A stretch of 64,000 bases of DNA from Promethearchaeota archaeon (GTDB taxonomy: Archaea; Asgardarchaeota; Heimdallarchaeia; Hodarchaeales; Hodarchaeaceae). The notes beneath the pieces were generated by a model that saw only the letters and a list, made by a program, of their open reading frames with translations, was not told the DNA's origin and made no database searches. Positions 1 through 64,000 of this stretch are shown here, piece after piece. The stretch covers positions 64,001-128,000 of the forward strand of contig JBHLMN010000012.1 in the NCBI GenBank assembly GCA_048938105.1, given 5' to 3'. Numbering within the stretch: position 1 is the first letter of the stretch; each line of letters opens with the position of its first letter. The position numbers and the translations under genes were made by a program.

Positions 1-1
1 T

Positions 2-1234
2 GGGGTATGGAATTCTTTCGTTAGAGATAATCTTGATCAATCTGTTATTGATCGTATTGAAAATACTTCAATTCTTGAAAAATTGACAGTTGAAGAAAGT
101 GGTTTAATAATTGAAAAGAGAATGGATTTAGTATGGAAGAGGGCTACTATTTCACCTTCTAATCCACGTTATCCGTTTACTGAAGAAAAGATTGAGGATC
201 TTTCAAAAAAAAGTGCTTGGAATCCAAGGAAATTTATCCGAAATGCAGGTATTTTTTTCAAAGAAATCCAAACTAATGGAGTTGAAATCACTCCGCCTGA
301 AGGAGATTTAGAAGAAGACATTGCCAAAGATGAAACTGAATTCATCTTGAAATCACTTGTAAGCATCGAAGAAAAATATCATGTTGAATATATGAATTCA
401 TCTTTGGATAAAAGGGAGGATATAATAATTTCTGCAATTTATCAGCTTTTTAGGGGTATGAAAGATTATAAAATCAGTTATAAAGGTGTAAATATTACTG
501 ATGTTGAAAGAAATTTAGTTTTTGAGCGAGGAAAAAAAGGAATAAACTTATTATTACGCTTTAGACATTCTAACTTGGATAAAAAAATTGGTATTGAATG
601 TAGTAATGCGAGTAATATGGTTAAACTCTATCATACTTTGAATCGATTAATTACTTACAATAAGGATGGCCATTATGATAACAATATTTTTATTCGCGAA
701 AAAGATCTATTAATTTCTCGAACTGCTAAAAGGACAATAGACCTTGTAGAAATTATCAAATCTCAAGGGGGATACTTTGAGATAGATAATAAAGTTAATT
801 TAAAGCTTTACGCTTTAAAACGCCTTTTAGATTCTGCTGGAGCTAAAGAACTCTCTTATAGAGATAAGATTCTCGATTATGAAGATACCTGTAAAATCCT
901 TATACATTCATACATTCAAACAATGACAATCTTTGAGGACTTGTTTGATTTTATTACATCATTATTCCAAATTCAAATTGAAGAAGATTCACCTGAAGAA
1001 ACTGATAAAGAGCAAGAAGTCACTTCTATCCAATATAAAGATGAATTATGGAATTTCATTTGCAAAAGAAGATTCTTAGGTTTTGATTCAATAAAAAAAA
1101 GGTTCAAGGATATTTCTAATTCAAATATTATTTCCAATTTAAAGGACCTAGAAAAGCAGAAAAGGATTATTATCAGAGAAGGACCAAATAAAGAATTGTT
1201 GATTCAATTAAAATCAGAAAGAAAATTATCCTGA
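2..1234 (+). CDS. AAA+/P-loop ATPase, C-terminal part (5'-truncated by window), with possible REase-like fold and C-terminal winged helix
   Basis: Frame is open from nt 2 (GVWNSFVRDNLDQSVIDRIENT...), upstream of the track start at 83. SVIDRI (Arg-finger-like), YPFT and NPRKFIR (sensor-2-like) motifs; Walker motifs lie outside the window. Confidence 0.6.
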   Translation, partial: GVWNSFVRDNLDQSVIDRIENTSILEKLTVEESGLIIEKRMDLVWKRATISPSNPRYPFTEEKIEDLSKKSAWNPRKFIRNAGIFFKEIQTNGVEITPPEGDLEEDIAKDETEFILKSLVSIEEKYHVEYMNSSLDKREDIIISAIYQLFRGMKDYKISYKGVNITDVERNLVFERGKKGINLLLRFRHSNLDKKIGIECSNASNMVKLYHTLNRLITYNKDGHYDNNIFIREKDLLISRTAKRTIDLVEIIKSQGGYFEIDNKVNLKLYALKRLLDSAGAKELSYRDKILDYEDTCKILIHSYIQTMTIFEDLFDFITSLFQIQIEEDSPEETDKEQEVTSIQYKDELWNFICKRRFLGFDSIKKRFKDISNSNIISNLKDLEKQKRIIIREGPNKELLIQLKSERKLS

Positions 1235-1252
1235 GAAAGGGGGAGATACATA

Positions 1253-3415
1253 ATGTCATCAAAATATGAATATCGTTTTTCAGCAACAGATGTGAGAAAT
1301 GCAATAAAATGTCCTAGACTCTTTGTATTGGCCAAGAAATTTAAAAAAAGAGCTGCCTATCCTATCGGATTAGGTGTTGGAAATCTTGTTCATGATACTT
1401 TAAACAGTTTTATTAAAATGATTTCAAGTAGATCAAAGATCATTTCTTTGTTTTCGAAAAACATGAATACCAATGAGATTAGGGAGATATGCAGAGAATT
1501 ACTTTCTGAATTATTTTCAGAAAGGATAGATAAAAAACTCTCAAAAATTCGTGATATAAACACAATTGAAAAAGCTTGGATTTTACTTGATGGTTCTTCA
1601 GAAAAATTCGCTTTAATCTTAAAAAAAGCATTAATTAGATATCCACTAGAGGAAATCCCAGGTAAAATCATATTAGGAGCAGAAAAATCTTTCAAACTCC
1701 CTTTAACAATTCAAGACCAACAATTTATACTGACTGGAAGAGTTGATTTTCTCTTAAGAGACCCTGAAACAAATCAAATCATAATTTTTGATTATAAGAC
1801 TGGATCACCAGAGAATATTAATCAAGATTGTATTCAGCTAGTTTGTTATTCAATGGGGATTGAGAGGGAACTTAAAGAGAAAAGTGAGATCAGAATTCTT
1901 TATTTTTTTGAAGATGGAATCAGAGATGTTGAACTTCCACCTTCGGAAGATCTAAAGCCAAAATTACTCACTTTACTTCTCGAAATGGCTCAATGGCTAG
2001 AAGACTACCCACAACGAATTTCAGATGAAGAACTCTGTGATAAATGTCTGGTAAAACAAGACTGCTATAAAGAATTTGATGGTATAAACCCCCCAGACGA
2101 GATAAAAGCAAGTATATTTGATAAGATTAAAGATTTAGTAAAGACTCCCTCCATACATGAGGCTCATGAGATTAAAATCGGAAAATCTTTGAAAAATAAC
2201 AACGAAATTAAAATTAACAAAAATAAGTTTACACGCCACATAGCAATTTTAGGTTCCTCTGGATCAGGAAAAACAGTTCTTGCTAAAGTGATCATTGAGG
2301 AAATTCTCGGATCGGGGATTTCGGCACTTCTTATAGATCCACAAGGGGATTTAGCGTCTCTTACTTTATCAAATACCATAGAAGGGCAAAAATTACTTTC
2401 TAATATAGAAAAATTCATTTTTACCCCTGGTTCTAATAAGGGAGTAAATCTTATTTTGGATCCTTTTGCTGATCCTCCAAAAGAGAAGGGATTAGATAAA
2501 AATGAGTTTCGAGAATTTAAACTGGCATTACTTGATAATATTAGTTTGAATCTTCTTTCTATTTTGAATTTAGATCCAGCGAAGAACAAAGAAGAAAAAT
2601 CATTTCTTGAGGTTGTAATAAATGAAATTTGGAATATGGGAGAAAGACCAAGTTTTACAAAGATTGCAAACTATGTTGAAAGCATCGAGACTGTTACACC
2701 TGTTGATGGAGGAGAAAGAATTTCGGTCGATTTACTATTATCTTCAAGAAAAAGAAGACAAATATGTTCGTTACTCCTGTCCTACGCAGTTGGAACAGAT
2801 GGGACTCTCTTCCGTGGCGGTGAATCGTTAAATCTTAATGATATCACTAGTGGCAAACCAAAATTATATGTAATCCACCTAGGAGCGATTGGTGCAGATG
2901 TTAAGAAGAGACAAATTGTACTTTCTTGGATTATTAGATCAATATATACTTGGATGCTAAAAAATCCTCCAAAGGATCAAGATCCTAGATTATTATTTTA
3001 TATAGACGAAGTTGCTGATTTTCTACCCCCACATCCACATAATCCTGCATCAAAAAAGATGATAGATTTGTTACTACGACAAGCTCGAAAGTATGGTGTT
3101 AGTTGTATGTTAGCAACTCAATCACCAGCTAGTATCGATTATAAAGCTTTAGATAATGTTTTAACATTACTTATAGGGAGAATACCAACAAAACAGAGTA
3201 AAGAAAAAATATCTGACCTTGTAGGACCAAAATTTAAAGATTTTGATGATAGAAAAGAAAAATTAGAAAAAGTAATGAAGGCGAAACAAGGTGAATTTCT
3301 TATTGTGTCTGAGGATATTAATCCCTGTCTTTTCAAGTCAAGAATGACATATACAGAACACAGAATATTGAGTCTTGAAGACATCTCAAGGCTCTATCAT
3401 GAAAACTTGATATAA
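1253..3415 (+). CDS. Cas4/RecB-like PD-(D/E)XK nuclease fused to HerA/FtsK-like (DUF87/DUF853-type) ATPase
   Basis: KCPR, G-x-x-VH, GRVD...IFDYKTG, Q-L-x-x-Y and CDKC...C (four-Cys Fe-S pattern). Then HIAILGSSGSGKT (Walker A), LIDPQGD, LFYIDEV (Walker B), RQARKYGV and ATQSP. Confidence 0.85.
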   Translation: MSSKYEYRFSATDVRNAIKCPRLFVLAKKFKKRAAYPIGLGVGNLVHDTLNSFIKMISSRSKIISLFSKNMNTNEIREICRELLSELFSERIDKKLSKIRDINTIEKAWILLDGSSEKFALILKKALIRYPLEEIPGKIILGAEKSFKLPLTIQDQQFILTGRVDFLLRDPETNQIIIFDYKTGSPENINQDCIQLVCYSMGIERELKEKSEIRILYFFEDGIRDVELPPSEDLKPKLLTLLLEMAQWLEDYPQRISDEELCDKCLVKQDCYKEFDGINPPDEIKASIFDKIKDLVKTPSIHEAHEIKIGKSLKNNNEIKINKNKFTRHIAILGSSGSGKTVLAKVIIEEILGSGISALLIDPQGDLASLTLSNTIEGQKLLSNIEKFIFTPGSNKGVNLILDPFADPPKEKGLDKNEFREFKLALLDNISLNLLSILNLDPAKNKEEKSFLEVVINEIWNMGERPSFTKIANYVESIETVTPVDGGERISVDLLLSSRKRRQICSLLLSYAVGTDGTLFRGGESLNLNDITSGKPKLYVIHLGAIGADVKKRQIVLSWIIRSIYTWMLKNPPKDQDPRLLFYIDEVADFLPPHPHNPASKKMIDLLLRQARKYGVSCMLATQSPASIDYKALDNVLTLLIGRIPTKQSKEKISDLVGPKFKDFDDRKEKLEKVMKAKQGEFLIVSEDINPCLFKSRMTYTEHRILSLEDISRLYHENLI

Positions 3416-3682
3416 ATAGAAATAAGTATGTTCAGGCAAGACCAGAGATGCTAATCCTGCCTTTTACGGTCTTAAATTTAAGGAAACATAACAACTAAGA
3501 AAGGTTTTCATCAATTTCCTAAGTAGAAAATGTAATTTTCTTCCTCTATTGCACTTAAATGGACATCACGGATGAATATAATAGGAATAATTAAGGACTA
3601 GATATGGATTAAATCTCAAAAAAAGGAAAATGAAAACCCAGATGACTCTGGAAATATATCTAGATCTAGCTAATCTGAAATT

Positions 3683-4387
3683 GTGAGAATAATGCCTTAT
3701 GTTCCTCCAGAATATTTAAAAACAATTGTACTTTTAGGAAACATTAACCACAATAGGAGAATTTGTCCTTTAGGTACTGGATTCTTAGTACAAGTAAAAA
3801 AAGAGGGGTATTCCCGTTTCTGGCTTGTCACTGCTGCTCATGTTGTTAAAGACGATATGAGTTATTTTTTTATGGGAAAAGATAGAAAAATAAATCGGAT
3901 CTCATTTGAAGCTTTAAAAGAAAAACTGGGAGTAGAGTGGCATATTTTTCAAGATGATTTTGCGATTATTAATGTTGGTTTCGACCTTGAAGCTCATGAT
4001 ATTAAATTAATTCAGTCGGATATGATTTTCAGTCGAGAAAGATTATTTCCAGGAGAAGATGTTTTCTTTCTCGGTTATCCACTAGGTTTTATTGAAGATA
4101 ATGATATAACTCCGTTTATTAGAATGGGAATTATTGCTAGAATGTACGATAATAAAAATAGGTTCATAATTGATGGTTATTCGACTGGTGGAAGTAGTGG
4201 AAGTCCTCTATTCATTCATTCTAAAATATTTTCACGACATGGACAATCGAGAAGTATGCCACAATTGATTGGAATGATTCAAGGGCATATACCTCACCCG
4301 AATCATCCTGATGAAAACACAAATTTAGCTCTCGCGCTGTCTGTAGAGAAGATACATTCTGAAATAATGAACTTAAATCAAGCCTAA
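3683..4387 (+). CDS. Trypsin-like serine protease (cytoplasmic, Trypsin_2 type)
   Basis: GTGFLV, VTAAHV (His), DFAII (Asp), GGSSGSP (Ser), LGYP; no signal peptide. Confidence 0.85.
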   Translation: MRIMPYVPPEYLKTIVLLGNINHNRRICPLGTGFLVQVKKEGYSRFWLVTAAHVVKDDMSYFFMGKDRKINRISFEALKEKLGVEWHIFQDDFAIINVGFDLEAHDIKLIQSDMIFSRERLFPGEDVFFLGYPLGFIEDNDITPFIRMGIIARMYDNKNRFIIDGYSTGGSSGSPLFIHSKIFSRHGQSRSMPQLIGMIQGHIPHPNHPDENTNLALALSVEKIHSEIMNLNQA

Positions 4388-5218
4388 GCCATTAACAGCT
4401 CTTTTATTACTAGAAAGATGAGTTGTGGATAAAGAGAAAGGACTTATTAATCCAATAAGAATTAATAGAAAAACTAATTATAAAATTGGGTGGTATTACT
4501 GCCTATAGATGGAATTGCTGGAAGTATATTCGACATTTCAATTCCTATTATCACAATAAATGCCACTAGTACTCCATATGTTCAAAATGACATCGGATTA
4601 ATTTCTTTCTTTCCCTTGAACACTCCAGGGTTTAATATGGATCTTCTAACAGGTGGTGAAATTCCAATCACAAAAATTCTTGTGTTTCCAATTACTCCTC
4701 GAGTTTGTATACATTTTTGTACAATTAAAACTGTAAATAAATGGGTAAAAAAAACCAAAAGTTAGCGGAAGGGGACTCATCTTAAGATCATCTGAGGAAC
4801 AAAATATTGAACTCACAAATCCATTATTACTAAAGTTTGTTGAAAAATTCGTCTATTCTAATCAAGAAATAGATAAAAATTTATTTTTGAAATAACTAAG
4901 GAAAAGCGAATAACTTTGAGAGCCATATAAATTTCAATCTTATCAATCCAGCCTTTATCGACCAATCTAAAAATTGTCTAGACAAAGTATTAATTCTTTC
5001 ATTCTGTCTTTTTGGCTTTTTAGAGATTACATTAGCATCTATAATTTAATAATTAACTTCTACAACTATTCAAAACTGTTTTTAATAGCATTAGGATGTT
5101 TTATCCATCAATAACTTCATTGATACATTATAATGTCTTTAAAGAAAATTTATTAAAAACTTATAAAATTATAAGTAAAACTTAAAAAAATCATTCATTT
5201 ACTTGTAATTGGATTTTC

Positions 5219-6271
5219 GTGGGAATATTCATGGGGATAATTGTACGAGAATTTGACTATAAGGGAATGAAAGGAAGATTATTTAAGACTTCAAAAGATC
5301 TGATTTACAATGAATTAAAAGAAAAAATAGGTGAAAGCCTCAATTTTATTCCAAGAAAAATTCCAGATTATACTGATCATGGCATAGAACATGTTAAAAG
5401 AATGCAAGAAATTTTAGATGTCCTAAGTAATTTTATCAGACAGATCTCCACTCCTGGTCACCTTACTGATTTTGAATATCAAGCTTTAAAGTTTGCAATC
5501 TTATTTCATGATATTGGCAATTTACACTGTAGAACTTTTCATAATTTCCATTCATGTGAATTATTGCTAGGAAAAAAAACATACATTTCTGGGGGTTTAA
5601 CCACTAATACAATCAAGAGTGTAAATGAACAACTTAGAATATATGGCTTAAATAACTTAGATTTTGATGTATCATGGTCTGAAGAAGATATTTCTGGTTT
5701 AACGGAAAGAGAAATGAATTTTATTTCGTTAATCGCAGAATTGTGTAAATACCATAAGTTATCAACGAAATATTTGGATATGGAAGATAAACTCCTTGAA
5801 TTATGTAAGAATGAAGGGAATCTATTTCGAAAATTATCTTGTATCCTACGGATCTGTGATAATTTAGATCTTAGTCAACAGAGAACTCCAGGCTTAATAT
5901 ATGAAATGATGAAAACTGAAATGGACTGCGAAAGCAAAATAATTTGGGAGGCCCATAAGATTATGAAACCTCCAGAAATTCTTGTTTCTGATGACGAAAA
6001 ACATGTATTAATTGTGATAAGAATTGAAGAATTCTTTGAAAGAGAAGAAAACATTAAGAAATATATTCAGAATATTATAAATAGATATCGAGAAGAAATA
6101 ACAATTGGAACATGTAAACAAGCTAGAAGAACCGATTTAATTGAATTTGCTGAACTTGTAGATACACATATAATTATGAGTTTTTCTTCTCATGGAAGAA
6201 AAAAAGAGATCATTGAATATTTTTATACCAATAAAGCTCTAAAGAATACTGAAATTGAAAGTTTGTTATAA
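5219..6271 (+). CDS. HD-domain phosphohydrolase (HD-CE-like)
   Basis: YTDHGIEHVKR, LFHDIG, HNFHS, KYH and LRICDNLD motifs. Confidence 0.8.
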   Translation: MGIFMGIIVREFDYKGMKGRLFKTSKDLIYNELKEKIGESLNFIPRKIPDYTDHGIEHVKRMQEILDVLSNFIRQISTPGHLTDFEYQALKFAILFHDIGNLHCRTFHNFHSCELLLGKKTYISGGLTTNTIKSVNEQLRIYGLNNLDFDVSWSEEDISGLTEREMNFISLIAELCKYHKLSTKYLDMEDKLLELCKNEGNLFRKLSCILRICDNLDLSQQRTPGLIYEMMKTEMDCESKIIWEAHKIMKPPEILVSDDEKHVLIVIRIEEFFEREENIKKYIQNIINRYREEITIGTCKQARRTDLIEFAELVDTHIIMSFSSHGRKKEIIEYFYTNKALKNTEIESLL

Positions 6272-6353
6272 TGAATTACCGATTGAGTAGGATTAAAAAG
6301 TGTAATTTAAGATAGATACACTAAAATAGTACTATTAAGAAAATGTTAAGAAA

Positions 6354-7355
6354 ATGTCCACAATAAATCAGGAGCAAGATGGAGATAATATGGAAGGAAG
6401 GAAGGTTTTAATTGTTGCAGAAAAAAGCTTTAGGGGACTAATTTCATCTTTAATTGAACGAAAATATTATAACAATAAATACAACATTGAATCTACCATT
6501 ATTCATCCTCCAAATAATAATATTAACTTTATTTCTGAAATAAAGGATTATAACAAAATCGTATTTCTGAATTATGAAGTAGAGGAAAATCAAGCCAACC
6601 TAATTCACGAAAATTTAATTGACAAAATTCATCGAACAATTTTATATTATTATTCCAATAGAGAATATTCCAAGTCAGGAAAAATTCTAATGGAGAAATT
6701 TTCTAAGAGTACCAATATTTCGTTTTTTCAGTCTCGTATCGTGGAACGGTTTACTATCCATCCTAAAGACAAATATGATTGGTATTTAAGCGCATTAGCT
6801 CACATTGTAGATTATGCAAATCTTGAAATAGATGAAGAGACAATTAAACAAGCTTTATCTTTGATTAATATTAAAGCGCTAAAGCGCAATCAAGAATATT
6901 TAGATGATCCAATATTATATCTTGCCTATCTAACTAAAAAAGATTTCACGATACTGAAATCAATAATTGAACCAATATTCATCCGACCAGGGGCATCAGA
7001 ATTAATTTCTATGAAAACACGATGGCATTGTAGCGAGAATCTAACAAAACCATACAAGGTTTATATAAATACAATTCTAAGAAAAATTCCTCAGAAAAGG
7101 CAGGATGAACTTTATCCTAGGAATCGAATGATAATAAGATCCCACAGAACATTAGAAACACGCTTTTGGGAAGATCATCAAACAGCAAAGATTCATTTCC
7201 ATCATTTATCGAAAATTCCAGACCCAAAAACTTGGTATTTTTCCACTCCTTCAGGTTATATTGTTAAGAATGTAAATGAATTTTTTATAGAAAATCAGTC
7301 GGGAGATAATGCCAATTCTGCATTGCAATTAAAAAAAAGATTTTTAGAGCGATAA
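6354..7355 (+). CDS. Hypothetical protein (start may be the ATG at 6390 after GGAGA)
   Basis: 333-codon ORF, co-oriented with its neighbours; no recognised motif. Confidence 0.6.
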   Translation: MSTINQEQDGDNMEGRKVLIVAEKSFRGLISSLIERKYYNNKYNIESTIIHPPNNNINFISEIKDYNKIVFLNYEVEENQANLIHENLIDKIHRTILYYYSNREYSKSGKILMEKFSKSTNISFFQSRIVERFTIHPKDKYDWYLSALAHIVDYANLEIDEETIKQALSLINIKALKRNQEYLDDPILYLAYLTKKDFTILKSIIEPIFIRPGASELISMKTRWHCSENLTKPYKVYINTILRKIPQKRQDELYPRNRMIIRSHRTLETRFWEDHQTAKIHFHHLSKIPDPKTWYFSTPSGYIVKNVNEFFIENQSGDNANSALQLKKRFLER

Positions 7356-7360
7356 TCATT

Positions 7361-8176
7361 ATGAGAATAGTTGAAAATTTATCAATTTTTTGTTTCGGAA
7401 TTTTAAAAGAAAAAACGCTTCCATCTGGATTTGTACTATTTCAAAGATCTGATGAAATCATTCAACTTTTGACTGAGATTGGAATGAATCCGATAGATTT
7501 AGTTAATAAAGAGCAACAGGAGGACATATATCAGAATCAATATATTGTTATTAAGTGCTCCATACCCGATAATTGCCAGGATCAGCTATATATTTCAGAA
7601 ATAACAGTTACTATGAAAGGTGTTGGTATATTAATTACACCTATTGATACTTATTACACCCTTGAAAAAGAAAAACAAGTTGAAATCCTATTAGATGAAT
7701 CACAGAGGGTTGAGCTGCGTCTTATCGAAATAATGAAAGAGTTTGGCAAAATTCTTACGACAATCAAGAATATTACGGAAAATGATTATACTTTATACTA
7801 TGATATAAAAGCAAAATCGAAATTTGAGGCTGATAATTTTTTAAATATTTACAATAAAGACATGGTTAAATTTTTTAAAGTTTTGAAAGAAAAATCTTAC
7901 CCAATTGCAGATTTTTCAGATAATAAAGTCGAACCTAGCCTTTCAGGAATTATTTCACCGAAAATAATTGAAGACGTTGAAAAAATGAGTCATCATATGA
8001 AAGAACTTAGAAAAATTCCTTTTCCAATAAGAGATTTTTATGTTGCTCATCGTACTCCTGAAGATGTACCATTAAAAGAAATCCAAATATCCATTTCTGG
8101 AATAAATCTTGAATCCTATTGTGAATGTTTACAGATACTTGATGAAATTATTGATGGAAATGAAAAATCGCTTTAA
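7361..8176 (+). CDS. Hypothetical protein
   Basis: 271-codon ORF starting 5 nt after the previous stop (operon-like). Confidence 0.65.
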   Translation: MRIVENLSIFCFGILKEKTLPSGFVLFQRSDEIIQLLTEIGMNPIDLVNKEQQEDIYQNQYIVIKCSIPDNCQDQLYISEITVTMKGVGILITPIDTYYTLEKEKQVEILLDESQRVELRLIEIMKEFGKILTTIKNITENDYTLYYDIKAKSKFEADNFLNIYNKDMVKFFKVLKEKSYPIADFSDNKVEPSLSGIISPKIIEDVEKMSHHMKELRKIPFPIRDFYVAHRTPEDVPLKEIQISISGINLESYCECLQILDEIIDGNEKSL

Positions 8177-8332
8177 GAGATAACCCAAAAGTAAATTGAA
8201 TCTCGTCTGATGTTTATTCCAATAATTCCTTTCGGATCATTTTTTACAAATGACTTAAAAAATCTTGTACCTTTATATGGCTAAAACAATAATCGAAAAT
8301 TCTTAATGACTCTGCTGAGAATACTCAATTAA

Positions 8333-8563
8333 TTCGCTGGTGTAAACATATCGAAAAAAGTGAAAACCAATCCTGAGCTCTTCTTAAAAATAGTCGAACT
8401 ATTCAACAAAGAGGTAAAGGAATTCTTTAAGGTACTTTATCAAATGAAATAAGACTGGGTTATTGATGATTCCAAATTTCGAACAACATTTACTGATTTT
8501 GAATTAATACCACTCGATCAAGCATTTAAAGTAACATTTGACTGGAAAACAGAGGATAAGTAA
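8333..8563 (+). pseudogene. C-terminal relic of NAD-dependent epimerase/SDR-family gene
   Basis: Manual translation FAGVNISKKVKTNPELFLKIVELFNKEVKEFFKVLYQMK*DWVIDDSKFRTTFTDFELIPLDQAFKVTFDWK; in-frame TAA at 8450-8452. Confidence 0.5.
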
Positions 8564-8734
8564 TAGCTATCATCTTCTTTTTTTTCAAACAACATGTACT
8601 AGTAGAAAAAGAAAAATGGAACATACTCGTTACAACATTTTTTTGTAACCAAATTCTGCCAATCCAGCCATTTACGACCTTTTTAATTCGATAATTGTAT
8701 GAAAAATATACCTAGAAATCACTCTCCATAAAGT

Positions 8735-9340
8735 TCATTCATAAATTTTTACGACTTTAGGCATTTTTCTGAATGGTAAATAGAATAAAAAGGTTCTTAC
8801 AATGCTTGATTTCCTATTCCTCAATCGAATTATTGTGGTGGTTAGTTGAGTATGCATATCTTCAGTTTCTTTTATTAAAAACTTCAGATCAGGGATATAA
8901 ACTGTTGAAATCCACCATGTTTCTTCATCATACGGTAACTCTAACAATGGGTTTCGTCTAATGATGTATGTTTTTGCTTCCACATTATAATTGATGTTTT
9001 TAATGATTCTTTCATAAGAATTCATAAAATCTGTATTATGATAGTAGGACAATTCGTGACGAAACTGGCTATAGACCTTTTTTAGGTTAGAAACCCAAGC
9101 TTCTTCCAAGTTAATTAGAACATAATCTTTTTTTATAGGATTAACTTCTTGTTGATGAATAATCTTCCCAATACTTAAACCAATAAACCGTAATTCACCA
9201 TAACAATGTTTTATTAGATCAATGTAATTTTCTAAGAGTTCTATTCTCTGTTCATCCTTCCAAGCAACGAATTTAGGAAATAAATAACCTAAGAAAGCTC
9301 CTAAAGCTATTAACAATACATCTGTTACTAGATCACTCAT
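8735..9340 (-). CDS. Hypothetical protein with N-terminal TM anchor
   Basis: Hydrophobic VLLIALGAFLGYLF at the N-terminus, then a helical soluble domain. Confidence 0.65.
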   Translation of the reverse strand: MSDLVTDVLLIALGAFLGYLFPKFVAWKDEQRIELLENYIDLIKHCYGELRFIGLSIGKIIHQQEVNPIKKDYVLINLEEAWVSNLKKVYSQFRHELSYYHNTDFMNSYERIIKNINYNVEAKTYIIRRNPLLELPYDEETWWISTVYIPDLKFLIKETEDMHTQLTTTIIRLRNRKSSIVRTFLFYLPFRKMPKVVKIYE

Positions 9341-9621
9341 ATTGTTTGGCCCTCATTATTGAATTATATAGTTCAGACAACTAGGAAGTGTTGTTTTATA
9401 TAAGTTCATTGAAGTCAGAATCATCTGGATCACTAGAAAAAAGCAGTATTCATTGTTGGCTGGCTCCAACAAAGAGAAAGGATTAGGCTATTCTACTGCA
9501 TTTGACCGCTTCATAATCATTTGAAGTGTCATGAAAACTTGTTTAAAGATACATTGTCTCCAAGTACGTTTCACTAATGTTTTTTGAAACTTTATTTCTT
9601 ATGTTAAATTTTTCAATACAA

Positions 9622-10425
9622 TTATTTTGTATTTGCAAACTTCTCAAACATATTATTAAACTGTTCAAAGAAATAATCATAGAGAAATCCCCCTTTTTCA
9701 CAGATGAATGTTGGAACGTTGACACTGTATGCTTTAATATGACTGAATAATGCAACTATTATTGTATTATCTAAACGGTACATTGAATACACTGGCGCCT
9801 CAGGAAGGAATTTCATTTCCATTTTAGCAGGAAACTGTTCAGATTGCGGAAATAATTTCTTGAAATCATCCTGAGCTTTTTTTATTGAATTAATTATTTC
9901 TTCCTTCTCTTCGTCAAATCTCTTTGATAATTCTTCTACGGTCGAATTACTTTCAAAATCTGGTAAAATTATTCTCACGTTCAATTTCTTATCTCTTGCA
10001 AGTTCTTCTAGATCATTGTAATTCGTTGAACGCCAAGAAGAACCTCGGCATATATATATATCAAATTCCTTAATGCTTTTGAAGTAATCTTCCCAAACAA
10101 TATCTTTTCTGAATGAGGGAGGAGTTCTAATTAATCCAGACAGAATTAAATCATTTGACAAATTTGTTTTGACTAGAATCTCTTCTAAAAAGCTCTGCTT
10201 TCCTAATATTTCCCAAATTAATGCGATTGAAACCGTAACAAGTAAAAAACTTGCGAATTCTCCCACAATGGCCCGCAAATACGGAAAATCAATCCATAAG
10301 TTCTCATTAAGATTTAACAAGAGTAAGGTTAAACCTATCATAGCAGTGATTAGAGATATGATATAAAATCGATATCGAACAACCTGACTCTGTACTTTCT
10401 GTAACCTGGAGTTTTTCATTATCAA
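9622..10425 (-). CDS. Two-TM membrane protein with PLD-like (DUF5919-type) soluble domain
   Basis: Two N-terminal TM helices, then FDIYICRG.SW, VRIILPD and SMYRLDNTIIV strand pattern; no intact HKD. Confidence 0.6.
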   Translation of the reverse strand: MIMKNSRLQKVQSQVVRYRFYIISLITAMIGLTLLLLNLNENLWIDFPYLRAIVGEFASFLLVTVSIALIWEILGKQSFLEEILVKTNLSNDLILSGLIRTPPSFRKDIVWEDYFKSIKEFDIYICRGSSWRSTNYNDLEELARDKKLNVRIILPDFESNSTVEELSKRFDEEKEEIINSIKKAQDDFKKLFPQSEQFPAKMEMKFLPEAPVYSMYRLDNTIIVALFSHIKAYSVNVPTFICEKGGFLYDYFFEQFNNMFEKFANTK

Positions 10426-10941
10426 TCATCTTTCAACAACAATTGAAGATTTTTTAAACTTTCTAAAGGTGAATTATAAATATTTTTTAGAGGATTATTG
10501 CCAAATTATTATCTAAATAGAAAAATAGTTCTAAATAAGTCAAAAATGGTTTGTAAAATCATTAAAAGGTTTGTACCAATATCAATATGTAAATAAAGTA
10601 TACTATGAAGAATTGAGTAGATTTAAATGTTCACTCATAATATCACACAATTACTAAGATATAATTATTCAACAATACCAGAAATAAAACAGAGAAGAGT
10701 CTTATAAAGTCAATGAAAACCTAGAGCATGATTTATAGAGGATTGTTATCTCAAGATTCCTTTATTTCCAAAGACAAATAGAAAGACATATTGAACTTCT
10801 AATCTCCTGAAATATACCTTTTTTAGTGAGAAAAATTAATTGAAATGATTCATGATTTTTAGGATTTCCCGCGAAATATATATTGATCTGATATAAGATT
10901 TCCTATCTATTCAATTTTATCAGCCTTGATTGTTCCAATAT

Positions 10942-11337
10942 TTAATCAAGATTGCTTAATGTCCTAATATAAGGAGTAATAGCCTGTTCAAATTTATTAA
11001 GATTTTCTCCTAGATTTAATAATTCTGTGAAAATCAAGCTTAAGGCGTTTCTAAATTTCTTTTCTTTTTTAGAAAGTAAAGGTTTGTCCATAATATTGAA
11101 GTAAAGATTTAGAAATTCTTTTAAGATTTCATTATATACTACCTCGCCTTCAAAAGATTTGTACTGAGTTTTATATTCATTTATCAAAATTTCAAGTATC
11201 TTTAGCTGATTCTGTTGCTTCCTTTCCCGACGTGATTTCCAAATCTCATAAAGAACCCCAATAAGAGGGGGAATAGTCCCTAAATTAATAACTGAAGTAC
11301 TTATCCAAAAAATGTCTTGACTCATCAAAATCACCAA
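10942..11337 (-). CDS. Hypothetical protein with N-terminal TM anchor
   Basis: Hydrophobic N-terminal segment followed by basic KSRRERK and a helical domain. Confidence 0.55.
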   Translation of the reverse strand: MVILMSQDIFWISTSVINLGTIPPLIGVLYEIWKSRRERKQQNQLKILEILINEYKTQYKSFEGEVVYNEILKEFLNLYFNIMDKPLLSKKEKKFRNALSLIFTELLNLGENLNKFEQAITPYIRTLSNLD

Positions 11338-11466
11338 AAAGAGTATTTAATTATAGTGAATCTATCATTTCTTGTACATATTTATGAATATTGATTAATA
11401 ATTCCTTTTGAGCTAAGCAAATTTTTTAAATTATAAACAAGCAAAAAAAGTTATATTTGACTGGGG

Positions 11467-13593
11467 ATGTTTTTAATGACAATAAAGATTGGAGACCTAA
11501 ATAGTGAGATTTTAGAGCGAGTTGAAAATTACTTCAAGAATTTAAGAGGTTGGGGGTCCTTATTTGTTAAAGATCCTACTGATGCTGAATCAATTGAAGA
11601 GATAATTTCTGAATATGAAGAATTAGAAAAGAAATTTGTGAATTTCTACGGGGATGCTTTGAAAAATCTTAATGGTTTCAGTAATATGTTGTTATGGGGA
11701 AGAAGGGGAACTGGAAAGTCCACATATCTCACAAAAGCGTTTTTTCAACAAATTTACCAATTTAAAGGAAGAAAAAGAAATGTCCCCATTTTTATAGACT
11801 GTAATTTGTTGTTTAAAGAGGATTTAGAGGAGAATCTTCTGAATATCTCATATTTTTATGCAGGTTTAAAATCTCAGATTGTAAAATCATTATTGTTGTT
11901 CCAAAAAATCCTTCATCATTTTAATAAAAAGAATTTAGTAAGTTTAGATGAAGATGAATTAAGTTGTATCAAATTCAAAGGACCAGAGTTTGAAACTGAA
12001 GATTTCAGTGAAGATTTGGCTAGGAATAAGTATGATTTATTTCTTGAGAAATATTCTCAACAGCTCTATAACAACATTCAGAAAGAACAACCAATGAATT
12101 TTGATAGTATCCTGACCTTTCTTGTTGAACTCAAAAGACAATGGCAAGTACATGGTTTTATTTTCTATATAGATGAAGTTTCTGAATTCTTTATAGCTAA
12201 AGGGCATTTTAAAGAAAGTGTTCGAAATTATTTTTTAGATTTCATATCTAGGGCCATTTTGAATTACAGCAGTTTGATGGTTTTCAAGCTAGTTTTATAT
12301 CAAGAGGCTGATTTTGAGTACCTTCAACGAGGTGCTCCAAAAGATGTTAGAGTTCATCGTAAATACTTTAATTCTTTTGCTGCTCTGGATTTATTTGATG
12401 AAAACAAATATTTTGGAAGAAAAATTGGAATAAAAGGAACCTCGATAAAACGACAATACGAATTGGATTTAAACAAACATATTGATGCCATCTTTAATAA
12501 GGCTTCAAATGATTGGAATCGAATCATTGCTGACTTTGAAAAGAAAGAAATTCAAAACAAAATTTATAAGTATCTTCGTGAAAGTACAGGAGGAACGATT
12601 AGAGAATTAGGTTTCATAATCTCAGAGGCAATAAAACAGTCTAAAGAAAATAAGACCAGACCGATTAATGTTACCATTCCTAATTTAAGAGCTGCTATTA
12701 TTGCTCACTATAAAAAAATCAATACTTCACTATTGACAAAAGAAATTAAATTAATGGAGGAAGTTATAAGCACGAAAAAGAAAGATAGAGACCCTAATAT
12801 ACTTTATTTTACTGATCGAATTAATAGCTCTGATTATAAGCCTCTAGATAAGAATAATGTTGAAAAAGTCTTTAAACATAATTTTTTAGCAGAATTAGAG
12901 CAAAATTTCATTATAAATATTGTTTCAATGTTAAAAACCAATGGAAATACCGAAACAATTTTTGTTTTTCATCCTGGATATGCTTTTCAAAATACTTGGC
13001 CTGATAAAGATATTGAGTTTAATAGTAACTATTTAAGGCATAATTCAATGCATATTGCACTAAATTTAAGGTATAAAAACTCATTTTCAAAGTATTTCAA
13101 GAATTATATTGAAGAAATAGAAGTGGAAGAACAATCCATAAAGAAAAAATATCTAAATATTATAAAAGAGGGTCTTCTAAAAAAAGGGGAAAGTTTAACC
13201 TCAATTGAGAGATTTATCTTTCCTAGCTTGAAGAACCAATCAATTTATGGTCTAAAACTCTTTTGTGAAGAAGTTGGTATTGCATTAACTACAGAGTCTG
13301 ATGAAGAAGTAGCAGTAGAAGTTCCAGATCTTCCGATCGAATACGATGATGAAGAGAAATGGTTCGATGCATATTTAGAACGTGCGAGAAAAAAATTAAT
13401 CAGAACTCAATATTTAAAAGATTATCTAAAAATATTAGAAATAATAAATAATAAAGAAAAGGCTACTTTCGAGGATATTGGCGATGAACTTAATATCAGT
13501 TATCCTGTAAGCCGGAGAAAATACTTTATAAATTTTTTAAAGAAGAAATCGCTGATAAAAGAAATTGATGGAATTTTTCAAATAAAACGTTAA
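11467..13593 (+). CDS. STAND/ORC-CDC6-like P-loop ATPase with C-terminal winged HTH
   Basis: LLWGRRGTGKS (Walker A), FIFYIDE (Walker B), STGGTIRE (sensor-2-like); C-terminal ATFEDIGDELNIS...FLKKKSLI HTH. Confidence 0.75.
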   Translation: MFLMTIKIGDLNSEILERVENYFKNLRGWGSLFVKDPTDAESIEEIISEYEELEKKFVNFYGDALKNLNGFSNMLLWGRRGTGKSTYLTKAFFQQIYQFKGRKRNVPIFIDCNLLFKEDLEENLLNISYFYAGLKSQIVKSLLLFQKILHHFNKKNLVSLDEDELSCIKFKGPEFETEDFSEDLARNKYDLFLEKYSQQLYNNIQKEQPMNFDSILTFLVELKRQWQVHGFIFYIDEVSEFFIAKGHFKESVRNYFLDFISRAILNYSSLMVFKLVLYQEADFEYLQRGAPKDVRVHRKYFNSFAALDLFDENKYFGRKIGIKGTSIKRQYELDLNKHIDAIFNKASNDWNRIIADFEKKEIQNKIYKYLRESTGGTIRELGFIISEAIKQSKENKTRPINVTIPNLRAAIIAHYKKINTSLLTKEIKLMEEVISTKKKDRDPNILYFTDRINSSDYKPLDKNNVEKVFKHNFLAELEQNFIINIVSMLKTNGNTETIFVFHPGYAFQNTWPDKDIEFNSNYLRHNSMHIALNLRYKNSFSKYFKNYIEEIEVEEQSIKKKYLNIIKEGLLKKGESLTSIERFIFPSLKNQSIYGLKLFCEEVGIALTTESDEEVAVEVPDLPIEYDDEEKWFDAYLERARKKLIRTQYLKDYLKILEIINNKEKATFEDIGDELNISYPVSRRKYFINFLKKKSLIKEIDGIFQIKR

Positions 13594-13640
13594 AAGAACC
13601 ATTTCTACGAATTAACCAAAGCCCCTAGGAAAAAAGCAGA

Positions 13641-14141
13641 TTGGTTGGTAAGAGAATAGCAAGTGATTATTATGTCCATCGAAAATATGTAAACAAAATT
13701 CAAAAAGAATTATTTATATTATATGAATTGGCCAAACTTGAATTATCACCTGAACAAGAAAAGAGCTGGAATATTTTAAAAGTTAACAAGAGGGAAAAGA
13801 GAGTTTCATTTTTGGAGTATCCAAAGTTTGATATTGATGCCCATCCAGAGTTAAAACACAGCATAAGCGTTAATCTATCAAAGTCTCCTCCAATTATACG
13901 GATAACACGAGGACGAGGGTATATTCTTCACAGGAAGGAGTTATTTATTGATAAGGACTACCCATTATACGCTAAATTTCATGAACTCACAAAAAAAGAG
14001 GAGGAATTCGGTCTTCTAGACGCCAAAATTGTTTTTAAAGGAAAAAAATTAGGGACTTTAATGGGGAGAAAGAAAATTTGGGAAGAATGGTTATCGTACA
14101 ACAATATAAAAATCTTAGATCATGAAATTGAAGTAGAATGA
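13641..14141 (+). CDS. Stand-alone non-catalytic domain of the DNA phosphorothioation-associated putative methyltransferase family (TIGR04096-like)
   Basis: VGK...YVH, VSFLEYPKFDIDAHPEL, ILHRKELF...YPLYAKFHELTKKEEEFGLLD, G...W...L..H match the terminal domain of that family as I recall it; no SAM motif. Confidence 0.75.
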   Translation: MVGKRIASDYYVHRKYVNKIQKELFILYELAKLELSPEQEKSWNILKVNKREKRVSFLEYPKFDIDAHPELKHSISVNLSKSPPIIRITRGRGYILHRKELFIDKDYPLYAKFHELTKKEEEFGLLDAKIVFKGKKLGTLMGRKKIWEEWLSYNNIKILDHEIEVE

Positions 14142-14174
14142 GATTTAGAAGGTGCCTAAAGCTTGACCTGATGG

Positions 14175-15023
14175 ATGGTGAAAAAATTAACAGATTTTCC
14201 TTGGAAGAAAGTCCTTGAAACTGCTGAAATCGATTTAATATCTTGGGAAAGAGTTAGTCCATTAATTAAACATGAAGTGTTTAAGGAATTAAATTTACAA
14301 CCAAAGAATTACATCCCAATATACTCTGAACAGGAACGACAACGAAAATTAGGAACAACTCAAAATATTTGGCCTTTTCGCACAGGAAAAGGTGAATGTG
14401 TTCTTATTCGGGGGAATATGAGTGTCAAGAATACTTACCAAAGTCCAAATACAAAACTAATATTACTCGAAGAAACATGCATTCCAAAATCATGTTCTTT
14501 GGGAAATTCTAAAACGGAGAGAGAATATTTAGCTCAAGGATTTAATTCTCGGGTATTTCATCAACTTTTAATAAATGAGAGTAAGAAAGAAGTATTTCTT
14601 GGAAGCGCTGGCAAACTATACTTGAATGCAAAAGTTCAGTATCATTCCGTTCCTATTAAGTTGAAGAATGTTCAATTTGAACTTGATTGGACTGTGGAAA
14701 CAAGAAATGAAGTTTTACATTTTGAGGCGAAATACTCACCTAAAAAACCAACACCTGAATATATTTTATTTCAAGTTTTTTATCCGACGGTTTATTTAAG
14801 CGAAAAGGTAAAGAATAAAACTATACGACCGTTTTTCCTTGATATTATAAAGGGCCATGGTTTTGTAGATTATCATTTCATGGAGATAGGATACGATGAT
14901 ACATTGAATTTATCTTCTTATAAAGTAGTACCAATCCAAAATACAACAATTCGTGTTAGCTTATCAGACCAACGGTTTCCAAACTTGATGAGTTATATAA
15001 ATACAAATCGTACAAGAAAATAA
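14175..15023 (+). CDS. PD-(D/E)XK restriction-endonuclease-like protein (DUF6997-like)
   Basis: QFELDWTVE...LHFEAK...FQVFYP resembles the QxExD...EAK...QLYYP pattern. Confidence 0.6.
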   Translation: MVKKLTDFPWKKVLETAEIDLISWERVSPLIKHEVFKELNLQPKNYIPIYSEQERQRKLGTTQNIWPFRTGKGECVLIRGNMSVKNTYQSPNTKLILLEETCIPKSCSLGNSKTEREYLAQGFNSRVFHQLLINESKKEVFLGSAGKLYLNAKVQYHSVPIKLKNVQFELDWTVETRNEVLHFEAKYSPKKPTPEYILFQVFYPTVYLSEKVKNKTIRPFFLDIIKGHGFVDYHFMEIGYDDTLNLSSYKVVPIQNTTIRVSLSDQRFPNLMSYINTNRTRK

Positions 15024-15341
15024 ATTTCCAAAGGGAAGATAAATAGTTATGTGGCCTTACAACAGTAATTTGTACTACAGTTGAGAATGGGTTTCTAAGT
15101 TATTTTAATTTTCCTTTAAGAAAAATTAATGAGTTTAAAATGAAAATAGATCATCAGATATTAAGTATTATAAGATTTCATAAAAATAAGCAAAAATAAC
15201 TTTATTATGAACATGATCAGCTACCTTTCAAATCGATTATAAATAAGATAGGTAAAATCTAGGTTAGAGATATGATGGAGAGTTTTTTAGCTTGAATGAA
15301 AAAATTTACAAATACTTACATTCCTCAGGGATTCACTTACT

Positions 15342-15791
15342 TATGAAGATCCTGGGATACATGAAAAACTTGAATAGTCATTTCAGTCTATATTGAGACT
15401 CAATAGATTATTTCGGGAAATTGAAAGAAAATAAAAAAAACCACTGTGATCATTTATGGATTCCATTTTTGTATTAATCAATTTTATAGAAAACGAAAAC
15501 AGAAAAAAAGAATTACTATATCTCGTTGGAGCCCACAAAGAGGCAATAATAGAATTAGATGTAAAATTAACTGGTATGCAGAAAGAAAGAAGCAAAGATT
15601 TCAAACCCTGGTTAATTGTAAAAAATAACACTCGGGGAATCTATTTAATAAATAAAATAATGAAGAAATTTGATCCCTGGGTTTCACTCTGGAAACAGAC
15701 TCCAATTTATCCTCATCAAATCCCAAAAGAAATAGTGGAGGTTGAAAGATGGGATCAAAACCTAGAAGAAAAGATGTTAAAAATAATGTAG
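15342..15791 (+). pseudogene. Probably 5'-decayed hypothetical gene (residual 111-aa ORF 15456-15791)
   Basis: The same frame reads protein-like upstream (YEDPGIHEKLE*SFQSILRLNRLFREIERK*KKPL*SF) with stops at 15375, 15432 and 15447. Confidence 0.4.
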
Positions 15792-15910
15792 ACAAGCAAA
15801 TTGAGAAACTTATCCACAAAGATGTTTTTAAAATTCTAAAACAAGGAACCAAAGCTTCAGAAAAAGAAGCAGAAAACAAAATAGATAACTTCATAAGAAG
15901 CTTGGATTAG
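15749..15910 (+). CDS. Small 53-aa protein immediately upstream of SMC ATPase (not in ORF track)
   Basis: GGAGGT SD-like motif 6 nt before ATG; MGSKPRRKDVKNNVDKQIEKLIHKDVFKILKQGTKASEKEAENKIDNFIRSLD*; stop 9 nt before the SMC start. Confidence 0.55.
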   Translation: MGSKPRRKDVKNNVDKQIEKLIHKDVFKILKQGTKASEKEAENKIDNFIRSLD

Positions 15911-15919
15911 GGAATCTTT

Positions 15920-17812
15920 ATGGATGACTGGGAGTTAACTGTTGAAAATATCGGGTGCTTTGTTGGAAAACATTCTTTTCTTTTTAAACAAGGTACAAAT
16001 GTGGTTATTGGGCCTAATGCTATAGGGAAGACGAGTTTGTTGCATGCATTCCAATTATTAATACCTCTGGATTCAAACATCATAGATACGAACATTTTGA
16101 ATTCTTCGTCAATGATTGGACATGTTCGCTTACAAAATGGTAATGATTGTTTTTTTATTGATATAGGGAGACGATCAGACGGTACTGTATGTGTTACCAG
16201 AAAAAAGAAGTTATTAACTGCGAACGAATTTGCTAAACAAGTTATTTTCTTAACAGAAAGCCACGAAATAATGGAAGCGGTGATAAAAGGAGATTTTAGT
16301 ATTTTAAAGGACTGGTTTGTGAGAATAACAGATTTAAACCTTTACCAAAAGGCTTATGGAGCTTGTATGAGGTTAGATTCTCGTTATAGAGACCAAAAAG
16401 ATCAGGAATCAAAACAAATACTAAAAGAGAAACATCGCTTACGCCAAGAACAGAAAAATATGCTTTCTGAAATTCGCAAAAAAAAATCAGTATTCAAAAA
16501 ATATCAGCTTGCATCAATTGCAAAAGAATTTGATTCTGAGCTTGTAACTAAATTTAGAAAGATTTCCTCCGAATTAGAAAGAATAAATAATGAATTGAAC
16601 AAATTAAAATTGGATAAAAATGTCTTAAAGACTCAACTCCCAAAGCTAACAAAGGATAAAGAAAATTTTCAATTAAAACTTTCAAAAATAGGAGAGAATT
16701 TTGAATCTGCAAAAGATCATGTTCAATATCACAATAATGAACTACAAAAGATTGACAGTGAAATTAAGCAGAAAAAATCTGTCCTTAATAAGATAAATAG
16801 AGAAATTTCACGATGTGATATTCTTATTTCGAATTTTATAAACACATTGGATGAAAATATAATCGAATGTTTGCACTGTGGTTCTGTGATATCGCAAATA
16901 CAATTAACCCAAAAACTAAGAACTATAGAAGATGAAAAAATTCATTTTGCAGAACAAAAATTAGAATTAACCAATTCAATATCTGAATTCCTAAATAATA
17001 GAAAAAAACATGAAGAACAACTTCAGGATATTAAAGTAGGACTTCCCAAAGAAGAAAAGGAACTTAGAAAGAAAATCGAAAGCACAAAAAACAAAATAAA
17101 TCGGCAAAAAAAGAAATTAACCGAACTCCAGAAAAGAATAGCGAGTAAAAATGAAGCATTAGACGAAATACAACTTATCTTTGAAAGTCTTCAGGGTCAA
17201 GTGCTGGAAAAATCCGAAAAGAAAAGCGAAATAGAACGCATGGAAAACGAATTACAAGGCGAACTCAAACATATGGAGAAGAGCTTAAGTAGGATCCAAA
17301 GTGACTTAACAAGAACAGAAACCCAGCTTTTAATGCTTAAAACATTTGATATAAAAAGAAAAAATCTGAAAAAAGTAATATATTTTGTCCAAAAAGGCAT
17401 TAAATCAATCCAAGAAAATATCTTGGACAAGATTAACTATCATCTTAACCAAATAATCACTGAATTGGATATACCATTTTTATCATCAATTAAGCTCGAT
17501 GATGATTTCAATCTGAAAATTGTTAGGAAAACAGGGGTACTTGGAGAATTTAGAGAACTTTCTGGTCTTGAAAAAAGATTAATTGCGATTCTTGTTGGTT
17601 TTTCAATAAAAAATGCACTCCTACAAGACTTTCCATTCTTTATTATTGATGAGACATTATATTCTGCAGATGATGAAAGTTTCGAGCAGATTATAAATTA
17701 TATTGGGCAAAATATAGATCTTTTGATTGTAACCCGATTAGGTACAAATCCAGATATTCAAAAGGGCGTATTGAATCAACAGAATATAGTTTATATGGAG
17801 AATGTGGCATGA
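15920..17812 (+). CDS. Rad50/SMC-like ABC ATPase with CxxC zinc hook (Sph/DndD-like)
   Basis: VENIG, GPNAIGKTS (Walker A), long coiled coils with central CLHCG, LSGLE signature, FFIIDE (Walker B). Confidence 0.85.
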   Translation: MDDWELTVENIGCFVGKHSFLFKQGTNVVIGPNAIGKTSLLHAFQLLIPLDSNIIDTNILNSSSMIGHVRLQNGNDCFFIDIGRRSDGTVCVTRKKKLLTANEFAKQVIFLTESHEIMEAVIKGDFSILKDWFVRITDLNLYQKAYGACMRLDSRYRDQKDQESKQILKEKHRLRQEQKNMLSEIRKKKSVFKKYQLASIAKEFDSELVTKFRKISSELERINNELNKLKLDKNVLKTQLPKLTKDKENFQLKLSKIGENFESAKDHVQYHNNELQKIDSEIKQKKSVLNKINREISRCDILISNFINTLDENIIECLHCGSVISQIQLTQKLRTIEDEKIHFAEQKLELTNSISEFLNNRKKHEEQLQDIKVGLPKEEKELRKKIESTKNKINRQKKKLTELQKRIASKNEALDEIQLIFESLQGQVLEKSEKKSEIERMENELQGELKHMEKSLSRIQSDLTRTETQLLMLKTFDIKRKNLKKVIYFVQKGIKSIQENILDKINYHLNQIITELDIPFLSSIKLDDDFNLKIVRKTGVLGEFRELSGLEKRLIAILVGFSIKNALLQDFPFFIIDETLYSADDESFEQIINYIGQNIDLLIVTRLGTNPDIQKGVLNQQNIVYMENVA

Positions 17813-19677
17813 GTCCTTTCAAATGGTGTTTAAATTGTCATATTCCACTCATTCAAAGTAAATGTGGGAATTCAAGACCTATACCCCATAAAGTAGTAGA
17901 TTTCATTTCTCGAGTGAAACCTGTTGGTAAAAAAGAGTATCAAATGTATAAAGCCCTTTTTGTTAACAATTCTGATACTGAAAGTGAATATACGATAGAG
18001 GATGAATCTAAGAAGGATAGAGCGAAACGTTTTCCCAAGATTCTTTATCGAAGTAGAAATCTACTATATTCTGAAATGTCAGAAGGAACACCTCATTTTA
18101 AGATATTATTACAGAGAGAAAATGATATTGATAATTGGGGATTAACTAATCGGAATATTATACTTCATGATAATAAAAATTACTTTAAAAGGTCCGAATA
18201 CAAAAAAATTAATGAATACTTCTGGACCGATCCTGAATATCGGAAGAAATTAATTGAAGGAAACAAAGAACGACTTGTGAAACTAGAGGAAAAGGCGCTT
18301 AAATTTATTCGTTGGGTTTACAAAAAAAAGAAAGAATCTAAGGTTTTTGTTTCTTTTAGCGGAGGTAAAGACAGCGCGGTAACTGCATATCTAACAAATA
18401 AAGCATTGTACAAAGAATTAGGTAGTGTTCCATTACTTTTTTCAAATACTGATATTGAATACCAAGAAACTGTGGACTATGTAAGAAAAAGAGATCTTGG
18501 TGAGGTTATAGAAGTAAAATCAAAGAATAAATTTCTTGATTTATGTGAAAAATTAGGTCCTCCAAGTCGCACTATGCGATGGTGTTGTTCAACACAAAAA
18601 GCATCACCAGTTAATCAATATTACTCGACAATAAAGAGTGAAATTTTAAGTTTTGACGGTATAAGAAGAGAAGAATCAAATTTAAGAGCTGAATATCCTC
18701 GACACCATCAGAATACGAAGCTACAACGCCAATATAGTGCTTATCCTATTTTAGATTGGTCTGAAATAGAGGTTTGGTTATTTACGCTTTGGCGTAATAT
18801 CCCTCTAAATCCCCTATATGATGAAGGTTTTGCTAGAATCGGATGTTGGGCTTGTCCAAATAACGGTCTATTTGATACATTTCTTTTCGAAAAAATTAAA
18901 CCCGAAATGGCTGATTATTGGTTTAAGAAGCTACGAACTTTCTCAGAGTCAATTTCTAATGAATACGATCACAAATATAAACATGATTGGATTTATCAAG
19001 GAAAATGGAAAGGACGGCGTGTAAAATATCATAATGAGTTAATTGGGGAAATTTCCCAACAAGATTCAAGCTTTGAGAACTTTGATATTGTTGATCCTGC
19101 AGAGGCAATATCAAAATATGATGAATTTCATGATGAAAATTCATTTGAGAATGAATCTAAGCCATGCAGCCAGACCAGTGTAATGGTTGTTTCATTGGAT
19201 CGCCCCTTAAAAGAAGACTCATTCGAATTTCTTAAAATTTTTGGGGATTCTAAACGTATTCTAATTGGAAATCAAACTTTGGTCAAGATAGAAGGACAAA
19301 AATATTCAATTCAGTATGTTGAAAATTCTAACAAAATTAAATATAAAATCCTAGAAAAAGAGAAGAATGAAAGAAACATATTACGTAATAGATTGATTCG
19401 TCAAATAAATAAATCTTTCAATTGTATTAAATGTGCCTCATGTGTTGGTCTTTGTCCTAAAGGAGCGATTAGTGTTATAGTTAACAGATACCAAGTAGAT
19501 TCAAGCAAATGCATTAATTGTTTAAAATGCACTTCGAGCAATCTGCTGAGTATGGGTTGTGTAGCCCTTCATTATAAACCTGATAGACTTTTAGTTGATC
19601 GAAATGTCACGAAACCGTCTTTAAAAGTGAGACATGATTCAGAAATGGTTACTGAATCTCAATTACTTACTACATAG
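17809..19677 (+). CDS. PAPS/APS-reductase-family PP-loop protein with C-terminal 4Fe-4S ferredoxin domain (DndC/SspD-like sulfur-insertion enzyme candidate)
   Basis: N-terminal WCLNC...C, SFSGGKDS, RWCC, GIRREES, RIGCWACP, CIKCASCVGLCP, CINCLKC; ATGA overlap with the SMC stop. Confidence 0.85.
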   Translation: MSPFKWCLNCHIPLIQSKCGNSRPIPHKVVDFISRVKPVGKKEYQMYKALFVNNSDTESEYTIEDESKKDRAKRFPKILYRSRNLLYSEMSEGTPHFKILLQRENDIDNWGLTNRNIILHDNKNYFKRSEYKKINEYFWTDPEYRKKLIEGNKERLVKLEEKALKFIRWVYKKKKESKVFVSFSGGKDSAVTAYLTNKALYKELGSVPLLFSNTDIEYQETVDYVRKRDLGEVIEVKSKNKFLDLCEKLGPPSRTMRWCCSTQKASPVNQYYSTIKSEILSFDGIRREESNLRAEYPRHHQNTKLQRQYSAYPILDWSEIEVWLFTLWRNIPLNPLYDEGFARIGCWACPNNGLFDTFLFEKIKPEMADYWFKKLRTFSESISNEYDHKYKHDWIYQGKWKGRRVKYHNELIGEISQQDSSFENFDIVDPAEAISKYDEFHDENSFENESKPCSQTSVMVVSLDRPLKEDSFEFLKIFGDSKRILIGNQTLVKIEGQKYSIQYVENSNKIKYKILEKEKNERNILRNRLIRQINKSFNCIKCASCVGLCPKGAISVIVNRYQVDSSKCINCLKCTSSNLLSMGCVALHYKPDRLLVDRNVTKPSLKVRHDSEMVTESQLLTT

Positions 19678-19685
19678 ATTTAAGT

Positions 19686-21884
19686 GTGAATCATATGCCT
19701 TTAGCTTTAAACATTGGTTATACTCCAGCACAGATAGATTTTTTTGACAGAAAATTCAATAAAATCAAAGAATATATTGATTTCGTAGATATTAAGTCCT
19801 CATTCCTAGTACAAAGAAACTCTATTGCCTCTATTGTACGAGCTTTAAGTTCCAAAAGTATTCGAGCATTTCTAGAAAGTGGTGGATTTTTTAATTTAAA
19901 TTTTGATGTGCCTAGAGATAGTAATTATATACCTGTTAATTCCACAAAATCCAAGAATAATTTCTTAGACTTTATAACTGAATTCAGTGACACACCTGCT
20001 TATTTCCAAGATAGTTGTAATAATCTAATCCTCCCAGTGATTTTAGATGGTGATAGTTCATTAAATCATCAGTACAAAAATTCTCTTTCGAATTTTATAT
20101 TAAATAATCTAAATAAAATTGATCGAATCTTCGATAAGCTCCTGATTAGATATCATTTTATAAAAAACAATTCAGAAATTGAATATTATATTAACGAGAT
20201 TGAAAGATACGAGGGGGATTATAAAAATAATATTAAGGAAAGTTTTTCTTTGTTTCTCAATATACCAGAGTGGCATCAGAAATTAGGGCAAAAAAAAACT
20301 CTACAATTATTGAGAAAACTTCGAGACACTGGTAGGAAAGTAGAAGTTTACCAAATTGCCGACTACCAGATCATAGATAATCAGGTACATTCTAATATAA
20401 CCATTGGTGAGGGGAGAATATCTTGGAGACCTTTCCTCAGTTACTTTAAAAATTCAAACATATTACTAGCAACAAAAGACGGCATTTCGTCAGTAAAAAA
20501 AAGTATGGCGCATTTAGGGGAAATTTCGATTAACAAGAAAGATAGAATTGATGGGAATTCCGTTGTTACGGGATTCTTTTTTTCTAGGGATAAAAAATCA
20601 TTCTTTCAATCGTCACCTGGTACAAAAATGGCATTAAAGTATATTAAGGACAATAAAATTAATGTAAACTCGATTCTAGATTTAGGTTGTGGAAATGGGA
20701 GGAATTCTTTTTATCTATCAAAAAATATAGATGCGAAAGCACATCTAATAGATATTGACAGAGATTTGTTAAACTATGTTAAGCTTAAATTCAAAACTTT
20801 TAATGTTAAAACTCCAGAGATAGAGGTAATAGATCTGGAAAATTTCGACCTATCACTTTTTAATACTAAATATGATATTACACTGCTTAGTTATGTGCTT
20901 CAGAATATATTTCCTGCTAATTATTTCAAATTGATGGATTTCTGTAGGATTATAACAAGAAAACTAATGATTTTCGAGATCTATGTCAATTTAAATGTTT
21001 ATCCAGAAGGAATGGTTACAAAACGAGGAGAGACTTTTTGGTATGGCTTTTCAAGCGATGAAGTCTTTAAATTATTTGAATCCTTTTTCGACGTAATAGG
21101 ATGGGATGTGAAAAAAGGAAAAGCGAATCCTTTAATGATTTCAATTGTTGGTAAACCGAGGGATACTGTAACAAATGGGGAAAGTATTTTAAGGCGGTAT
21201 AATAACATACAAACAGTTGACTATAGCTCAATAAGAAAGATTTATCCCAAGAAACAGGTTTCAACTAGAAAAAAAGTAAAAACAATTAGTTCTACAAAAA
21301 GAAAAGAGAGAATGATTGATAAAACTAACACAGATCATTGGAGGATACTATCCTCTCATTTATTGTCTACTGGATTGAGTAAAACTCAAATCAGTGTTTT
21401 GGAGTCAAAACTAGAAGAACTTGATTCATCATATAAACTAAAAGCTCCAGAAAATTTTGGTGCCTTACTTTTTTTAGTTGCTAGATTAAATCGCATTCCG
21501 ATTCATCTACAAGAGATTGTCAAGATTCTTGATGTTCGTAGGAAAGATATTCATCGTACAATGAAAGAAATTCAATATAGACATAATATCGCACGTAATC
21601 TTCCAAGTTTAGAAGCTTTTTTTGAACGATATTTTACAATTTTAAATCTAAATGAAATTTACGAAAGATCTCCTTCAGAGATCATTGAAGAAATAAAGAA
21701 TAATTATAACTGTAACCTTCTGGGATCCTTGCCTCACATATCAGCTCTAGCTATTGCAATACATCTTTTACGGTCTTCTGATAAAAGATCTAACCCTTCT
21801 CAGCTTGCTAGAAAAGTGTATATTTCCCCCTCTTCTCTTAAAAACAAACTTAGATTATTAGAAGGTATTCAGCTGGTTCAGTAA
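19686..21884 (+). CDS. Fusion: degenerate TIM-barrel + class I SAM methyltransferase + TFIIB/TFB cyclin-fold core
   Basis: ITIGEGRISW (AP-endonuclease-2-like TIM C-terminus); ILDLGCGNG, LIDID, YDITLLSYVL; C-terminal two cyclin repeats (GALLFLVARLNRIPIHLQEI...; GSLPHISALAI...SQLARKVYISPSSLKNK). Confidence 0.7.
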   Translation: MNHMPLALNIGYTPAQIDFFDRKFNKIKEYIDFVDIKSSFLVQRNSIASIVRALSSKSIRAFLESGGFFNLNFDVPRDSNYIPVNSTKSKNNFLDFITEFSDTPAYFQDSCNNLILPVILDGDSSLNHQYKNSLSNFILNNLNKIDRIFDKLLIRYHFIKNNSEIEYYINEIERYEGDYKNNIKESFSLFLNIPEWHQKLGQKKTLQLLRKLRDTGRKVEVYQIADYQIIDNQVHSNITIGEGRISWRPFLSYFKNSNILLATKDGISSVKKSMAHLGEISINKKDRIDGNSVVTGFFFSRDKKSFFQSSPGTKMALKYIKDNKINVNSILDLGCGNGRNSFYLSKNIDAKAHLIDIDRDLLNYVKLKFKTFNVKTPEIEVIDLENFDLSLFNTKYDITLLSYVLQNIFPANYFKLMDFCRIITRKLMIFEIYVNLNVYPEGMVTKRGETFWYGFSSDEVFKLFESFFDVIGWDVKKGKANPLMISIVGKPRDTVTNGESILRRYNNIQTVDYSSIRKIYPKKQVSTRKKVKTISSTKRKERMIDKTNTDHWRILSSHLLSTGLSKTQISVLESKLEELDSSYKLKAPENFGALLFLVARLNRIPIHLQEIVKILDVRRKDIHRTMKEIQYRHNIARNLPSLEAFFERYFTILNLNEIYERSPSEIIEEIKNNYNCNLLGSLPHISALAIAIHLLRSSDKRSNPSQLARKVYISPSSLKNKLRLLEGIQLVQ

Positions 21885-21889
21885 CAATT

Positions 21890-23125
21890 GTGGTAAATAT
21901 GGATCCATATGAATTTAGAAATTCTATTCCTCTTCTACGAAACAATCCAGATATCGTCTATTTAGATTCAGCTACAACTACATTAATTCCTGATACTGTA
22001 ATACAACGAATGAAAGAATTTTATGAAGAAATTGGGGTCATTCCAAATCGTGGAGCTTATGATTTAGTACTTCAATCAAATAAGACTTTAAATAAGGTAC
22101 GAAATAGTGTCTCGAATTTTTTTAATGTTGATTTTAATAGAATCGCCTTCACAACGAGTACTTCACATGGTTCTGCAACAGCGATCGCTGTTACAAACCT
22201 TACAAAGAAAGATAGAGTTTTATTTGCATCAAATTTACACAATTCGTCATTTTTAAATTGGTTTAGATTTGTACAAAAGAACTCAATAAATTTTGACTTC
22301 ATTAAATTGAATAAAGATGGTCAAGTCTTAATAGATGATTTAGAAGATAAAATTTCTCTGAAGATTCCCGGTAGAACAATAGTAGTTTTAGATCATGCAC
22401 CAATGGGTTTTGGTACGTTATTAAATTTAAATGTTGCATCAGAGGTAATACATAACACAAAAGATTCATATCTTTTTCTTGATGCTACTAGAACAGCTGG
22501 CTTAGTAGATTTAGATATATCAAGAGAAAATATTGATTATCTTGTCTGTCAAAGCCATGTGGGATTCTTTGCTCCTCCTGGAACAGGGATACTTATCGTT
22601 CCAGAGGAAGTTAATGGTGAACCATGTTATATAGGTTCAGGATCTGTAATTGACACTTCTAAAGAGTACTATCATTTATCCCCCTATCCTAATAGTGTTG
22701 AAATTGATAGTGTTAATATTGGAGGTTTAGTTGGATTAGAAGCTGGTATAAAATTGCTTAATGAAATTGGGATAAATGAAATCAGAAATCATTGTATGAA
22801 ATTAATCGAAATCTTCTGTAAAAATGTAGAAATGAGTGATGATATTCTTTTATTTGGATCATCTGATCCTTTAAGTCGGTCAAATTTACTTAGCATTAAA
22901 TTTAAAAATATAAGCTGTCATGACCTTGCCTTTTATGTTCATGAATTGGGAAAAATTTGTGTTCGATCTGGAAGTCTTTGTAGTCATCTACTTATTAGAG
23001 AAATTAATTCTAATATTAATAATGGATTTACACAATTCTCATTTAACTATTATAATACGGAGTTGGATTTAAAAAAAGCAATTGAAATTCTCAACTCAAT
23101 AAATATGAAAAAAAAAGAATTATAA
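21890..23125 (+). CDS. SufS/DndA-like cysteine desulfurase homolog, PLP-lysine substituted
   Basis: VYLDSATTT, AFT.STS, LDATR, PPGTGIL, VRSGSLCSH (Cys364). QSHVG stands in place of SGHK. Confidence 0.8.
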   Translation: MVNMDPYEFRNSIPLLRNNPDIVYLDSATTTLIPDTVIQRMKEFYEEIGVIPNRGAYDLVLQSNKTLNKVRNSVSNFFNVDFNRIAFTTSTSHGSATAIAVTNLTKKDRVLFASNLHNSSFLNWFRFVQKNSINFDFIKLNKDGQVLIDDLEDKISLKIPGRTIVVLDHAPMGFGTLLNLNVASEVIHNTKDSYLFLDATRTAGLVDLDISRENIDYLVCQSHVGFFAPPGTGILIVPEEVNGEPCYIGSGSVIDTSKEYYHLSPYPNSVEIDSVNIGGLVGLEAGIKLLNEIGINEIRNHCMKLIEIFCKNVEMSDDILLFGSSDPLSRSNLLSIKFKNISCHDLAFYVHELGKICVRSGSLCSHLLIREINSNINNGFTQFSFNYYNTELDLKKAIEILNSINMKKKEL

Positions 23126-23136
23126 TGTGAAACTCT

Positions 23137-25335
23137 TCATAATTTCATAAGGAGATTGTTAATATCAAATAATTCTTTCATTAATTCATGCTTGTTTTCT
23201 GCATAATCTGCGAAGAAAGTAATTCTTTGATTTTCAATTCTAATTATGTTTTTTGCTAGTCTTGGATGTCTTTCCATTTGATTTGAATTTGGTAGGACTA
23301 TTATATCATAGATTACAACTGGTTCTTCCTTTTTTTTGTTTTTTCTTAGTATTCTACCAGCTCTTTGAATATGTTCTAATGCGGATCCTGAGCTTGCCAT
23401 AAAGATTGCTTTTTCCAAACATGGTATGTCTACGCCTTGGTCTAGGCATTTCATTGCAATTAGTGTATTTATATCTTTATTTGCTAAATTGTTAATATAG
23501 ATTTGCCTTTCTTTGTTATCCATGTTACCATCAATCAGATTAAAACTAATTTTAAACTGTTTTTGTGAATACAATTCCATAATAACGCTTCTTACATCTC
23601 GTGTAATATGCTCTTTATCTCTACAATATATTACACATTTCTCGAACTCTTTCTTATTGATTAAGTCAAGTATGATCGATTTTAAAACTTTTCTTTTGTG
23701 CTTACATTTTTTTATTATATCTGCTCTTTGATTGAGTAATATGGTTCTATAATCCTCTCTTGCTATGCCCCTAATTTTACTTATTTGTGTTGATAAATCT
23801 TCATATTGTTTGATATCATTATCGTCAAAATAACATTTGAAAATTTTGTACTCAAATTTACAGACAACGCCAAGCTCTTGAGCATCTTTCAGCGTTAGTT
23901 CATACAGATCCCTATTTTCATTAAGAAACCAATCAAGTATTTTTAGAGTTCCTTCCTCATCAAAATGTCTTTGAGGAGTAGCACTAAGACCAATTTTATA
24001 GTCGGGGTTAAAATTTTCCATTAAAAATATTCCTGTAGGTGTTCCAAGGCTATGTGCTTCGTCGGCAATAAATAAAACCCTTGATCTCTTGCTTAATCCT
24101 TTTTTATTAATAACCTCTCTATTTAAAATCTCGGGTTTAAGCGATTTGTATGTTCCAACTATATAGCAGTGATCTTGCTCTAATAGCAGTATTTTATCTA
24201 TGTGATTCCGTAGTTCTTTCTTCCAAGTAGGGTTCTCATGGTAGCATTTGATAACATATTTCGAATATCTATTTAATTCTTTATACCATTGATCAACTAA
24301 ATATCTATCAGGAACCCCAATAATAGTTATAAGTTTTAATCCTTCTTTCTTAAGTTTTAAATATAAATTATAACTAGCAAAAATCGATGTTTTAGTTTTT
24401 CCTGTTCCTGTTGCCATTGCAAGAAATCCAATGAACTTATTCTTATCCAAGTGATCCAATGCATCTCTTTGAGGTTCCCATGGTTTATCTTTCTCGATGT
24501 TGGGTATTAATAACCCTTCAGTGAAATTCCAAGTAGAATTCTTGCTAAATTCCTCAAACAATTTGTAAAAAGAAGTGGTTTTTATGTGTTCATTAAAAAC
24601 GTGATCAAAATGAGAAAAATTTATTTTATTTAAATCTTTAGGTTTGTATTTTGAGATAATATAATCTTTTAATCCTTTGGGAAAAGAAGAAACTTTAAGA
24701 CATGAATCTTTGTTATCCCAATATAATTGAAATTTCTCAAAATCCAATTGTGCATATTTTTTTGTATCATCCCAACTTCTAAACGTTTTTATTTCTTCAC
24801 GATTTTGTGACCAAGCCATATAAGTCATGTTTGAAGAACCTGAAAACGAAATATAATCTTGACCATCACTCAAAATCCCAATCTTTTCGTGTAAAATCCT
24901 CTCGAATAATAATTCCGATATTTTTTCTTCTGTACTAAATACTGGAATTGCAAATTTGATTTCTATTCTATTATAGTACAATAACCAGGCTAATAATTTA
25001 TAATGTTCATCTAGATCAGACCTTAAATTTATTTGATTAAGAAAATCCTCCTTGAGGATCTCTTCAAAATTCTCTGCTAACTCATTTCTTGCCATTAAAA
25101 GTAAATTTAATTCCTGATTTCTTGGAACTCCAATGATGATTTTTATTTTTCCATTATTTTTTTGGATAAAATTATACAATCCGTAAAATAATGGAATAAA
25201 AATCTTTGCTGAAAAATATCCAGTAATATACCAAAATTTTTTTGATTCATTGAGTACAGGTACTAAAAATTCATCAAAAAGGTTATCCCAACCCGTTGTA
25301 TAACTAATTTTGAGTTCCAAGTCCCTTAAAGGCAA
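23137..25335 (-). CDS. pbeA: PLD nuclease + SF2 DEAD/DEAH helicase (PbeA / dnd-system restriction enzyme type)
   Basis: TGYFS, LHEKIGILSD (HxKxxxxD), SGSSN, MATGTGKT, DEAH, LSATP, QGVDIP, QRAGR. Confidence 0.75.
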   Translation of the reverse strand: MPLRDLELKISYTTGWDNLFDEFLVPVLNESKKFWYITGYFSAKIFIPLFYGLYNFIQKNNGKIKIIIGVPRNQELNLLLMARNELAENFEEILKEDFLNQINLRSDLDEHYKLLAWLLYYNRIEIKFAIPVFSTEEKISELLFERILHEKIGILSDGQDYISFSGSSNMTYMAWSQNREEIKTFRSWDDTKKYAQLDFEKFQLYWDNKDSCLKVSSFPKGLKDYIISKYKPKDLNKINFSHFDHVFNEHIKTTSFYKLFEEFSKNSTWNFTEGLLIPNIEKDKPWEPQRDALDHLDKNKFIGFLAMATGTGKTKTSIFASYNLYLKLKKEGLKLITIIGVPDRYLVDQWYKELNRYSKYVIKCYHENPTWKKELRNHIDKILLLEQDHCYIVGTYKSLKPEILNREVINKKGLSKRSRVLFIADEAHSLGTPTGIFLMENFNPDYKIGLSATPQRHFDEEGTLKILDWFLNENRDLYELTLKDAQELGVVCKFEYKIFKCYFDDNDIKQYEDLSTQISKIRGIAREDYRTILLNQRADIIKKCKHKRKVLKSIILDLINKKEFEKCVIYCRDKEHITRDVRSVIMELYSQKQFKISFNLIDGNMDNKERQIYINNLANKDINTLIAMKCLDQGVDIPCLEKAIFMASSGSALEHIQRAGRILRKNKKKEEPVVIYDIIVLPNSNQMERHPRLAKNIIRIENQRITFFADYAENKHELMKELFDINNLLMKL

Positions 25336-25370
25336 TTTAATTCTTCCTATTCAGAGAATAAGGGCATTGA

Positions 25371-25898
25371 TTATTGTTTCTCTTTAATATCATCTTTTAT
25401 TTCGTCTTCCCACTCAATAAGGTTAAAATCTTCGAGTAACTCCGAGTCTGGTGCATCAGCAAGACATATTAATTTAAAATTCCTTTCTCGTGGTAAATTC
25501 CATCCTCCCTTGAAATATTCTTCTGCAATTCGTGAGCATTCACTAAGATCCAACAAAATTTTGTGAATATAATCTCGTTTTTCTTCATTTCTCCCAATTT
25601 CATCCAACATATGACCATAAGCAATTGTTTTTAATATAAAGCCCACTTCTTCACGATCTGATAGTGATGGTACGTTAACGGAATCAGTTTTTTCACGTTT
25701 ACTCCTAGGTAATTCTTTAGGTGATCTACCATTTGCGAATGAGCGAGTAACGCCAATTATAAATCCATCTATTAACCTATTTTTGAAGGAACATTGTTGA
25801 TATCTCTTTTTTTTATCTTTAATCTCTTTTAATATGTCATTAGCCTCAATTTCTAAGTATATATTCCTGTATAAAGTCTGTTTTTCCTTTTTTGACAT
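25371..25898 (-). CDS. dnd-associated protein 4 / PbeD-like
   Basis: C-terminal RIAEEYFKGG resembles the EEYANGG motif of dnd-associated protein 4; lies directly downstream of the CxC ATPase. Confidence 0.55.
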   Translation of the reverse strand: MSKKEKQTLYRNIYLEIEANDILKEIKDKKKRYQQCSFKNRLIDGFIIGVTRSFANGRSPKELPRSKREKTDSVNVPSLSDREEVGFILKTIAYGHMLDEIGRNEEKRDYIHKILLDLSECSRIAEEYFKGGWNLPRERNFKLICLADAPDSELLEDFNLIEWEDEIKDDIKEKQ

Positions 25899-25899
25899 G

Positions 25900-27990
25900 C
25901 TATTTCCTCACTAATTTAGCATTATCATTTTTTGGATTTTCTATTTCATATTTTATTCCAATTTTTTGGTCAAAAATTGGTCTTAAATCTTCTATTTCAT
26001 TAATATCAGGTTTAGTGGCAAGTAAATTATTTTCCTTAGCAAAGAAAATAATTTGATTCCCTGAATATATTCCTGGTAATTTTTCGACAACTTGTTTTCG
26101 AGTTTCTGAGTCGATATTCCCAAAAGGAGAGTCAAAAATTAAAGGTAATTCGACATCTAGTACTTTTGCCAATGAAGATATAAAGGACATTCCTACAATA
26201 TTAGTTTGACCAGTCGATGTATTCATAATTTTTGAACCAGAACTAAAGATGGCCTCAAAAATCCATCCTTTTCCAATATCTTTTATGTTTAATGACAACC
26301 AATTTTCTGGATCTCTTACTAAAGTTTTTAATGTCTCTAAAGTTTCTTCCTCACACTTTTTTCGAATAACTTCAGCTACATTCTCTTCAATTTCAGAAAT
26401 TATTTTTAAATAAAATTCAGTTAAAGATCTACATTTTTGATAACATTCAGACTTGTCAGTAGATTTATCTGTTTCAGATACCATTTTATTATATTGTTTT
26501 TCCGCGTTTAGCTTATCATTTTTGATGTTATCAATTTCCATAAGGTAGTGCAGTTTATCTTGTTCAATTGATCCGATTAATTGATCTCCCAAAGAAATTT
26601 GATTTTCTAAATCTATAATTTCTTGATACCATTCTTCTGATTGTTCTTCAGGTGTTAATTTCGTTTTTAGTACATCAATTTTTGTTTTTATTTCAATAAC
26701 CTCTTGATTTATTTTTAGAAATTCCTTTTGATTTTCTAAAATGCTTTGTTTCCCAGTCTTAAGCAATTTTAACTTTGCTCCTAATTCTGCTTCAAATTTA
26801 ATTGCAGTTTCCCCTAAAATACTATTATCAGCCTTTTTTAGTATTTTATTTATTCTTGCCTTCATTTCAGTATTCCAAGGAGTTCCACAAACACAAGATC
26901 CATGTCTTTCTAATATTGTTTGAAGTACCTCTGATGTAAGTTTTCCAGGAATAATGTCTTTTTCTCTTTTCTCCTTAATATCCTTTAAAATCCTTTTCAT
27001 TGTTTGTTCTAAATATAGAATCGGTAAAAATTGCATCAATAACCTTTCTCGCCTCTCGATGATCTGATCCCTCCTTATTGCTTTCTCCTCTAATTTTTGA
27101 ATCAAATTATTATAGTCTCTTACGAAATCAATCTTACCTTGAACATTTTGTCTTCTGTTCCTTAATTCAGCTAATTCTGATCTTCTAATTTCTAGTTCAG
27201 TTATCTTCTCTGCTACTTTTGTTTCCAATTCTTTTTTCTTTTTTCCAAAATTTTCAATTTCCTCTTTCTTATCCTTTAATTTCTTGCCTTTGGCAGTCAC
27301 AGCTAAGTATTTATTTTGGAAGTAATTACTTGCTCTATCAAGATAAACTTGCAAAGTTTTTATTTTTGGATAATCTGAAATATCCAATGAATAATTTTTC
27401 AAATTCCCTACATTCTCAATAGATAATAAATGATTTAATCCTTCACCAAAAATGAACACGAAATCCCTCATTGATCTAGGAAAATATTTGTTAATCAAAT
27501 TTAAATATATTTCATCTGGATTTGGTACTTTTGATGCATTTTTATAGATTAACTTTCTTTCTGATTTCTTCAATTTTCCATTAGCAAACTGTATCCCTTT
27601 AGCGGTTTTCTTAAATTTTATATATCGATGTAATTCTAAAAAATTTAAGTTTCCAGAACGATCAATTTGTTCAAGTTCAATGCATCCCCCAACTTCAAAA
27701 CTGTTACCTACCTCTATTTTTCTTTTTACTACAGAGTTGGCTGCTTCTTTAATATTATGATCAGTAAAAAATTTGAGTTCCTTTAGCATTTCTTTCTCAT
27801 CAAATGATGGGAATAAAATCCAGTACATTAATTGAAATATCGAACTCTTACCAGAACCTGTATCACCAAGAAACAAAGTTACATTTTTTTCTTTATCAAC
27901 GGAAAATAACATTTCGTGTTCTCCAACAAATGGACCGAAATTAAGAATTCTCATTTTTTTGAAGGTTAAGCGAGGATTTTGAACCAACAT
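25900..27990 (-). CDS. pbeC: DndD/PbeC-like SMC-type ABC ATPase with CxC hook
   Basis: NFGPF, GDTGSGKSS, coiled coils with CVCG, STGQ signature, LIFDSPFGNID. Confidence 0.7.
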   Translation of the reverse strand: MLVQNPRLTFKKMRILNFGPFVGEHEMLFSVDKEKNVTLFLGDTGSGKSSIFQLMYWILFPSFDEKEMLKELKFFTDHNIKEAANSVVKRKIEVGNSFEVGGCIELEQIDRSGNLNFLELHRYIKFKKTAKGIQFANGKLKKSERKLIYKNASKVPNPDEIYLNLINKYFPRSMRDFVFIFGEGLNHLLSIENVGNLKNYSLDISDYPKIKTLQVYLDRASNYFQNKYLAVTAKGKKLKDKKEEIENFGKKKKELETKVAEKITELEIRRSELAELRNRRQNVQGKIDFVRDYNNLIQKLEEKAIRRDQIIERRERLLMQFLPILYLEQTMKRILKDIKEKREKDIIPGKLTSEVLQTILERHGSCVCGTPWNTEMKARINKILKKADNSILGETAIKFEAELGAKLKLLKTGKQSILENQKEFLKINQEVIEIKTKIDVLKTKLTPEEQSEEWYQEIIDLENQISLGDQLIGSIEQDKLHYLMEIDNIKNDKLNAEKQYNKMVSETDKSTDKSECYQKCRSLTEFYLKIISEIEENVAEVIRKKCEEETLETLKTLVRDPENWLSLNIKDIGKGWIFEAIFSSGSKIMNTSTGQTNIVGMSFISSLAKVLDVELPLIFDSPFGNIDSETRKQVVEKLPGIYSGNQIIFFAKENNLLATKPDINEIEDLRPIFDQKIGIKYEIENPKNDNAKLVRK

Positions 27991-27994
27991 AGCG

Positions 27995-28240
27995 TTAGCT
28001 TCCTACTCCGTGTTTGATTTTACTCATCTTTTCTATTATTTGGTTATACATATGATCGATTTTTTGTTTTTTTGCTTTATTTTCCTCATAAGGCCATTCT
28101 TTTTCAAAATAAATAAATTCAAATAGCTCATTGAAGAAATTAAATGGATCACCTATTTCTTTTTTAACATCTTCAGGAATTACTTTCTCCCAAGTTGATT
28201 TATACTCATTTAATAGAGTTTTAAAATTAATTTTCTTCAT
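27995..28240 (-). CDS. Small protein upstream of CxC ATPase (PbeB-like by position)
   Basis: 81-aa ORF preceded by GGGGAAG, ending 4 nt before the ATPase start. Confidence 0.5.
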   Translation of the reverse strand: MKKINFKTLLNEYKSTWEKVIPEDVKKEIGDPFNFFNELFEFIYFEKEWPYEENKAKKQKIDHMYNQIIEKMSKIKHGVGS

Positions 28241-28725
28241 TAAGAAGTCTTCCCCTATTTTACGTTCTTAAAAATAGTTTAGACTAAGCTCTACTATTTT
28301 TGTATTCATAATAAATAAGAATTTTACTCGTGAATATTGGATTGTCACAAGAGTAGTAATATTAAAACCTATTGATTTTTATGAATTTTTCAAACAACCT
28401 ATATACTTCTATAAACTATTTATCACATTTTAGAAGCAGCGAATTTTCATTACAATCTGTACTAAAAGCTTATTAACAAAATTAAGAAGAGAACGGACTT
28501 TTCTTAACTTTTATAATAAGGAAGTCAATTTTTTCAATAGAATGTTATATCAATGCAATTTGGTAAAGGAATCTATTGGTTATTTTCCTAGATTTTACAA
28601 TATTGAAATTCTGTCCAGTTTTTTCTTGCATCATTTTATATAAATAAAAAGGCTATAAAATTAATATTCGATTTCTTTTTCGTCGCAAAATGGCACTTTG
28701 ACGACATTCATTATAGAAGAACAGG

Positions 28726-29403
28726 CTATAGATTATCATTCATTGATTTAGGTTTCATAGATTCAAAACCTTTCTTTTCAGCATAATTCCGCAAATCCTC
28801 TAAAAATACTTTAGTTTTCATGTGTACTCCTTCTAAAATCGATTTCTCGACCTCAATCGTTTTCTCATAAGGAATAGGTACTTCTAAAGCAGCAATTTTG
28901 CTTAGAAGTCGTTCATATTGAAAAATAAGATCAGTTATTTTAATAATTTCAGGCCTTTTATATAATAAAGTAATAATAATGATGATTATGCATGATAAGA
29001 AACATAATACATATTTTACTAATGAATAGAATTCAACAGCTTCTGCTGGAATAATTTGATCTAATGGAATAAAAGCAGTCATGAATAAAGCAAGCGCACT
29101 GAGTAGATCTCCCCAAAAAGCGTCCCATTTTCTTACAACAAGAGGATGTCTAACTGAGGCTAATGTATGACCAAATATAAGAGGATCTAAAGGCTTCTCT
29201 ATTCGAAAAATTAGAAGTGGAATGGTTATGAGTGAGGAAAGGAATACGTAGATTGAGAGTAGATGAAAGACGGATTCCGAGGTGGTGAAATCCAGAACGT
29301 ATAATCGAAATGCTATATTTGTGATCAAGACAAATGTCACCCAAAGATACCCCGCTACCACACGTCTTCCTTCTTGTTGTTGAAGATTAAACATTAATGA
29401 CAT
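28726..29403 (-). CDS. Hypothetical 4-TM membrane protein
   Basis: Four hydrophobic segments followed by a soluble tail. Confidence 0.7.
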   Translation of the reverse strand: MSLMFNLQQQEGRRVVAGYLWVTFVLITNIAFRLYVLDFTTSESVFHLLSIYVFLSSLITIPLLIFRIEKPLDPLIFGHTLASVRHPLVVRKWDAFWGDLLSALALFMTAFIPLDQIIPAEAVEFYSLVKYVLCFLSCIIIIIITLLYKRPEIIKITDLIFQYERLLSKIAALEVPIPYEKTIEVEKSILEGVHMKTKVFLEDLRNYAEKKGFESMKPKSMNDNL

Positions 29404-29756
29404 ATTATTCTATCCTCTGTACCATCTTGTTATTTATATCTTGTGAAAGATGTCGAGGGATGACAGATAGTGTTGGACTTTTCTCTTAATATATTCTAAG
29501 TATTCATTTAAATATCTATGACCCCAGAGATGGACATGAGAATCAAAAATTTTGTACGTATGGGTGTCTTCAAGATTGATTAATGGATTTGAAACAGAAA
29601 ATATCTTCTCTACCGTCTGTCTTTCGATTCAATGAAATTACAACTGAAAAATGAAGTTGTTTTTTCAAAAAACTTTAGAACAGGTTTACTGATGTAACTA
29701 ATAAGATTTCATAACTTCGTTGGGAATTTTCAGAATCTATCACCTTGATGTGTTAG

Positions 29757-29950
29757 GATTGCAGACAGACGAATTGATAAAGGATATATTGCAGAGTTAA
29801 CAGAAATTGCCCAGATACCATGAACAAACAATAGATGAGGACCAATCCAAAAGAATATGTAAACAATGTAACAGAACATTAGTGGGAATTGGGAACTCAT
29901 ATTTTTGTCCAAAATGTGGTCTGGAAAAACCGAGACCATTTTTCACGTAA
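29757..29950 (+). pseudogene. Relic of gene with C-terminal zinc ribbon
   Basis: GLQTDELIKDILQS*QKLPRYHEQTIDEDQSKRICKQCNRTLVGIGNSYFCPKCGLEKPRPFFT*; in-frame TAA at 29798. Confidence 0.45.
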
Positions 29951-30024
29951 TTAAACTTATTAACTAGAATGATTACTCCCTCCAGATATTAGAATTCTAG
30001 TAAAAGATGAGATGAGGTATTAAC

Positions 30025-32739
30025 ATGAATAGATATAGACATATTTTTCTTGTATTAATCCTATTTTTTTCATTCCTAACTTTAGAGATAAGGGTCAAAA
30101 ATACGCTAGAAGCCACACCATTAAGTGTAGCATGTGTTTTTGGAGTTGGGGGTCTTGGTGACAAGGGTTTCAATGACATGGCTTATTTAGGACTTCAAAA
30201 AGCTCAAACTGACGGTTTATGTACTTTTTCGTATAAAGAACCAGCTAACATTGGAGAAGCAGAAATATTCCTCCAATCTTTTGCTGCTGATGGTATTTAT
30301 GATCTAATCATTTCTGTTGGTTCTTCTTATCAACAAGCAGTAAATGGTACTGCTCAAGCATATCCAAATCAAGCTATCCTTTCAATTGATACTGTAGTTA
30401 ATCAAGGAAACGTAAGCTCAGTCTTATTTGAAACTAATGAAGGTTCATTTCTTGTAGGAGCATTAGCGGGATCAATGTCTAAAACAGGAAGGATTGGTTT
30501 CATTGGAGGCCAAGATATCCCACTCATTCGTGAATTTTGGGCTGGTTTTGTTGCTGGAGCTTATTATGTAAAGAATGATTCCTATATTGAAGTTTATGAT
30601 GATTATGTCGGAGATTTTGGCGACCCTGCAACAGCTAAAACAATGGCCGAAGATATGTGGAAAGAAGGAATAGATATAATTTTTGCAGCTGCAGGAAAAA
30701 GTGGCATTGGAGTTTTAGAGTCCGCAAATGAAACAAGGGGTGTTTATGCCATCGGAGTTGATTCAAATCAAGATAATTTATACCCAGGGGAGGTTTTAAC
30801 TTCAATGATGAAGCGATTAGATTTAGCAATCTATAGTGCTATTGAAGATATCTTAAATGCTAGATGGCATAATGATCTTAAAAAGCTAGGACTATCCGAA
30901 GATGGAGTCAGCCTCACCCCAATGGCACATACAAAAGATTTAATTGGAACACAAATAATTGATAGAGTTAATGTTACCCTACGGAATAAAATTATTAATA
31001 ATGAAATTAGTGTTCCCACCAACTTTTCAAGTTTATCTCAATGGATTACTGATTTGAATATCATAAATAAATCCTATACACCTTTTTCTGGTGTAATTTC
31101 AGTAGTTAATGATAATGAATTTAGTCCAACATTTAGTGGATCAGGTACACCTTCCAATCCTTATATAATTGAAGGATTGTATATTAATGAAGCTAGTGGA
31201 GTTTTAATCTCCATTAGTGACACAAGGGCTAATTTTAGGATAAGTAATAATCTAATAAATGGATATTTAACCTCTGGCCACGGAATATATCTTTCAAATG
31301 TAACTCATGGGAATTTCTCCCATAATGCGATTATTAACTGTGGAGGGATTGCGACATATGATTCAGAAAATAATACCATTATTGAAAATAGCATAATCAA
31401 CTGCGGATATGGTATTTATTTTGAATCATCTAATTACAGTCTAATATCGGGAAATTGGATGTATGACAACAAATATAATGGCATCAAATTTGTCGGATCT
31501 TCGGTTAATAACACAATAACATGGAATACTGTTTTTAAAAATGGGCTTTATTCCCCTAATGTTGAGGCAGGAATTTATATTAGAGAACATTCTTATAATA
31601 CTACTATCTCACATAACACTGTGCATAGCAATGGACATCATGGGATCTCTTTCATCATATCTGAAGGGAATAGTTATACTAATATAAACTATAACGTCGT
31701 TTATAAGAATAATTGGGGAATTGGTCTTGGTGGATATTATTTGGGTCAGATTTCAACAGGTGAAGTTACAATTATGAATAATGAGGCTTATCAAAATGAT
31801 ATGAGAGGGATTCAGCTTAGTGAATGCGTTGGAGGCATCATCTCTAATAACACAGTATATGGAAATCTCGATGGAGGGATTGGGTTCTACAGTAGCGAAG
31901 CAAATACCATTCAGTTCAATTCAATTCATTCTAATGGAAAACCAACAGTTTGTAATGGAGTATGCGCATCAACAGCTCAATTAAGCTTAAGTTTTGATTG
32001 TAGAAATAATCTAGTTCAATTGAATGAATTCGCAGTTGTAGGAATCCCTGGAGAATTTTATGCAAAATATTTTATTTCCGATGTTGGGACGAATAACACT
32101 TCCAGAGATAATTATTGGAGTGACTGGAGTGGTTCAGGGCCACATTATAACCCCTACGATCCATCTCCATTGTTAAATCCACTTCATCTATCTGCTCCGA
32201 TATTTACCTCTCCAACAACTGATGTGGAGAAATTAGAAGGAATAATTAACATTCAATGGACTTCTTCAATAGATACATATGGTCATCCTCTCACCTATAC
32301 TCTATATTTCTCTAATGATTCTGGATCAACTTGGATTGAATTAGCTTCAGAATTAACCGGAACAAATTACAGCTGGGATTTATCAAATATTTATAATGGG
32401 ACGAGTATTCGTTTTAAAATCCAAGCTTTAGATAATGTAGGTTTCAAAAGCACCACTTTTTCTTTGGTTCAATATATTGTCATCAATCCAGATCTAATAC
32501 ATCTCCCTCCTACCTCAACTTCTCCCACCTCAACTTCTCCCAGCTCAACTTCTCCCAGCTCAACTTCTCCTGGCTCAACTTCTCCCACCTCAACTCTTCC
32601 CACCTCAACTTCTCCCAGCTCAACTCCTACTAAAACTGATACAAGTGATGTTACTGTAACGCCTAGTTGGACTTTTCACATGTTACTACCTTTCCTTTTC
32701 ATTATATTCTTGTTAAAACATAAAAGGAAAACGGATTAG
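30025..32739 (+). CDS. Surface protein: BMP/PnrA-family substrate-binding domain + NosD-like beta-helix + Ig-like domain + S/T linker + C-terminal TM
   Basis: Signal peptide; GGLGDKGFN, EGSFLVG, AAAGKSG.G, IGVD..Q, TSMMKR (BMP); repeated N-x-I-x-N-N/GI turns; TPSW + hydrophobic + basic tail. Confidence 0.85.
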   Translation: MNRYRHIFLVLILFFSFLTLEIRVKNTLEATPLSVACVFGVGGLGDKGFNDMAYLGLQKAQTDGLCTFSYKEPANIGEAEIFLQSFAADGIYDLIISVGSSYQQAVNGTAQAYPNQAILSIDTVVNQGNVSSVLFETNEGSFLVGALAGSMSKTGRIGFIGGQDIPLIREFWAGFVAGAYYVKNDSYIEVYDDYVGDFGDPATAKTMAEDMWKEGIDIIFAAAGKSGIGVLESANETRGVYAIGVDSNQDNLYPGEVLTSMMKRLDLAIYSAIEDILNARWHNDLKKLGLSEDGVSLTPMAHTKDLIGTQIIDRVNVTLRNKIINNEISVPTNFSSLSQWITDLNIINKSYTPFSGVISVVNDNEFSPTFSGSGTPSNPYIIEGLYINEASGVLISISDTRANFRISNNLINGYLTSGHGIYLSNVTHGNFSHNAIINCGGIATYDSENNTIIENSIINCGYGIYFESSNYSLISGNWMYDNKYNGIKFVGSSVNNTITWNTVFKNGLYSPNVEAGIYIREHSYNTTISHNTVHSNGHHGISFIISEGNSYTNINYNVVYKNNWGIGLGGYYLGQISTGEVTIMNNEAYQNDMRGIQLSECVGGIISNNTVYGNLDGGIGFYSSEANTIQFNSIHSNGKPTVCNGVCASTAQLSLSFDCRNNLVQLNEFAVVGIPGEFYAKYFISDVGTNNTSRDNYWSDWSGSGPHYNPYDPSPLLNPLHLSAPIFTSPTTDVEKLEGIINIQWTSSIDTYGHPLTYTLYFSNDSGSTWIELASELTGTNYSWDLSNIYNGTSIRFKIQALDNVGFKSTTFSLVQYIVINPDLIHLPPTSTSPTSTSPSSTSPSSTSPGSTSPTSTLPTSTSPSSTPTKTDTSDVTVTPSWTFHMLLPFLFIIFLLKHKRKTD
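32509..32628 (+). repeat. 15-bp coding tandem repeat x8 (P-T/S/G-S-T-S linker)
   Basis: Units of consensus CCC A(C/G)C TCA ACT TCT read directly from the sequence. Confidence 0.95.
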
Positions 32740-33101
32740 GTGAAAATTACAGGATTTGTTAAGTGCTAGAATTGAATGAACTTAGACAAAACAGTCAGAT
32801 CCAACACACTGACATCTAATTGTACAAATAAATTGATCTTTCAGGTTATGGATTCATCGTTGCAGGTGTTGTTGACTATACTAGTCGTTCCTGGGGCAAC
32901 CATATCGTCAAAGATACCATGATTAATAGAGCTCTTAATCCAATTTCGAATCTAACTGTTCCACGAATTGATGGGCTGGTCGAAGACACTTTCATAGATT
33001 CTTAAAGTCCTTTTTAGTGTGTTTCGTTTTCTATCCCTTTGTAAACATTAAAAAGTGATGGTAAAGTTAGAGATTAATATTTCAAACTAAGGGGATCAGA
33101 A

Positions 33102-33515
33102 ATGAATAACGATACAACATTAGAATGGGATCTCAGTTTTTGTGGTCTCAATTGTGCAGCATGTGAAATTTATCTTGCGTCACATGGCGATGATGAATTA
33201 CATGATGGACTCCTTAAATTCTTTCAAGAAAATTTTGATTCGAAAATTACCTCAGTATCTTGTGAAAAGTGTAGAGGGATGATAGATAAGTGTTGGACTT
33301 CTGAGTGTCACTTCCGAACCTGTGCTACTGACCAAGGATTGACCTACTGCTTTGAATGTAAAGATTTTGTTTGTGAAAAGTTAGAGGAATTTGGGAAACA
33401 ACCACCTGCAAGTCCAGATCATGGAAATACAGTAGAGAATCTGAAAAAGATGAAAGAAATGGGAGTAGAGGAATGGATTACTTCACAAAAAGAAGTGAAA
33501 TTCTGCCCTAAATAA
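33102..33515 (+). CDS. DUF3795-family Cys-rich protein
   Basis: CGLNCAAC, CEKC, C..C.FRTC, YCFECKDFVC. Confidence 0.8.
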   Translation: MNNDTTLEWDLSFCGLNCAACEIYLASHGDDELHDGLLKFFQENFDSKITSVSCEKCRGMIDKCWTSECHFRTCATDQGLTYCFECKDFVCEKLEEFGKQPPASPDHGNTVENLKKMKEMGVEEWITSQKEVKFCPK

Positions 33516-33635
33516 CCATTATATGAAATAGGCTTCTCTTAATCTAACCAAAGTGTGAGATAAATAGATTATATCTTAAAAGAAATAATACTCCTGTGAT
33601 TTCTTCGCAAGATATGGACAGAAAGATTCGTGCGA

Positions 33636-34043
33636 TTATTTCTGATAGTTTATTGGATCTATGAGTTCTAAATTCGATACCTTTGTAAACTGTTGGTCTG
33701 TGCTGATTATTTTCCCATCGTTCTCGAGTGCTGTAGCAGCATGATGAGAATCAAAAAAGCTCAGGTTGTATTCTTCCCTCAATGTTATTGAAAGAAGAAT
33801 TGTTTTTGGAGTCAATGCTAGCGAAGTGATGTTCGGAATCGCGACTAGGTTTGCAACATGACTCGCAAGATCGTCTTCGCGGTCATTTGACTTATATATC
33901 AGCTCCATTTCAATTAAAACGGATGTTGGTAATCCCACTTCATATCCAGACTTTATATGGGTGAAGAGCTTGCTAGCAAGCTTATGATGAGGGTCGTTTG
34001 TATTTAGAAAAGCGAAAATCATATCTGTTTCAATTATAGGCAT
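33636..34043 (-). CDS. vapC: VapC-type PIN-domain toxin
   Basis: IIETD, E.ELI, LSFFDSHHAATAL, IISTD. Confidence 0.85.
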   Translation of the reverse strand: MPIIETDMIFAFLNTNDPHHKLASKLFTHIKSGYEVGLPTSVLIEMELIYKSNDREDDLASHVANLVAIPNITSLALTPKTILLSITLREEYNLSFFDSHHAATALENDGKIISTDQQFTKVSNLELIDPINYQK

Positions 34044-34045
34044 TT

Positions 34046-34297
34046 TTACTTGTCCCTTTGGTTACTTTGTTTTATTTCCTTCATTGCTAAGTCGAGAGCT
34101 TCTTTTTTGAGTTCTTCTGTGGTCTTTTTCGTTGTGAATGCTCCTTTTAAGACTTTTAGAGGATCATTTGAAACTGGGATCAAGTAAATGCTGTTTTTAG
34201 TATGAACAGCCACTACTCGTTTCATAGATAACTTTTCACGCCATTCTTTAGGAATTGTTATTCTTCCCCTGTCATCCAAATCTAATACTATTGCCAT
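34046..34297 (-). CDS. vapB: AbrB/MazE-type antitoxin
   Basis: LDDRGRITIPKEWREKL; directly upstream of the PIN gene. Confidence 0.85.
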   Translation of the reverse strand: MAIVLDLDDRGRITIPKEWREKLSMKRVVAVHTKNSIYLIPVSNDPLKVLKGAFTTKKTTEELKKEALDLAMKEIKQSNQRDK

Positions 34298-34313
34298 TTC
34301 AAGTCGATTATAT

Positions 34314-34339
34314 ATGGGTGTACTTCCTTATAAACCCAT
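34314..34339 (-). promoter_or_regulatory. vapBC promoter: TATA box within an inverted repeat (candidate autoregulatory operator)
   Basis: Minus strand ATGGGT-TTATAAGGAAGTAC-ACCCAT; TTTATAAG lies ~30 nt upstream of the vapB ATG. Confidence 0.55.
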
Positions 34340-34499
34340 CTATGCCTCATTTCTCCCACTTGAAAAAAGTTGAAGTATGAGAAATTACAGGACTATTGGA
34401 TCTGACCCCTTTTAAATCTAACAAGCCATATTTATTTCATATTAATGTCCTTTACATATTTATCAATTTGGAATGAGAATTTTGAAGATTGGATTTATT

Positions 34500-34664
34500 G
34501 TCTTGAATTCGTAAATTAATTAATTCTGCTCTTCGAAGTCCAAAACAAAACCCTAGCTACATTGCAAATCTTGTTACTCGCTTTTCTGCTTTTAACCAAA
34601 ATTTTTGCCATTCTTCGGGTGTTACGGCAGTTCGGTCACATTTCTTTGAAAAATCACCTTTAAG
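34500..34664 (-). pseudogene. Tyrosine recombinase/integrase fragment
   Basis: Manual translation ...AVTPEEWQKFWLKAEKRVTRFAM*LGFCFGLRRAELINLRIQD, i.e. box I G-L-R-x-x-E-L-x-x-L-x-x-x-D; in-frame TAG at 34557-34559. Confidence 0.65.
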
Positions 34665-34735
34665 GTGATATGTATTTCTATATAACAAGTATGACGACAT
34701 TATGCATTGTGCGATTAACAAGAGTTGTACTTTGT

Positions 34736-35686
34736 TTATAAATTGATTATGAGTTTTCCTTTGACATGACCTTCTTCAAGATAGCGGATGGCTTCTGGAA
34801 CCTGCTCCAAAGTATAGCGTCGATCGATGACTGGTATTATTTTTCCAGCTTCAAGAAGATCCTTCAAAAAAATCAAATCACCTTTTGTGGGATTCGCCAC
34901 ATATGAGATCATCTTCTTGTCACCTCTTCTCAATTTCCCCTTTAAAACTAGGCCTGGAGAAAATGCTGTTGTTATGTATCTTCCATTGGACTTCAAAATT
35001 GGTTTGCAATCCGAAAATGACCTCTTGGCCACAGCATCAAAAATAAGGTCATACATCTCCTCTTTAAGGAGCGTAAAATCTTCTTGCGTATAATCTATCA
35101 CTTCATCTGCACCAATTGAGCGAACCATATCCAGATTAGTAGTACTGCAGACACCAGTTACAGTAGCTCCTAGAGACTTAGCAATTTGGACAGCAAATGT
35201 TCCAACACCACCAGATGCACCATTTATCAAAACATTCTGACCAGATTGAAGTTTGCCATGTTTTTGAAGACCTTGTAACGCGGTAACTCCCACTGCTGGT
35301 ACAGTTGCTACATCTTCAAAAGATACGTTGGGAGGTTTAATTAACAATAGTTCTTGAGTTGTGCATAGGTACTCTGCAAAACCACCTGCACCCTTGTTTG
35401 TCCCGAATACCTCATCACCCGGGTGAAACTCTGCAACTTTTTTACCAACTTTCTCCACCTGTCCAGAAAAATCATACCCTAGAATTTTGGTTCTTGGTTT
35501 TCTTAGACCACCCAAGACAATCCGTGCCATGAATGGTGTACCTCTTAGACCATGGGAGTCAGTTCGATTAACTGAAGCTGCATGCACTTTCAGTAATATC
35601 TCATCATCTTTGGGGACTGGTTTTTCAATTTCCTGCAATTCAAGAACATCAGGGGAACCGTATTCATGTCTGATAATGGCTCTCAT
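34736..35686 (-). CDS. MDR-family NAD(P)-dependent oxidoreductase (quinone oxidoreductase/alcohol dehydrogenase-like)
   Basis: KVHAASVN, GYDFSG, NGASGGVGTFAVQIAK, GADEVIDY. Confidence 0.9.
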   Translation of the reverse strand: MRAIIRHEYGSPDVLELQEIEKPVPKDDEILLKVHAASVNRTDSHGLRGTPFMARIVLGGLRKPRTKILGYDFSGQVEKVGKKVAEFHPGDEVFGTNKGAGGFAEYLCTTQELLLIKPPNVSFEDVATVPAVGVTALQGLQKHGKLQSGQNVLINGASGGVGTFAVQIAKSLGATVTGVCSTTNLDMVRSIGADEVIDYTQEDFTLLKEEMYDLIFDAVAKRSFSDCKPILKSNGRYITTAFSPGLVLKGKLRRGDKKMISYVANPTKGDLIFLKDLLEAGKIIPVIDRRYTLEQVPEAIRYLEEGHVKGKLIINL

Positions 35687-35942
35687 TGTTTTTTCTCATC
35701 CTTTCCTTTATTACTGCGGAATAGTCTTTCTAAAATGCTGATATGTTCCCATTTTAAGAATTTCTTTGAAAAATAATTAACAATATCTCGATTCTAAATT
35801 ATTATTAATGAAATCTTTGATGTTGGACTATAATTCTTAAAAGCTAGCTTTCACAATTATAATCTGCCTTTGAGGATAAAGTACTAGGGAAGGAATTAAA
35901 CTTATAATCTGAAAAAGGGATTGTTTCATCCCATTCCTGGAG

Positions 35943-36479
35943 TTGGTTGAAATCTGTTATCAAATAATTCTAAGTGCTTCTAAAAATGTCAGCAGGGATC
36001 AAATTAGCGATATTCTTGAAAGGAACGAGATAGATTTTATCTCTATACCTTGTCCTAATGCCATCATACGAGAGAAGAAGAATGATAACTGTTATAGCCC
36101 ATTCAACCGTCATTGTGACTGTGATACCACTCTAGGAGCCTTTCTCCGAAAAAAAGACCGTATCACAAAAACTAAACGCAGAAAAATGAAAAAAGTTTAT
36201 TCGTCTCCTCAAGAAAGTGAAAAAGAAGTTCAGAGGCAACTCGAAGCCTGGAAAGAGCTTTTGAAAAATGATATTGAAACCCAACGCTGGATTTCTTTTC
36301 TTCAGGATATTTTTTCGAAAGTATGGCGTATTAATATCATCCTTCATTGGCAATCGCATGACCCTTTCATTATCAAAAGAGTTGAAACAAAATACCATAC
36401 TGAAATCACTCCTGATCTGCTTTTAAACATCGAAGAAGATGTGCTGTATGAATTTGTGAAAAGAATAAGCTACTTGTAA
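35943..36479 (+). CDS. Hypothetical protein
   Basis: 178-aa ORF with HCDC motif. Confidence 0.6.
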   Translation: MVEICYQIILSASKNVSRDQISDILERNEIDFISIPCPNAIIREKKNDNCYSPFNRHCDCDTTLGAFLRKKDRITKTKRRKMKKVYSSPQESEKEVQRQLEAWKELLKNDIETQRWISFLQDIFSKVWRINIILHWQSHDPFIIKRVETKYHTEITPDLLLNIEEDVLYEFVKRISYL

Positions 36480-36585
36480 CCCCGTTCATGCTTAAGGATT
36501 CAAGATGTCCATGAAGAAATCTGACACGAAATGTCCCCATATCTGAACAAAGTTTCCTATAAATACCCTCTTCCCTTTTTTTTCT

Positions 36586-37701
36586 TTGACGAAATTACAC
36601 CTATTGGTGATACGAAATTTGCAATTACAAAAAATACAATCACGAGATCTGAATTTCCCCATAACTAACTACCTGCAATTAAGACGATCATCAGATCGCA
36701 AAATCTTCATCAGATGTGATTTTCCTGAACGAAAAATACTCCGTATCGATGAGAATACCGAAACTGTCGTTTTAAAAGCCCCCGTAGAATCTTTCGTGCC
36801 ACTTAACAATGAAAAATTTCTCATTCTTGAAAATAAGGGAACTTCAGTCACATATTGGTCAGAAAGCTCTAAGAAATTAGAAATTCTTCGATTTAAGGAG
36901 AAAAAGAGTTTTGACTTTGGCCTTCTCTTGTTAGCTCTTTTGTTGACATTCTTCAGTACTATTGCGATCTTAGATATGCATATCACGATGTATTTCCCAA
37001 TTCCTTCTCCATATCGTGAGCTTGTAACATTGTTAGCAATATCAGCAAGCATTCTTGCATTGATCAAATCTTACCGTACAATAGAATATGGTATCATTGC
37101 AGGAGATAAGCTAAAAGGTAATTTCTATTTACCTAAAGATTCAAATGTGCTGATTTTGCCATTAGACAAAATCGTTGCTAAAGAGAAAGAACTTGATTCC
37201 CATGTCATATTTCTAAAGGCTTTTGAGGATAACTCTGAAGTTAAAGTTTTAACTCGAACAGTAAAATCACTGTACTTATTAGACGCTGATCTTGAGATTC
37301 TATGGCACCTTCCAGTTAAAAGTGATCGCTGGGCACCTGAGGTAAGATTTATCAAACAAGATGACCCACAAATAATCTCTGATCTGATTCTTACAGATGG
37401 AAAAAACCTTTTCATTCTTGATCTGAATGGAAATGTAAAACAACAAATACAAATCCAGACTAGTCCAATTAAAAAAGTGATTACAATTGATACTGGTGAT
37501 ATAGATGGTGATGGCATAGAAGAGATCATTGTATCTGATTCATCAAAGATTCAGGTAATTAAGAACAAGAAAACCATTGCTACATATGATTTTCCAAGAT
37601 ATGTAACTGTACAGATGGCTGTTGCAGATTTGGATAATGATCAGATTGATGAAATTGTTGTATGCTATAATTATTGTCTTGAAATTCTTAAATCAGTGTA
37701 A
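36586..37701 (+). CDS. Membrane protein with beta-propeller/FG-GAP-like repeats
   Basis: Two central TM helices; GDIDGDGIEEIIV and ADLDNDQIDEIVV Ca-binding FG-GAP-like motifs. Confidence 0.65.
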   Translation: MTKLHLLVIRNLQLQKIQSRDLNFPITNYLQLRRSSDRKIFIRCDFPERKILRIDENTETVVLKAPVESFVPLNNEKFLILENKGTSVTYWSESSKKLEILRFKEKKSFDFGLLLLALLLTFFSTIAILDMHITMYFPIPSPYRELVTLLAISASILALIKSYRTIEYGIIAGDKLKGNFYLPKDSNVLILPLDKIVAKEKELDSHVIFLKAFEDNSEVKVLTRTVKSLYLLDADLEILWHLPVKSDRWAPEVRFIKQDDPQIISDLILTDGKNLFILDLNGNVKQQIQIQTSPIKKVITIDTGDIDGDGIEEIIVSDSSKIQVIKNKKTIATYDFPRYVTVQMAVADLDNDQIDEIVVCYNYCLEILKSV

Positions 37702-37997
37702 AAAGCCAATCAACACCTAGCCTTACAACTCCCTCAATCTCAGTAGAGATTGGGACTGTAACAATCCACGAAATAATAATTATCTTAATCATCTGTTTCC
37801 GAATAGACGTAGTTGTGGAGGTTTCCATAGTTAGCAACTTTTTTCTGTTATTTAGGGAGAAAGATTCAATGACATTATCCTAGATATGTGTCTTCGCATT
37901 TTTAATTATAAAAGAGTTATCAGTGATCTTTACATAAACAATCCTCTGTCTATCCTTTGTTTCCCCCTTTGAACCAGAGCCCTTCTTTTATCCTCTA

Positions 37998-38414
37998 ATG
38001 CTTGTGTTGACGCTCGCGTGGTGTGCTGCGGTGGGATGGTGAGTGTTTAAACCTCCTCCCACACTTTTTTTTGACTCTGATATTACCATTAAGCGAAGAA
38101 ATGAATTAATGACGATAGAATGGGGTAATCTTCGTTTGCTGAGTATTTATATGGTAAATCCCCACAAGGCTCCTGGATTATACAGTATGTTAGCTTCAGG
38201 AAAAATCACGATCAATATTCGCCTTCTTCAGAAAGATAGGGAATCGAAAAAATTCCAAATTAGTAATATTGAAGCTAAAAAGGTTGGTGATGTTATCAAA
38301 CTTATTTCTGAGCGGATGCAATTAGAACCGCAAGTTTTAGAAGGAAAGGAAGCTCTTCAAGCTCACTCTCTTGAATATTTTGGGAAAAAAGGACTGGGAT
38401 GGCATCTAAGATAG
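37998..38414 (+). pseudogene. Membrane-anchored hypothetical protein interrupted by a stop (residual ORF 38043-38414)
   Basis: MLVLTLAWCAAVGW*VFKPPP...: hydrophobic segment in frame, TGA at 38040-38042. Confidence 0.4.
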
Positions 38415-38599
38415 GAGCTATGAGCGCAAAGGTTGTTAAAGTTAGATGGAAATTTGAGAAGTCGTCAATGGATGAATCTTAGGATTTGAAAAGACATATC
38501 TTTGCACTGGTCGGAGACGAATATTAAGGTAAATTGGGAATCCCCACGATCGATGGTGCCCAGTTAATTGCTTTCTTCAAGGCTACTTGGTGTCTATTA

Positions 38600-39199
38600 A
38601 TGCAATTAGTGATTATTCGACATGGTGAAAGTGTTGCTAATGCCCAACGTATTCTTCAAGGACATTCCGAATACTCTCTTAGCGAGCTTGGACGTCAGCA
38701 AGCACACACTTTGAGTAATCGCTTGATCAAAAGGGCTTTTTCCTTCGATGTTGTCTATTCCTCCGATCTTGCGCGTGCAGTAGAAACAACTGAAATTCTT
38801 GCTAACCAACTCAAAATTCCCTCCAATAAGATAAATTATACAAAACTTCTTCGAGAACACGCTTTGGGTACATTTGAGGGTGTTAAATATGATGATTTGT
38901 CTCCTGAAAGAAAAAAAGTCTTTCAGGAAGTATTGGAGTTCCCTTCAAAAAAATTTCCTGGAGGGGAAAGTATTCATGACTATGTTTCTCGTTTAAAAGC
39001 TTTTTTACGTATTCTCGATAATCTGGATCCTCCCCCGAAATCTGTTCTTATAGTTGCTCATGGTGGTACGCTGTATCAACTTCTGATTCGAATCTGGAAG
39101 TTAATACCCGATATTGATGGATGGTTTACAAACTGCTCTATGACCATTGTAGAACAGAGAAATGACGCAAAATGGGTATTAATTTCCTTGAATGAATAG
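38600..39199 (+). CDS. Histidine phosphatase (phosphoglycerate mutase family)
   Basis: IRHGES, YSSDL.RA.ET, LRE...G, PGGES, VAHGG; the ATG at 38600 fits the domain start better than 38534. Confidence 0.9.
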   Translation: MQLVIIRHGESVANAQRILQGHSEYSLSELGRQQAHTLSNRLIKRAFSFDVVYSSDLARAVETTEILANQLKIPSNKINYTKLLREHALGTFEGVKYDDLSPERKKVFQEVLEFPSKKFPGGESIHDYVSRLKAFLRILDNLDPPPKSVLIVAHGGTLYQLLIRIWKLIPDIDGWFTNCSMTIVEQRNDAKWVLISLNE

Positions 39200-39663
39200 A
39201 ATAATCAGTGGATTCTTTTTTCGCATTTTTGGGATATGCTAGCTGTTATATTCTTTACTAGAAAGCATTAGATTTAATTATTTTACTAATAGATATTGAA
39301 GACACAGCGAATCTCATTACCTATATGAAGAATAAAGATGTAGATATTGAGAGCATTTATAGAAAAGGGAAAAAAATGGGAATTTACTGGAATTGTTATT
39401 TCTGGATTTCTTACCCTTTCTGTACTATACGTATGAAATATCATGTTTAGACCAAGAAATTCCTTTTCTAACCTGATAGAACCAACTGAACAGCATCCTA
39501 TCCCACAACTTACATTCTTAGCCAGTTTGTTCTCTTATTCTCCTTCACTCAGTATAAAAAACTTCTTTCAATATTTCTAGAAAATAGTGTAAAAGCAGAG
39601 TAAAATCATCGTCAATGATAAATTACACCTACTTAAAAATATAGAACTTTCAGAGGTAAAAGC

Positions 39664-40830
39664 ATGAGAAAATTTAATTATCATCAACCTACTCGGATTC
39701 TTTTCGGTTGGCATCGTGTGAATGAAATTGGAAAAGTGATTTCACGTATTGGAAAAAAGTGTCTTCTTGTCACTGTTAAATCCTTTCCAGCCTTACAACC
39801 TGTATTTGACAAAGTAAAAAGATTGTGCATTGAAGCAGGAGTTGATGTGACTCATTTTGATGGTGTTATTCCCAATCCAGACATCTTTTGCATTAAATTA
39901 GGTTCTGAAATGGCTGTTGAAAATGAAATTGATGTTGTTTTAGGGGTAGGTGGTGGTTCAAGTATTGATACTGCTAAAGCTGTGGCTATTGGTGCCACTC
40001 ATGAAGGAGAAGTGTGGGATTACCGTCTAGGACAGAAAAGAGTGGTAAAGAATCAAGTTCTTCCAATTATAGCTGTCCCTACTACAGCAGGCACTGGATC
40101 TGAAGTCACACCAATGGCAGTAATAAAAAATCCTGATGAACACTTCAAGTCTGCACTTGCTGACTGGTCTCTAGCCCCAAGGGTTAGTATTGTTGATCCT
40201 GAACTTACCCTGACCCTTCCACCATATATTACTGCAGCAACAGGTTTTGACGTTTTTTGTCATGCATTTGAAAGTTTCTTGCATAAAAGAGCTTCAGATT
40301 ATGTCGACCTTCTCGCTTTAGAGGCAATAAGACTAGTGATTAATTATCTTCCAGTTGTTGTTAAAGAGGGTTCAAACAGAGAGGGAAGAGAGGCGATGTC
40401 ATGGGCAAGCACCTTTGGGGGGATTTGTATTACAAATGCGGGTACAACACTTGCCCATGGAATTGGTATGGCTATTGGAGGGCATGTTACAAATGTGATG
40501 CATGGAGAAGCACTAGCAGCCATATATCCAAAAGTTAACCATTGGACGTGGAAACATGCAAAATCAAAATATGCAACAGTAGGTAGAATATTTAATCCTG
40601 ATTTGAAAAATGAATCTGATGAAGTAGCAGCAGAAGAAGCATGCAATGAAATGGATATGTTTCTGAGAAAAATTGGTTTATGGATTAATTTGAGGGAGAT
40701 AAACGTGCTTGAAAATCAACTAAAAGCAATTGGGGATGATACAATGAAACTCAAAAACTATACTGTTCATCCTAAAGTCCCAACCATTGTAGAAATAAAC
40801 AATCTTATTTTAGCAAGCTACGATAAGTAA
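39664..40830 (+). CDS. Iron-containing alcohol dehydrogenase
   Basis: GGGSSIDTAK, PTTAGTGSE, DVFCHAFE, AHG, MHGE. Confidence 0.92.
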   Translation: MRKFNYHQPTRILFGWHRVNEIGKVISRIGKKCLLVTVKSFPALQPVFDKVKRLCIEAGVDVTHFDGVIPNPDIFCIKLGSEMAVENEIDVVLGVGGGSSIDTAKAVAIGATHEGEVWDYRLGQKRVVKNQVLPIIAVPTTAGTGSEVTPMAVIKNPDEHFKSALADWSLAPRVSIVDPELTLTLPPYITAATGFDVFCHAFESFLHKRASDYVDLLALEAIRLVINYLPVVVKEGSNREGREAMSWASTFGGICITNAGTTLAHGIGMAIGGHVTNVMHGEALAAIYPKVNHWTWKHAKSKYATVGRIFNPDLKNESDEVAAEEACNEMDMFLRKIGLWINLREINVLENQLKAIGDDTMKLKNYTVHPKVPTIVEINNLILASYDK

Positions 40831-41199
40831 ATCACGATAATTGTTAGATGAACAGGAGTTATCTACTATTTTCATTCACTCCTAATAACATTTGTTAAAA
40901 TTACTTGGTTTTCTTGTTATTCTTTCTTGTTACGCTTTCAATTCCTTTTTAATGAGTAAATAAACTTCAATACACTAATGGAGGGATGATCAGTACTTGT
41001 ACTTTTCTGGAGAATCTCCTCTATGAGTGATACTATTTCCTCCTTTAATCATTTTACGTAAATACATTGACTTATCCAGAATTGAACACTTTTACTCATT
41101 AAGACTGTGAAATTTTATTTTTAAAAATGGGATGGAGAAATAGAAGAGGGGAGAAGAAAAAAGTCGAAAATGATGTCTATTAGATAAAAACGAAGCATT

Positions 41200-42957
41200 T
41201 TAGGCGATATCTCGCGTCGGGATCCATTTTTTAGTCACAGCAATGAAGAATGCAATAACGACTGCTCCGAAAACGATTAATTTTGGAATTACTTTCTCAA
41301 AGGAAATGTCTTGTAGAAAAATTCCTGCCACATCAAAATAATAAAATGGGGTAAGGTAGAGTAACCATGACAAATCTTGATTCAGGATCCAAATCATTGG
41401 TATGAAGACTGCTATGAGAAAAACGCTAAGAAGTGCTACCAATAGGTATTTGGGACGGGGAATGGAAGCCAATGCCACGAAGAGAACGAGGAAAAGACTG
41501 TACCCAATTCCTAGAAAGATAAACGTTAACGCTGTTGCCCCCAAATCTGTTATCACGACATCTGTATATGTTCCAAGGAGAATTTGACTGACATAAAGAA
41601 TCACAAAATTAGCAAGCATAATTATCCATAAATACACGAGAGCTGCAATTGTTCTTTCTAAAATGATCCAGGTACGAGTTCGAGGCATTGACCAAGTGAT
41701 TTCGTCATATCCAGCATTCCTATCACGCATAATGATAGCATGGGTCATAATGAAGAGAAACGGACCGTAGTATATCCAATGGAATACCATGATTTTGTAG
41801 AGCAGAAATCCTTCGAGAGTCGGAGTCAAACTATGTCCAAACAGAAAAGCTGCTATAATAGGAGATTCAAATAATATATCTAAATCAGAAAGGATAACCG
41901 CCATCGCTGCATCTCCAGGATACACAATAACTACAATCGCTAGTAACATACTCGTTACGACTAAATAAATTAGGAATAATCCAGCTGAGGACTGGAGTTG
42001 ATCTCGAAAAGCAGGATAGTTCCAACCTGTTCTGGAAAGAATCGACTCAATAGGAGTTCGTACAAATTTTCGAACGAAGGAGAATTTGGCAATTATTTTC
42101 CGTATTCCAAGGTTATTTTCTCCTTCAACCATTTCTTGATAAGCTGACCGTGTTTTAATGTGATCTACTCGATATAAGAAGAAAATTGTCAAGACAATGA
42201 GAAGTATCACTAAAAGAAGGCATCTGAGGATGAATTCTTCATTCCATGTTCTATCTAAGGCGTGTTTAATAGCGCTAATTTGTGTCATCAGATTGATATC
42301 CTCCAGCTTAAAGTTGAAATCTTTCAACATATCGTCGATTTCTTGGTGTAGAAGATCCAAAGTAAATGAAACTATGAAGAAGATACCGCCAAAAGCATAT
42401 CCAGTTCGCGTAGACAATGAAATCGCACAACCTAAACTTGTTACCATTATTACAACGAATGTAAAAAAAAGTGGAAGAATAAATGCGATTGTAAAAGATG
42501 ACACACCACCTCCACCTGATAACAGTGATCCTACTCCTACGAGATATGCAGGTAACACAATAAGCGGAACTAATACAATAATAAGCGATAAATTCTCCAA
42601 AAAATATCTGAATGGTGATTTTTCCGTACTGAAAATGAGTTCTTTTCCATCTCGTTCATCCCATGGCAATATCCGAGTACCAAGAAAGATTCCCATCACA
42701 GGGTAGATGATGTTGGCGAATATAGAAAACAGTAATAGAAACCAGAAGAGTAGACCAGGATTGTCAACATCAGGTATCGATCCAATAAGAGCCTGAACGA
42801 CTGGTATTTCAAAAAAAGTTCCGAAGAAATCTGGGCCAGGGTAGATTATACCAATTACAGCCACGATTAGCACCAAGACCATAGCTGCTAATAAAGCGAC
42901 TGTCCTATACCTTTTCAAATCTAGCCAAAAGCGCCGAACTGTGAACTGAACTGTCAT
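41200..42957 (-). CDS. ABC-2 type exporter permease (duplicated membrane domains)
   Basis: ~12 TM in two repeats; downstream of the ABC ATPase. Confidence 0.8.
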   Translation of the reverse strand: MTVQFTVRRFWLDLKRYRTVALLAAMVLVLIVAVIGIIYPGPDFFGTFFEIPVVQALIGSIPDVDNPGLLFWFLLLFSIFANIIYPVMGIFLGTRILPWDERDGKELIFSTEKSPFRYFLENLSLIIVLVPLIVLPAYLVGVGSLLSGGGGVSSFTIAFILPLFFTFVVIMVTSLGCAISLSTRTGYAFGGIFFIVSFTLDLLHQEIDDMLKDFNFKLEDINLMTQISAIKHALDRTWNEEFILRCLLLVILLIVLTIFFLYRVDHIKTRSAYQEMVEGENNLGIRKIIAKFSFVRKFVRTPIESILSRTGWNYPAFRDQLQSSAGLFLIYLVVTSMLLAIVVIVYPGDAAMAVILSDLDILFESPIIAAFLFGHSLTPTLEGFLLYKIMVFHWIYYGPFLFIMTHAIIMRDRNAGYDEITWSMPRTRTWIILERTIAALVYLWIIMLANFVILYVSQILLGTYTDVVITDLGATALTFIFLGIGYSLFLVLFVALASIPRPKYLLVALLSVFLIAVFIPMIWILNQDLSWLLYLTPFYYFDVAGIFLQDISFEKVIPKLIVFGAVVIAFFIAVTKKWIPTRDIA

Positions 42958-42968
42958 CCTCTACTCAC

Positions 42969-43907
42969 CTACTTTTTACTTTCATAGAACTGCAGGAAGA
43001 ATTCTTCAAGGCTCGCAGGAGGATAGACGAGTTCTTCAGGATCCATAGCTAGTAGAGACCCAATGCTGTCTTTAATCGAATCTTCCATCCGAATTAACAA
43101 TCTCACGAAATTATCGTGTTTTCGAAACTCAAGAAGCCGATCACCAAATTCGGTTAGGCGGGATTCATCTGGATTTCGAAGACGTGCCTCCAAGATACGG
43201 GGAACATCCTTATTAAGATCCTCAATTTCCTCGATGCTAATTAGAAAGCCATCGTTAACTATCCCAACTCGATCACATACCCGTTGAACTTCTTCAAGAT
43301 TGTGAGAACTCATAAAGAGTGTTTTTCCTTCCTTCTTCGATTCTAAAAGGAGTTTAAAAACTACATGTTGGAGTAATGGATCTAATCCCGCTGTCGGTTC
43401 ATCCATGATTAATACGTCAGGATCATTCATAAAACCCGCGACAACACCAACTTTCTGTTTATTTCCTTTTGATAAAGCACCGATTTTCTTCCTGAGGTGT
43501 GAATTGAGATCGAATCGATCGATGATTTCTTGTCGTCGCATCGCTGACTTACCGCGCATTGCCTCTATGTAATTTAAGAATTCATTAACTGTGTAATATT
43601 CAGGTAAAGCTAATTCACCAGGGATATAACCTATCTTCTCACGTAACCTTGAATTTCCCCGCGTAACTAACTCCCCAGAAATCCTGATTTCTCCTTTTGT
43701 AGGTAAGAGTGTGTTCATCATGCAGCGTATAGTTGTCGTTTTCCCTGCTCCATTAGGACCAAGAAACCCAAATATTTCACCAGTTTGAACCTCGAGATCT
43801 AAATCCTCTATCCCGCGAGTAGAACCATAATATTTCGTTAAACCTTTAATTTCTATCTTTGTTTCTTGAGGCAATTCCTTCACCAACTTATAATGGAGAA
43901 ATAGCAT
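42969..43907 (-). CDS. ABC transporter ATP-binding protein
   Basis: GPNGAGKTT, LSKGNKQK, IMDEPT, SSH. Confidence 0.92.
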   Translation of the reverse strand: MLFLHYKLVKELPQETKIEIKGLTKYYGSTRGIEDLDLEVQTGEIFGFLGPNGAGKTTTIRCMMNTLLPTKGEIRISGELVTRGNSRLREKIGYIPGELALPEYYTVNEFLNYIEAMRGKSAMRRQEIIDRFDLNSHLRKKIGALSKGNKQKVGVVAGFMNDPDVLIMDEPTAGLDPLLQHVVFKLLLESKKEGKTLFMSSHNLEEVQRVCDRVGIVNDGFLISIEEIEDLNKDVPRILEARLRNPDESRLTEFGDRLLEFRKHDNFVRLLIRMEDSIKDSIGSLLAMDPEELVYPPASLEEFFLQFYESKK

Positions 43908-44506
43908 ATTCTATATTGTTTATTACTGAAAAAAATTCTATAAACATATTTAAAGCTAATTTTCTATAAAGAATATTTCCAATTATAGAACCAGAAATTA
44001 TTTCCAAAATTAAATAATTAACATATGATCATTCTTTGACTGGTATTTAAGAATTTCTTTGGGAACACTATAAAAATAAATAAGCAGAGAATTTTACAGA
44101 TAAAAAAGAGCTTTTTTTATTAAATGTCATTTAATCTGGGTCATATTTGATTTCTACCGCAATAATGACATATGACCAATGTTACATTAATGATTATCTA
44201 GCGTTTTATAAAAAACTTTCTTTAACCAACGTTATATGGTCAAAGAGGGTTATGTTAAAAACTATGTTCTGTCGCATAACTTTGATTTAACCTCAGGATA
44301 TCTCTAACAAGCTAATCTCAATTGAAAATAGATAAGTCTAATTTTTCGCTGTTCGATCTATGGCACGAGGCATTATCCCTGATAATCTACCTGATTAACA
44401 CGATGTAATCAAAAATTGTCATCCTTTAAAATCAAATATAAATATCTCAGTAAGGAGCGAATTTTAGAGTTCAATTTATTATAATGATAACAGTGGAAAG
44501 GACAAA

Positions 44507-45229
44507 ATGCAGAATGAATTAGATTTAAATGAAAGTTCAACGAAAAATAATGCAATTCGAATTATTGTTTCAGCCTTAGCTATTCTCTCTGGTTTTGCAG
44601 GGTTTGAACATGGATTTTTTGAATTTTTACAAGGGAATGTAGCCCCAGAAGGTTTTGTTATTTCCGCTATTGGTCCTAATCAAAGGTTTTGGTCATTGGG
44701 ACAAGAACCCGCATTTACATTAATCCCAAATTTCTTTATTACAGGTATTTTAGCTATGACCATTGGTATTTCAATAATTATTTGGGCGATTTTTTTTATT
44801 GATAAACGATTTGGAGCTCGCATACAATTTCTCCTCTCAATTTCTTTATTTCTCGTCGGAGGAGGTTTTGCTCCAATACCCCCTGCTCTACTTGCCTCAA
44901 TTATAGCTATTGAAATTGATAAACCATTAACTTGGTGGCAAGCGAATCTACCTGAAAAAATTCAACAAGTTTTTAGATTATTATGGCCTTGGGATGTCAT
45001 CTTATTTATTCTTTTATACTTAATCCCAATGTGGATTGCGGTTTTTGGAGTTCCTCTAATTTGGTTCTTTACAGAAGAAGTCACTGTTCAAATTAATACT
45101 AATTTGGGATTATTATGTGTTTTCTTTATTTTGATTTCCATTATATCTGCCATTTCTGTGGAAATCCAAAGAAAATCCAATAAGTACTCAGAGAAGCAAA
45201 TAGAGTACTTAAAGACGGAGGTAATATAG
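44507..45229 (+). CDS. Conserved-looking membrane protein
   Basis: Multiple TM helices; EHGFFE.LQG and EPAFTLIPNF motifs. Confidence 0.7.
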   Translation: MQNELDLNESSTKNNAIRIIVSALAILSGFAGFEHGFFEFLQGNVAPEGFVISAIGPNQRFWSLGQEPAFTLIPNFFITGILAMTIGISIIIWAIFFIDKRFGARIQFLLSISLFLVGGGFAPIPPALLASIIAIEIDKPLTWWQANLPEKIQQVFRLLWPWDVILFILLYLIPMWIAVFGVPLIWFFTEEVTVQINTNLGLLCVFFILISIISAISVEIQRKSNKYSEKQIEYLKTEVI

Positions 45230-45404
45230 GTTTAGATGCTATACCTCGATCAAAGAAAGATTATTATCTTGGGAGAGTCAAAAACTCTAAACCAGTAACA
45301 GAAAACCCATTTTTGGCAACATCATCCGACCTAACATACACTGAATTTTCCACAAAGGATAATCTCCAATTCTCTCGGGGGTATAATGTTCAGTAACCAA
45401 CGAA

Positions 45405-45866
45405 ATGGAGTTAAAAAAATTGATAGCAAGTACAAATGAAATAATTAGTGAACTATCATCAGCATCTGCCAAGATACTGCTACTGATAGGTTTAATCTTT
45501 ATTATTTTAAAAATTATTGATAAAAAATGGAATAATCAGCCCTGTCATGGATTCTATGTGAAAAGGAAAGTATTACTCTACCAATTACACATTAATGGTT
45601 GTAAATTCGCAATAATACTGTCATTTGTTCATGGTTTTACCTCGACACCCGTGAATCAATCGGATTGGATTACTGGGTGGATTTTAGGAATTATCATGCT
45701 AACATTATTAGGATTAGGCGCTATTCTTAGTATTAAGAATAAATCTAAACCTATGGATGCGGAAAAAGACTTAGAATGGAAAGTTATCAGATTTGTCAAA
45801 TGGGGTTTGACAGGTATCGGTTTTTTATTCCTTGTAGTACACACAACCAGCTTGATCTCTTTTTGA
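45405..45866 (+). CDS. Small membrane protein (ferric-reductase/cytochrome b-like His pattern)
   Basis: Four TM segments with LH...VH spacing and a C-terminal His. Confidence 0.5.
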   Translation: MELKKLIASTNEIISELSSASAKILLLIGLIFIILKIIDKKWNNQPCHGFYVKRKVLLYQLHINGCKFAIILSFVHGFTSTPVNQSDWITGWILGIIMLTLLGLGAILSIKNKSKPMDAEKDLEWKVIRFVKWGLTGIGFLFLVVHTTSLISF

Positions 45867-46009
45867 ATATTTAGGTGAATCATCCAATGAGTAAAGGATA
45901 TATTATTTTTCAGGCACTGGAAATTCTTTGGTTCAGTGCAGCAATTCCTGGCCCTAGTTGGGTTACAATGATTTCTTGCGGTAATGCAAGGCTTTCCCAT
46001 GATCCTAAA

Positions 46010-46843
46010 CTATATCTTTATTGAATAAAATATAGATTCTCCTATAATAAAAATTGTACTTAAAGTAATCACAATAGCAAGTAATAATTGTAAGAAATAG
46101 GGTCGTAGATTATATTGAGAAAGAACAGTTCCAAGAACTGATCCTATGAAGCCTAAAGCAAATACACATATTGCTGTAATTAGCTCTAGTTGATTAAACA
46201 TAATAAATTGTGTAGTTGTAGATAGTGCAGTAAATAGAACCATGAAACTTCCTGTTCCACATGCAATCCTAGGAGATAGTCCTAATTCACTTAACATCGG
46301 AACTTTAATTAAACCTCCACCGATTCCTACTATTGAAGAAATCATTCCTGCAGAAAAAGAGCCCCCTATGGCTATTATAGTTTTTTCTGAAGATAATTGA
46401 GAATTTATAAAACCATCAGTTTCTCCTTCTTCTACTTTTAATCCGTTTTTGATTTTTTGTGCCCTTTTAATAGATTCGATTGATAAAATGATCATTAGAA
46501 TAGTAAAGAAGAACAGAATGAGATATTCTGGGATATTGAGAAAAACTTGTACACCGACTAACGTACCAATGATTGTAAATGGCTCTAGTGTCAGAGCCAA
46601 TCGGTAGTTTATTGTATGATGTTCAATATTTACTAAAGTAGAGCCTAAACCCACTCCAAAAATTACTGCACTTGCAACAGGAATGGCTTGTGATATTGTT
46701 AATCTCCCTATCATCAATAAAATAGGAGTAAATAACCCTCCTCCTCCTATTCCGACTATTCCAGCTAATGCTGCAAAGATAAGTATTAATCCGCCAATTA
46801 GTACTTGAAATAACAGGTTTTCAGTCAAAAAGATCACTAACAT
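46010..46843 (-). CDS. TauE/SafE (TSUP) sulfite exporter family
   Basis: Two GIGGG..P repeats, 8 TM. Confidence 0.88.
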   Translation of the reverse strand: MLVIFLTENLLFQVLIGGLILIFAALAGIVGIGGGGLFTPILLMIGRLTISQAIPVASAVIFGVGLGSTLVNIEHHTINYRLALTLEPFTIIGTLVGVQVFLNIPEYLILFFFTILMIILSIESIKRAQKIKNGLKVEEGETDGFINSQLSSEKTIIAIGGSFSAGMISSIVGIGGGLIKVPMLSELGLSPRIACGTGSFMVLFTALSTTTQFIMFNQLELITAICVFALGFIGSVLGTVLSQYNLRPYFLQLLLAIVITLSTIFIIGESIFYSIKI

Positions 46844-47393
46844 CTTAATTTTGGAGATATCTTTTCCTAGATAGCTTTTTTTGGGGAATTAAACTATTAC
46901 ATTTCGTTTTTACCTTCTTCTAATGTGAATTTTAAGTTTTTTTATGAAAAATTCGCTTTTCTAAACTCTGATCTAATTAATTGTATTGAAGAGCGTTTAT
47001 TTTTCATGTTTACTTTTTCTATAGATATTTACTCGTAAAATAGTATTACAATGCCACAGGGTCAGATTATTCAAGGATATTTATTAACTGATAACGAAAA
47101 ACACATCCAAAGCCGATTTACTTGTTTTATATGCAATAAGCTTAGAAACTGATCGAAAACTCCAAGGGTGGTGGCTTAAGCGATAATTTCATTCTTCGAT
47201 TTTTTTTATCCCTATTTATCAATCCAGTTTTTGATTCTAGGATCAAAACAGAATAACCATTATTTATATATTCAAATCGAATATGATATTTATTGTTTCA
47301 ATAATTCACATCTTTAGAGGATGTTATATCTAGATTCTCATACGCGATGACATTTGAATGGATTCAAATTTTATTTGAGTGGAAATGACGTTT

Positions 47394-47539
47394 AACTAAC
47401 GATTTATTCCGAAAAAAAAAGTGATTTAAGAAATTAGATTTCATTAGAAAAAGAAAAACTCCTTAAACAGGCCTAATTCAAAAAAAACAGAATATAAGGT
47501 AATTCAGGAGTCTTTGAAATCCTAATTGGCCGAAACTTA
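47394..47539. repeat. Diverged direct-repeat copy of 52454-52603 (truncated gene 3' end plus downstream hairpin)
   Basis: AACTAACGATTTATTCCG...AGATTTCATTAGAAAAAGAAAAACTCCTTAAACAGGCCTAATTCAAAAA...GGAGTCTTTGAAAT...CGAAACTTA aligns by eye with 52454-52603. Confidence 0.85.
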
Positions 47540-47610
47540 TTGACATTCCTCAAAGCTAAACCATTATTAGTCACCATGAACAGTCATATAAAATTTAATT
47601 TTTATTATTT

Positions 47611-48384
47611 CTAAGAGTCTTTAATGGAAAAAAGAAAACGAAAAAATTTCCCGATATTTCTAGGATATGGAAAAAAGCTTGGAGTTTTATTGATATACTG
47701 TCGATGTGGTTCTCCGATTCTTTTAATTAACTCTTTATCTTCCATCTTTGCTCCGATAATGAAAGGAATGAAAGCTATTAATGCAATAATAATTGCTAAC
47801 AGATTATTTTTTAATAAAGCTAATCCTATAGCGAGAAACATGTCTCCAGTATACATAGGATGTCGAATGTAAGAATAGATATCAGAAGTGACAGAAGCTC
47901 CCTCCTCGGGGAATACCATATAGATCCCTAATCCATGGCCTATTTCATCAAAACCCGCTTTACGTAGATGCCACTCTAGTAAAAATCGCATTAGAATGAA
48001 AAATATTCCTATAACAAGGGCAACCCAAAAAGGTAGAAAAATTGGGCCCGTTAGTAAAAAAGCATGGAATATACAGGCATTCCCAGTGATAAGAACTGGA
48101 ATTACATAATGAAAAAAGAAGTTTCGATATGCTAACACCCCATATTTCTCTCGATAAGTTGTGGCCTTTGTTGCAAAACAGTAAAAATAGACGATACTGA
48201 TAAGCACCAAAATCAATTGACTAATTATAGCTCCATACCAACCGAAACTATCAAACCACAAGAATAGAATCAGAATTGTTATAAACACTAGTATTGAGAG
48301 AGAAATAATAAATCCCATTTTCAAAGGGTTTCTAAATTCTGGGACCTTCTCCTTCAATAAGTTAAATCCTGTTTTTTGAGACAT
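47611..48384 (-). CDS. Isoprenylcysteine carboxyl methyltransferase/PEMT-family membrane methyltransferase
   Basis: IYSYIRHPMYTG, EDKEL..RIG...QY...TP.FFP. Confidence 0.8.
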   Translation of the reverse strand: MSQKTGFNLLKEKVPEFRNPLKMGFIISLSILVFITILILFLWFDSFGWYGAIISQLILVLISIVYFYCFATKATTYREKYGVLAYRNFFFHYVIPVLITGNACIFHAFLLTGPIFLPFWVALVIGIFFILMRFLLEWHLRKAGFDEIGHGLGIYMVFPEEGASVTSDIYSYIRHPMYTGDMFLAIGLALLKNNLLAIIIALIAFIPFIIGAKMEDKELIKRIGEPHRQYINKTPSFFPYPRNIGKFFRFLFSIKDS

Positions 48385-48486
48385 TCATACCAATTCATAA
48401 TTATTTTATTCAAGATTTCTTCCAGTTTTTCAAGGTTCTAGGCTAGTTTGGGAGTAGTACTCGTTGTTGAACCATTGTTCTAATTA

Positions 48487-51400
48487 TTATTTCATCGGTC
48501 TGTGCTTTTGACCTGTTTTCTGTTTTTTCTTAACTAAGATCAATGGGAGGAGTACAATGACCCATAATACGATAATATCAATAAAGTACCAAGATGTAGT
48601 ATCAGCTGTACTACTCGTACTAGAAGTCGATTTGATTGTGGATGTACTCGGAATACTGGACGAGCTTTGTGGTACATAATCAGGATCGATAATTATGCCA
48701 TCATACGCATATACTCCCCGATCATCTCCTCCGATATTGCCAAGAGTGTCTTTAAACTCCACAAATACAAATTGTGGTCCTAAACCTGTGAGTGTGAACG
48801 GTATTATGCTTTGGAATGGCACCCATGAAACCCCCTCGAAAGAGGATGTTTGCGAGACTCGCATATGGCTAATATCTGTTTCATTGGTAATCAATGTTAA
48901 GGTTACTGTTGGATTGTTGGTATACTGATCCCCATTGTTGATAAACACGAATGCTGTTGGTCGGATAGTATCAATGTTAGGCATTGCACTCATAATGGGA
49001 CTAAACCCACTTTCCGCGCCTGCGGCATTTACAGCAACCATTCGATAGTAATAAATTTCGCCATTAGTTAAACCAGTGTCAATAAACTCTAGTGTACTAG
49101 CATCTATGGAATCGTTTATTAGTACAAAGGGCTTATTGATATTATCAGCGCGATAAAGCTTAAATTCGACTACTCCAGGTCGTGCTTGGAATCTGATTGT
49201 TATATTCTGGTTTCCAGGAATGGCTAGAAAGTTGGGTGGAACGAGTCGATCATCTTCAGTATAATAAGGATCTCGGACAGCATATATCTCGGAGAAGTCA
49301 CTTTCTCCTCCTCGATCCGTATCTGCACAGATTGGACTAGTTCCATGCACTAACTCATCAATATTTTCAAGTCCATCTAGATCTTGATCACCTTTTGCCC
49401 CATCGTCGCCTGAAGCGGTTTGGGTATTCATTCCATAACGTAATTCCCATCCATCTGGCAATCCATCCTTATCTTGATCATCGTCTGGGATCAGATGGAA
49501 AGCTCTACTTACCTCTCGAGTGAAATCCCCTACAATGGAGGAATGTCCTGTGGCTTGGATCTTCACGGTATATGTCCCTGGGTTCATCGTCCGGGTAAAC
49601 CAATTTCCATACACTCCATCATCAGGTAATCCATCTCCATGCTGGCCGTCATCATACAGTTTGAGATTCCACGACGCATAGTCTGTATAACTAGTACCTG
49701 TTCTAACCGTTGCTGAGACACTGGCACCACTAATCGGCGCCTTATCTGTAATTGTAGCTAGAATTGGAAATTCACACCCTGTCACTCTCAGAGTTGGTTC
49801 TTTCGGTGACCGACGATCTGGAAGCGGGAAATAGAGATTCATAGAGACAGGGCCCTCAACAGAAGCTTCAACAAAATATTCGATGCCTTCTGATCCCCCT
49901 TCAACAATTATTTTGTACTCTCCCGCAATTGGTTTGTCTAATATCCAGACATAATGTCCATAATAGTTTGTAGGTTCCTGTACACCTGTAGAAAATGTTG
50001 TTGATATATTTACCCCCTTGGGTGTCTGTAATACTACGGGTTGTCCAACGAAGGGGGTTTCTGCCTTGTAGTTTAAAATTACTGTAGCTTTTTTTGCTTG
50101 ATCGAGGTTAAATGATTCCTCTATATTCCAATTAGCTCCCTTAAGTTCTTTTAAGTTCGAATAGACTCGTTGTTCTTTTGTTGTCTGTTCTACTATAGAT
50201 CGATAGATATCTGCTAAATCAGAGGCTAGAGTGCCTGACGCAGGATCAAAAGCGAAATGAATTGATCCTCTGGTCATATATGCAAGTTCTTGTAAATCCG
50301 CGGCCTGGGTATCGATTCCTAATAAAATCGCGTGGACTTGAGTATAATTATTTGTAATTAAAGGGGCGACATCGGCTAAATATCGCGCGGCATTTTCTAC
50401 CCCGTCCGTCAGAATAATTATATGATCGTCTAGAAAAGTATTGTTACCATACAGAGCAATTTCATTTTGGGCATAATAGAGGCCATCTCCGATAGAAGTT
50501 GCTCCCCCTGGCGTGATACTATTGATTTGACTGATCAGATAATCTCGTGATTGTTCAACTGGTTTTAAATCGGCATGGAGAGTAGCATCATCATCAAAGC
50601 TCACTATACCGACTTGACATCGATTGTAAAACGAATTCACGAACAATCGAGCAGCTGCAAGAGCAGCATCAAGCTTTTCATTCCACATCATGCTTCCAGA
50701 CCGATCAATTACCAGCATATTATCTGGGGTTCGAATGTCATACGCAACTGCCTCTTCTTCTATGTCCATTGCGGTACCATATGTTACCGTGAGATCGTAA
50801 ACATTAAAGGAAGGTTGGACTGGAGCTTCTACTTCCAGATAATATAGTCCATAGACCTCTGTACAGCTTGTTACATTTGCATCCAATCCTCCTATTGTTA
50901 CCTGAACATCATCTTTATCAATATTGGGTACAGTGTGCCAATTGGAAATGACTTCTATAATTATCAATAGTTTTCCTGGATCATCAGGGGGTCCTACATA
51001 AGCCTCAAGATTGTCAAAACGGGATCGGGGTGTTTGGATGTCAATAGACAGGCCCTCTCCAATAGATGAGAACATATACTGATAGTTGACTGCATCAGGA
51101 TTTGTCTCCTCTAATGTTGAGACAATCAACACGAGCTCATCTCCAGGCTTCACCATAACAGTTTGAGAGAAATGTTTTGTACGTCTTTGCGTATAATGTC
51201 CTACTAGGTTGTTGTTGTTAATAATAAGTAGTTTAATGAATAGATCTTCGTCTGTAGTTTGGGTTACATCAACAAATATTGGAGAACGAGCTCCACGGAC
51301 AATTGGAACGACTCGATAATATTTAGGAGACCACGGGGTAGGAATCATATCAATATCTGATTCAGTCCCCCCATAGGGTAAGATCGTGTTAATTTCAAGC

Positions 51401-52341
51401 GGGACTGATGGATAACGTCCAGGGGTTTGCAGTTCATCCATATACTGATAACTTGATGGAGATCCCCATTCTAAATCCTTCGCATAATTTGCTACTACAA
51501 ATGCTGTGAAAACATCAACTAGATCCCAACTTGTATATCCAAGGCGGTCTAGCATTTGTTCAAAGATATAAAAGGCATCAGTACAGCCACCTGCTGCTTG
51601 AGCAGCTTCCCAGAAGTGATAAAGAGCATCCACTCCCCTACCAGGCTCTACTTGATATTGACCGAATTGTTCCGTCACATAATTCCAAAATAATGCTAAA
51701 TCGTATGCTCCATCTTGGAATAAATTCCTGATTGGATTCTCAAGATACCCTTGGACTTCCCCGTAATAATTCGCCCATCCAAAGGTGTCATCGGTATCAC
51801 AGATAGAATAGATTTTATCTTGTAACATTCTGGCCTGGCCTTCATAAACCCACGGTGGCCCAACGCTCCCAGGATACATGAACTGAATAACATGCAGATA
51901 TTCATGAACTGCAATAGCATACTGTTCAAAGATCGACGCACTTCGACCTAGATTGATGTCTGCTTCTCCGAGGAAGAATGGATCGAATTCCATTTGTCCA
52001 TGACCTGCCTGAATCCCCCCTCGGGCGTTAACTCCTCCCTGATCTTTAATCCCTATCCTTGTTCGTGAATTTCTCTCTGGGTTATCAAAATTCCATTGAA
52101 GGACCTTGTCTCGGACATCTTCGATAAGAGCTCCAAAAATCTCCACTTGACTGAGGGATACTTCGTGTATCGGAAATCCACTATCTAGTGGAATGTAGTG
52201 TATCTGAAAATGTCCTTGAGGCGTATAGTAAATTTCCCAGCTAGCTTCTCTACCCATTACTCCGCTAGCAGAGATAACAATTACCAGTAATATACCTATT
52301 ATAAGTTTGGATGGAAATCTCATATTGGAAACGGGCTTCAT
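48487..52341 (-). CDS. Surface zinc metalloprotease-vWA protein (HExxH peptidase + vWA + choice-of-anchor-X/CLCA-like beta domain + Ca-binding repeats + FN3 + TM)
   Basis: Signal peptide; HEYLH...WVYEG; IDRSGSM, GATSIGDGL, LTDG (MIDAS); LYDDGQHGDGLPDDGVY; DQDKDGLPDGWE; YYYRMVAVN; S/T linker + TM. Confidence 0.85.
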   Translation of the reverse strand: MKPVSNMRFPSKLIIGILLVIVISASGVMGREASWEIYYTPQGHFQIHYIPLDSGFPIHEVSLSQVEIFGALIEDVRDKVLQWNFDNPERNSRTRIGIKDQGGVNARGGIQAGHGQMEFDPFFLGEADINLGRSASIFEQYAIAVHEYLHVIQFMYPGSVGPPWVYEGQARMLQDKIYSICDTDDTFGWANYYGEVQGYLENPIRNLFQDGAYDLALFWNYVTEQFGQYQVEPGRGVDALYHFWEAAQAAGGCTDAFYIFEQMLDRLGYTSWDLVDVFTAFVVANYAKDLEWGSPSSYQYMDELQTPGRYPSVPLEINTILPYGGTESDIDMIPTPWSPKYYRVVPIVRGARSPIFVDVTQTTDEDLFIKLLIINNNNLVGHYTQRRTKHFSQTVMVKPGDELVLIVSTLEETNPDAVNYQYMFSSIGEGLSIDIQTPRSRFDNLEAYVGPPDDPGKLLIIIEVISNWHTVPNIDKDDVQVTIGGLDANVTSCTEVYGLYYLEVEAPVQPSFNVYDLTVTYGTAMDIEEEAVAYDIRTPDNMLVIDRSGSMMWNEKLDAALAAARLFVNSFYNRCQVGIVSFDDDATLHADLKPVEQSRDYLISQINSITPGGATSIGDGLYYAQNEIALYGNNTFLDDHIIILTDGVENAARYLADVAPLITNNYTQVHAILLGIDTQAADLQELAYMTRGSIHFAFDPASGTLASDLADIYRSIVEQTTKEQRVYSNLKELKGANWNIEESFNLDQAKKATVILNYKAETPFVGQPVVLQTPKGVNISTTFSTGVQEPTNYYGHYVWILDKPIAGEYKIIVEGGSEGIEYFVEASVEGPVSMNLYFPLPDRRSPKEPTLRVTGCEFPILATITDKAPISGASVSATVRTGTSYTDYASWNLKLYDDGQHGDGLPDDGVYGNWFTRTMNPGTYTVKIQATGHSSIVGDFTREVSRAFHLIPDDDQDKDGLPDGWELRYGMNTQTASGDDGAKGDQDLDGLENIDELVHGTSPICADTDRGGESDFSEIYAVRDPYYTEDDRLVPPNFLAIPGNQNITIRFQARPGVVEFKLYRADNINKPFVLINDSIDASTLEFIDTGLTNGEIYYYRMVAVNAAGAESGFSPIMSAMPNIDTIRPTAFVFINNGDQYTNNPTVTLTLITNETDISHMRVSQTSSFEGVSWVPFQSIIPFTLTGLGPQFVFVEFKDTLGNIGGDDRGVYAYDGIIIDPDYVPQSSSSIPSTSTIKSTSSTSSTADTTSWYFIDIIVLWVIVLLPLILVKKKQKTGQKHRPMK

Positions 52342-52453
52342 GGAAGTTCACCTAGATATCAGGAAAATAGGTATTATGTATTCTTGTTGATTTTAAGTTA
52401 TGCGCAATTTTTTGATTCTTCTGATAACATTTCTTCTATAATAGATGTGTAAT

Positions 52454-52603
52454 AACCAACGACTTGTTCCGATAAAAAGATTGATTTACGAATTCAGATT
52501 TCATTAGAAAAAGAAAAATTCCTTAAACAGGCCCAATTCAAAAATAATAAACAAAACGCAAGGCAATTCTGGAGTCTTTGAAATCAGAATTGGTCGAAAC
52601 TTA
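52454..52603. repeat. Direct-repeat partner of 47394-47539
   Basis: See partner; covers the 3' end of ORF 52504-52893 and ~50 nt downstream. Confidence 0.85.
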
Positions 52604-52893
52604 CCGATCCTCTTATCATTCCCCCCAAATATGAATCCTTCAATTGTTTTTGATAGATAAACCGAACTTCCACCCCGTTTATCTTCACAATAACCAATCC
52701 ACTTTTCAACTAATTCTGAATGACTTCCGATATATTCAATAAGGTGGTCGACTCTGATTTGATCTTCTAATTTCATTTTTTTGATATTTCGACTGATGGT
52801 TTGTCTATTACTTTCAGTAAAATATGTGGGGTAACCAAAATCTACAGGCACGTGGCAAATTGTCTTTATTATTTCTTCTTGATTCATAAACAT
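52504..52893 (-). CDS. Hypothetical protein
   Basis: 129-aa ORF whose 3' end has a decayed paralogous copy at ~47.4 kb. Confidence 0.65.
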   Translation of the reverse strand: MFMNQEEIIKTICHVPVDFGYPTYFTESNRQTISRNIKKMKLEDQIRVDHLIEYIGSHSELVEKWIGYCEDKRGGSSVYLSKTIEGFIFGGNDKRIGKFRPILISKTPELPCVLFIIFELGLFKEFFFF

Positions 52894-53495
52894 TCCTCGA
52901 AGATTCTTAGAGGAAATAAACCCATGGCATTATTCCTCGGATGAGAGTGTCTGTTCATTCATTCTGAGTCAATATAGGGATGCTCGATCAGGATTTCATT
53001 TATTCCATCTTTCATTCGATCATAAAAGTCTTTATTAACCCTTTTTAATAGATTTAATTGTGTTTGAAATAATAATCGTCGTGATATTTGAAAGACAAAA
53101 TTTTCTATAGGAAGACTGGATTTTTCCAAAAATCGATTCAAAAAATTATGTGTAGGTTTTATAGAGGTGATTCTAAAGATCTGGCCATGATCATGTTATT
53201 AGAAGAATGGGAAGAAAAACGGCCTATAAAATTCCTCGTAATTGACTATGAGTGGCTTAAAACTAAAAAATAAAACTATATTGGACGTATCTATGCGAAT
53301 AGCCTCCGTAATTACGCCCGATGGAGATGAAAATGACCTTAAAATCACCCCAAGAAATAAACTTGAATGAGAATATGGTACAAGTCATAAATGACTCAGA
53401 AAATTAAAAAAAACAACGAAAAAATAGAGTACCATAGATAACAGAGATCGAAATTTCATCAGGATGCTTGAAGGAACGAAAATAGAGGTTATAAG

Positions 53496-55502
53496 ATGAC
53501 TAGTGGTGGGTACGTTGGTGAAATATTAAAAGTAGACCTGTCCTTAAAAAAAGCTGTCCCTGTTGGACTAGATGCAAAAATTGTGCAGACATACTTAGGT
53601 GGTCTCGGTCTAGCTATGAAAATCCTTTATGACGAAGTCGGACCAGATGTGGATGCTCTCAGCCCTGACAATATAATAATAGCTGCTCCAGGACCACTAA
53701 GTGGTACCGCAACTCCAACAAATAGTAGGACTGAGGTAGTTACAAAGTCACCACTAACAGGGATTATTGGCGCGGGGAATTTTGGGGGCTGGTGGGGAGC
53801 TAGATTAAAGCTCGCTGGATTTGAAGGTGTTGTGATTAGAAAAAAGTCTGATAATCCCGTCTATCTCTGGATAGACGACGGTAAAGTTGAGATCAGGAAC
53901 GCAGAACACATCTGGGGTAAAGATACTAAAGAAACAGTAGATGCTCTCAGGGCAGAGTTAGGGGAAGATGTGAGTGTGCTTGCTATTGGTCCCGCTGGTG
54001 AAAATCTAGTTAGGTTTGCTTGTCCTGTGAGTGATTATTGGCATGCACCGGGTAGAGGGCATGCTGGATGTGTGATGGGTGCTAAGAAACTGAAGGCTAT
54101 AGCTGTACGTGGAACCAAAGAAGTGCCTATTGCTGATCCAGAGAAGTTCAAAGCAGCGGTAGCAGAGGCCACGGATAGAGTAACTAGTTATCCTGAGGGT
54201 AAGATAAGAAAAGATGTGAGAACTGGCTCGAACGCCAAAACAAAGCGTGCCGCGGAATTGGGAACGACTCCTGCAAAGAATTTCACAAGCACGATCGTTG
54301 AACCAGACAATGATATTTGGGGCCTTCCTGAGAGTGCGAGTAAACATCTAAGACGGAAACCTGGATATTATGGTTATCATTGTCCGATGTCTCAAGATTA
54401 TGGTTGTGACCTCATAACAAACGTCAAGACAGGCAAGTATGCTGGGCTTGAAGAAGGAGGAATATGCTATTCTTTTCCTTCATGGCAATGGGGAGCCAAT
54501 CTTGGAGTTAAGAGTTACCCAGCCATGTGGAAGTGCAGAGATCTTGCTAATCGATATGGCATGGATCAAGCGACACCGATTCCCTTTGCAATGGAGCTAT
54601 TTGAGAAAGGAATTATCACGAAAGAAGATACTGATGGGCTTGAATTAAAGTGGGGCGATGAGACGGTCATTCACGAGATGTTACATAGGATAGCTTACAG
54701 AGAGGGTTTAGGTGATGTTCTTGCCGAGGGAAGTGCAAGGGCAGCAAAGAAGATAGGGAAAGGCGCACAAAATTGTGAAATGACGGTCAAAGGCATGGAG
54801 ATTCTTCCAGGATGGGATCCGAGGGTATCACGAGGGCCTGTGTTGCTCGGAATTATGACTTGCCCCCGAGGTGGTGATGACCTCAAAACTACCCATACTG
54901 CACAACAAGAATCCTTTCCATATTGGGCGGGAATACTTGGTTGGAGTAAGGATGAGTATCGTAAATGGCTCCTTCATGATAGACTTGATATCTTTGAGGA
55001 TGTAAAACAAAAGATTTTCAGTGATCCATCAAGCCTTGATGTTCTCACTAATGAAGGAATCGCGGTTTTTGTAAAGTGGTATGGAGAACTAACCTCTATA
55101 TTTGATTCTCTAGGGTTATGTATGTTTGCAGGGAATGCCTATGATGCATTGGGCCCAACACATTTCGCGAAGCTATATTCAGCATGTACAGGGTGGCAAA
55201 TAACTCCGTATGAGTTGATGAAGACCGGAGAGAGGATCTTCAACTTAATGAGAGCATATATTGTTAGGGAAGGTCTCACAAGGAAAGACGATTGCCTTCC
55301 AGATAGGTTTTACAAAGAACCGATACAGGATGGCCCCAATAAAGGCGCAATACTTTCCAGGGACGAGACAAACAAACCACTCAACGAGTACTACAAAATC
55401 ATGGGATGGAATATTAGAACAGGAGTCCCCACTAAAGAAAAGTTAATCGAAATTGATTTGGATTATGTAGCCAATGAGCTTTCTGTTTTGGGTCTTATTT
55501 GA
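53496..55502 (+). CDS. aor: Tungsten-dependent aldehyde:ferredoxin oxidoreductase family protein (divergent)
   Basis: YLGGLGL, KSPLTG, IGPAGE, GRG.AG.VMGAKKLKAI, DSLGLC, GERI.NL.R, D.LPDRF, YY..MGW. Confidence 0.9.
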   Translation: MTSGGYVGEILKVDLSLKKAVPVGLDAKIVQTYLGGLGLAMKILYDEVGPDVDALSPDNIIIAAPGPLSGTATPTNSRTEVVTKSPLTGIIGAGNFGGWWGARLKLAGFEGVVIRKKSDNPVYLWIDDGKVEIRNAEHIWGKDTKETVDALRAELGEDVSVLAIGPAGENLVRFACPVSDYWHAPGRGHAGCVMGAKKLKAIAVRGTKEVPIADPEKFKAAVAEATDRVTSYPEGKIRKDVRTGSNAKTKRAAELGTTPAKNFTSTIVEPDNDIWGLPESASKHLRRKPGYYGYHCPMSQDYGCDLITNVKTGKYAGLEEGGICYSFPSWQWGANLGVKSYPAMWKCRDLANRYGMDQATPIPFAMELFEKGIITKEDTDGLELKWGDETVIHEMLHRIAYREGLGDVLAEGSARAAKKIGKGAQNCEMTVKGMEILPGWDPRVSRGPVLLGIMTCPRGGDDLKTTHTAQQESFPYWAGILGWSKDEYRKWLLHDRLDIFEDVKQKIFSDPSSLDVLTNEGIAVFVKWYGELTSIFDSLGLCMFAGNAYDALGPTHFAKLYSACTGWQITPYELMKTGERIFNLMRAYIVREGLTRKDDCLPDRFYKEPIQDGPNKGAILSRDETNKPLNEYYKIMGWNIRTGVPTKEKLIEIDLDYVANELSVLGLI

Positions 55503-56048
55503 GAAACACTTCACGTGATTGGTTTGATTGATGGGGGAAGATTGTATGAAATTCTTCGGATCACGAACAGTCTCATTTACCAAATTCAAATGTGTAGATG
55601 TTCCAGAAGGAAATATGAAAGGAGGAGGTGGAGGACCAACTTCTTGATATATAACGTTTTACATAAAAAACTAGTCTTATCCAACGATTAATGTCCAAAT
55701 ACTATGAAAAAAGCCCATTTATTGTCATAAATTAAAGAATTAATAAGATTCATATTTTCTATTTTTTTTCTATGAAGTGGATTAGGATTCCATGTACTTT
55801 CTTGTTCATAATTTTCTCTTTTTTTGGATCTTTGTTTGTTATTTGATCCTATATTCCATCTAACTAGCGTACATTTATCGATCTAGTTTTATTCACACAT
55901 ATGAACATTTTACAACTGGTTAAATCAGTAGACTGATAAATAAAATGCCAAAGTCTTTAGAACTGTCTTAAGATTTTCTATCAGAGAATATATCCCTGTG
56001 ATTCTTCGTAATGGAGTTTTTAGATACAATTAATTATCTGGTGATCAG

Positions 56049-59018
56049 ATGACCGATGTTGAAAAGTATTCCCACTATGGTTTAGGTCTAGATGAGGTAT
56101 TTGAGCGACAACAGCAATTTGGGAAAAATGTTCTTCCTCGAAGGAAAAAACGAGCCCCTTTATCCATTTTTTTTACCCAATTTAAAAATCCTTTAATCTA
56201 CATCATTACCGTCGCTGCACTGATCTCATTCATTCTGGAACAATATGAAGATACTTTGATCATTGGAGCAGTGATTCTTCTAGATACTGCAATTGGTTTT
56301 TTTCAGGAAAATAAAGCTGAAAATACCATGGAAACGTTACGAAATCTTTTGAAGCCTACAACTAGGGTTATTCGGGATGGTAAAATTGAGGAGGTTGAAA
56401 GTGTAGAGATTGTGCCTGATGATCTTGTCGTTATTCATCCTGGTGACAAAATCCCTGCTGATGGAACTATTATTGAAACCGTAAATTTATCATTGAATGA
56501 GGCAATACTTACAGGTGAGAGTGAACCAATTTTTAAGAATCTAATAGATGCCAACCGTGTTTTTATGGGTACTACGGTTTTAGCAGGGAGAGGAATAATG
56601 AGAGTTACTCAAACTGGAATAAGAACTGAGCTGGGAAAAATAGCTTCCTCTCTCTCTGAAATTGAGGACGAAGAAACCCCACTCCAGATGAAACTTGAAG
56701 AATTTGGTAAAACACTTACTATGTTGGTACTTGCCATTAGTATTGCTATCTTTTTCACCGGAATTCTTTTGAGGTACGATATATTAGAAATGACTAGAAT
56801 GGCTGTGGTTCTCGCCATTGCAGCGATCCCTGAAGGACTTATTATCGCTGTTACTATGATTCTAGCAATTGGAATGCGAAAAACTCTCCAACGAAATGGT
56901 TTGGTGAAAAACCTTCTTGCTGTTGAAACTCTTGGTTCTGTTACAACAATATGTACTGATAAAACAGGTACACTTACTGAGGGAAAAATGCAAGTTGTGA
57001 AAACTGATTTTCCTGATGAAAAGATGGCTATTAACATAATGGTGTTATGTAACAATCTAGAAGATTCTCTTGAAATCCAACTCTGGAATTATGTAAAAAA
57101 CATTGGTTTAGATCCTGAAGAACTTACCAGGTCCCATGCTAGGGTTTTTGAAATTCCCTTCTCTAGCGAAAACAAATATATGGTAACAACAAATACATTG
57201 GACGGTAAAGAGATCAATTTAATGAAAGGTGCACCAGATATTGTTATGAATATCTGTCGACTTGAACCAAACGAAAAAAAGAAAATAATGGCCCAAATAG
57301 ATGAATGGTCAGGTTCGGGTTTGAAATTATTAGGTCTGGCTGCTAAAACTGAAGGTGACCTTAAACAATTAAATGATTACACTTGGAAAGGTTTGATTGG
57401 TATAGAGGATCCAATAAGGAAATCAGTGATTGATGCTATTGCATTATGTCGCCGGGCGGGTGTTAAGGTGAAGATAATCACAGGAGATTATCGGAATACT
57501 GCGATTAATATCGCTGCGAAATTAGGTTTATTTGTTGGCTCCGATCAGATTCTAGAAGGAATGGATTTAGAGAAATTCTCTGATGACAAACTAGATGAGG
57601 CTGTTGACCAAACCATCATTTTTTGCCGTGTTTCCCCTTATGATAAATTAAGAATTATTTCTTCTCTTCAACGCCGAGGTGAGATCACTGCAATGATTGG
57701 CGACGGCGTTAATGATGCACCTGCTCTTCGCAAAGCTAATATTGGTGTATCAGTTGGTGGTGCTACTGATGTTGCTCAGGAAACAGCTTCTCTAATATTG
57801 TTAGATCATAACTTTAAGACACTAGTCGATGCTGTGGAGGAAGGCCGAACTGTTTTCGATAATATCAAGAAGGTTGTTGCATTTGTTTTATCAAATTCTT
57901 TTGCTGAAATATTCACCATCTTTGGAGCTTTTATATTAGGATGGCCATCTCCATTGAATATCGCTCAAATCCTTTGGATCCATTTAATCTGTGATGGTCC
58001 ATCTGATATAGCTCTTGGGTTTGAAAGAGCAGAAACAGGAATCATGGATGAACCTCCACGTAAAATAGAAGAAAATATTTTAGATTCTAAAGGGAAGCTC
58101 TTAATCGCTTCTATTAGTTCCTTTTCAGCAATCTTTTGCCTTCTAATTTTTGGGTATTTTCTTTCTATGGGAAATCCACGAATGGGCAGTACTATTGTCT
58201 TTGTTATCCTTGGGATTCAATCTTTGGTTTATATCTTCTCTTTTAGAAGCTTAAGGCGATCTATTTTTAAATCAGGTAACTTCTTAGAAAATAAGGTACT
58301 GTTATTTTCAGTTATTTTAGGAATGATTCAAATTATCCTAGGCCTGTATATCCCATTTTTTAGTGATCTGCTTCAGGTTGAACCTCTACCGTTCTGGGGC
58401 TGGGGAATAGTTCTCATTATTTCAATGATTATGGTTATTACTGTAGAATTGGTTAAATTTATTGATAGAAAGGAACATGAAACACCAGCTTATGAATTAA
58501 TTTTCTCAAAAATCCATCAAATAGAACAGAAACTATCCACTGTTCATAATCTCCATAATTTATCAGTTGATATCATGGAAGATAAAACCTTATTACAATT
58601 CCACTTTAAAATCCCAGCTGAAACGACTTTAGAGGTAGCTCATGCAGTATCCAAAAGTCTAGAGGAACAGATCGCAGAGCAATTTCCCAGTTCATTAAGA
58701 GATCGTCTGAAAATCATCAGTCACATTGAACCTGCATATCTTCCAACGAAGAAAGTACATTACCATCCTCTGCCATCGATTACAGCGGAAATTCTAGAGA
58801 AAATCCAATATGCAGCTGATCAGATTCCCCAAATCAAGAAATGGCATCATGAAACAATTTTATTCGAGAAAGATATCATCTCGTTATCTTTGACTATCTA
58901 TTTATCAGGTAAAATGAATATTGTATCTGTTCATAACATTAATGATGAACTAGAATCAATGTTAAAGACTAGTATTCCCACTCTTAAACGATGTATTATA
59001 CATTCAGAACCTGTTTAA
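56049..59018 (+). CDS. Type IIA-like P-type cation ATPase with C-terminal tandem CDF dimerisation (ZT_dimer-like) domains
   Basis: LTGES, AIPEGL, DKTGTLT, KGAPD, TGD, GDGVNDAP; C-terminal HNLHN...LEVAH...SHIEP and WHH...VH...IHSEP. Confidence 0.88.
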   Translation: MTDVEKYSHYGLGLDEVFERQQQFGKNVLPRRKKRAPLSIFFTQFKNPLIYIITVAALISFILEQYEDTLIIGAVILLDTAIGFFQENKAENTMETLRNLLKPTTRVIRDGKIEEVESVEIVPDDLVVIHPGDKIPADGTIIETVNLSLNEAILTGESEPIFKNLIDANRVFMGTTVLAGRGIMRVTQTGIRTELGKIASSLSEIEDEETPLQMKLEEFGKTLTMLVLAISIAIFFTGILLRYDILEMTRMAVVLAIAAIPEGLIIAVTMILAIGMRKTLQRNGLVKNLLAVETLGSVTTICTDKTGTLTEGKMQVVKTDFPDEKMAINIMVLCNNLEDSLEIQLWNYVKNIGLDPEELTRSHARVFEIPFSSENKYMVTTNTLDGKEINLMKGAPDIVMNICRLEPNEKKKIMAQIDEWSGSGLKLLGLAAKTEGDLKQLNDYTWKGLIGIEDPIRKSVIDAIALCRRAGVKVKIITGDYRNTAINIAAKLGLFVGSDQILEGMDLEKFSDDKLDEAVDQTIIFCRVSPYDKLRIISSLQRRGEITAMIGDGVNDAPALRKANIGVSVGGATDVAQETASLILLDHNFKTLVDAVEEGRTVFDNIKKVVAFVLSNSFAEIFTIFGAFILGWPSPLNIAQILWIHLICDGPSDIALGFERAETGIMDEPPRKIEENILDSKGKLLIASISSFSAIFCLLIFGYFLSMGNPRMGSTIVFVILGIQSLVYIFSFRSLRRSIFKSGNFLENKVLLFSVILGMIQIILGLYIPFFSDLLQVEPLPFWGWGIVLIISMIMVITVELVKFIDRKEHETPAYELIFSKIHQIEQKLSTVHNLHNLSVDIMEDKTLLQFHFKIPAETTLEVAHAVSKSLEEQIAEQFPSSLRDRLKIISHIEPAYLPTKKVHYHPLPSITAEILEKIQYAADQIPQIKKWHHETILFEKDIISLSLTIYLSGKMNIVSVHNINDELESMLKTSIPTLKRCIIHSEPV

Positions 59019-59061
59019 TCTCTTTTCAAACCTTATAAAAAAATCCCTGAGGAGATCATCA

Positions 59062-59808
59062 ATGAATAACTACTATATGAAGAATAAACCAAAATTGATG
59101 AAGGCGTTCAAAAAATTGGTAGATAATCCCAAAATCGAAAGAAAAGTATTTTTACTCTATTTTGATAGACAACAGATTCAAGATCTGAGAAAGGATGTAC
59201 TTGAAGAGTTTGAAAGACTGATATCGCAGATTCCTTATGTTGGAGGGAAAAAAAACAAACGTATGACTGATTTCCTAATTCATACTGCATGGTCTTTAGC
59301 AATCTATCGAACCTTATTGAAGACAGGAATGGATGTTCGGCAAGTTGGACAGATTTTATATGAAATAAGTGAGGTATACTATGATACGCTAAACCCGATT
59401 GTGAAGAAGTTTGGTAAGTGGTATCACTATTCACGAATTGCTCGATATCTCCTTAAACGTAACAGTAAAAAGCGAAGTAAATGGAATTACCCTGGTGACT
59501 TCCAAGGCGAACTTGTTAAAGGGGATGGAAAGGATTTTACTATAGGATATAATTATACAGAGTGCGGAAATTATAAATTTCTGAAAGCACAAGGTGCTGA
59601 GGAACTAACCCCTTATTTATGTCTTACAGACTATGCTCTATATAGAGCATTTGGAATTGGATTTAAAAGAACGAAAACGATTGGAATGGGAGGGACTCAT
59701 TGTGATTTTCGTCTGATCAAGAATTATCAAACACCACGAGGATGGCCTCCAGAGAATGTGGACGATTTTAAGAATTACCTAAGACAGGAAAACATTAGTC
59801 ATAAATAA
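59062..59808 (+). CDS. L-2-amino-thiazoline-4-carboxylic acid hydrolase family protein
   Basis: YTECG, PYLC.TD, RTKTIGMGGTHCDFR. Confidence 0.85.
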   Translation: MNNYYMKNKPKLMKAFKKLVDNPKIERKVFLLYFDRQQIQDLRKDVLEEFERLISQIPYVGGKKNKRMTDFLIHTAWSLAIYRTLLKTGMDVRQVGQILYEISEVYYDTLNPIVKKFGKWYHYSRIARYLLKRNSKKRSKWNYPGDFQGELVKGDGKDFTIGYNYTECGNYKFLKAQGAEELTPYLCLTDYALYRAFGIGFKRTKTIGMGGTHCDFRLIKNYQTPRGWPPENVDDFKNYLRQENISHK

Positions 59809-59816
59809 AGTCATTT

Positions 59817-59933
59817 TTATATTAAAGAAAAGGAGAGGACAAGGAGTGGGGTCTCATCACTTATGCTTACTACATTGTACCATTTCCAACCCCCAGGTAC
59901 AGACACATAACCTTCTTCCGTTGAGATAGTCAT
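59817..59933 (-). pseudogene. N-terminal relic of proline iminopeptidase-type alpha/beta hydrolase
   Basis: MTISTEEGYVSVPGGWKWYNVVSISDETPLLVL then SFSLI*; the homology breaks where HGGPG would follow. Confidence 0.55.
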
Positions 59934-60292
59934 TTTATCAACTTCCAATTGTAATTAAATTGCTGTTAAGAATTGGATAGAAAAAAACTAAGTTTATGAA
60001 ATTTTAGGAACAAAACTACTTTTAACGAATGTTAAGTAACTAAAAATATCTCTTTTCTTTAATGCTGGTACCCTTTCTTATGCAAAATATTCGAAATTAG
60101 GGATTTCTTCAGTCAAAAAAGGAATGATAAAATCAATAATCTATGATTTAAGAATAACTCAAGAAGAATTTTTCAAGTTAATTTAAAGCAAATTTTCCAA
60201 GCTATTTTTTATGTAGGATTGGAATATACAAAATGCTTTATACTCTTCTAACCTGTTTCAGGGGAAAAAGTTATCCTTCATGAGGAATTATT

Positions 60293-63200
60293 ATGTACCC
60301 CAAATCAGGATTGAAGAACAAGAAAGCTCTTTTTTTTCGCAGAGGAATATCCAACTTATCAGTATTAATCTTGTGCTTTTCATTTTTCATCTATTCGTCA
60401 ATACACATGAATCCAATACTTTTATCGCCGAGGGAGGATGATCGACATTCTATACGTAGTTTAAGAAAAGATATCTCACCAACTCACTCTATCAATCAAT
60501 TGACTCATCCTCCATTTATCGAAATTACTGTCAAAGATGCTACCAATTCCAATCTGTTAGAGTCAGCTCTCGTGGAAGTTTATAACGGAACAGGAATGTT
60601 GATTATATCTGATGTTACAGATACTAATGGATTTCTTAATGTGACCAATTTAAACCTTGGCCAGTACAGAATTGAAATTGGCTATTCACGTATTTATTCT
60701 GCTGAAACTAGAGTTGTTACGTTTAACGTTGAAGGAGAGTCTAAACAGCTGACAGTCTTTTTGGTACCAAATTCTGCTGCAAAGGCAGCAGTAGAAGTAC
60801 ATGTACAGGACTTATCCAATGTACCACTTGAGGATGCAGATATTACGCTTTATGATGAGGACATGGGAATAATTTCCTCAACAGCAACCAATTCTTCGGG
60901 ATTTGCAGTCATAAGCCCATTGAACGTTGCAAATTATACAATAACAGCCTCAAAAACGGGATATCAGAATAAAAGTGAATTGGTTTGGATAGAATGGTTT
61001 GGACATTATCAAAAAGTCGAATTAAGGCTTTCCCCAGCGAATACATTGTCTGCATTCATTGAAGTTTATGTCCATGATAGTTCTACCAAGCAAATGTTAC
61101 CCTATGTATTTATTGAGGTACAAGATCAATTTGGGAGAATTATAGTAAATCAGCAGACAGATGACTCTGGTTTTGTGAATATTACTAAACTAGATATGGG
61201 TGTGTATAATATTTTCTTCCATCTGGATACATATAATGAATTCGTTGAAGAAGTCATTCTAAAATTCCCTTCAGATTTTCGATCACTTCATGTCCCATTA
61301 ACTTCCTCCTCCTCAAACCAGGGTTCTATTGAAGTCAATGTCATCACTGATGATTTTGTTCCGATAATCAATTCCCTGGTTGAGCTATATAACTGGAAAA
61401 GTGAGCTGGTTGGAACTGGAACAACGAATGATTTTGGATTTTATGAATTCACGACGTTAGAATGCGGGGTATATGAAGTAACTGTATCTGCCTCCTATTA
61501 CTTCAGTCAAACGCAGGAGGTCAAAATTAGATGGAGTAATGACACCAGAATATTGTATTTCCCTCTTGAGAGTAAACAGGGAAATACATTCATTCAGGTG
61601 TTTCTCACCGATCATTATGATCAACCAATAAAAGGTGGGATTGTAAAGCTGTATGATTCTAACCAAAATTTCGTTCAGGTGGGCTTATCAGACGATACTG
61701 GATTTTTAAATCTATCAGATATTCCTATTGACATTTACAATCTAGAAATATCGAAATCTGGATATCAAACAAAGTGGTTCTTCAATATAAATCCAGTCAA
61801 AGGGCTTAACCAAGTTATTTCGCACAAATTTCTTCCTGATGCAGGAATTGGAGTGTTGAATGTCTTTGCACCATCCAATTCCTATGTTACGATAAGTAAT
61901 GACAACAATGAGGTAGTTTTTTCTGGATTAAGTTCAGCAGAAACATTAACAGTTCCATACCTTCCAGTTGGGGATTATCTGGTAGAAGTATACACAGAGG
62001 AGGGGTGTCAAACGCATAGTAGTAGCATCAATTGGATAGGAGATGTCAATTCTGTATATGTTGACCAAGTCACCGAACAGATGGACACATCGGGATATAT
62101 GGAGTTTACAGTATATGAATTTAATGTGGGGCCCATTCCAAACTGTTTTGTGACTGCAAAAAGTCAATATGATGTTTATTATTCGCAAGTTACGGATCAA
62201 AATGGATTTGTGAATATTACTGGGTTACATATTGGAGAGTATGAAATAACTGCTCAACATAGTGGTTTTGTTGACACTGTTGTATACCATTCTATTGATT
62301 ATGCAGGGGATTCCTCAAAAGCAAGTCTTTACCTTTATCGGGCAACAGGGGCTGTAGAAGTATATCTTTCAAGCGCACTCTCTGGAAATCCAGTTCAGGG
62401 ATGGGTACAATACAGATTTAATTCTGGGGAATGGTCAATAATGTATCCTAGTGACCAAAATGGATTTAAAAGATTCAATAATTTACCAGCAGGCCACTAT
62501 GATTTTTGGGTTAAGACAGCAGCGTTTGAAGACCAGTATCAAACTTTGGATATTATGATGGCTGGGGATTTTCATATACTGAACTTTCCGCTCGTTATTC
62601 CTGGAGGAAATGGAGTTGAAGAATTTTACGCACTAATTGTAGGAGGGGGTACTGAAGATCGTTTTACGCATGATGCTCGGGGGATGTTTCTGACCTTAAC
62701 TAACTATTATGGTTATACCCCACAAAATACCTATCTTCTTACCTGTGAACCTATGGACTGGGTTGCGAATGTCCCTGTTCCATATGATGCTATTACAAGT
62801 TTATCTTCAGTTACTTGGGCAATTAATGAAATAGCTAGTAAAGCAGACGCTGAAGATGAGGTATTTATCTGGTGGACGGGTCATGGAGGTTATTATACAT
62901 CAAAGACTGGAGCATTATTAGATGTTAGATTCACTACAAATGGAGATCACATGTATGGAACAGATTTTGCTACATTGATTGATGGGATCACCTGTGATCG
63001 GATGTATATTTGTCTTGGACCCTGTCATTCAGGATACTGGATTGGAAGATTAAATGATACAAATAATCGTATAATCTACACCTCGTGTAAATGGAATGAG
63101 ATTGCCCACGCTTTTTATCAACATTCCTATTGGCCAAGAGCTACTAAAAGAGCGCTAGACCCATCATATGATGCTAATCAAGCTGATAAGGATAATAATA

Positions 63201-64000
63201 ACAGGGTTTCGTTAGAAGAGTTATTTAATTATGCCCGTTATTGGGTTCAAGTCAAGAAAAATAAGGACCAGCACCCACAACGCTGGAGTGGGATTATATC
63301 TGAATCTTATAGCTATATCGGTGATGAAACCTATAATTCAGGATTTGGTGTAACAACCCGTAGTAGTATCAGATTGAATCAAGAATACAGGCTTGATTAT
63401 TCCATTAAGGAAGAAACTATTCAATTCCAGGATGAAAAGACTGGAATAATGACTAGTGTCGCCACAGGGTTACTAGATGATGAACTGGACAATGATGACT
63501 GCTTCATTAATTTTTATAATAGTTCCACGTTTCCAATTTATTCTCCTATCTCAGATGTGTATCTTATCCTCAGATTTACATACGGAACGGTATTCTCTTC
63601 AGACTATAGTAATCTAGATGGAACAATTACCCTTTATGATCTCCCTGATGGAACATATGCTTGGGAAGCCATTTACAAAACCCAAAAAATTGGTTCTGGA
63701 CGCTTCACTACTGACGGAGTTAAGGTTGTAGCGGATGCTTTTTTAGATAACTATGATAGACAGGGAGATGCAGCTGATCTTCAAGTTCAAATTGCAGATC
63801 AAACCGAAGCTACACCTCTAATGGGAATGACTGTTTGTTTATATCATGTGGATGGAACATTTATCGGGAATAGGACTTCGGATTTTAACGGAATTGCCAT
63901 GTTTTATGATTTATCTGGAATATTTGGCTATGAGGTATTCTATCAGGATGCTTTATGTGCAGAAGGTACTATAGCTATTGATTCTTCCCATTTTACATTG
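60293..64000 (+). CDS. Large surface protein: carboxypeptidase-regulatory/prealbumin-like beta repeats + clan CD (legumain C13/caspase-like) peptidase; 3'-truncated by window
   Basis: Absent from the ORF track, presumably because it has no stop in the window. ATG 60293 (MYPKSGLKNKK... + hydrophobic segment); repeats like TDTNGFLNVTNLNLGQY; FYALIVGG, WWTGHGG (His codon 62882, in frame), LGPCHSG, DKDNNNRVSLEELF. Confidence 0.8.
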   Translation, partial: MYPKSGLKNKKALFFRRGISNLSVLILCFSFFIYSSIHMNPILLSPREDDRHSIRSLRKDISPTHSINQLTHPPFIEITVKDATNSNLLESALVEVYNGTGMLIISDVTDTNGFLNVTNLNLGQYRIEIGYSRIYSAETRVVTFNVEGESKQLTVFLVPNSAAKAAVEVHVQDLSNVPLEDADITLYDEDMGIISSTATNSSGFAVISPLNVANYTITASKTGYQNKSELVWIEWFGHYQKVELRLSPANTLSAFIEVYVHDSSTKQMLPYVFIEVQDQFGRIIVNQQTDDSGFVNITKLDMGVYNIFFHLDTYNEFVEEVILKFPSDFRSLHVPLTSSSSNQGSIEVNVITDDFVPIINSLVELYNWKSELVGTGTTNDFGFYEFTTLECGVYEVTVSASYYFSQTQEVKIRWSNDTRILYFPLESKQGNTFIQVFLTDHYDQPIKGGIVKLYDSNQNFVQVGLSDDTGFLNLSDIPIDIYNLEISKSGYQTKWFFNINPVKGLNQVISHKFLPDAGIGVLNVFAPSNSYVTISNDNNEVVFSGLSSAETLTVPYLPVGDYLVEVYTEEGCQTHSSSINWIGDVNSVYVDQVTEQMDTSGYMEFTVYEFNVGPIPNCFVTAKSQYDVYYSQVTDQNGFVNITGLHIGEYEITAQHSGFVDTVVYHSIDYAGDSSKASLYLYRATGAVEVYLSSALSGNPVQGWVQYRFNSGEWSIMYPSDQNGFKRFNNLPAGHYDFWVKTAAFEDQYQTLDIMMAGDFHILNFPLVIPGGNGVEEFYALIVGGGTEDRFTHDARGMFLTLTNYYGYTPQNTYLLTCEPMDWVANVPVPYDAITSLSSVTWAINEIASKADAEDEVFIWWTGHGGYYTSKTGALLDVRFTTNGDHMYGTDFATLIDGITCDRMYICLGPCHSGYWIGRLNDTNNRIIYTSCKWNEIAHAFYQHSYWPRATKRALDPSYDANQADKDNNNRVSLEELFNYARYWVQVKKNKDQHPQRWSGIISESYSYIGDETYNSGFGVTTRSSIRLNQEYRLDYSIKEETIQFQDEKTGIMTSVATGLLDDELDNDDCFINFYNSSTFPIYSPISDVYLILRFTYGTVFSSDYSNLDGTITLYDLPDGTYAWEAIYKTQKIGSGRFTTDGVKVVADAFLDNYDRQGDAADLQVQIADQTEATPLMGMTVCLYHVDGTFIGNRTSDFNGIAMFYDLSGIFGYEVFYQDALCAEGTIAIDSSHFTL

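Follow-up and report, generated by a model that had tools for sequence, protein, structure and literature searches.

The window analyzed here, a 64,000-nucleotide stretch of DNA from a Hodarchaeota-like genome, carries two convergent gene arms at positions 11467 to 28240, which raises the question of whether they form a DNA sulfur-modification and defense system and, if so, which genes write the mark and which read it. The locus appears to represent a previously undescribed form of phosphorothioate (PT) defense with a chemistry predicted from homology, composed of a putative writer arm on the plus strand and a known effector arm on the minus strand.

Organization and integrity of the locus

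The locus is a defense island with a GC content of 30% versus 35%, within a genome that is 99% complete. All of its open reading frames are intact and open at the following coordinates:

11467..13593, + strand: P-loop ATPase with a C-terminal HTH-like region, an island neighbor (STAND-like by motif only)
13641..14141, + strand: C-terminal TIGR04096 domain encoded on its own (a family of PT-associated methyltransferases), accessory
14175..15023, + strand: DUF6997 putative restriction-fold nuclease, an exchangeable accessory (PF22518, 1e-15)
15456..15791, + strand: 111-aa ferredoxin-like-fold protein, a constant ASRP partner and core of the writer arm (position, structure model)
15749..15910, + strand: 53-aa small protein, a constant ASRP partner (conserved position and sequence)
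15920..17812, + strand: zinc-hook coiled-coil ABC ATPase of the ASRP family, proposed to scan DNA for the writer (HMM, motifs, tree)
17809..19677, + strand: BrxP/SspD-like PP-loop (PAPS-reductase fold) Fe-S enzyme without PUA, proposed to be PT-forming (PADLOC, fold, clade)
19686..21884, + strand: degenerate TIM barrel, class I SAM methyltransferase and TFIIB-like repeats in one protein, accessory
21890..23125, + strand: SufS-like pseudo-desulfurase, accessory (residue status; recombination break inside)
23137..25335, - strand: PbeA, HKD/PLD nuclease and SF2 helicase (PADLOC PbeA, 5e-150)
25371..25898, - strand: PbeD, the DndE cognate (dnd-associated protein 4), 175 aa (atlas features, structure)
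25900..27990, - strand: PbeC, CxC-clade ABC ATPase (PADLOC PbeC, 1e-41; CxC at 366)
27995..28240, - strand: 81-aa small protein, PbeB by size and position

The ATGA overlap (17809-17812) and the 11-nt convergent gap (23126-23136) reported in the first-pass annotation are both exact, and contigs from run X1, possibly the source sample itself, are identical to the window over 11000-27693 with 0 mismatches. The genes are found together in other genomes, and their order recurs in independent assemblies, so that the gene set is beyond chance. No tRNA that would mark an integration site was found on the contig, and a promoter and terminator scan with a sigma-70 model, which is ill-suited to archaea, returned chance levels.

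The effector arm is PbeABCD

The minus-strand arm is the known system PbeABCD, or CxC-ABC, with its DndE cognate included, and it does face the writer in the permuted order B-C-D-A, as first described. PbeA contains HKD-like, Walker A, DEAH, and motif VI sequences. PbeD gave no match in an HMM search, and its assignment comes from atlas features (0.93 to PF27807 clusters, with the family on 22-33% of members) and structure (TM 0.55, the next structural row being TraY). The 81-aa protein, also without a match in the HMM search, is placed as in three other loci (L212, L217, and L249). SspFGH, considered as an identity for the helicase and ATPase genes, is ruled out, as it is an FtsK-type module. 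Pbe requires PT, and in Haloterrigena PbeABCD confers a PT-dependent block of viral DNA replication (PMC6459918). Pbe operons are often alone or paired with methylases, however, which counts against reading the facing arm as a PT writer.

A candidate writer built on a PP-loop Fe-S enzyme

We assign a probability of about 50% to the reading that the plus-strand arm is a BrxP/SspD-type PT writer, with the ASRP ATPase and two small subunits acting as its scanning ATPase. This reading is suggested by the enzyme's best defense-library match being BrxP, by its sharing of SspD-type motifs, and by its lack of an RNA-binding PUA domain; by its sporadic, ASRP-linked clade with matching trees, under purifying selection; and by both partner modules being known PT readers. 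PADLOC scores the enzyme at 9e-68 for BrxP, 8e-12 for SspD, and 6e-9 for DndC, and the DndC model TIGR03183 gives only 33 bits against a cut-off of 290. Enzymes of the BrxP type have been proven to produce PT (PMC12914056). The motifs SGGKDS, RWCC, and GCWACP are all present, with catalytic motifs common to SspD-type enzymes, and there is no PUA match, whereas the host's housekeeping paralog has one at 1e-14. The ferredoxin tail, initially thought distinctive, is ordinary, being found in 79 of 80 SspD-type relatives and already described for BrxP, and is ruled out as a novelty. The ten enzymes linked to an ASRP group together in a single clade (support 99) that excludes SspD and the housekeeping paralog, and this clade occurs in 3 of 399 phylum genomes (any match is found in 193, mostly housekeeping) and almost always adjoins defense genes. 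The writer genes are all intact, with pairwise dN/dS of 0.06-0.27 (0.18 for the enzyme and 0.20 for the ASRP), values that are silent on selection after an effector swap.

The ASRP ATPase and its small partners

The coiled-coil ATPase had been called a Rad50-type partner, an assignment that gives way to ASRP (NF045487 E of 2e-72 versus 3e-8); HMM scores, including only 3e-8 to DndD, and tree grouping rule out both Rad50 and DndD. It clusters with ASRPs, separately from PbeC and Rad50, and although its NF045487 score of 244.7 bits is below the cut-off of 300, it pairs (100/100) with a second host ASRP that passes at 361.8 bits; its plasmid matches are annotated ASRPs. The Walker A, CxxC hook (C317/C320), signature, and Walker B motifs are intact, and the alignment is too diverged for a pattern scan. 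The single small open reading frame noted upstream is there but is one of two, the first of 111 aa starting at 15456 and the second of 53 aa starting at 15749, which overlap by 43 nt. The 111-aa gene lies upstream of the ASRP gene in all loci with upstream sequence, and its dN/dS versus L256 is 0.06. The structure model of its product (pLDDT 87) has weak ferredoxin-fold matches, the best atlas row being DUF7855 (TM 0.57), a membership unsupported by HMM search; the predicted ferredoxin-like fold, not ribbon-helix-helix, rules out a DndE-like protein.

Neither SspB, SspC, nor DndCD was found in the 99%-complete host, and HMM and tblastn searches of the window and genome for BrxC, PglZ, and BrxL were negative, which leaves the ASRP as the only operonic ATPase. 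Searches for DUF4007/BrxA-like proteins with our own SspB HMM and Asgard queries were also negative (the Pfam search lacked a positive control), and there is a weak match in L213. The first-pass proposal of a PT-like writer lacking DndB and SspB is supported, with SspC and DndD lacking as well, except that DndE is not absent from the locus, since PbeD is its cognate.

An NTPase is needed by all known PT writers except TdpC, which synthesizes PT without a partner (PMC12914056), and the locus enzyme could similarly work alone, with the ASRP and its two small partners being a Lamassu-like DNA sensor or regulator in the same operon. Consistent with this, the ASRP module also occurs downstream of an AAA gene in loci that lack the enzyme, related enzymes lack an ASRP (L214, L215, and L216), and the top PADLOC match of the ASRP is LmuB, albeit weak (5e-13). 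The first two of these points, together with placement of the enzyme clade outside the sampled SspD/BrxP rows, also count against the favored reading as a whole. Nonetheless, we consider a stand-alone enzyme unlikely: the ASRP gene is immediately upstream of the enzyme gene in every clade member with upstream sequence, the two are translationally coupled across the clade (overlapping by ATGA or lying only a few nucleotides apart), ASRP subclades mirror enzyme subclades, and the arm has no Lamassu-type effector.

Exchange of the effector arm

The stretch had been viewed as one fixed 17-kb system, which it is not: in a 90%-identical relative, BREX (BrxL-PglZ-BrxC) stands in place of Pbe, with a recombination break inside sufS at about 22050-22100. 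All four close relatives with downstream sequence (L018, L245, L248, and L256) face BREX, and three subclades each contain Pbe- and BREX-paired members (the window versus L256/L018, G018 versus L213, and L212/L249 versus L211), with BrxC, PglZ, and BrxL in relatives L018, L213, L248, and L256. The effector arm is therefore exchangeable on one writer.

These relatives raise the prospect that the locus is an archaeal BREX type 4 in which the BrxABC-PglZ-BrxL half was overwritten by Pbe, leaving a BrxC-dependent writer silent and Pbe acting alone or with methylation. The break inside sufS and the uniform BREX pairing of close relatives fit such an event, and BrxC is essential for PT in Bacteroides salyersiae (PMC12914056). 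BrxC is also present in the BREX-paired relatives, in which the writer may thus depend on an ATPase other than the ASRP. A silenced remnant is nevertheless improbable, given that the writer genes are intact with low dN/dS, that writer and Pbe occur without a BrxC in the locus in three other assemblies of two other subclades, that no BrxC was found in the G018 genome (89% complete), and that the window PbeA shares 51% identity with its counterpart facing the G018 writer.

Accessory genes and the nature of the mark

The desulfurase homolog is catalytically altered, as originally noted. Its PLP lysine is replaced by V224, the glutamine by R201, and the substrate arginine by Q382, with Cys364 kept, so that cysteine desulfuration by the standard route cannot occur, as judged from these residues. 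SspA-type neighbors retain the PLP lysine, substrate arginine, and cysteine in 94 of 94 cases, and the host SufS on C2 keeps its HK and Cys motifs. The gene is unrelated to the SspA clade and descends from an Asgard family adjoining SepRS or EndoV.

The methylase-TFB protein is indeed fused, but it has a third, N-terminal domain (the degenerate TIM barrel) and is not a core part; the fusion is found in 2 of 399 phylum genomes, and the TFIIB part is absent from the L018 copy. The STAND-like ATPase (also in L017 and L256; dN/dS 0.08), the TIGR04096 domain (E of 4e-22 to profile positions 323-475; also in L001, L017, and L256), and the nuclease were likewise first counted as core, but like the fusion they are limited to one subclade or lie beside it and are thus accessory. 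No relative of the ATPase with a solved structure was found, and a hidden BrxC or SspC is ruled out (profile-profile probability of 1.7%). The DUF6997 nuclease is only 23% identical to the one at the same place in L256, and DUF6997 also lies beside a canonical Asgard Ssp cluster.

The disabled desulfurase, together with a methyltransferase that resembles the TehB/UbiE type (small-molecule-type) rather than DNA methylases and also adjoins the enzyme in L215, could point to a mark different from simple PT, and PP-loop enzymes catalyze many sulfur modifications. A base might be thiolated, for example, an adenylated intermediate might be processed further, or PT might be S-methylated. We regard this as quite improbable, as most writers of the clade lack the methylase and the SufS-like gene and are paired with the same PT-reading effectors.

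That the genes serve housekeeping roles (RNA thiolation, Fe-S supply, or chromosome organization) and merely adjoin a defense operon is very improbable and largely refuted by trees and distribution: the enzyme is highly similar to PRK13795 housekeeping models, the lysine-less SufS family sits beside SepRS or EndoV in other Asgards, and ASRPs include the chromosome proteins ClsN and Sph (PMC9389158), yet the host has additional copies of the enzyme (PUA-bearing), SufS, and ASRP for housekeeping, and the clade is sporadic, in a low-GC island, and nearly always touching defense genes. A housekeeping origin of the enzyme and SufS-like genes had been named as grounds for rejecting the proposal, and it holds in part, for the family of the latter.

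Proposed mechanism

In the favored reading, that of an ASRP-assisted PT writer, the ASRP complex would bind and scan DNA with ATP, in the role filled elsewhere by DndDE or SspBC/BrxC. The PP-loop enzyme would adenylate a backbone phosphate and its Fe-S center would deliver sulfur, by homology with BrxP, SspD, and DndC and by analogy with TdpC, for which an adenylated intermediate has reportedly been described. Either the host SufS, which is intact, or sulfide may be the source of the sulfur, and the SufS-like protein would at most carry a persulfide or ligate a cluster on Cys364. The mark would then be read by the attached effector arm, predicted to be PbeABCD here and PglX-less BREX in relatives. 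More tentatively, the locus could represent an Asgard-native fifth PT route, in which the ASRP ring ATPase and its small subunits replace DndDE or SspBC, sulfur is supplied as sulfide or as a persulfide on the pseudo-SufS with no desulfurase at work, a single mark licenses Pbe and BREX alike, and, in Hodarchaeota, the TFB-tethered methylase may act on the mark in a later step.

If the main reading is correct, an archaeal writer type would join Dnd, Ssp, Tdp, and BREX-4, in a system that current defense models miss, and ASRPs would gain a first testable function beyond ClsN and Sph, in the archaea nearest eukaryotes. Exchange of Pbe and BREX on one writer makes it testable whether the same mark is read and whether writing depends on BrxC. 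The locus is also relevant to the numerous Pbe operons that lack dndCD and to the question of how DNA can acquire sulfur when no functional desulfurase is available.

Comparison with known systems

The writer arm, taken in its entirety, fits no existing model, and the main Asgard defense survey makes no mention of PT, Dnd, Ssp, Pbe, or BREX. BREX type 4, which is BREX without PglX (PMC12914056, PMC12839542), shares a BrxP-like enzyme with an alpha+beta domain and ferredoxin tail and a desulfurase homolog in the locus, and close relatives of the window locus carry BrxC-PglZ-BrxL without PglX. The window itself, however, lacks BrxC, PglZ, BrxL, and DUF4007, its desulfurase has no catalytic lysine, and an ASRP module precedes the enzyme; searches of the main text of the BREX survey revealed no ASRP-like partner.

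Haloarchaeal DndCDEA-PbeABCD (PMC6459918), or CxC-ABC (PMC10853773), resembles the locus in having the full four-gene effector next to a PT writer (a putative one in the window) that is accompanied by a further coiled-coil ABC ATPase, but the window Pbe is ordered B-C-D-A and convergent with the writer arm, its writer is not DndC, its ATPase is an ASRP and not DndD, and there is no DndE in the writer arm. The SspD-type enzyme of SspABCD has a similar domain layout and motifs, although the window lacks SspB and SspC and its enzyme falls in a separate clade; canonical SspD-B-C-A clusters occur in other Asgards (L229 and L230). TdpABC also has a PP-loop Fe-S enzyme that may act via DNA adenylation, but no TdpAB-like genes were recognized at the window locus.

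Members of the ASRP family such as ClsN and Sph share the size of ~630 aa, zinc hook, and terminal Walker motifs, but known members act in chromosome organization or with RdfA, with no consensus gene neighborhood found (PMC9389158), whereas here the ASRP is consistently linked with a modification enzyme. Archaeoglobus fulgidus IscS, an inactive desulfurase paralog proposed to be an Fe-S ligand with sulfide as the sulfur source (PMC8918507), similarly has its PLP lysine replaced and its active-site cysteine kept; the locus protein differs in being built on a type II (SufS) scaffold, in having also lost the glutamine and arginine, and in residing in a defense locus.

Locus and host genome

The locus forms the closing end of a ~65-kb low-GC island on its contig (C63, about 27-93 kb), with a GC content of 30.1% versus 35.1%, in a host genome that is 99% complete. 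Each gene listed in the first-pass annotation, which read the region from sequence alone as a candidate phosphorothioate (PT)-like defence locus, is an open frame at the place given, and the ATGA overlap that it described and the 11 nt between the converging genes are both exact. Also within the island, at window 83-8176, are a fusion of a Cas4-like nuclease with HerA (1253-3415), a gene resembling a protease (3683-4387), and other defence-like genes; the Cas4-HerA gene also lies upstream of the L017 locus. Genome-wide, CCGG shows a marked deficit, with an observed/expected ratio of 0.33, where the next lowest is 0.82. The two arms are organized as follows.

15456-23125, + strand: writer arm; 111-aa and 53-aa genes, archaea-specific SMC-related (ASRP) ATPase, PP-loop enzyme, methyltransferase-TFIIB protein, SufS-like gene
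23137-28240, - strand: Pbe operon
minus strand, in the Pbe operon: PbeB, 81 aa, by size and place only
minus strand, in the Pbe operon: PbeC, PADLOC 1e-41, motifs intact
minus strand, in the Pbe operon: PbeD, 175 aa, features and fold matching dnd-associated protein 4
minus strand, in the Pbe operon: PbeA, PADLOC 5e-150, motifs intact

The minus-strand arm is a member of a known system, Pbe/CxC, with nuclease, helicase, and ATPase motifs all intact; CxC-ABC is a name for the whole operon, in which PbeD holds the position of the DndE cognate (Rakesh et al., PMC10853773). The PADLOC matches to PbeA and PbeC bear out the proposed permuted Pbe operon, with gene order B-C-D-A versus A-B-C-D in L212, L217, and L249. 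As PbeD, a DndE cognate is present, contrary to the claim of no recognisable DndE, although the writer arm itself has none. A second complete Pbe/CxC operon of canonical order lies elsewhere in the genome (C14:182900-192300; L217:5983-15325), flanked by genes that by eye resemble DNA methylases.

The ASRP-coupled enzyme

In PADLOC the plus-strand enzyme matches BrxP best among defence proteins (9e-68), with SspD and DndC far behind, and its predicted structure has a PAPS-reductase core. This enzyme has its zinc finger, PP-loop, CC, CxxC, and ferredoxin tail in common with SspD-type proteins and housekeeping relatives; the ferredoxin tail noted at first is present, but is not distinctive, being carried by 79/80 SspD-type proteins and already described for BrxP. 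No PUA domain was matched in the enzyme, and the host housekeeping paralog on C18 has one. The host is an Asgard archaeon: the closest named relative of this enzyme shares 61% identity with it and comes from a Candidatus Hodarchaeota contig.

The adjacent ATPase, called a Rad50-type partner at first reading, is instead an ASRP (NF045487, E 2e-72), a family with no known common gene neighbourhood (PMC9389158). ASRP lies immediately 5' of the enzyme in the window and in L001, L017, L018, L019, L211, L212, L213, L249, and L256, so the predicted co-occurrence in other assemblies holds, and also precedes it in genome G018, there across a contig break; 111-aa and about 53-aa genes lie upstream of ASRP at every locus with sequenced upstream DNA. 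In a quick tree search, the ten enzymes linked to ASRP group as a single clade (SH-aLRT 99), separate from both the SspB/C-linked enzymes and the housekeeping group; members occur in 3/399 phylum genomes. ASRP subclades mirror enzyme subclades, and the linkage holds across ATPases only 25% identical, the kin loci not being independent. HMMs and Asgard queries found no SspB, SspC, BrxC, PglZ, or BrxL in the host genome, and the upstream P-loop protein, considered as a BrxC, was rejected because it is not a homolog.

The three-gene module was probably recruited to the enzyme, because it also occurs without it, behind an AAA gene, and such ASRPs group separately. In Asgard loci L219-L225 and L228 the enzyme-less module follows an AAA ATPase of 240 aa and a gene of 270-380 aa, sometimes ahead of a TFIIB-repeat protein. 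A second ASRP in the host (C31:116771-118621; L243), syntenic with a same-genus genome, is probably a core gene.

Sister enzymes in L214 and L216 lack ASRP, BREX, and Pbe, and each is followed by two converging genes, of 340-385 aa, that match nothing in PADLOC or Pfam. Canonical-type SspD-SspB-SspC-SspA clusters occur in Asgard genomes G045 and G054 (L229, L230), nested among bacterial enzymes. In L022-L180 (mostly Bacillota; e.g., L029:10001-21296), SspD-SspB-SspC-SspA is followed by a PbeA-like helicase, a small gene, and a CxC ATPase at 54/159 loci, a pairing for which no description was found in the literature searched, where both names occur together in only two papers.

Accessory genes

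The "catalytically altered desulfurase" is confirmed: V224, R201, and Q382 replace the PLP lysine, a Gln, and the substrate arginine, with Cys364 kept. These losses are identical in all locus copies, and 94/94 SspA-type neighbours retain every one of these residues. As to whether the gene groups with housekeeping clades, the answer is partial: it falls outside SspA, nesting in an Asgard lysine-less family that adjoins SepRS (TIGR00470 above cut-off) and/or endonuclease V (L246:1871-5466, L235, L237-L241), and that family is possibly a sulfur carrier for tRNA-dependent cysteine synthesis. A. fulgidus IscS is a precedent, lacking both the lysine and desulfurase activity and proposed to be a cluster ligand using sulfide (PMC8918507). 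The SufS-like gene is accessory, since most writers of the clade are without it.

The proposed methyltransferase-TFB fusion stands, with an additional degenerate TIM barrel: the 732-aa protein joins this barrel to a class I methyltransferase (small-molecule type) and TFIIB-like repeats. It too is accessory, the type occurring in 2/399 genomes with one copy lacking the TFIIB part. Barrel metal-binding motifs, lost in the window copy, look intact in L018:3253-6207 and L215:11619-13911. The STAND-like ATPase and TIGR04096 (PT-associated methyltransferase) domain accompany the Hodarchaeota subclade and are under purifying selection, and the DUF6997 gene is replaced between close relatives.

Effector exchange

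The effector arm is exchangeable. In L256, from a mangrove metagenome, the island is 85-88% identical in DNA to the window from 10958 through the writer, which there faces BrxL-PglZ-BrxC, not Pbe. Identity falls inside sufS, whose first 60 codons, at dS 0.37, resemble the remaining large genes of the writer arm (0.23-0.31), and where dS in later blocks approaches or exceeds 1; the swap is therefore a recombination within sufS, in either direction. The writer also faces BREX without PglX in L018, L245, and L248. The second subclade includes both G018, which faces a PbeA sharing 51% identity with the window copy, and L213, which has BREX. In a third, Pbe is present in L212 and L249, and L211 is flanked on both sides by BREX-like genes; at L019 no Pbe or BREX lies within 10 kb. 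Retention of the writer through the alternation of two different effectors, both PT-reading, argues most strongly that a DNA mark is its product.

Proposed mechanism and alternatives

In the most likely reading, to which we give a probability of about 0.5, ASRP and its two small subunits would scan DNA, and the PP-loop Fe-S enzyme would adenylate a backbone phosphate and exchange it for sulfur, supplied by host SufS or sulfide, perhaps via Cys364. Pbe would then read the mark and stop viral replication, as it does in Haloterrigena (PMC6459918). Taking the readings together, the chance that the plus-strand arm makes PT is about two in three.

That the enzyme is self-sufficient and ASRP a sensor is unlikely. 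Equally unlikely is a BREX-4 remnant, silent without BrxC, which is essential in Bacteroides. A different chemical mark is less probable still, and housekeeping genes are very improbable, the trees placing the plus-strand enzyme outside the housekeeping group.

Comparison with known systems

None of the papers examined describes an ASRP-coupled writer, a lysine-less desulfurase partner in loci of this kind, or an exchange between Pbe and BREX, though earlier mention may exist elsewhere. Every part can be assigned to a known family, and pairing a mark with its reader is likewise an established logic. The locus is not fully matched by an existing system, as membership in BREX-4, Ssp, and Dnd failed on the features tested; on the writing side the plus-strand arm would work like BREX-4/Ssp, and on the effector side the locus belongs to Pbe/CxC.

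Follow-up and report, generated by a model that had tools for sequence, protein, structure and literature searches.

Phosphorothioation of DNA is partial at its consensus sites. The described systems with which the present locus is best compared are the archaeal DndCDEA–PbeABCD defence (Xiong et al. 2019, PMC6459918) and the BrxP protein of type 4 BREX; BrxP-type PAPS reductases have been shown experimentally to make phosphorothioate (PMC12914056). Dnd operons need a dedicated repressor, DndB (PMC10853773, PMC12914056). The folds of the accessory proteins are known, DndB being DGQHR/ParB-like and DndE a double RHH protein (PMC10853773). A methyltransferase linked to dnd genes is also an established theme, represented by TIGR04096, the 'DNA phosphorothioation-associated putative methyltransferase'.

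Few components of the transcription machinery of archaea and eukaryotes are as conserved as TFB/TFIIB, whose core, to our knowledge, has been known only as a promoter-assembly factor. The window analysed here, a stretch of 64,000 nucleotides from a Promethearchaeota archaeon, contains a 732-codon ORF starting at a GTG (19686..21884, + strand) that encodes, in this order, a degenerate TIM barrel, a TehB-like methyltransferase, a basic linker and a two-cyclin TFB/TFIIB core. A fusion of a methyltransferase to a TFB cyclin core had been proposed from the sequence alone, and Pfam and profile matches together with AF2 modelling and Foldseek now bear it out. No published description of the fusion was found. 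In the parts of their text that were searched, the Dnd reappraisal and the BREX survey mention neither TFIIB, cyclin nor TIM barrel; the Asgard defensome paper (PMC13700489) has TFIIB only as a virus-encoded TFB and does not mention Dnd, Pbe or phosphorothioate; and further keyword searches of the literature gave nothing relevant to the fusion.

The operon and its relatives

The operon is headed by a gene for a 111-aa protein (15456..15791, + strand), which is 68% identical in locus L001 and is also found in L011. Its identity as a divergent DndE was rejected on an hhalign probability of 0.2%. An SMC-like ABC ATPase of the ASRP/DndD/PbeC/LmuB-like kind follows (15920..17812, +), its gene overlapping by 4 nt that of a PP-loop PAPS reductase with a C-terminal 4Fe-4S ferredoxin domain (17809..19677, +), which is closest to BrxP (E = 9e-68) and more weakly similar to SspD/DndC. 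The fusion comes next, and 5 nt past its stop codon starts a gene for a protein with a SufS/DndA-like class-V aminotransferase fold (21890..23125, +; SspA/DndA match 1e-26). Packing around the fusion gene is tight, with the 4-nt overlap and gaps of 8–17 nt and 5 nt. The SufS-like protein keeps the persulfide Cys and lacks the PLP lysine (QSHV), which is also missing in L001, and production of phosphorothioate by this operon is therefore not certain.

Convergent with the operon and 11 nt from the SufS-like gene lies PbeA, a PLD/HKD nuclease with an SF2 helicase (dnd_restrict_1; 23137..25335, − strand), and beyond it a PbeC-type ABC ATPase (25900..27990, −; E = 1e-41). The modification module is paired in this way with a PbeC/PbeA restriction module in a low-GC Asgard (Hodarchaeales-related) defence island. 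No tRNA genes that could serve as island boundaries occur in the window. Some 6 kb upstream of the fusion, a 166-aa ORF (13641..14141, +) corresponds to the C-terminal domain of TIGR04096 (positions ~320–475 of 478).

The adjacent PAPS reductase, SMC-like ATPase and cysteine desulfurase homologue place the fusion in a phosphorothioation-type module, and these three, with the PbeA/PbeC pair, are what the locus shares with the DndCDEA–PbeABCD and BrxP systems. It differs from them in that neither DndB nor DndE was detected in the window's operon, the BrxP-like PAPS reductase carries a ferredoxin tail, the desulfurase homologue is without its PLP lysine and there is an extra TIM–methyltransferase–TFB gene.

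The association is not peculiar to this contig. A DndC/BrxP-like PAPS reductase adjoins the fusion in nine of ten loci, usually with a DndD-like ATPase and DndB/E/A genes; L097 has TIM, methyltransferase and TFB genes with no dnd genes in view. Among these loci are canonical dndB-C-D-E(-A) operons (L002, L091, L092 and L093) and operons of BrxP-like/ASRP-like form (the window locus, L001, L011 and the P0028 contig). In L002 the neighbouring PAPS reductase is a true DndC, with 49% identity to annotated dndC genes. For the members linked to canonical dnd genes the best DndC matches are haloarchaeal plasmids (49%) and Rhizobium (48%), which is not decisive for host placement. Like DndB and DndE, the fusion would be an accessory or non-catalytic DNA-associated component of dnd operons; its folds are unrelated to theirs, and in the canonical loci it joins them rather than replacing them.

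The family is rare. Among 399 genomes of the host's phylum two carry the fusion, and a scan of a genome collection returned one Hodarchaeota MAG with it, the other matches being plain TehB-like genes; the two of these inspected (L012 and L014) are stand-alone methyltransferases of ~240 aa. The plasmid and phage collections held no relatives of the fusion, and the ESM Atlas gave generic, TehB-annotated methyltransferase clusters but no cluster with the fusion. The family has metagenomic members, and a role involving TBP would require that it be restricted to archaea.

A TFB/TFIIB core without its ribbon

The linker that precedes the core (residues 501–547; 21186..21326, +) is free of Cys and, as had been read from the sequence, basic, with 15 K/R in 47 residues and a pI of 10.9. 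It occupies the place of the zinc ribbon, B-reader and B-linker of a TFB. The expected absence of a zinc ribbon also stands, since the Pfam search found no Zn_Ribbon_TF (PF08271) in the protein and the 47 residues contain no Cys; the B-reader and B-linker are absent too, the methyltransferase and the basic linker standing upstream of the core. Lacking zinc ribbon, B-reader and B-linker, the protein should therefore not recruit RNA polymerase.

The first cyclin repeat spans residues 548–640 (21327..21605, +; helices 551–561, 566–579, 588–601, 608–615 and 619–633) and retains R600, P605 and E610. The second spans residues 641–732 (21606..21881, +; helices 642–652, 663–673, 683–697, 704–710 and 715–731) and includes an HTH at residues 705–721 (SQLARKVYISPSSLKNK; 21798..21848, +), the equivalent of BH4'–BH5' of TFB. 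Two cyclin-like repeats ending in an HTH had been placed from ~21333 in the sequence-only reading, and the core is indeed there, starting at about residue 548 (nt ~21327).

Taken as a single sequence, the protein gives weak evidence for a TFB core. Pfam TFIIB (PF00382) matches at E = 0.03 and 14.8 bits, below the cutoff of 23.6 that several of its relatives exceed; NCBIfam NF001658 matches at E = 3.7e-5 over only profile positions 172–252 of 312; and the best PDB sequence match is 1AIS_B at E = 0.024. Decisive was a profile made from 12 fusion proteins with no TFB included. This fusion-only profile matches Pyrococcus TFB (1D3U_B/1AIS_B) at E = 1.4e-18, the human TFIIB core at about 4e-16 and the four TFBs of the host at 1e-15 to 1e-17, and it finds hundreds of canonical TFBs among 1.84 billion proteins (P0032 was checked). 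The AF2 model of the core has 5+5 helices, a pLDDT of 90.3 and a pTM of 0.84, and its top ~20 Foldseek matches in the PDB are TFIIB/TFB, with Brf1/Brf2 and cyclin A ranking next. The fold predicted for the region is thus a double cyclin fold of TFIIB type, the outcome on which the earlier proposal depended, and is a genuine two-cyclin TFB/TFIIB core.

Canonical cores (PF00382; PDB 1AIS, 1D3U, 1VOL, 1C9B) and the present one both have two tandem five-helix cyclin repeats, the ACR arginine, the P and E of PRTxxEI, the G.SP motif and a C-terminal HTH with R/K-N. Across the family the recognition helix keeps I-R-N (K-N here, K719–N720 corresponding to the R-N of the TFB recognition helix), the ACR arginine R600, P605 and E610. 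The TBP-contact residues of human TFIIB, which we take to be R169 and K188, have conserved equivalents in R600 and K619. In contrast to TFB/TFIIB, the present core sits behind a methyltransferase without zinc ribbon, B-reader or B-linker. Gone from it are the R-G-R-S loop and the arginine of PRT, along with three conserved tyrosines and the T-Q; family-wide, 12 of 25 TFB-conserved positions are lost, among them that loop, that arginine and the three tyrosines, so that canonical docking on TBP and BRE may be gone. Its gene belongs to a defence island and is not that of a basal factor, four canonical TFBs being encoded elsewhere in the host. Targeting to promoters or TBP, as the sequence-only reading envisaged, would be compatible with the retained R/K-N and ACR arginine, but is made to look less likely by the absence of that loop and arginine and of several TFB-invariant residues.

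A second protein, P0037, also has a TFB core without a zinc ribbon and ends an operon for DpdA/TGT-type (7-deazaguanine) DNA modification. It is an independent recurrence of a ribbon-less TFB core in a DNA-modification operon.

The methyltransferase and the TIM barrel

The TehB-like class-I SAM methyltransferase covers residues ~300–500 (20583..21185, +). Its motif I, ILDLGCGNGRN, lies at residues 330–340 (20673..20705, +), and the LDLGCGNG of the earlier reading is exactly where it had been reported (residues 331–338; 20676–20699). Invariant in the family are D332, G334, C335, G336, N337, G338, R339, N340, D356 and E385, and further D397, Y403, Q406, N435 and W452. With a GxGxG motif I, an acidic D356 after beta-2 and a Rossmann core scoring above the Pfam cutoffs (Methyltransf_25, E = 3e-9, 37.9 bits against 27; TehB, PF03848, 24.6 bits against 20.4), the domain is an intact, TehB-like class-I methyltransferase. 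It shares the D-L-G-C-G-N-G-R-N motif I with enterobacterial TehB and the Rossmann build with the TehB/ArsM/UbiE type. It differs from TehB in being set between two other domains, in its context of DNA modification rather than tellurite resistance and in falling far short of the NCBIfam equivalogs NF008405 and TIGR00477 (26.2 against 218 bits; 21.3 against 219.5 bits).

Motif IV of DNA base methyltransferases is missing, beta-4 being followed by LSYVLQNIFP with no PP(Y/F) or PCQ. A TehB-like enzyme lacking this motif is unlikely to be a classical DNA methyltransferase acting at transcription start sites. The structural claims of the sequence-only reading, which made no use of genomic context, all stand.

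Two other assignments were rejected. A PADLOC match to mad2 (E = 6.6e-9) would suggest membership of MADS, but it covers only the Rossmann core, and mad2 is an N6-adenine methyltransferase. The domain might also have been half of a split TIGR04096 protein; the 166-aa ORF matches the C-terminal domain of TIGR04096, but the methyltransferase itself gives no signal even at E <= 1 and lies outside that family.

The N-terminal domain (residues ~5–283; 19698..20534, +) is a TIM barrel of the xylose-isomerase-like/AP_endonuc_2 superfamily, to which Endonuclease IV also belongs (PF01261). The AF2 model (pLDDT 79.8) matches UlaE in Foldseek at E = 1.4e-8, and VIA gives Z = 15–16 to epimerases, Endo IV and the ASFV AP endonuclease (15.9 to T. 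maritima Nfo, 16.3 to a tagatose-epimerase-like protein), scores too even across epimerases, xylose isomerases and Endo IV to tell a nuclease from an isomerase/epimerase. PF01261 is matched in three of eight aligned relatives, P0036 lying above the cutoff. A profile of the N-terminal domain from the whole family found nothing significant among PDB sequences, and one from intact members found only a weak match, the putative sugar isomerase 3LMZ.

The 'TIM-barrel remnant' of the earlier reading is borne out as well. Where relatives have LHGEGE, LHPD, ESRG, DIAQ, HxSD and E..GG, this protein reads NLNFD, LDGD, RYH, NIPE, QIAD and ATKDG. Of the seven conserved metal-ligand positions six, invariant in intact relatives, are changed here (H56 to N, H105 to D, E141 to R, D178 to N, H209 to Q and E250 to A), and D212 is the only one kept. 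The barrel is catalytically degenerate in this protein; distant family members have the full set in an H, H, E, D, H/D, E pattern.

Possible roles of the fusion

These features suggest that the basal transcription machinery has supplied a part that now serves to aim a DNA-modification system. On the sequence and neighbourhood evidence there is about an even chance that the fusion serves a phosphorothioation-type (Dnd/BrxP-like) module as an accessory subunit, with the TFB core as a DNA-targeting, possibly TBP-targeting, domain. The core and the very basic linker would form a recognition and tethering module in which the BRE-type recognition helix contacts DNA and the core possibly docks on TBP–DNA complexes. 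Bound at a promoter, a core unable to recruit RNA polymerase would not lead to transcription. Through tethering, the methyltransferase would reach the DNA together with the PP-loop/ATPase machinery for sulfur insertion that the operon also encodes. The methyl group would most likely go to the modified backbone, or to some component or intermediate of the machinery that modifies it, and not to adenine or cytosine, because the enzyme has the TehB/ArsM-type build associated with methylation of soft nucleophiles rather than that of a DNA base methyltransferase. Between the window and L001, identity is 40% in the TFB domain, 34% in the TIM barrel and 44% in the SMC-like ATPase, against 65% in the methyltransferase and 58% in the PAPS reductase; the faster divergence of the first three than of the enzymatic cores would be as expected of specificity or contact modules, in what is one pair of loci.

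A stripped TFB core is a fixed component of phosphorothioation-type operons, and a second ribbon-less core ends a DpdA-type operon. Should the core still read DNA or TBP–DNA, it would be the first example of a domain from a basal transcription factor serving to target a restriction–modification-like defence, would provide a handle on how the small subset of consensus sites that receive phosphorothioate is selected and would flag a conserved methyltransferase step in phosphorothioation-type systems. The family being very small and rare, general impact would be limited unless the mechanism is unusual.

The fusion could instead be an autoregulator of its operon, the ribbon-less core occupying the BRE/TATA–TBP of its own or a few promoters and blocking productive TFB. 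This would suit a core that has kept its HTH and lost the parts that recruit polymerase, in an operon of a kind that needs a dedicated repressor and in which, at the window locus, DndB and DndE went undetected. In four loci, however, the fusion occurs alongside DndB, where a regulator is therefore already present; the invariant catalytic and SAM motifs of the methyltransferase and the full TIM ligand set of distant members argue for an enzyme rather than a sensor, and no cognate promoter is indicated. We regard autoregulation as unlikely. A regulator of this kind would tune a potentially toxic modification–restriction system, its methyltransferase being a SAM or sulfur-status sensor or an unrelated enzyme.

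Methylation of small molecules is a poorer prospect still. The nearest methyltransferase families are of TehB, ArsM, CpaM and UbiE type, B12-binding/DUF2284 proteins flank the fusion in two loci, and DUF2284 is known fused to ArsM in NCBIfam, so a TehB/ArsM-type enzyme might act on reactive sulfur, selenium or metalloid by-products, with the TFB-like and TIM domains structural or vestigial. Yet the methyltransferase stays fused to a domain of DNA/TBP-binding type down to ~20% identity, the HTH motif is conserved and the linkage is with DNA-modification operons, not sulfur metabolism.

There is only a slim chance that the core serves as an antiviral TFB/TBP decoy or sensor, as had also been raised, competing with or sensing viral TFBs or promoters and so triggering or directing defence. 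TFB homologues encoded by viruses and mobile elements of Asgard archaea have been reported (bioRxiv 10.1101/2021.07.29.453957; PMC13700489), and the distribution of the fusion gene, which sits in a defence island, is patchy. Its place, however, is in the modification half of the locus rather than in the restriction half, canonical dnd operons also have family members beside them, and the idea is purely inferential, with no sign of a sensor–effector architecture.

We attach equally little probability to a promoter-aimed backbone editor, in which the core would dock on TBP/BRE complexes, the methyltransferase would S-methylate phosphorothioates and the intact Endo IV-like members would hydrolyse the resulting triesters. 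Phosphorothioates around transcription start sites would be erased or re-marked, and the basal transcription apparatus would be linked directly to a defence mark on the DNA backbone. The hints are that the methyltransferase is of chalcogen/metalloid type, that Endo IV-type barrels bind backbone phosphates, that phosphorothioation is partial at consensus sites and that in L002 a gene for an Ada Zn-binding protein (methyl-phosphotriester repair) lies directly upstream of the fusion.

Split forms do exist, L003, L093 and L097 having an upstream gene for the TIM barrel alone and L097 a broken methyltransferase, but a merging of separate methyltransferase and TFB genes by assembly, frameshift or gene-calling error is practically out of the question, because the ORF is continuous with no internal stop codon, the three-domain order recurs in at least eight independent assemblies at 71% to ~20% identity and a same-genus MAG shows the synteny again, conservation that we count as refuting an artefact. 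Homologues from independent metagenome assemblies are 71, 68, 43 and ~20% identical, and P0028, P0029 and P0036 each have all three domains; P0006 is without the TFB domain and is adjoined by a full three-domain paralogue. The stored 729-aa record P0002 is 100% identical to the fusion protein. Since this record and the relatives begin at MPLA, the true start of the gene is probably the ATG at 19695 (729 aa).

A TFB core, a methyltransferase and a TIM-barrel remnant in one protein

The open reading frame at 19686-21884 (plus strand) has 732 codons from a GTG. Translation more likely begins at the ATG at 19695, because an identical stored protein has 729 residues and the close relatives all open with MPLA. 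The sequence-only reading had described the C-terminal region as a TFB core without a zinc ribbon. Searched by itself, the sequence gives a weak TFIIB signal: Pfam PF00382 (TFIIB) gives E = 0.03 and 14.8 bits, under the 23.6 cutoff; NCBIfam NF001658 gives E = 3.7e-5 over residues 593-673; and the best PDB sequence match, collinear across both repeats, is the Pyrococcus TFB core (1AIS_B, E = 0.024). A profile made from 12 fusion proteins over their C-terminal regions, with TFBs left out, matches Pyrococcus TFB at E = 1.4e-18 (1D3U_B and 1AIS_B), the human TFIIB core at ~4e-16, Brf1 at 1e-6, yeast TFIIB at 8e-5 and the four canonical TFBs of the host archaeon at 7e-17 to 8e-15. It matched 4,396 proteins in a library of 1.84 billion; those beyond the fusion family are ~300-330 aa long and matched at about residues 150-300, and the one checked (P0032) has a zinc ribbon and two TFIIB repeats. 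The AlphaFold2 model of residues 535-732, from an alignment that took in canonical TFBs, shows two five-helix repeats (pLDDT 90.3, pTM 0.84). Its top ~20 Foldseek matches in the PDB are TFIIB/TFB chains (e.g. 7EGB_R, 1VOL_A, 1C9B_A, 1AIS_B and 1D3U_B), followed by Brf1/Brf2 and then cyclin A. The region is a TFB core, as had been proposed.

The polymerase-contacting parts of TFB have been lost. The 47 residues preceding the core contain no cysteine and are strongly basic (pI 10.9), so the protein has no B-reader or B-linker and, as first read, no zinc ribbon. In the distant long relatives P0007, P0008, P0028 and P0029, the linker between methyltransferase and TFB core contains the motif C-x2-C-x5-C-x4-C ... 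W once or twice. This motif may form a small zinc knuckle and is absent from the linker of the target and its close relatives. Elsewhere in the host genome (G000:C18:94368-95054), a 374-aa ORF gives a fifth, highly divergent TFB-like match (NF001658, E = 8e-6, model positions 16-243).

Measured against 25 columns at least 80% conserved among 15 canonical TFBs, the fusion family retains 13. The ACR arginine (R600), P605, E610 and the G.SP motif are kept, as is I-R-N of the recognition helix (K719-N720 in the target). The losses comprise the R-G-R-S loop, the arginine of PRT, three tyrosines and T-Q. In TFIIB, reading of the upstream BRE falls to the arginine of the recognition helix, and the G-R loop touches DNA downstream of TATA; R169 and K188 (R600 and K619 here) face the TBP stirrup. 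Mapping these roles onto the residues kept and lost, the family would still read the major groove and keep a portion of the TBP face, and would have lost the downstream DNA contact.

Residues ~300-500 form a class-I SAM methyltransferase (Methyltransf_25, E = 3e-9), in agreement with the initial assignment. The SAM site is intact, with D332, G334, C335, G336, N337, G338, R339, N340, D356, E385 and D397 among the residues invariant in the family. Pfam TehB matches at 24.6 bits (cutoff 20.4), enterobacterial TehB genes were retrieved from the genome collection by the shared D-L-G-C-G-N-G-R-N motif, and the structural neighbours in the ESM Atlas are TehB-annotated clusters. The domain contains neither a (D/N/S)PP(Y/F) nor a PCQ motif. 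MADS uses an N6-adenine methyltransferase, mad2; a PADLOC match to it covers the Rossmann core only and was rejected as evidence of MADS membership.

The N-terminal domain alone has no Pfam match; its relatives carry PF01261 (AP_endonuc_2/xylose-isomerase-like TIM barrel), P0036 above the cutoff. The AlphaFold2 model of residues 1-300 (pLDDT 79.8) resembles this superfamily, with a Foldseek E of 1.4e-8 to UlaE and VIA Z scores of 15-16 tied among tagatose epimerase-like proteins, T. maritima Endo IV, the ASFV AP endonuclease and xylose isomerases. Distant members have invariant H56, H105, E141, D178, H209/D212 and E250, a set that combines the usual E/D/H/E tetrad with two additional histidines of Endo IV type. 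Of these positions, only D212 survives in the target and the relatives closest to it, the others being substituted (the motifs at these sites being NLNFD, LDGD, RYH, NIPE, QIAD and ATKDG), and the earlier term 'TIM-barrel remnant' is therefore accurate.

Operon and neighbourhood

The gene belongs to a tightly spaced plus-strand operon. At its head (15456-15791) lies a 111-aa ORF, 68-72% identical to its counterparts in the compared locus L001 and the same-genus MAG locus L011, with no match in Pfam, PADLOC or NCBIfam and no similarity to DndE by hhalign. An SMC-like ATPase (15920-17812; DndD/PbeC/LmuB/ASRP-like) overlaps by 4 nt a PAPS-reductase/ferredoxin gene (17809-19677), and the fusion starts 8-17 nt 3' of the latter. 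A SufS/DndA/SspA-like gene (21890-23125) begins 5 nt past the fusion's stop codon. Its product has QSHV in place of the DndA SAHK, so that the PLP Schiff-base lysine is absent (QGQT in the L001 orthologue), and retains the persulfide cysteine (RSGSLC); judged from this alignment, a role as pseudo-desulfurase or sulfur carrier is possible. The PAPS reductase is nearest to BrxP (E = 9e-68), with SspD and DndC weaker. Convergent with the operon, on the minus strand, are PbeA (E = 5e-150) and PbeC (E = 1e-41) genes. Experiments have established that BrxP-type enzymes produce phosphorothioate (PMC12914056), and PbeABCD is an antiviral module linked to phosphorothioate (PMC6459918).

Over its first 30 kb the window has a GC content of ~30%, against 35-40% in the remainder. 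This first 30 kb is a defence island, because the low-GC stretch also encodes a fusion of a PD-(D/E)XK nuclease and a HerA/FtsK ATPase (1253-3415), along with a trypsin-like peptidase (3683-4387) and, at 5219-6271, an HD-CE protein. A 708-aa P-loop protein (11467-13593) with no confident family match, 65% identical to a syntenic L001 gene, probably belongs to the same island module. A dnd-associated methyltransferase family is already known (TIGR04096, 'DNA phosphorothioation-associated putative methyltransferase'), but no match to it was obtained with the target. The C-terminal domain of TIGR04096 (positions 323-475 of 478, E = 4e-22) occurs in a stand-alone 166-aa ORF at 13641-14141, whose L001 counterpart is 63% identical.

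Recurrence of the fusion

Homologues covering the full length at 71, 68 and 43% identity, together with proteins of ~20% identity that have all three domains (P0007, P0008, P0028, P0029 and P0036), come from independent assemblies, which rules out the assembly artefact considered at the outset. Short methyltransferase-TFB forms of ~405 aa also exist, several above the Pfam TFIIB cutoff (P0015, P0019). The TIM barrel is encoded by its own gene directly upstream in L003 and L093, and in L097 it is separate and the methyltransferase is split into two ORFs. Because they are fused in some loci and separate in others, the three domains are, on this comparative evidence, functionally tied. In the one locus pair compared by domain (the window and L001), identity is 65% for the methyltransferase and 58% for the PAPS reductase, and lower for the ATPase (44%), TFB domain (40%) and TIM barrel (34%).

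In nine of 10 loci examined, the fusion or its split genes lie next to a PAPS reductase. The window's gene arrangement is repeated in L001, L011 and the P0028/P0006 contig; canonical dndB-C-D-E(-A) operons surround the fusion in L002, L091, L092 and L093, its L002 neighbour being 49% identical to annotated dndC genes; and in L003, whose contig is archaeal and carries MCM, RFC and GINS, it is flanked by a PAPS reductase and a JAB protein. Only L097 has no dnd gene in view. Within the host phylum, the gene is present in two of 399 genomes, the host and one same-genus Candidatus Hodarchaeota MAG. No relatives were found among sequenced plasmids or phages, and no Atlas cluster of at least 50 members contains the fusion.

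Two flanking genes may be recorded. In the canonical dnd locus L002, a gene for an Ada Zn-binding protein (PF02805, a methyl-phosphotriester repair domain) lies directly upstream of the fusion P0007 (L002:9560-9907), a single case. A B12-binding and DUF2284 protein of ~425 aa flanks the fusion in two unrelated loci, the P0028 contig and L092 (2093-3379). NCBIfam includes a family in which ArsM is fused to DUF2284, and the methyltransferases of the fusion proteins match ArsM and CpaM weakly.

Possible roles and a second TFB-core recruitment

Within a modification complex, the TFB core and basic linker would serve as the module that recognises or tethers DNA (possibly TBP-DNA), and the methyltransferase would act on a soft nucleophile rather than a base. 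That the protein is an accessory targeting subunit of such a complex is an evenly balanced proposition. An autoregulator or repressor is unlikely, and a small-molecule methyltransferase more unlikely still. A decoy for viral TFBs is very improbable, even though Asgard viruses encode TFBs. Promoter-aimed S-methylation or erasure of phosphorothioates, for which the Ada gene in L002 is among the hints, is a long shot.

Keyword literature searches found no description of the fusion. No TFIIB, cyclin or TIM-barrel term occurs in the searched text of a Dnd reappraisal (PMC10853773) or a BREX survey (PMC12839542); in that of the Asgard defensome paper (PMC13700489), TFIIB is named only for virus-encoded TFB, and the terms Dnd, Pbe and phosphorothioate do not occur. 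What is new is a conserved accessory component, and its domain architecture, within phosphorothioation-type systems.

Another ribbon-less TFB core is found in P0037, a 532-aa protein whose N-terminal region has no family match. It is encoded last in an operon (L096:5264-9599), after a 254-aa protein, a BrxD-like ATPase and a TGT/DpdA-like protein, and the operon adjoins a strong DpdA gene (E = 1e-80). This is possibly an archaeal Dpd-type system with a TFB-core subunit. Because P0037 sits in this BrxD-like/DpdA-like operon, TFB cores are, by gene context, found with two kinds of DNA-modification machinery.

Follow-up and report, generated by a model that had tools for sequence, protein, structure and literature searches.

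The locus considered here raises the question of what a SufS-like protein does once the lysine that would form a Schiff base with pyridoxal phosphate (PLP) has been lost and the cysteine that would carry a persulfide has been kept. The gene lies at 21890..23125 on the forward strand of the window, by which we mean the whole stretch of 64,000 nucleotides of DNA from a Hodarchaeota-type Asgard archaeon that was analysed (G000:C63:64001-128000, from an assembly of 5.85 Mb). The original prediction described the product as a pseudo-desulfurase, that is a sulfur carrier or scaffold that takes sulfide or persulfide from elsewhere rather than cleaving cysteine. A carrier or scaffold role does appear to be the most plausible reading, based upon the residues that the protein retains and upon its gene context. 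For the identity of the protein it is the context that is decisive: the gene occupies the terminal place in a DNA-modification operon of the BrxP/DndC type.

Fold and active site

The open reading frame runs for 411 codons without a stop. Both the database copy and the orthologues begin at ATG 21899 (giving 408 aa), and this is probably the true start in place of GTG 21890; residue numbers used here are those of the 411-aa frame counted from GTG 21890. Pfam places the translation among the class V aminotransferases (Aminotran_5, PF00266, 4.1e-61) and, in HMMER searches, its closest solved structures are type II cysteine desulfurases, namely those of Thermococcus onnurineus (5b7s, 4.3e-42) and B. 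subtilis SufS (4e-33). It falls below every NCBIfam cut-off tried, scoring 181.8 bits with the sufS model TIGR01979 (cut-off 475.1), 102.4 bits with NF006791 (cut-off 661) and 66.9 bits with the DndA model TIGR03235 (cut-off 480), and the PADLOC models for SspA and DndA match it at only about 1e-26. A search of the ESM Atlas returned nothing beyond generic class V aminotransferase clusters. The AlphaFold2 model, built from 144 sequences, has a pLDDT of 96.8, and Foldseek aligns it with the SufS-type structures 5b7u and 7ceo at a TM score of 0.91 (rmsd 1.9 Å to 5b7u). Against the SufS proteins of E. coli, B. subtilis and T. onnurineus (5b7s) the score is 0.90–0.91, and the likeness extends to a short type II cysteine loop. 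As modelled, the protein is full length, confidently folded and intact in its type II fold; we refer to it as pseudo-SufS.

Residues were compared with the E. coli K-12 SufS sequence itself (locus L037) and, by HMMER, with 5b7s and 5xt5, and these alignments bear out each of the substitutions on which the original prediction had been built. Codon 224 (GTG, 22559..22561, in the context C-Q-S-H-V-G-F-F) encodes Val where SufS has its Schiff-base Lys (E. coli K226), QSHV standing opposite SGHK/SSHK. The Gln that binds O3' of PLP (Q203) is replaced by Arg201 (22490..22492), such that DATR is found opposite DAAQ/DGAQ, and Asp198 (D200), three codons upstream, is kept. SufS Asn175 is replaced by Met172 (22403..22405), and the Arg that binds the substrate carboxylate (R379) by Gln382 (23033..23035), with TQFS opposite VRAS/ARAS. 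Also changed are S223 (to Q221) and T278 (to S274). Unchanged relative to E. coli SufS are R56 (R54 here), H123 (H117), D200, H225 (H223), R359 and C364; T91/S92 are kept as well in the subclade to which the window belongs. The persulfide-cysteine loop, R359-S-G-S-L-C364-S-H366 (22964..22987, with the Cys364 codon, TGT, at 22979-22981), is retained as had been claimed, RSGSLC lying opposite RSGHHC/RAGHHC. Both of the Arg residues that matter most for the transpersulfuration step of E. coli SufS, R56 and R359 (PMC11507941), are present. In addition, a His344-Asp345 pair (22919..22924) is present, and its His shares an alignment column with His342 of B. subtilis SufS, a residue that is a ligand to the Zn of SufU (PMC8918507). 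All of these features are on the forward strand.

No substitute lysine occurs in any of the segments aligned to SufS cofactor or substrate contacts (52-56, 89-96, 115-119, 168-175, 196-203, 219-226, 272-276, 357-366 and 380-384). K106 and K258, considered as candidates and set aside, are the only lysines invariant in the five-sequence orthologue alignment, and both lie outside these segments. Across the wider Lys-less family there is no conserved Lys column. That pseudo-SufS might be a working cysteine desulfurase, using free PLP with another base in place of Lys, is most improbable. The presence of Asp198, His117, His223 and the catalytic Cys speaks for such an enzyme, but the Lys has been replaced together with Arg379, Asn175 and Gln203, positions that are 99–100% conserved in 146 Lys-bearing relatives, the contact segments offer no other Lys, and the sole Lys-less homologue to have been studied is inactive. 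Since D198, H117, H223 and T91/S92 are retained, PLP or PMP could still bind non-covalently.

Conservation and the Lys-less lineage

The substitution at residue 224 is not unique to this assembly. Lys is absent from all six close orthologues, which have Thr or Val in its place. Five orthologous proteins from independent assemblies (51–59% identity) have Thr at 224 with DATR, Gln382 and the Cys retained, and so does the copy at L040, a related locus; one orthologue belongs to a 'Candidatus Hodarchaeota' MAG. A profile search of the genome contigs with the five-orthologue alignment returned a single locus. Pairwise dN/dS among the orthologues is 0.11–0.31, and these values are rough because synonymous sites are close to saturation (pS 0.59–0.74). 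The loss of Lys is, on these sequences, conserved, and the gene appears to be under purifying selection, which is what the original prediction had proposed to look for; neither error nor decay is indicated. Indeed, the idea that the assembly is wrong or the gene decaying is effectively refuted already. Two features might be taken as signs of decay, namely an unusual degree of divergence in the C-terminal quarter and the loss of BREX partner genes at the locus, but the reading frame is full length, the model has a pLDDT of 96.8, dN/dS is below 1, the polar residues conserved by the family in the C-terminal domain are all present, and the Lys-less state is common to independent assemblies.

The Lys-less state is also found among more distant relatives. 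Of the 168 nearest cluster representatives drawn from 1.84 billion proteins, 23 are without the Lys, pseudo-SufS included and its closest relatives among them. With copies from Asgard genomes added, the family comparison covered 50 Lys-less and 146 Lys-bearing sequences. Positions S92, S171, M172 (N175), R201 (Q203), H223 (H225), V224 (K226) and Q382 (R379), given in the numbering of P0001 with SufS equivalents in brackets, are lost jointly in the Lys-less set and are 92–100% conserved in the Lys-bearing set. R359, G361 and C364 are 100% conserved in the 50 Lys-less relatives, H344 and D345 98% and H366 88%; the last three are more strongly conserved here than in the Lys-bearing set, where the figure for H344 is 58%.

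These comparisons bear on a further alternative, in which the pocket has been remodelled to bind some other ligand (PMP or PLP held non-covalently, or a small sulfur or nucleotide compound), making the protein a neo-enzyme or a sensor. Within the operon clade the pocket is strictly conserved (NLHNS, DH(A/S)PM and DATR, with Q221 invariant too), D198, H117 and H223 are retained, and the IscS of A. fulgidus binds PMP although it has no Schiff-base Lys. Across the wider Lys-less family, however, the pocket varies: residue 201 may be R, Y, N or Q, residue 223 N, C, S or H, and residue 117 D, H or E. Such variability argues against a new site common to the family, and we regard this alternative as quite unlikely.

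In a maximum-likelihood tree of 59 rows, computed from an alignment that retained the Lys column and the columns changing with it, every Lys-bearing row falls in one clade (support 99), and one loss or gain of Lys suffices to explain the distribution; all 50 of the sampled Lys-less relatives fall to one side of a single branch. The six-member clade of the window (support 100) adjoins two Lys-less sequences, P0022 and P0023, whose neighbourhoods are of a housekeeping archaeal kind (a TtuA-like PP-loop gene, CDC48 and genes for ribosomal proteins) and whose neighbours are mutual orthologues (6e-54). In one family within the host's class, 27 of 31 genomes contain matches, and the copies extracted from 17 of them are all Lys-less and often arranged in tandem pairs. 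The other Asgard Lys-less SufS-like proteins stand on the same side of the Lys/no-Lys split as pseudo-SufS and have its signature in common (HD, RSGxLC(S/A)H and VQxS, with N175, Q203 and K226 lost). They differ from it in being chromosomal and in housekeeping contexts, whereas the clade of the window is sporadic and tied to a defence operon: a close orthologue of pseudo-SufS is present in 2 of the 21 genomes of the genus, the window's own counted (1 other of 20). Sporadic occurrence at this level is typical of mobile defence genes. A radical-SAM protein was considered as a conserved partner of the housekeeping relatives and rejected, the neighbours of P0022 and P0023 being unrelated to the radical-SAM neighbour of family f4; the comparison of these three sets of neighbours established no partner common to the whole Lys-less family. 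Neither type II SufS homologues without the Lys nor a desulfurase of this kind within a phosphorothioation (PT) or BREX system turned up in a literature search of incomplete coverage.

The modification operon and its restriction partners

Pseudo-SufS is encoded by the terminal gene of a tightly packed operon on the forward strand, within a low-GC defence island that takes up 1-29.4 kb of the window. Two conserved small ORFs (15456..15910), of 111 aa (15456-15791) and 53 aa (15749-15910), precede the ATPase here as in all related loci. The ATPase itself (15920..17812, 630 aa) is of a coiled-coil ABC/SMC-like type, matches NCBIfam ASRP at 244.7 bits as well as the PADLOC models for LmuB, PbeC and DndD, and would have a DndD-like role. 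Its stop overlaps by 4 nt the start of a BrxP-like PAPS-reductase/PP-loop protein (17809..19677, 622 aa; PADLOC BrxP 227 bits, 9.1e-68; Pfam PAPS_reduct 1.7e-34 and Fer4 families), which contains SGGKDS, a CC...CxxC pattern and a C-terminal 2x[4Fe-4S] ferredoxin domain, and in which no DUF4007 domain was found. The next gene (19686..21884) encodes a 732-aa fusion of a class I SAM methyltransferase, with GxGxG intact, and a weak TFIIB-like (TFB) C-terminal region; its N-terminal region gives TIM-barrel matches in orthologues only. Further upstream are genes for a 708-aa protein, a 166-aa protein which matches the C-terminal third of TIGR04096 alone, and a hypervariable DUF6997 protein (11467..15023, forward strand), all of them common to L040 and the P0006 contig. 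The operon contains no IscU or SufU gene and there is no suf operon around pseudo-SufS.

On the other side of the pseudo-SufS gene, and convergent with it across a gap of 11 nt, is PbeA (23137..25335, reverse strand), a fusion of a PLD/HKD nuclease and an SF2 helicase (PADLOC PbeA 499 bits; TIGR04095 283 bits). It is followed on the same strand (25371..28240) by a 175-aa protein in the PbeB position, by PbeC (25900-27990; PADLOC 141 bits), a CxC-type ABC ATPase with a C-V-C motif in its translation, and by an 81-aa ORF upstream of PbeC which is a candidate for PbeD. In terms of the PbeABCD system, which is centred on a CxC ABC ATPase, the window thus has PbeA and PbeC, and the 175-aa and 81-aa ORFs lie where PbeB, a small protein, and the DndE-like PbeD would be expected, neither of them matching any model. 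Neither Pfam nor PADLOC gave any match for the ORFs of 111, 225, 175, 81 and 53 aa.

The order of small ORFs, ATPase, PAPS reductase, MTase and pseudo-SufS is complete in three related contigs, and its 3' part is found in three shorter ones. Four related loci have BrxL after the operon, with PglZ and BrxC also visible at three of the four. In the window none of BrxC, PglZ and BrxL adjoins the operon, PglZ is not found above cut-off anywhere in the genome, and the operon is paired with PbeA/B/C instead of BrxL. The DNA of L040 is 85–88% identical to the window over 10958-14148 and 15293-22794 and then changes to BREX genes. The locus is in effect a natural module swap: one genome couples the modification operon to BrxL-PglZ-BrxC, the other couples it to PbeA/B/C.

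Next to the swapped genes, pseudo-SufS is itself markedly divergent. When the window is compared with L040, identity is 90% for the ATPase and for the BrxP-like protein and 83% for the MTase, and the figure for pseudo-SufS is 56%, falling by quarters from 73% to 59%, 58% and 34%; the C-terminal domain of the window's protein has 35-37% identity to all other copies. The cause could be recombination, if the tract that introduced the Pbe genes ended inside the gene, or it could be a fast-evolving domain, and with one Pbe-linked copy in the sample either may be correct. Divergence so far in excess of that of the operon partners could mean that constraint is relaxed, or that the protein works at an interface which itself varies, and the divergent C-terminal domain may be the surface that matches the modification half of the system to its restriction partner, be it BREX or Pbe.

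This raises the possibility that pseudo-SufS is a purely architectural subunit, in which the dimeric SufS fold assembles the complex or bridges to the restriction half and Cys364 handles neither sulfur nor metal. The fastest-evolving part of the protein is indeed the C-terminal domain beside the swapped restriction cassette (34-37% identity, against 83-92% for the operon partners), and in a Dnd system IscS is found in a stable complex with DndBCDE (PMC11662687). However, across 50 Lys-less relatives whose contexts differ widely, R359, G361 and C364 never vary, and H344, D345 and H366 are kept in 88-98%. Conservation of the loop across such contexts is hard to account for without chemistry at the Cys loop, and we consider a purely architectural role unlikely. 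Other Asgard defence islands have the core of ATPase and PAPS reductase but no desulfurase-like gene, and a Methanosphaera BREX-4 system is also without one, which implies that the protein is an accessory component and not an obligatory one.

A sulfur-donor slot and its possible chemistry

Models of PT DNA modification (Dnd, Ssp and BREX type 4) begin with a PLP-dependent cysteine desulfurase. What is new here, as read from sequence, is that an archaeal modification operon with BREX-4 and Pbe links has, in its sulfur-donor slot, a SufS-like protein that is without the Lys: the slot is apparently filled by a dedicated and conserved protein that is without the residues for PLP-dependent cysteine cleavage. 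Like DndA and SspA, pseudo-SufS is encoded beside a PAPS reductase of the DndC/SspD/BrxP type and a P-loop ATPase. DndA is a PLP-dependent cysteine desulfurase (PMC10853773), and pseudo-SufS differs from it in being without the Lys, Gln and Arg of that chemistry. BREX type 4 makes phosphorothioate DNA by means of BrxP and BrxC, with host SufS as the presumed sulfur donor (PMC12914056). A cysteine desulfurase 'closely resembling DndA' has been put forward as a sixth component of BREX-4, in a paper whose text does not mention its PLP residues; BrxP of that system carries a ferredoxin-type tail (PMC12839542), and the BrxP-like enzyme of the window has the same tail. A class V aminotransferase with HK, DMAQ and VRFS intact fills this slot in a cluster on a Treponema plasmid, where its companions are a PAPS reductase, DUF4007 and a large ATPase. 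In this one bacterial case Lys, Gln and Arg are all kept, so the Lys-less state is a departure from what is canonical in the slot. Copies of IscS or SufS are known to have been captured by bacterial dnd and ssp clusters.

Pseudo-SufS is best explained, on the combined evidence of sequence and gene order, as the equivalent of the DndA/SspA subunit in a phosphorothioation-type module that resembles BREX type 4. Such a module would consist of the ABC ATPase, the BrxP-like PP-loop/[4Fe-4S] enzyme and the MTase-TFB fusion, with BrxL as its partner elsewhere and PbeA/B/C as its partner here, and would have captured a copy from an already Lys-less SufS-like lineage that is present in other Asgard genomes. 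Pseudo-SufS would itself be a SufS-type homologue, selectively maintained and unable to carry out PLP-dependent cysteine cleavage. We put at roughly 0.5 the probability that it acts as a PLP-independent persulfide relay, or as an Fe-S ligand, for the BrxP-like enzyme. Under this proposal Cys364, aided by R54, R359, H344 and H366, would receive sulfur from another source and would then either pass it to the BrxP-like enzyme, at its Fe-S/PP-loop active site, or ligate one of the clusters of that enzyme. The source could be persulfide from the canonical SufS of the genome, or sulfide or polysulfide. The pseudo-desulfurase part of the original prediction has stood up well, the PLP residues being replaced, conserved as replaced, under purifying selection and altered clade-wide. 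Its accompanying idea, that sulfide must take the place of cysteine as the source of sulfur, has not: this is not required, as this genome also has a canonical protein of the SufS family with its Lys in place (G000:C2:41738-42874).

As pseudo-SufS occupies the sulfur-donor slot, the pathway may do without a dedicated cysteine-cleaving enzyme. If it does deliver sulfur, then PT-type modification would be fed in the absence of such an enzyme, and the Lys-less SufS-like family, which is common in Asgard genomes, would gain its first tractable read-out in the form of modified DNA quantified by LC-MS. It is tempting to extend the proposal, though tentatively, to the lineage as a whole, whereby Lys-less SufS-like proteins would be PLP-independent sulfur donors to Asgard PP-loop/[4Fe-4S] thiolation enzymes, carrying sulfide or persulfide on Cys364, and the BREX 4-like module would have captured one of them, just as the bacterial dnd and ssp clusters did with IscS or SufS. 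Were this the case, the operon would offer a portable genetic assay of cysteine-independent sulfur trafficking.

A partial precedent comes from the IscS proteins of A. fulgidus (AF0564; PDB 4hvk and 4eb5) and M. acetivorans (IscS1), in which, as in pseudo-SufS, the Schiff-base Lys is gone and the loop Cys is kept. A. fulgidus IscS is inactive, and its Cys is proposed to serve as a ligand to a cluster on IscU, with sulfide as the source of sulfur. Both proteins are of type I (IscS/MisS-like), are paired with IscU and belong to housekeeping Fe-S metabolism, whereas pseudo-SufS is of type II, is encoded in a DNA-modification defence operon and, unlike the IscS type, has no IscU, SufU or SufE neighbour. 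If pseudo-SufS is a scaffold only, it would represent a second independent desulfurase fold, after A. fulgidus IscS, to have been kept for its Cys loop. The genome that contains the window also encodes, elsewhere, a Lys-less IscS-IscU pair of its own.

Exchange of the restriction half beside one modification operon

Comparison of the window with L040, a related locus that carries the same modification operon and its own copy of the pseudo-SufS (the SufS-like protein without the Schiff-base lysine), reveals a natural exchange of the restriction half next to one modification operon. The shared operon is 85-88% identical at the DNA level (window 10958-22794 versus L040 2376-14179) and is partnered by PbeA/B/C in the window and by the BREX genes BrxL-PglZ-BrxC in L040. 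Homology between the two loci ends within the pseudo-SufS gene itself.

The DUF6997 gene (window 14175-15023) is a hypervariable member of this otherwise conserved cassette: its product is just 24% identical to the L040 counterpart, against 72-92% for the neighbours. A 166-aa ORF (window 13641-14141) matches TIGR04096, named 'DNA phosphorothioation-associated putative methyltransferase', in the C-terminal third only (model positions 323-475 of 478), and the catalytic part of the model is missing from it. Further defence-type genes lie upstream of the modification operon and encode a fusion of PD-(D/E)XK nuclease and HerA/FtsK ATPase (mad8-like in PADLOC; window 1253-3415), a trypsin-like peptidase (3683-4387) and an HD-CE protein (5219-6271). 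The GC content of the window is 29-32% as far as approximately 32 kb and mostly 36-40% thereafter.

PAPS-reductase genes without a desulfurase-like neighbour

PAPS-reductase proteins that are ~40% identical occur in two further metagenomic defence islands (L042 7085-10818 and L043 6126-9798), where each gene is preceded by a ~640-aa ABC ATPase and small ORFs. BrxC or Type ISP genes lie next to them, and neither island contains a desulfurase-like gene. The window's own genome has a second PAPS-reductase gene (G000:C18:41948-42481; 688-aa open frame), on a contig with no class V aminotransferase.

Other lysine-less desulfurase homologues

The same genome encodes a second homologue lacking the Schiff-base lysine, an IscS/NifS-like protein (G000:C27:42967-44064; L003 1351-2604, minus strand) which retains the Cys loop and has S-H-L at the lysine site. 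Immediately after it comes a gene for a NifU/IscU scaffold (L003 942-1397), the same arrangement as in A. fulgidus IscS-IscU. Genomes from a different family within this class carry lysine-less SufS-like paralogues as tandem pairs, both in L033 (10182-11387 and 16973-18166) and in L016-L031, with VQxS at the substrate-Arg position in one copy and VRxS in the other. The L033 paralogues are separated by a gene of 735 aa, which has a Cas12f1-like TNB domain, together with two more ORFs, and radical SAM genes are found upstream of the pair.
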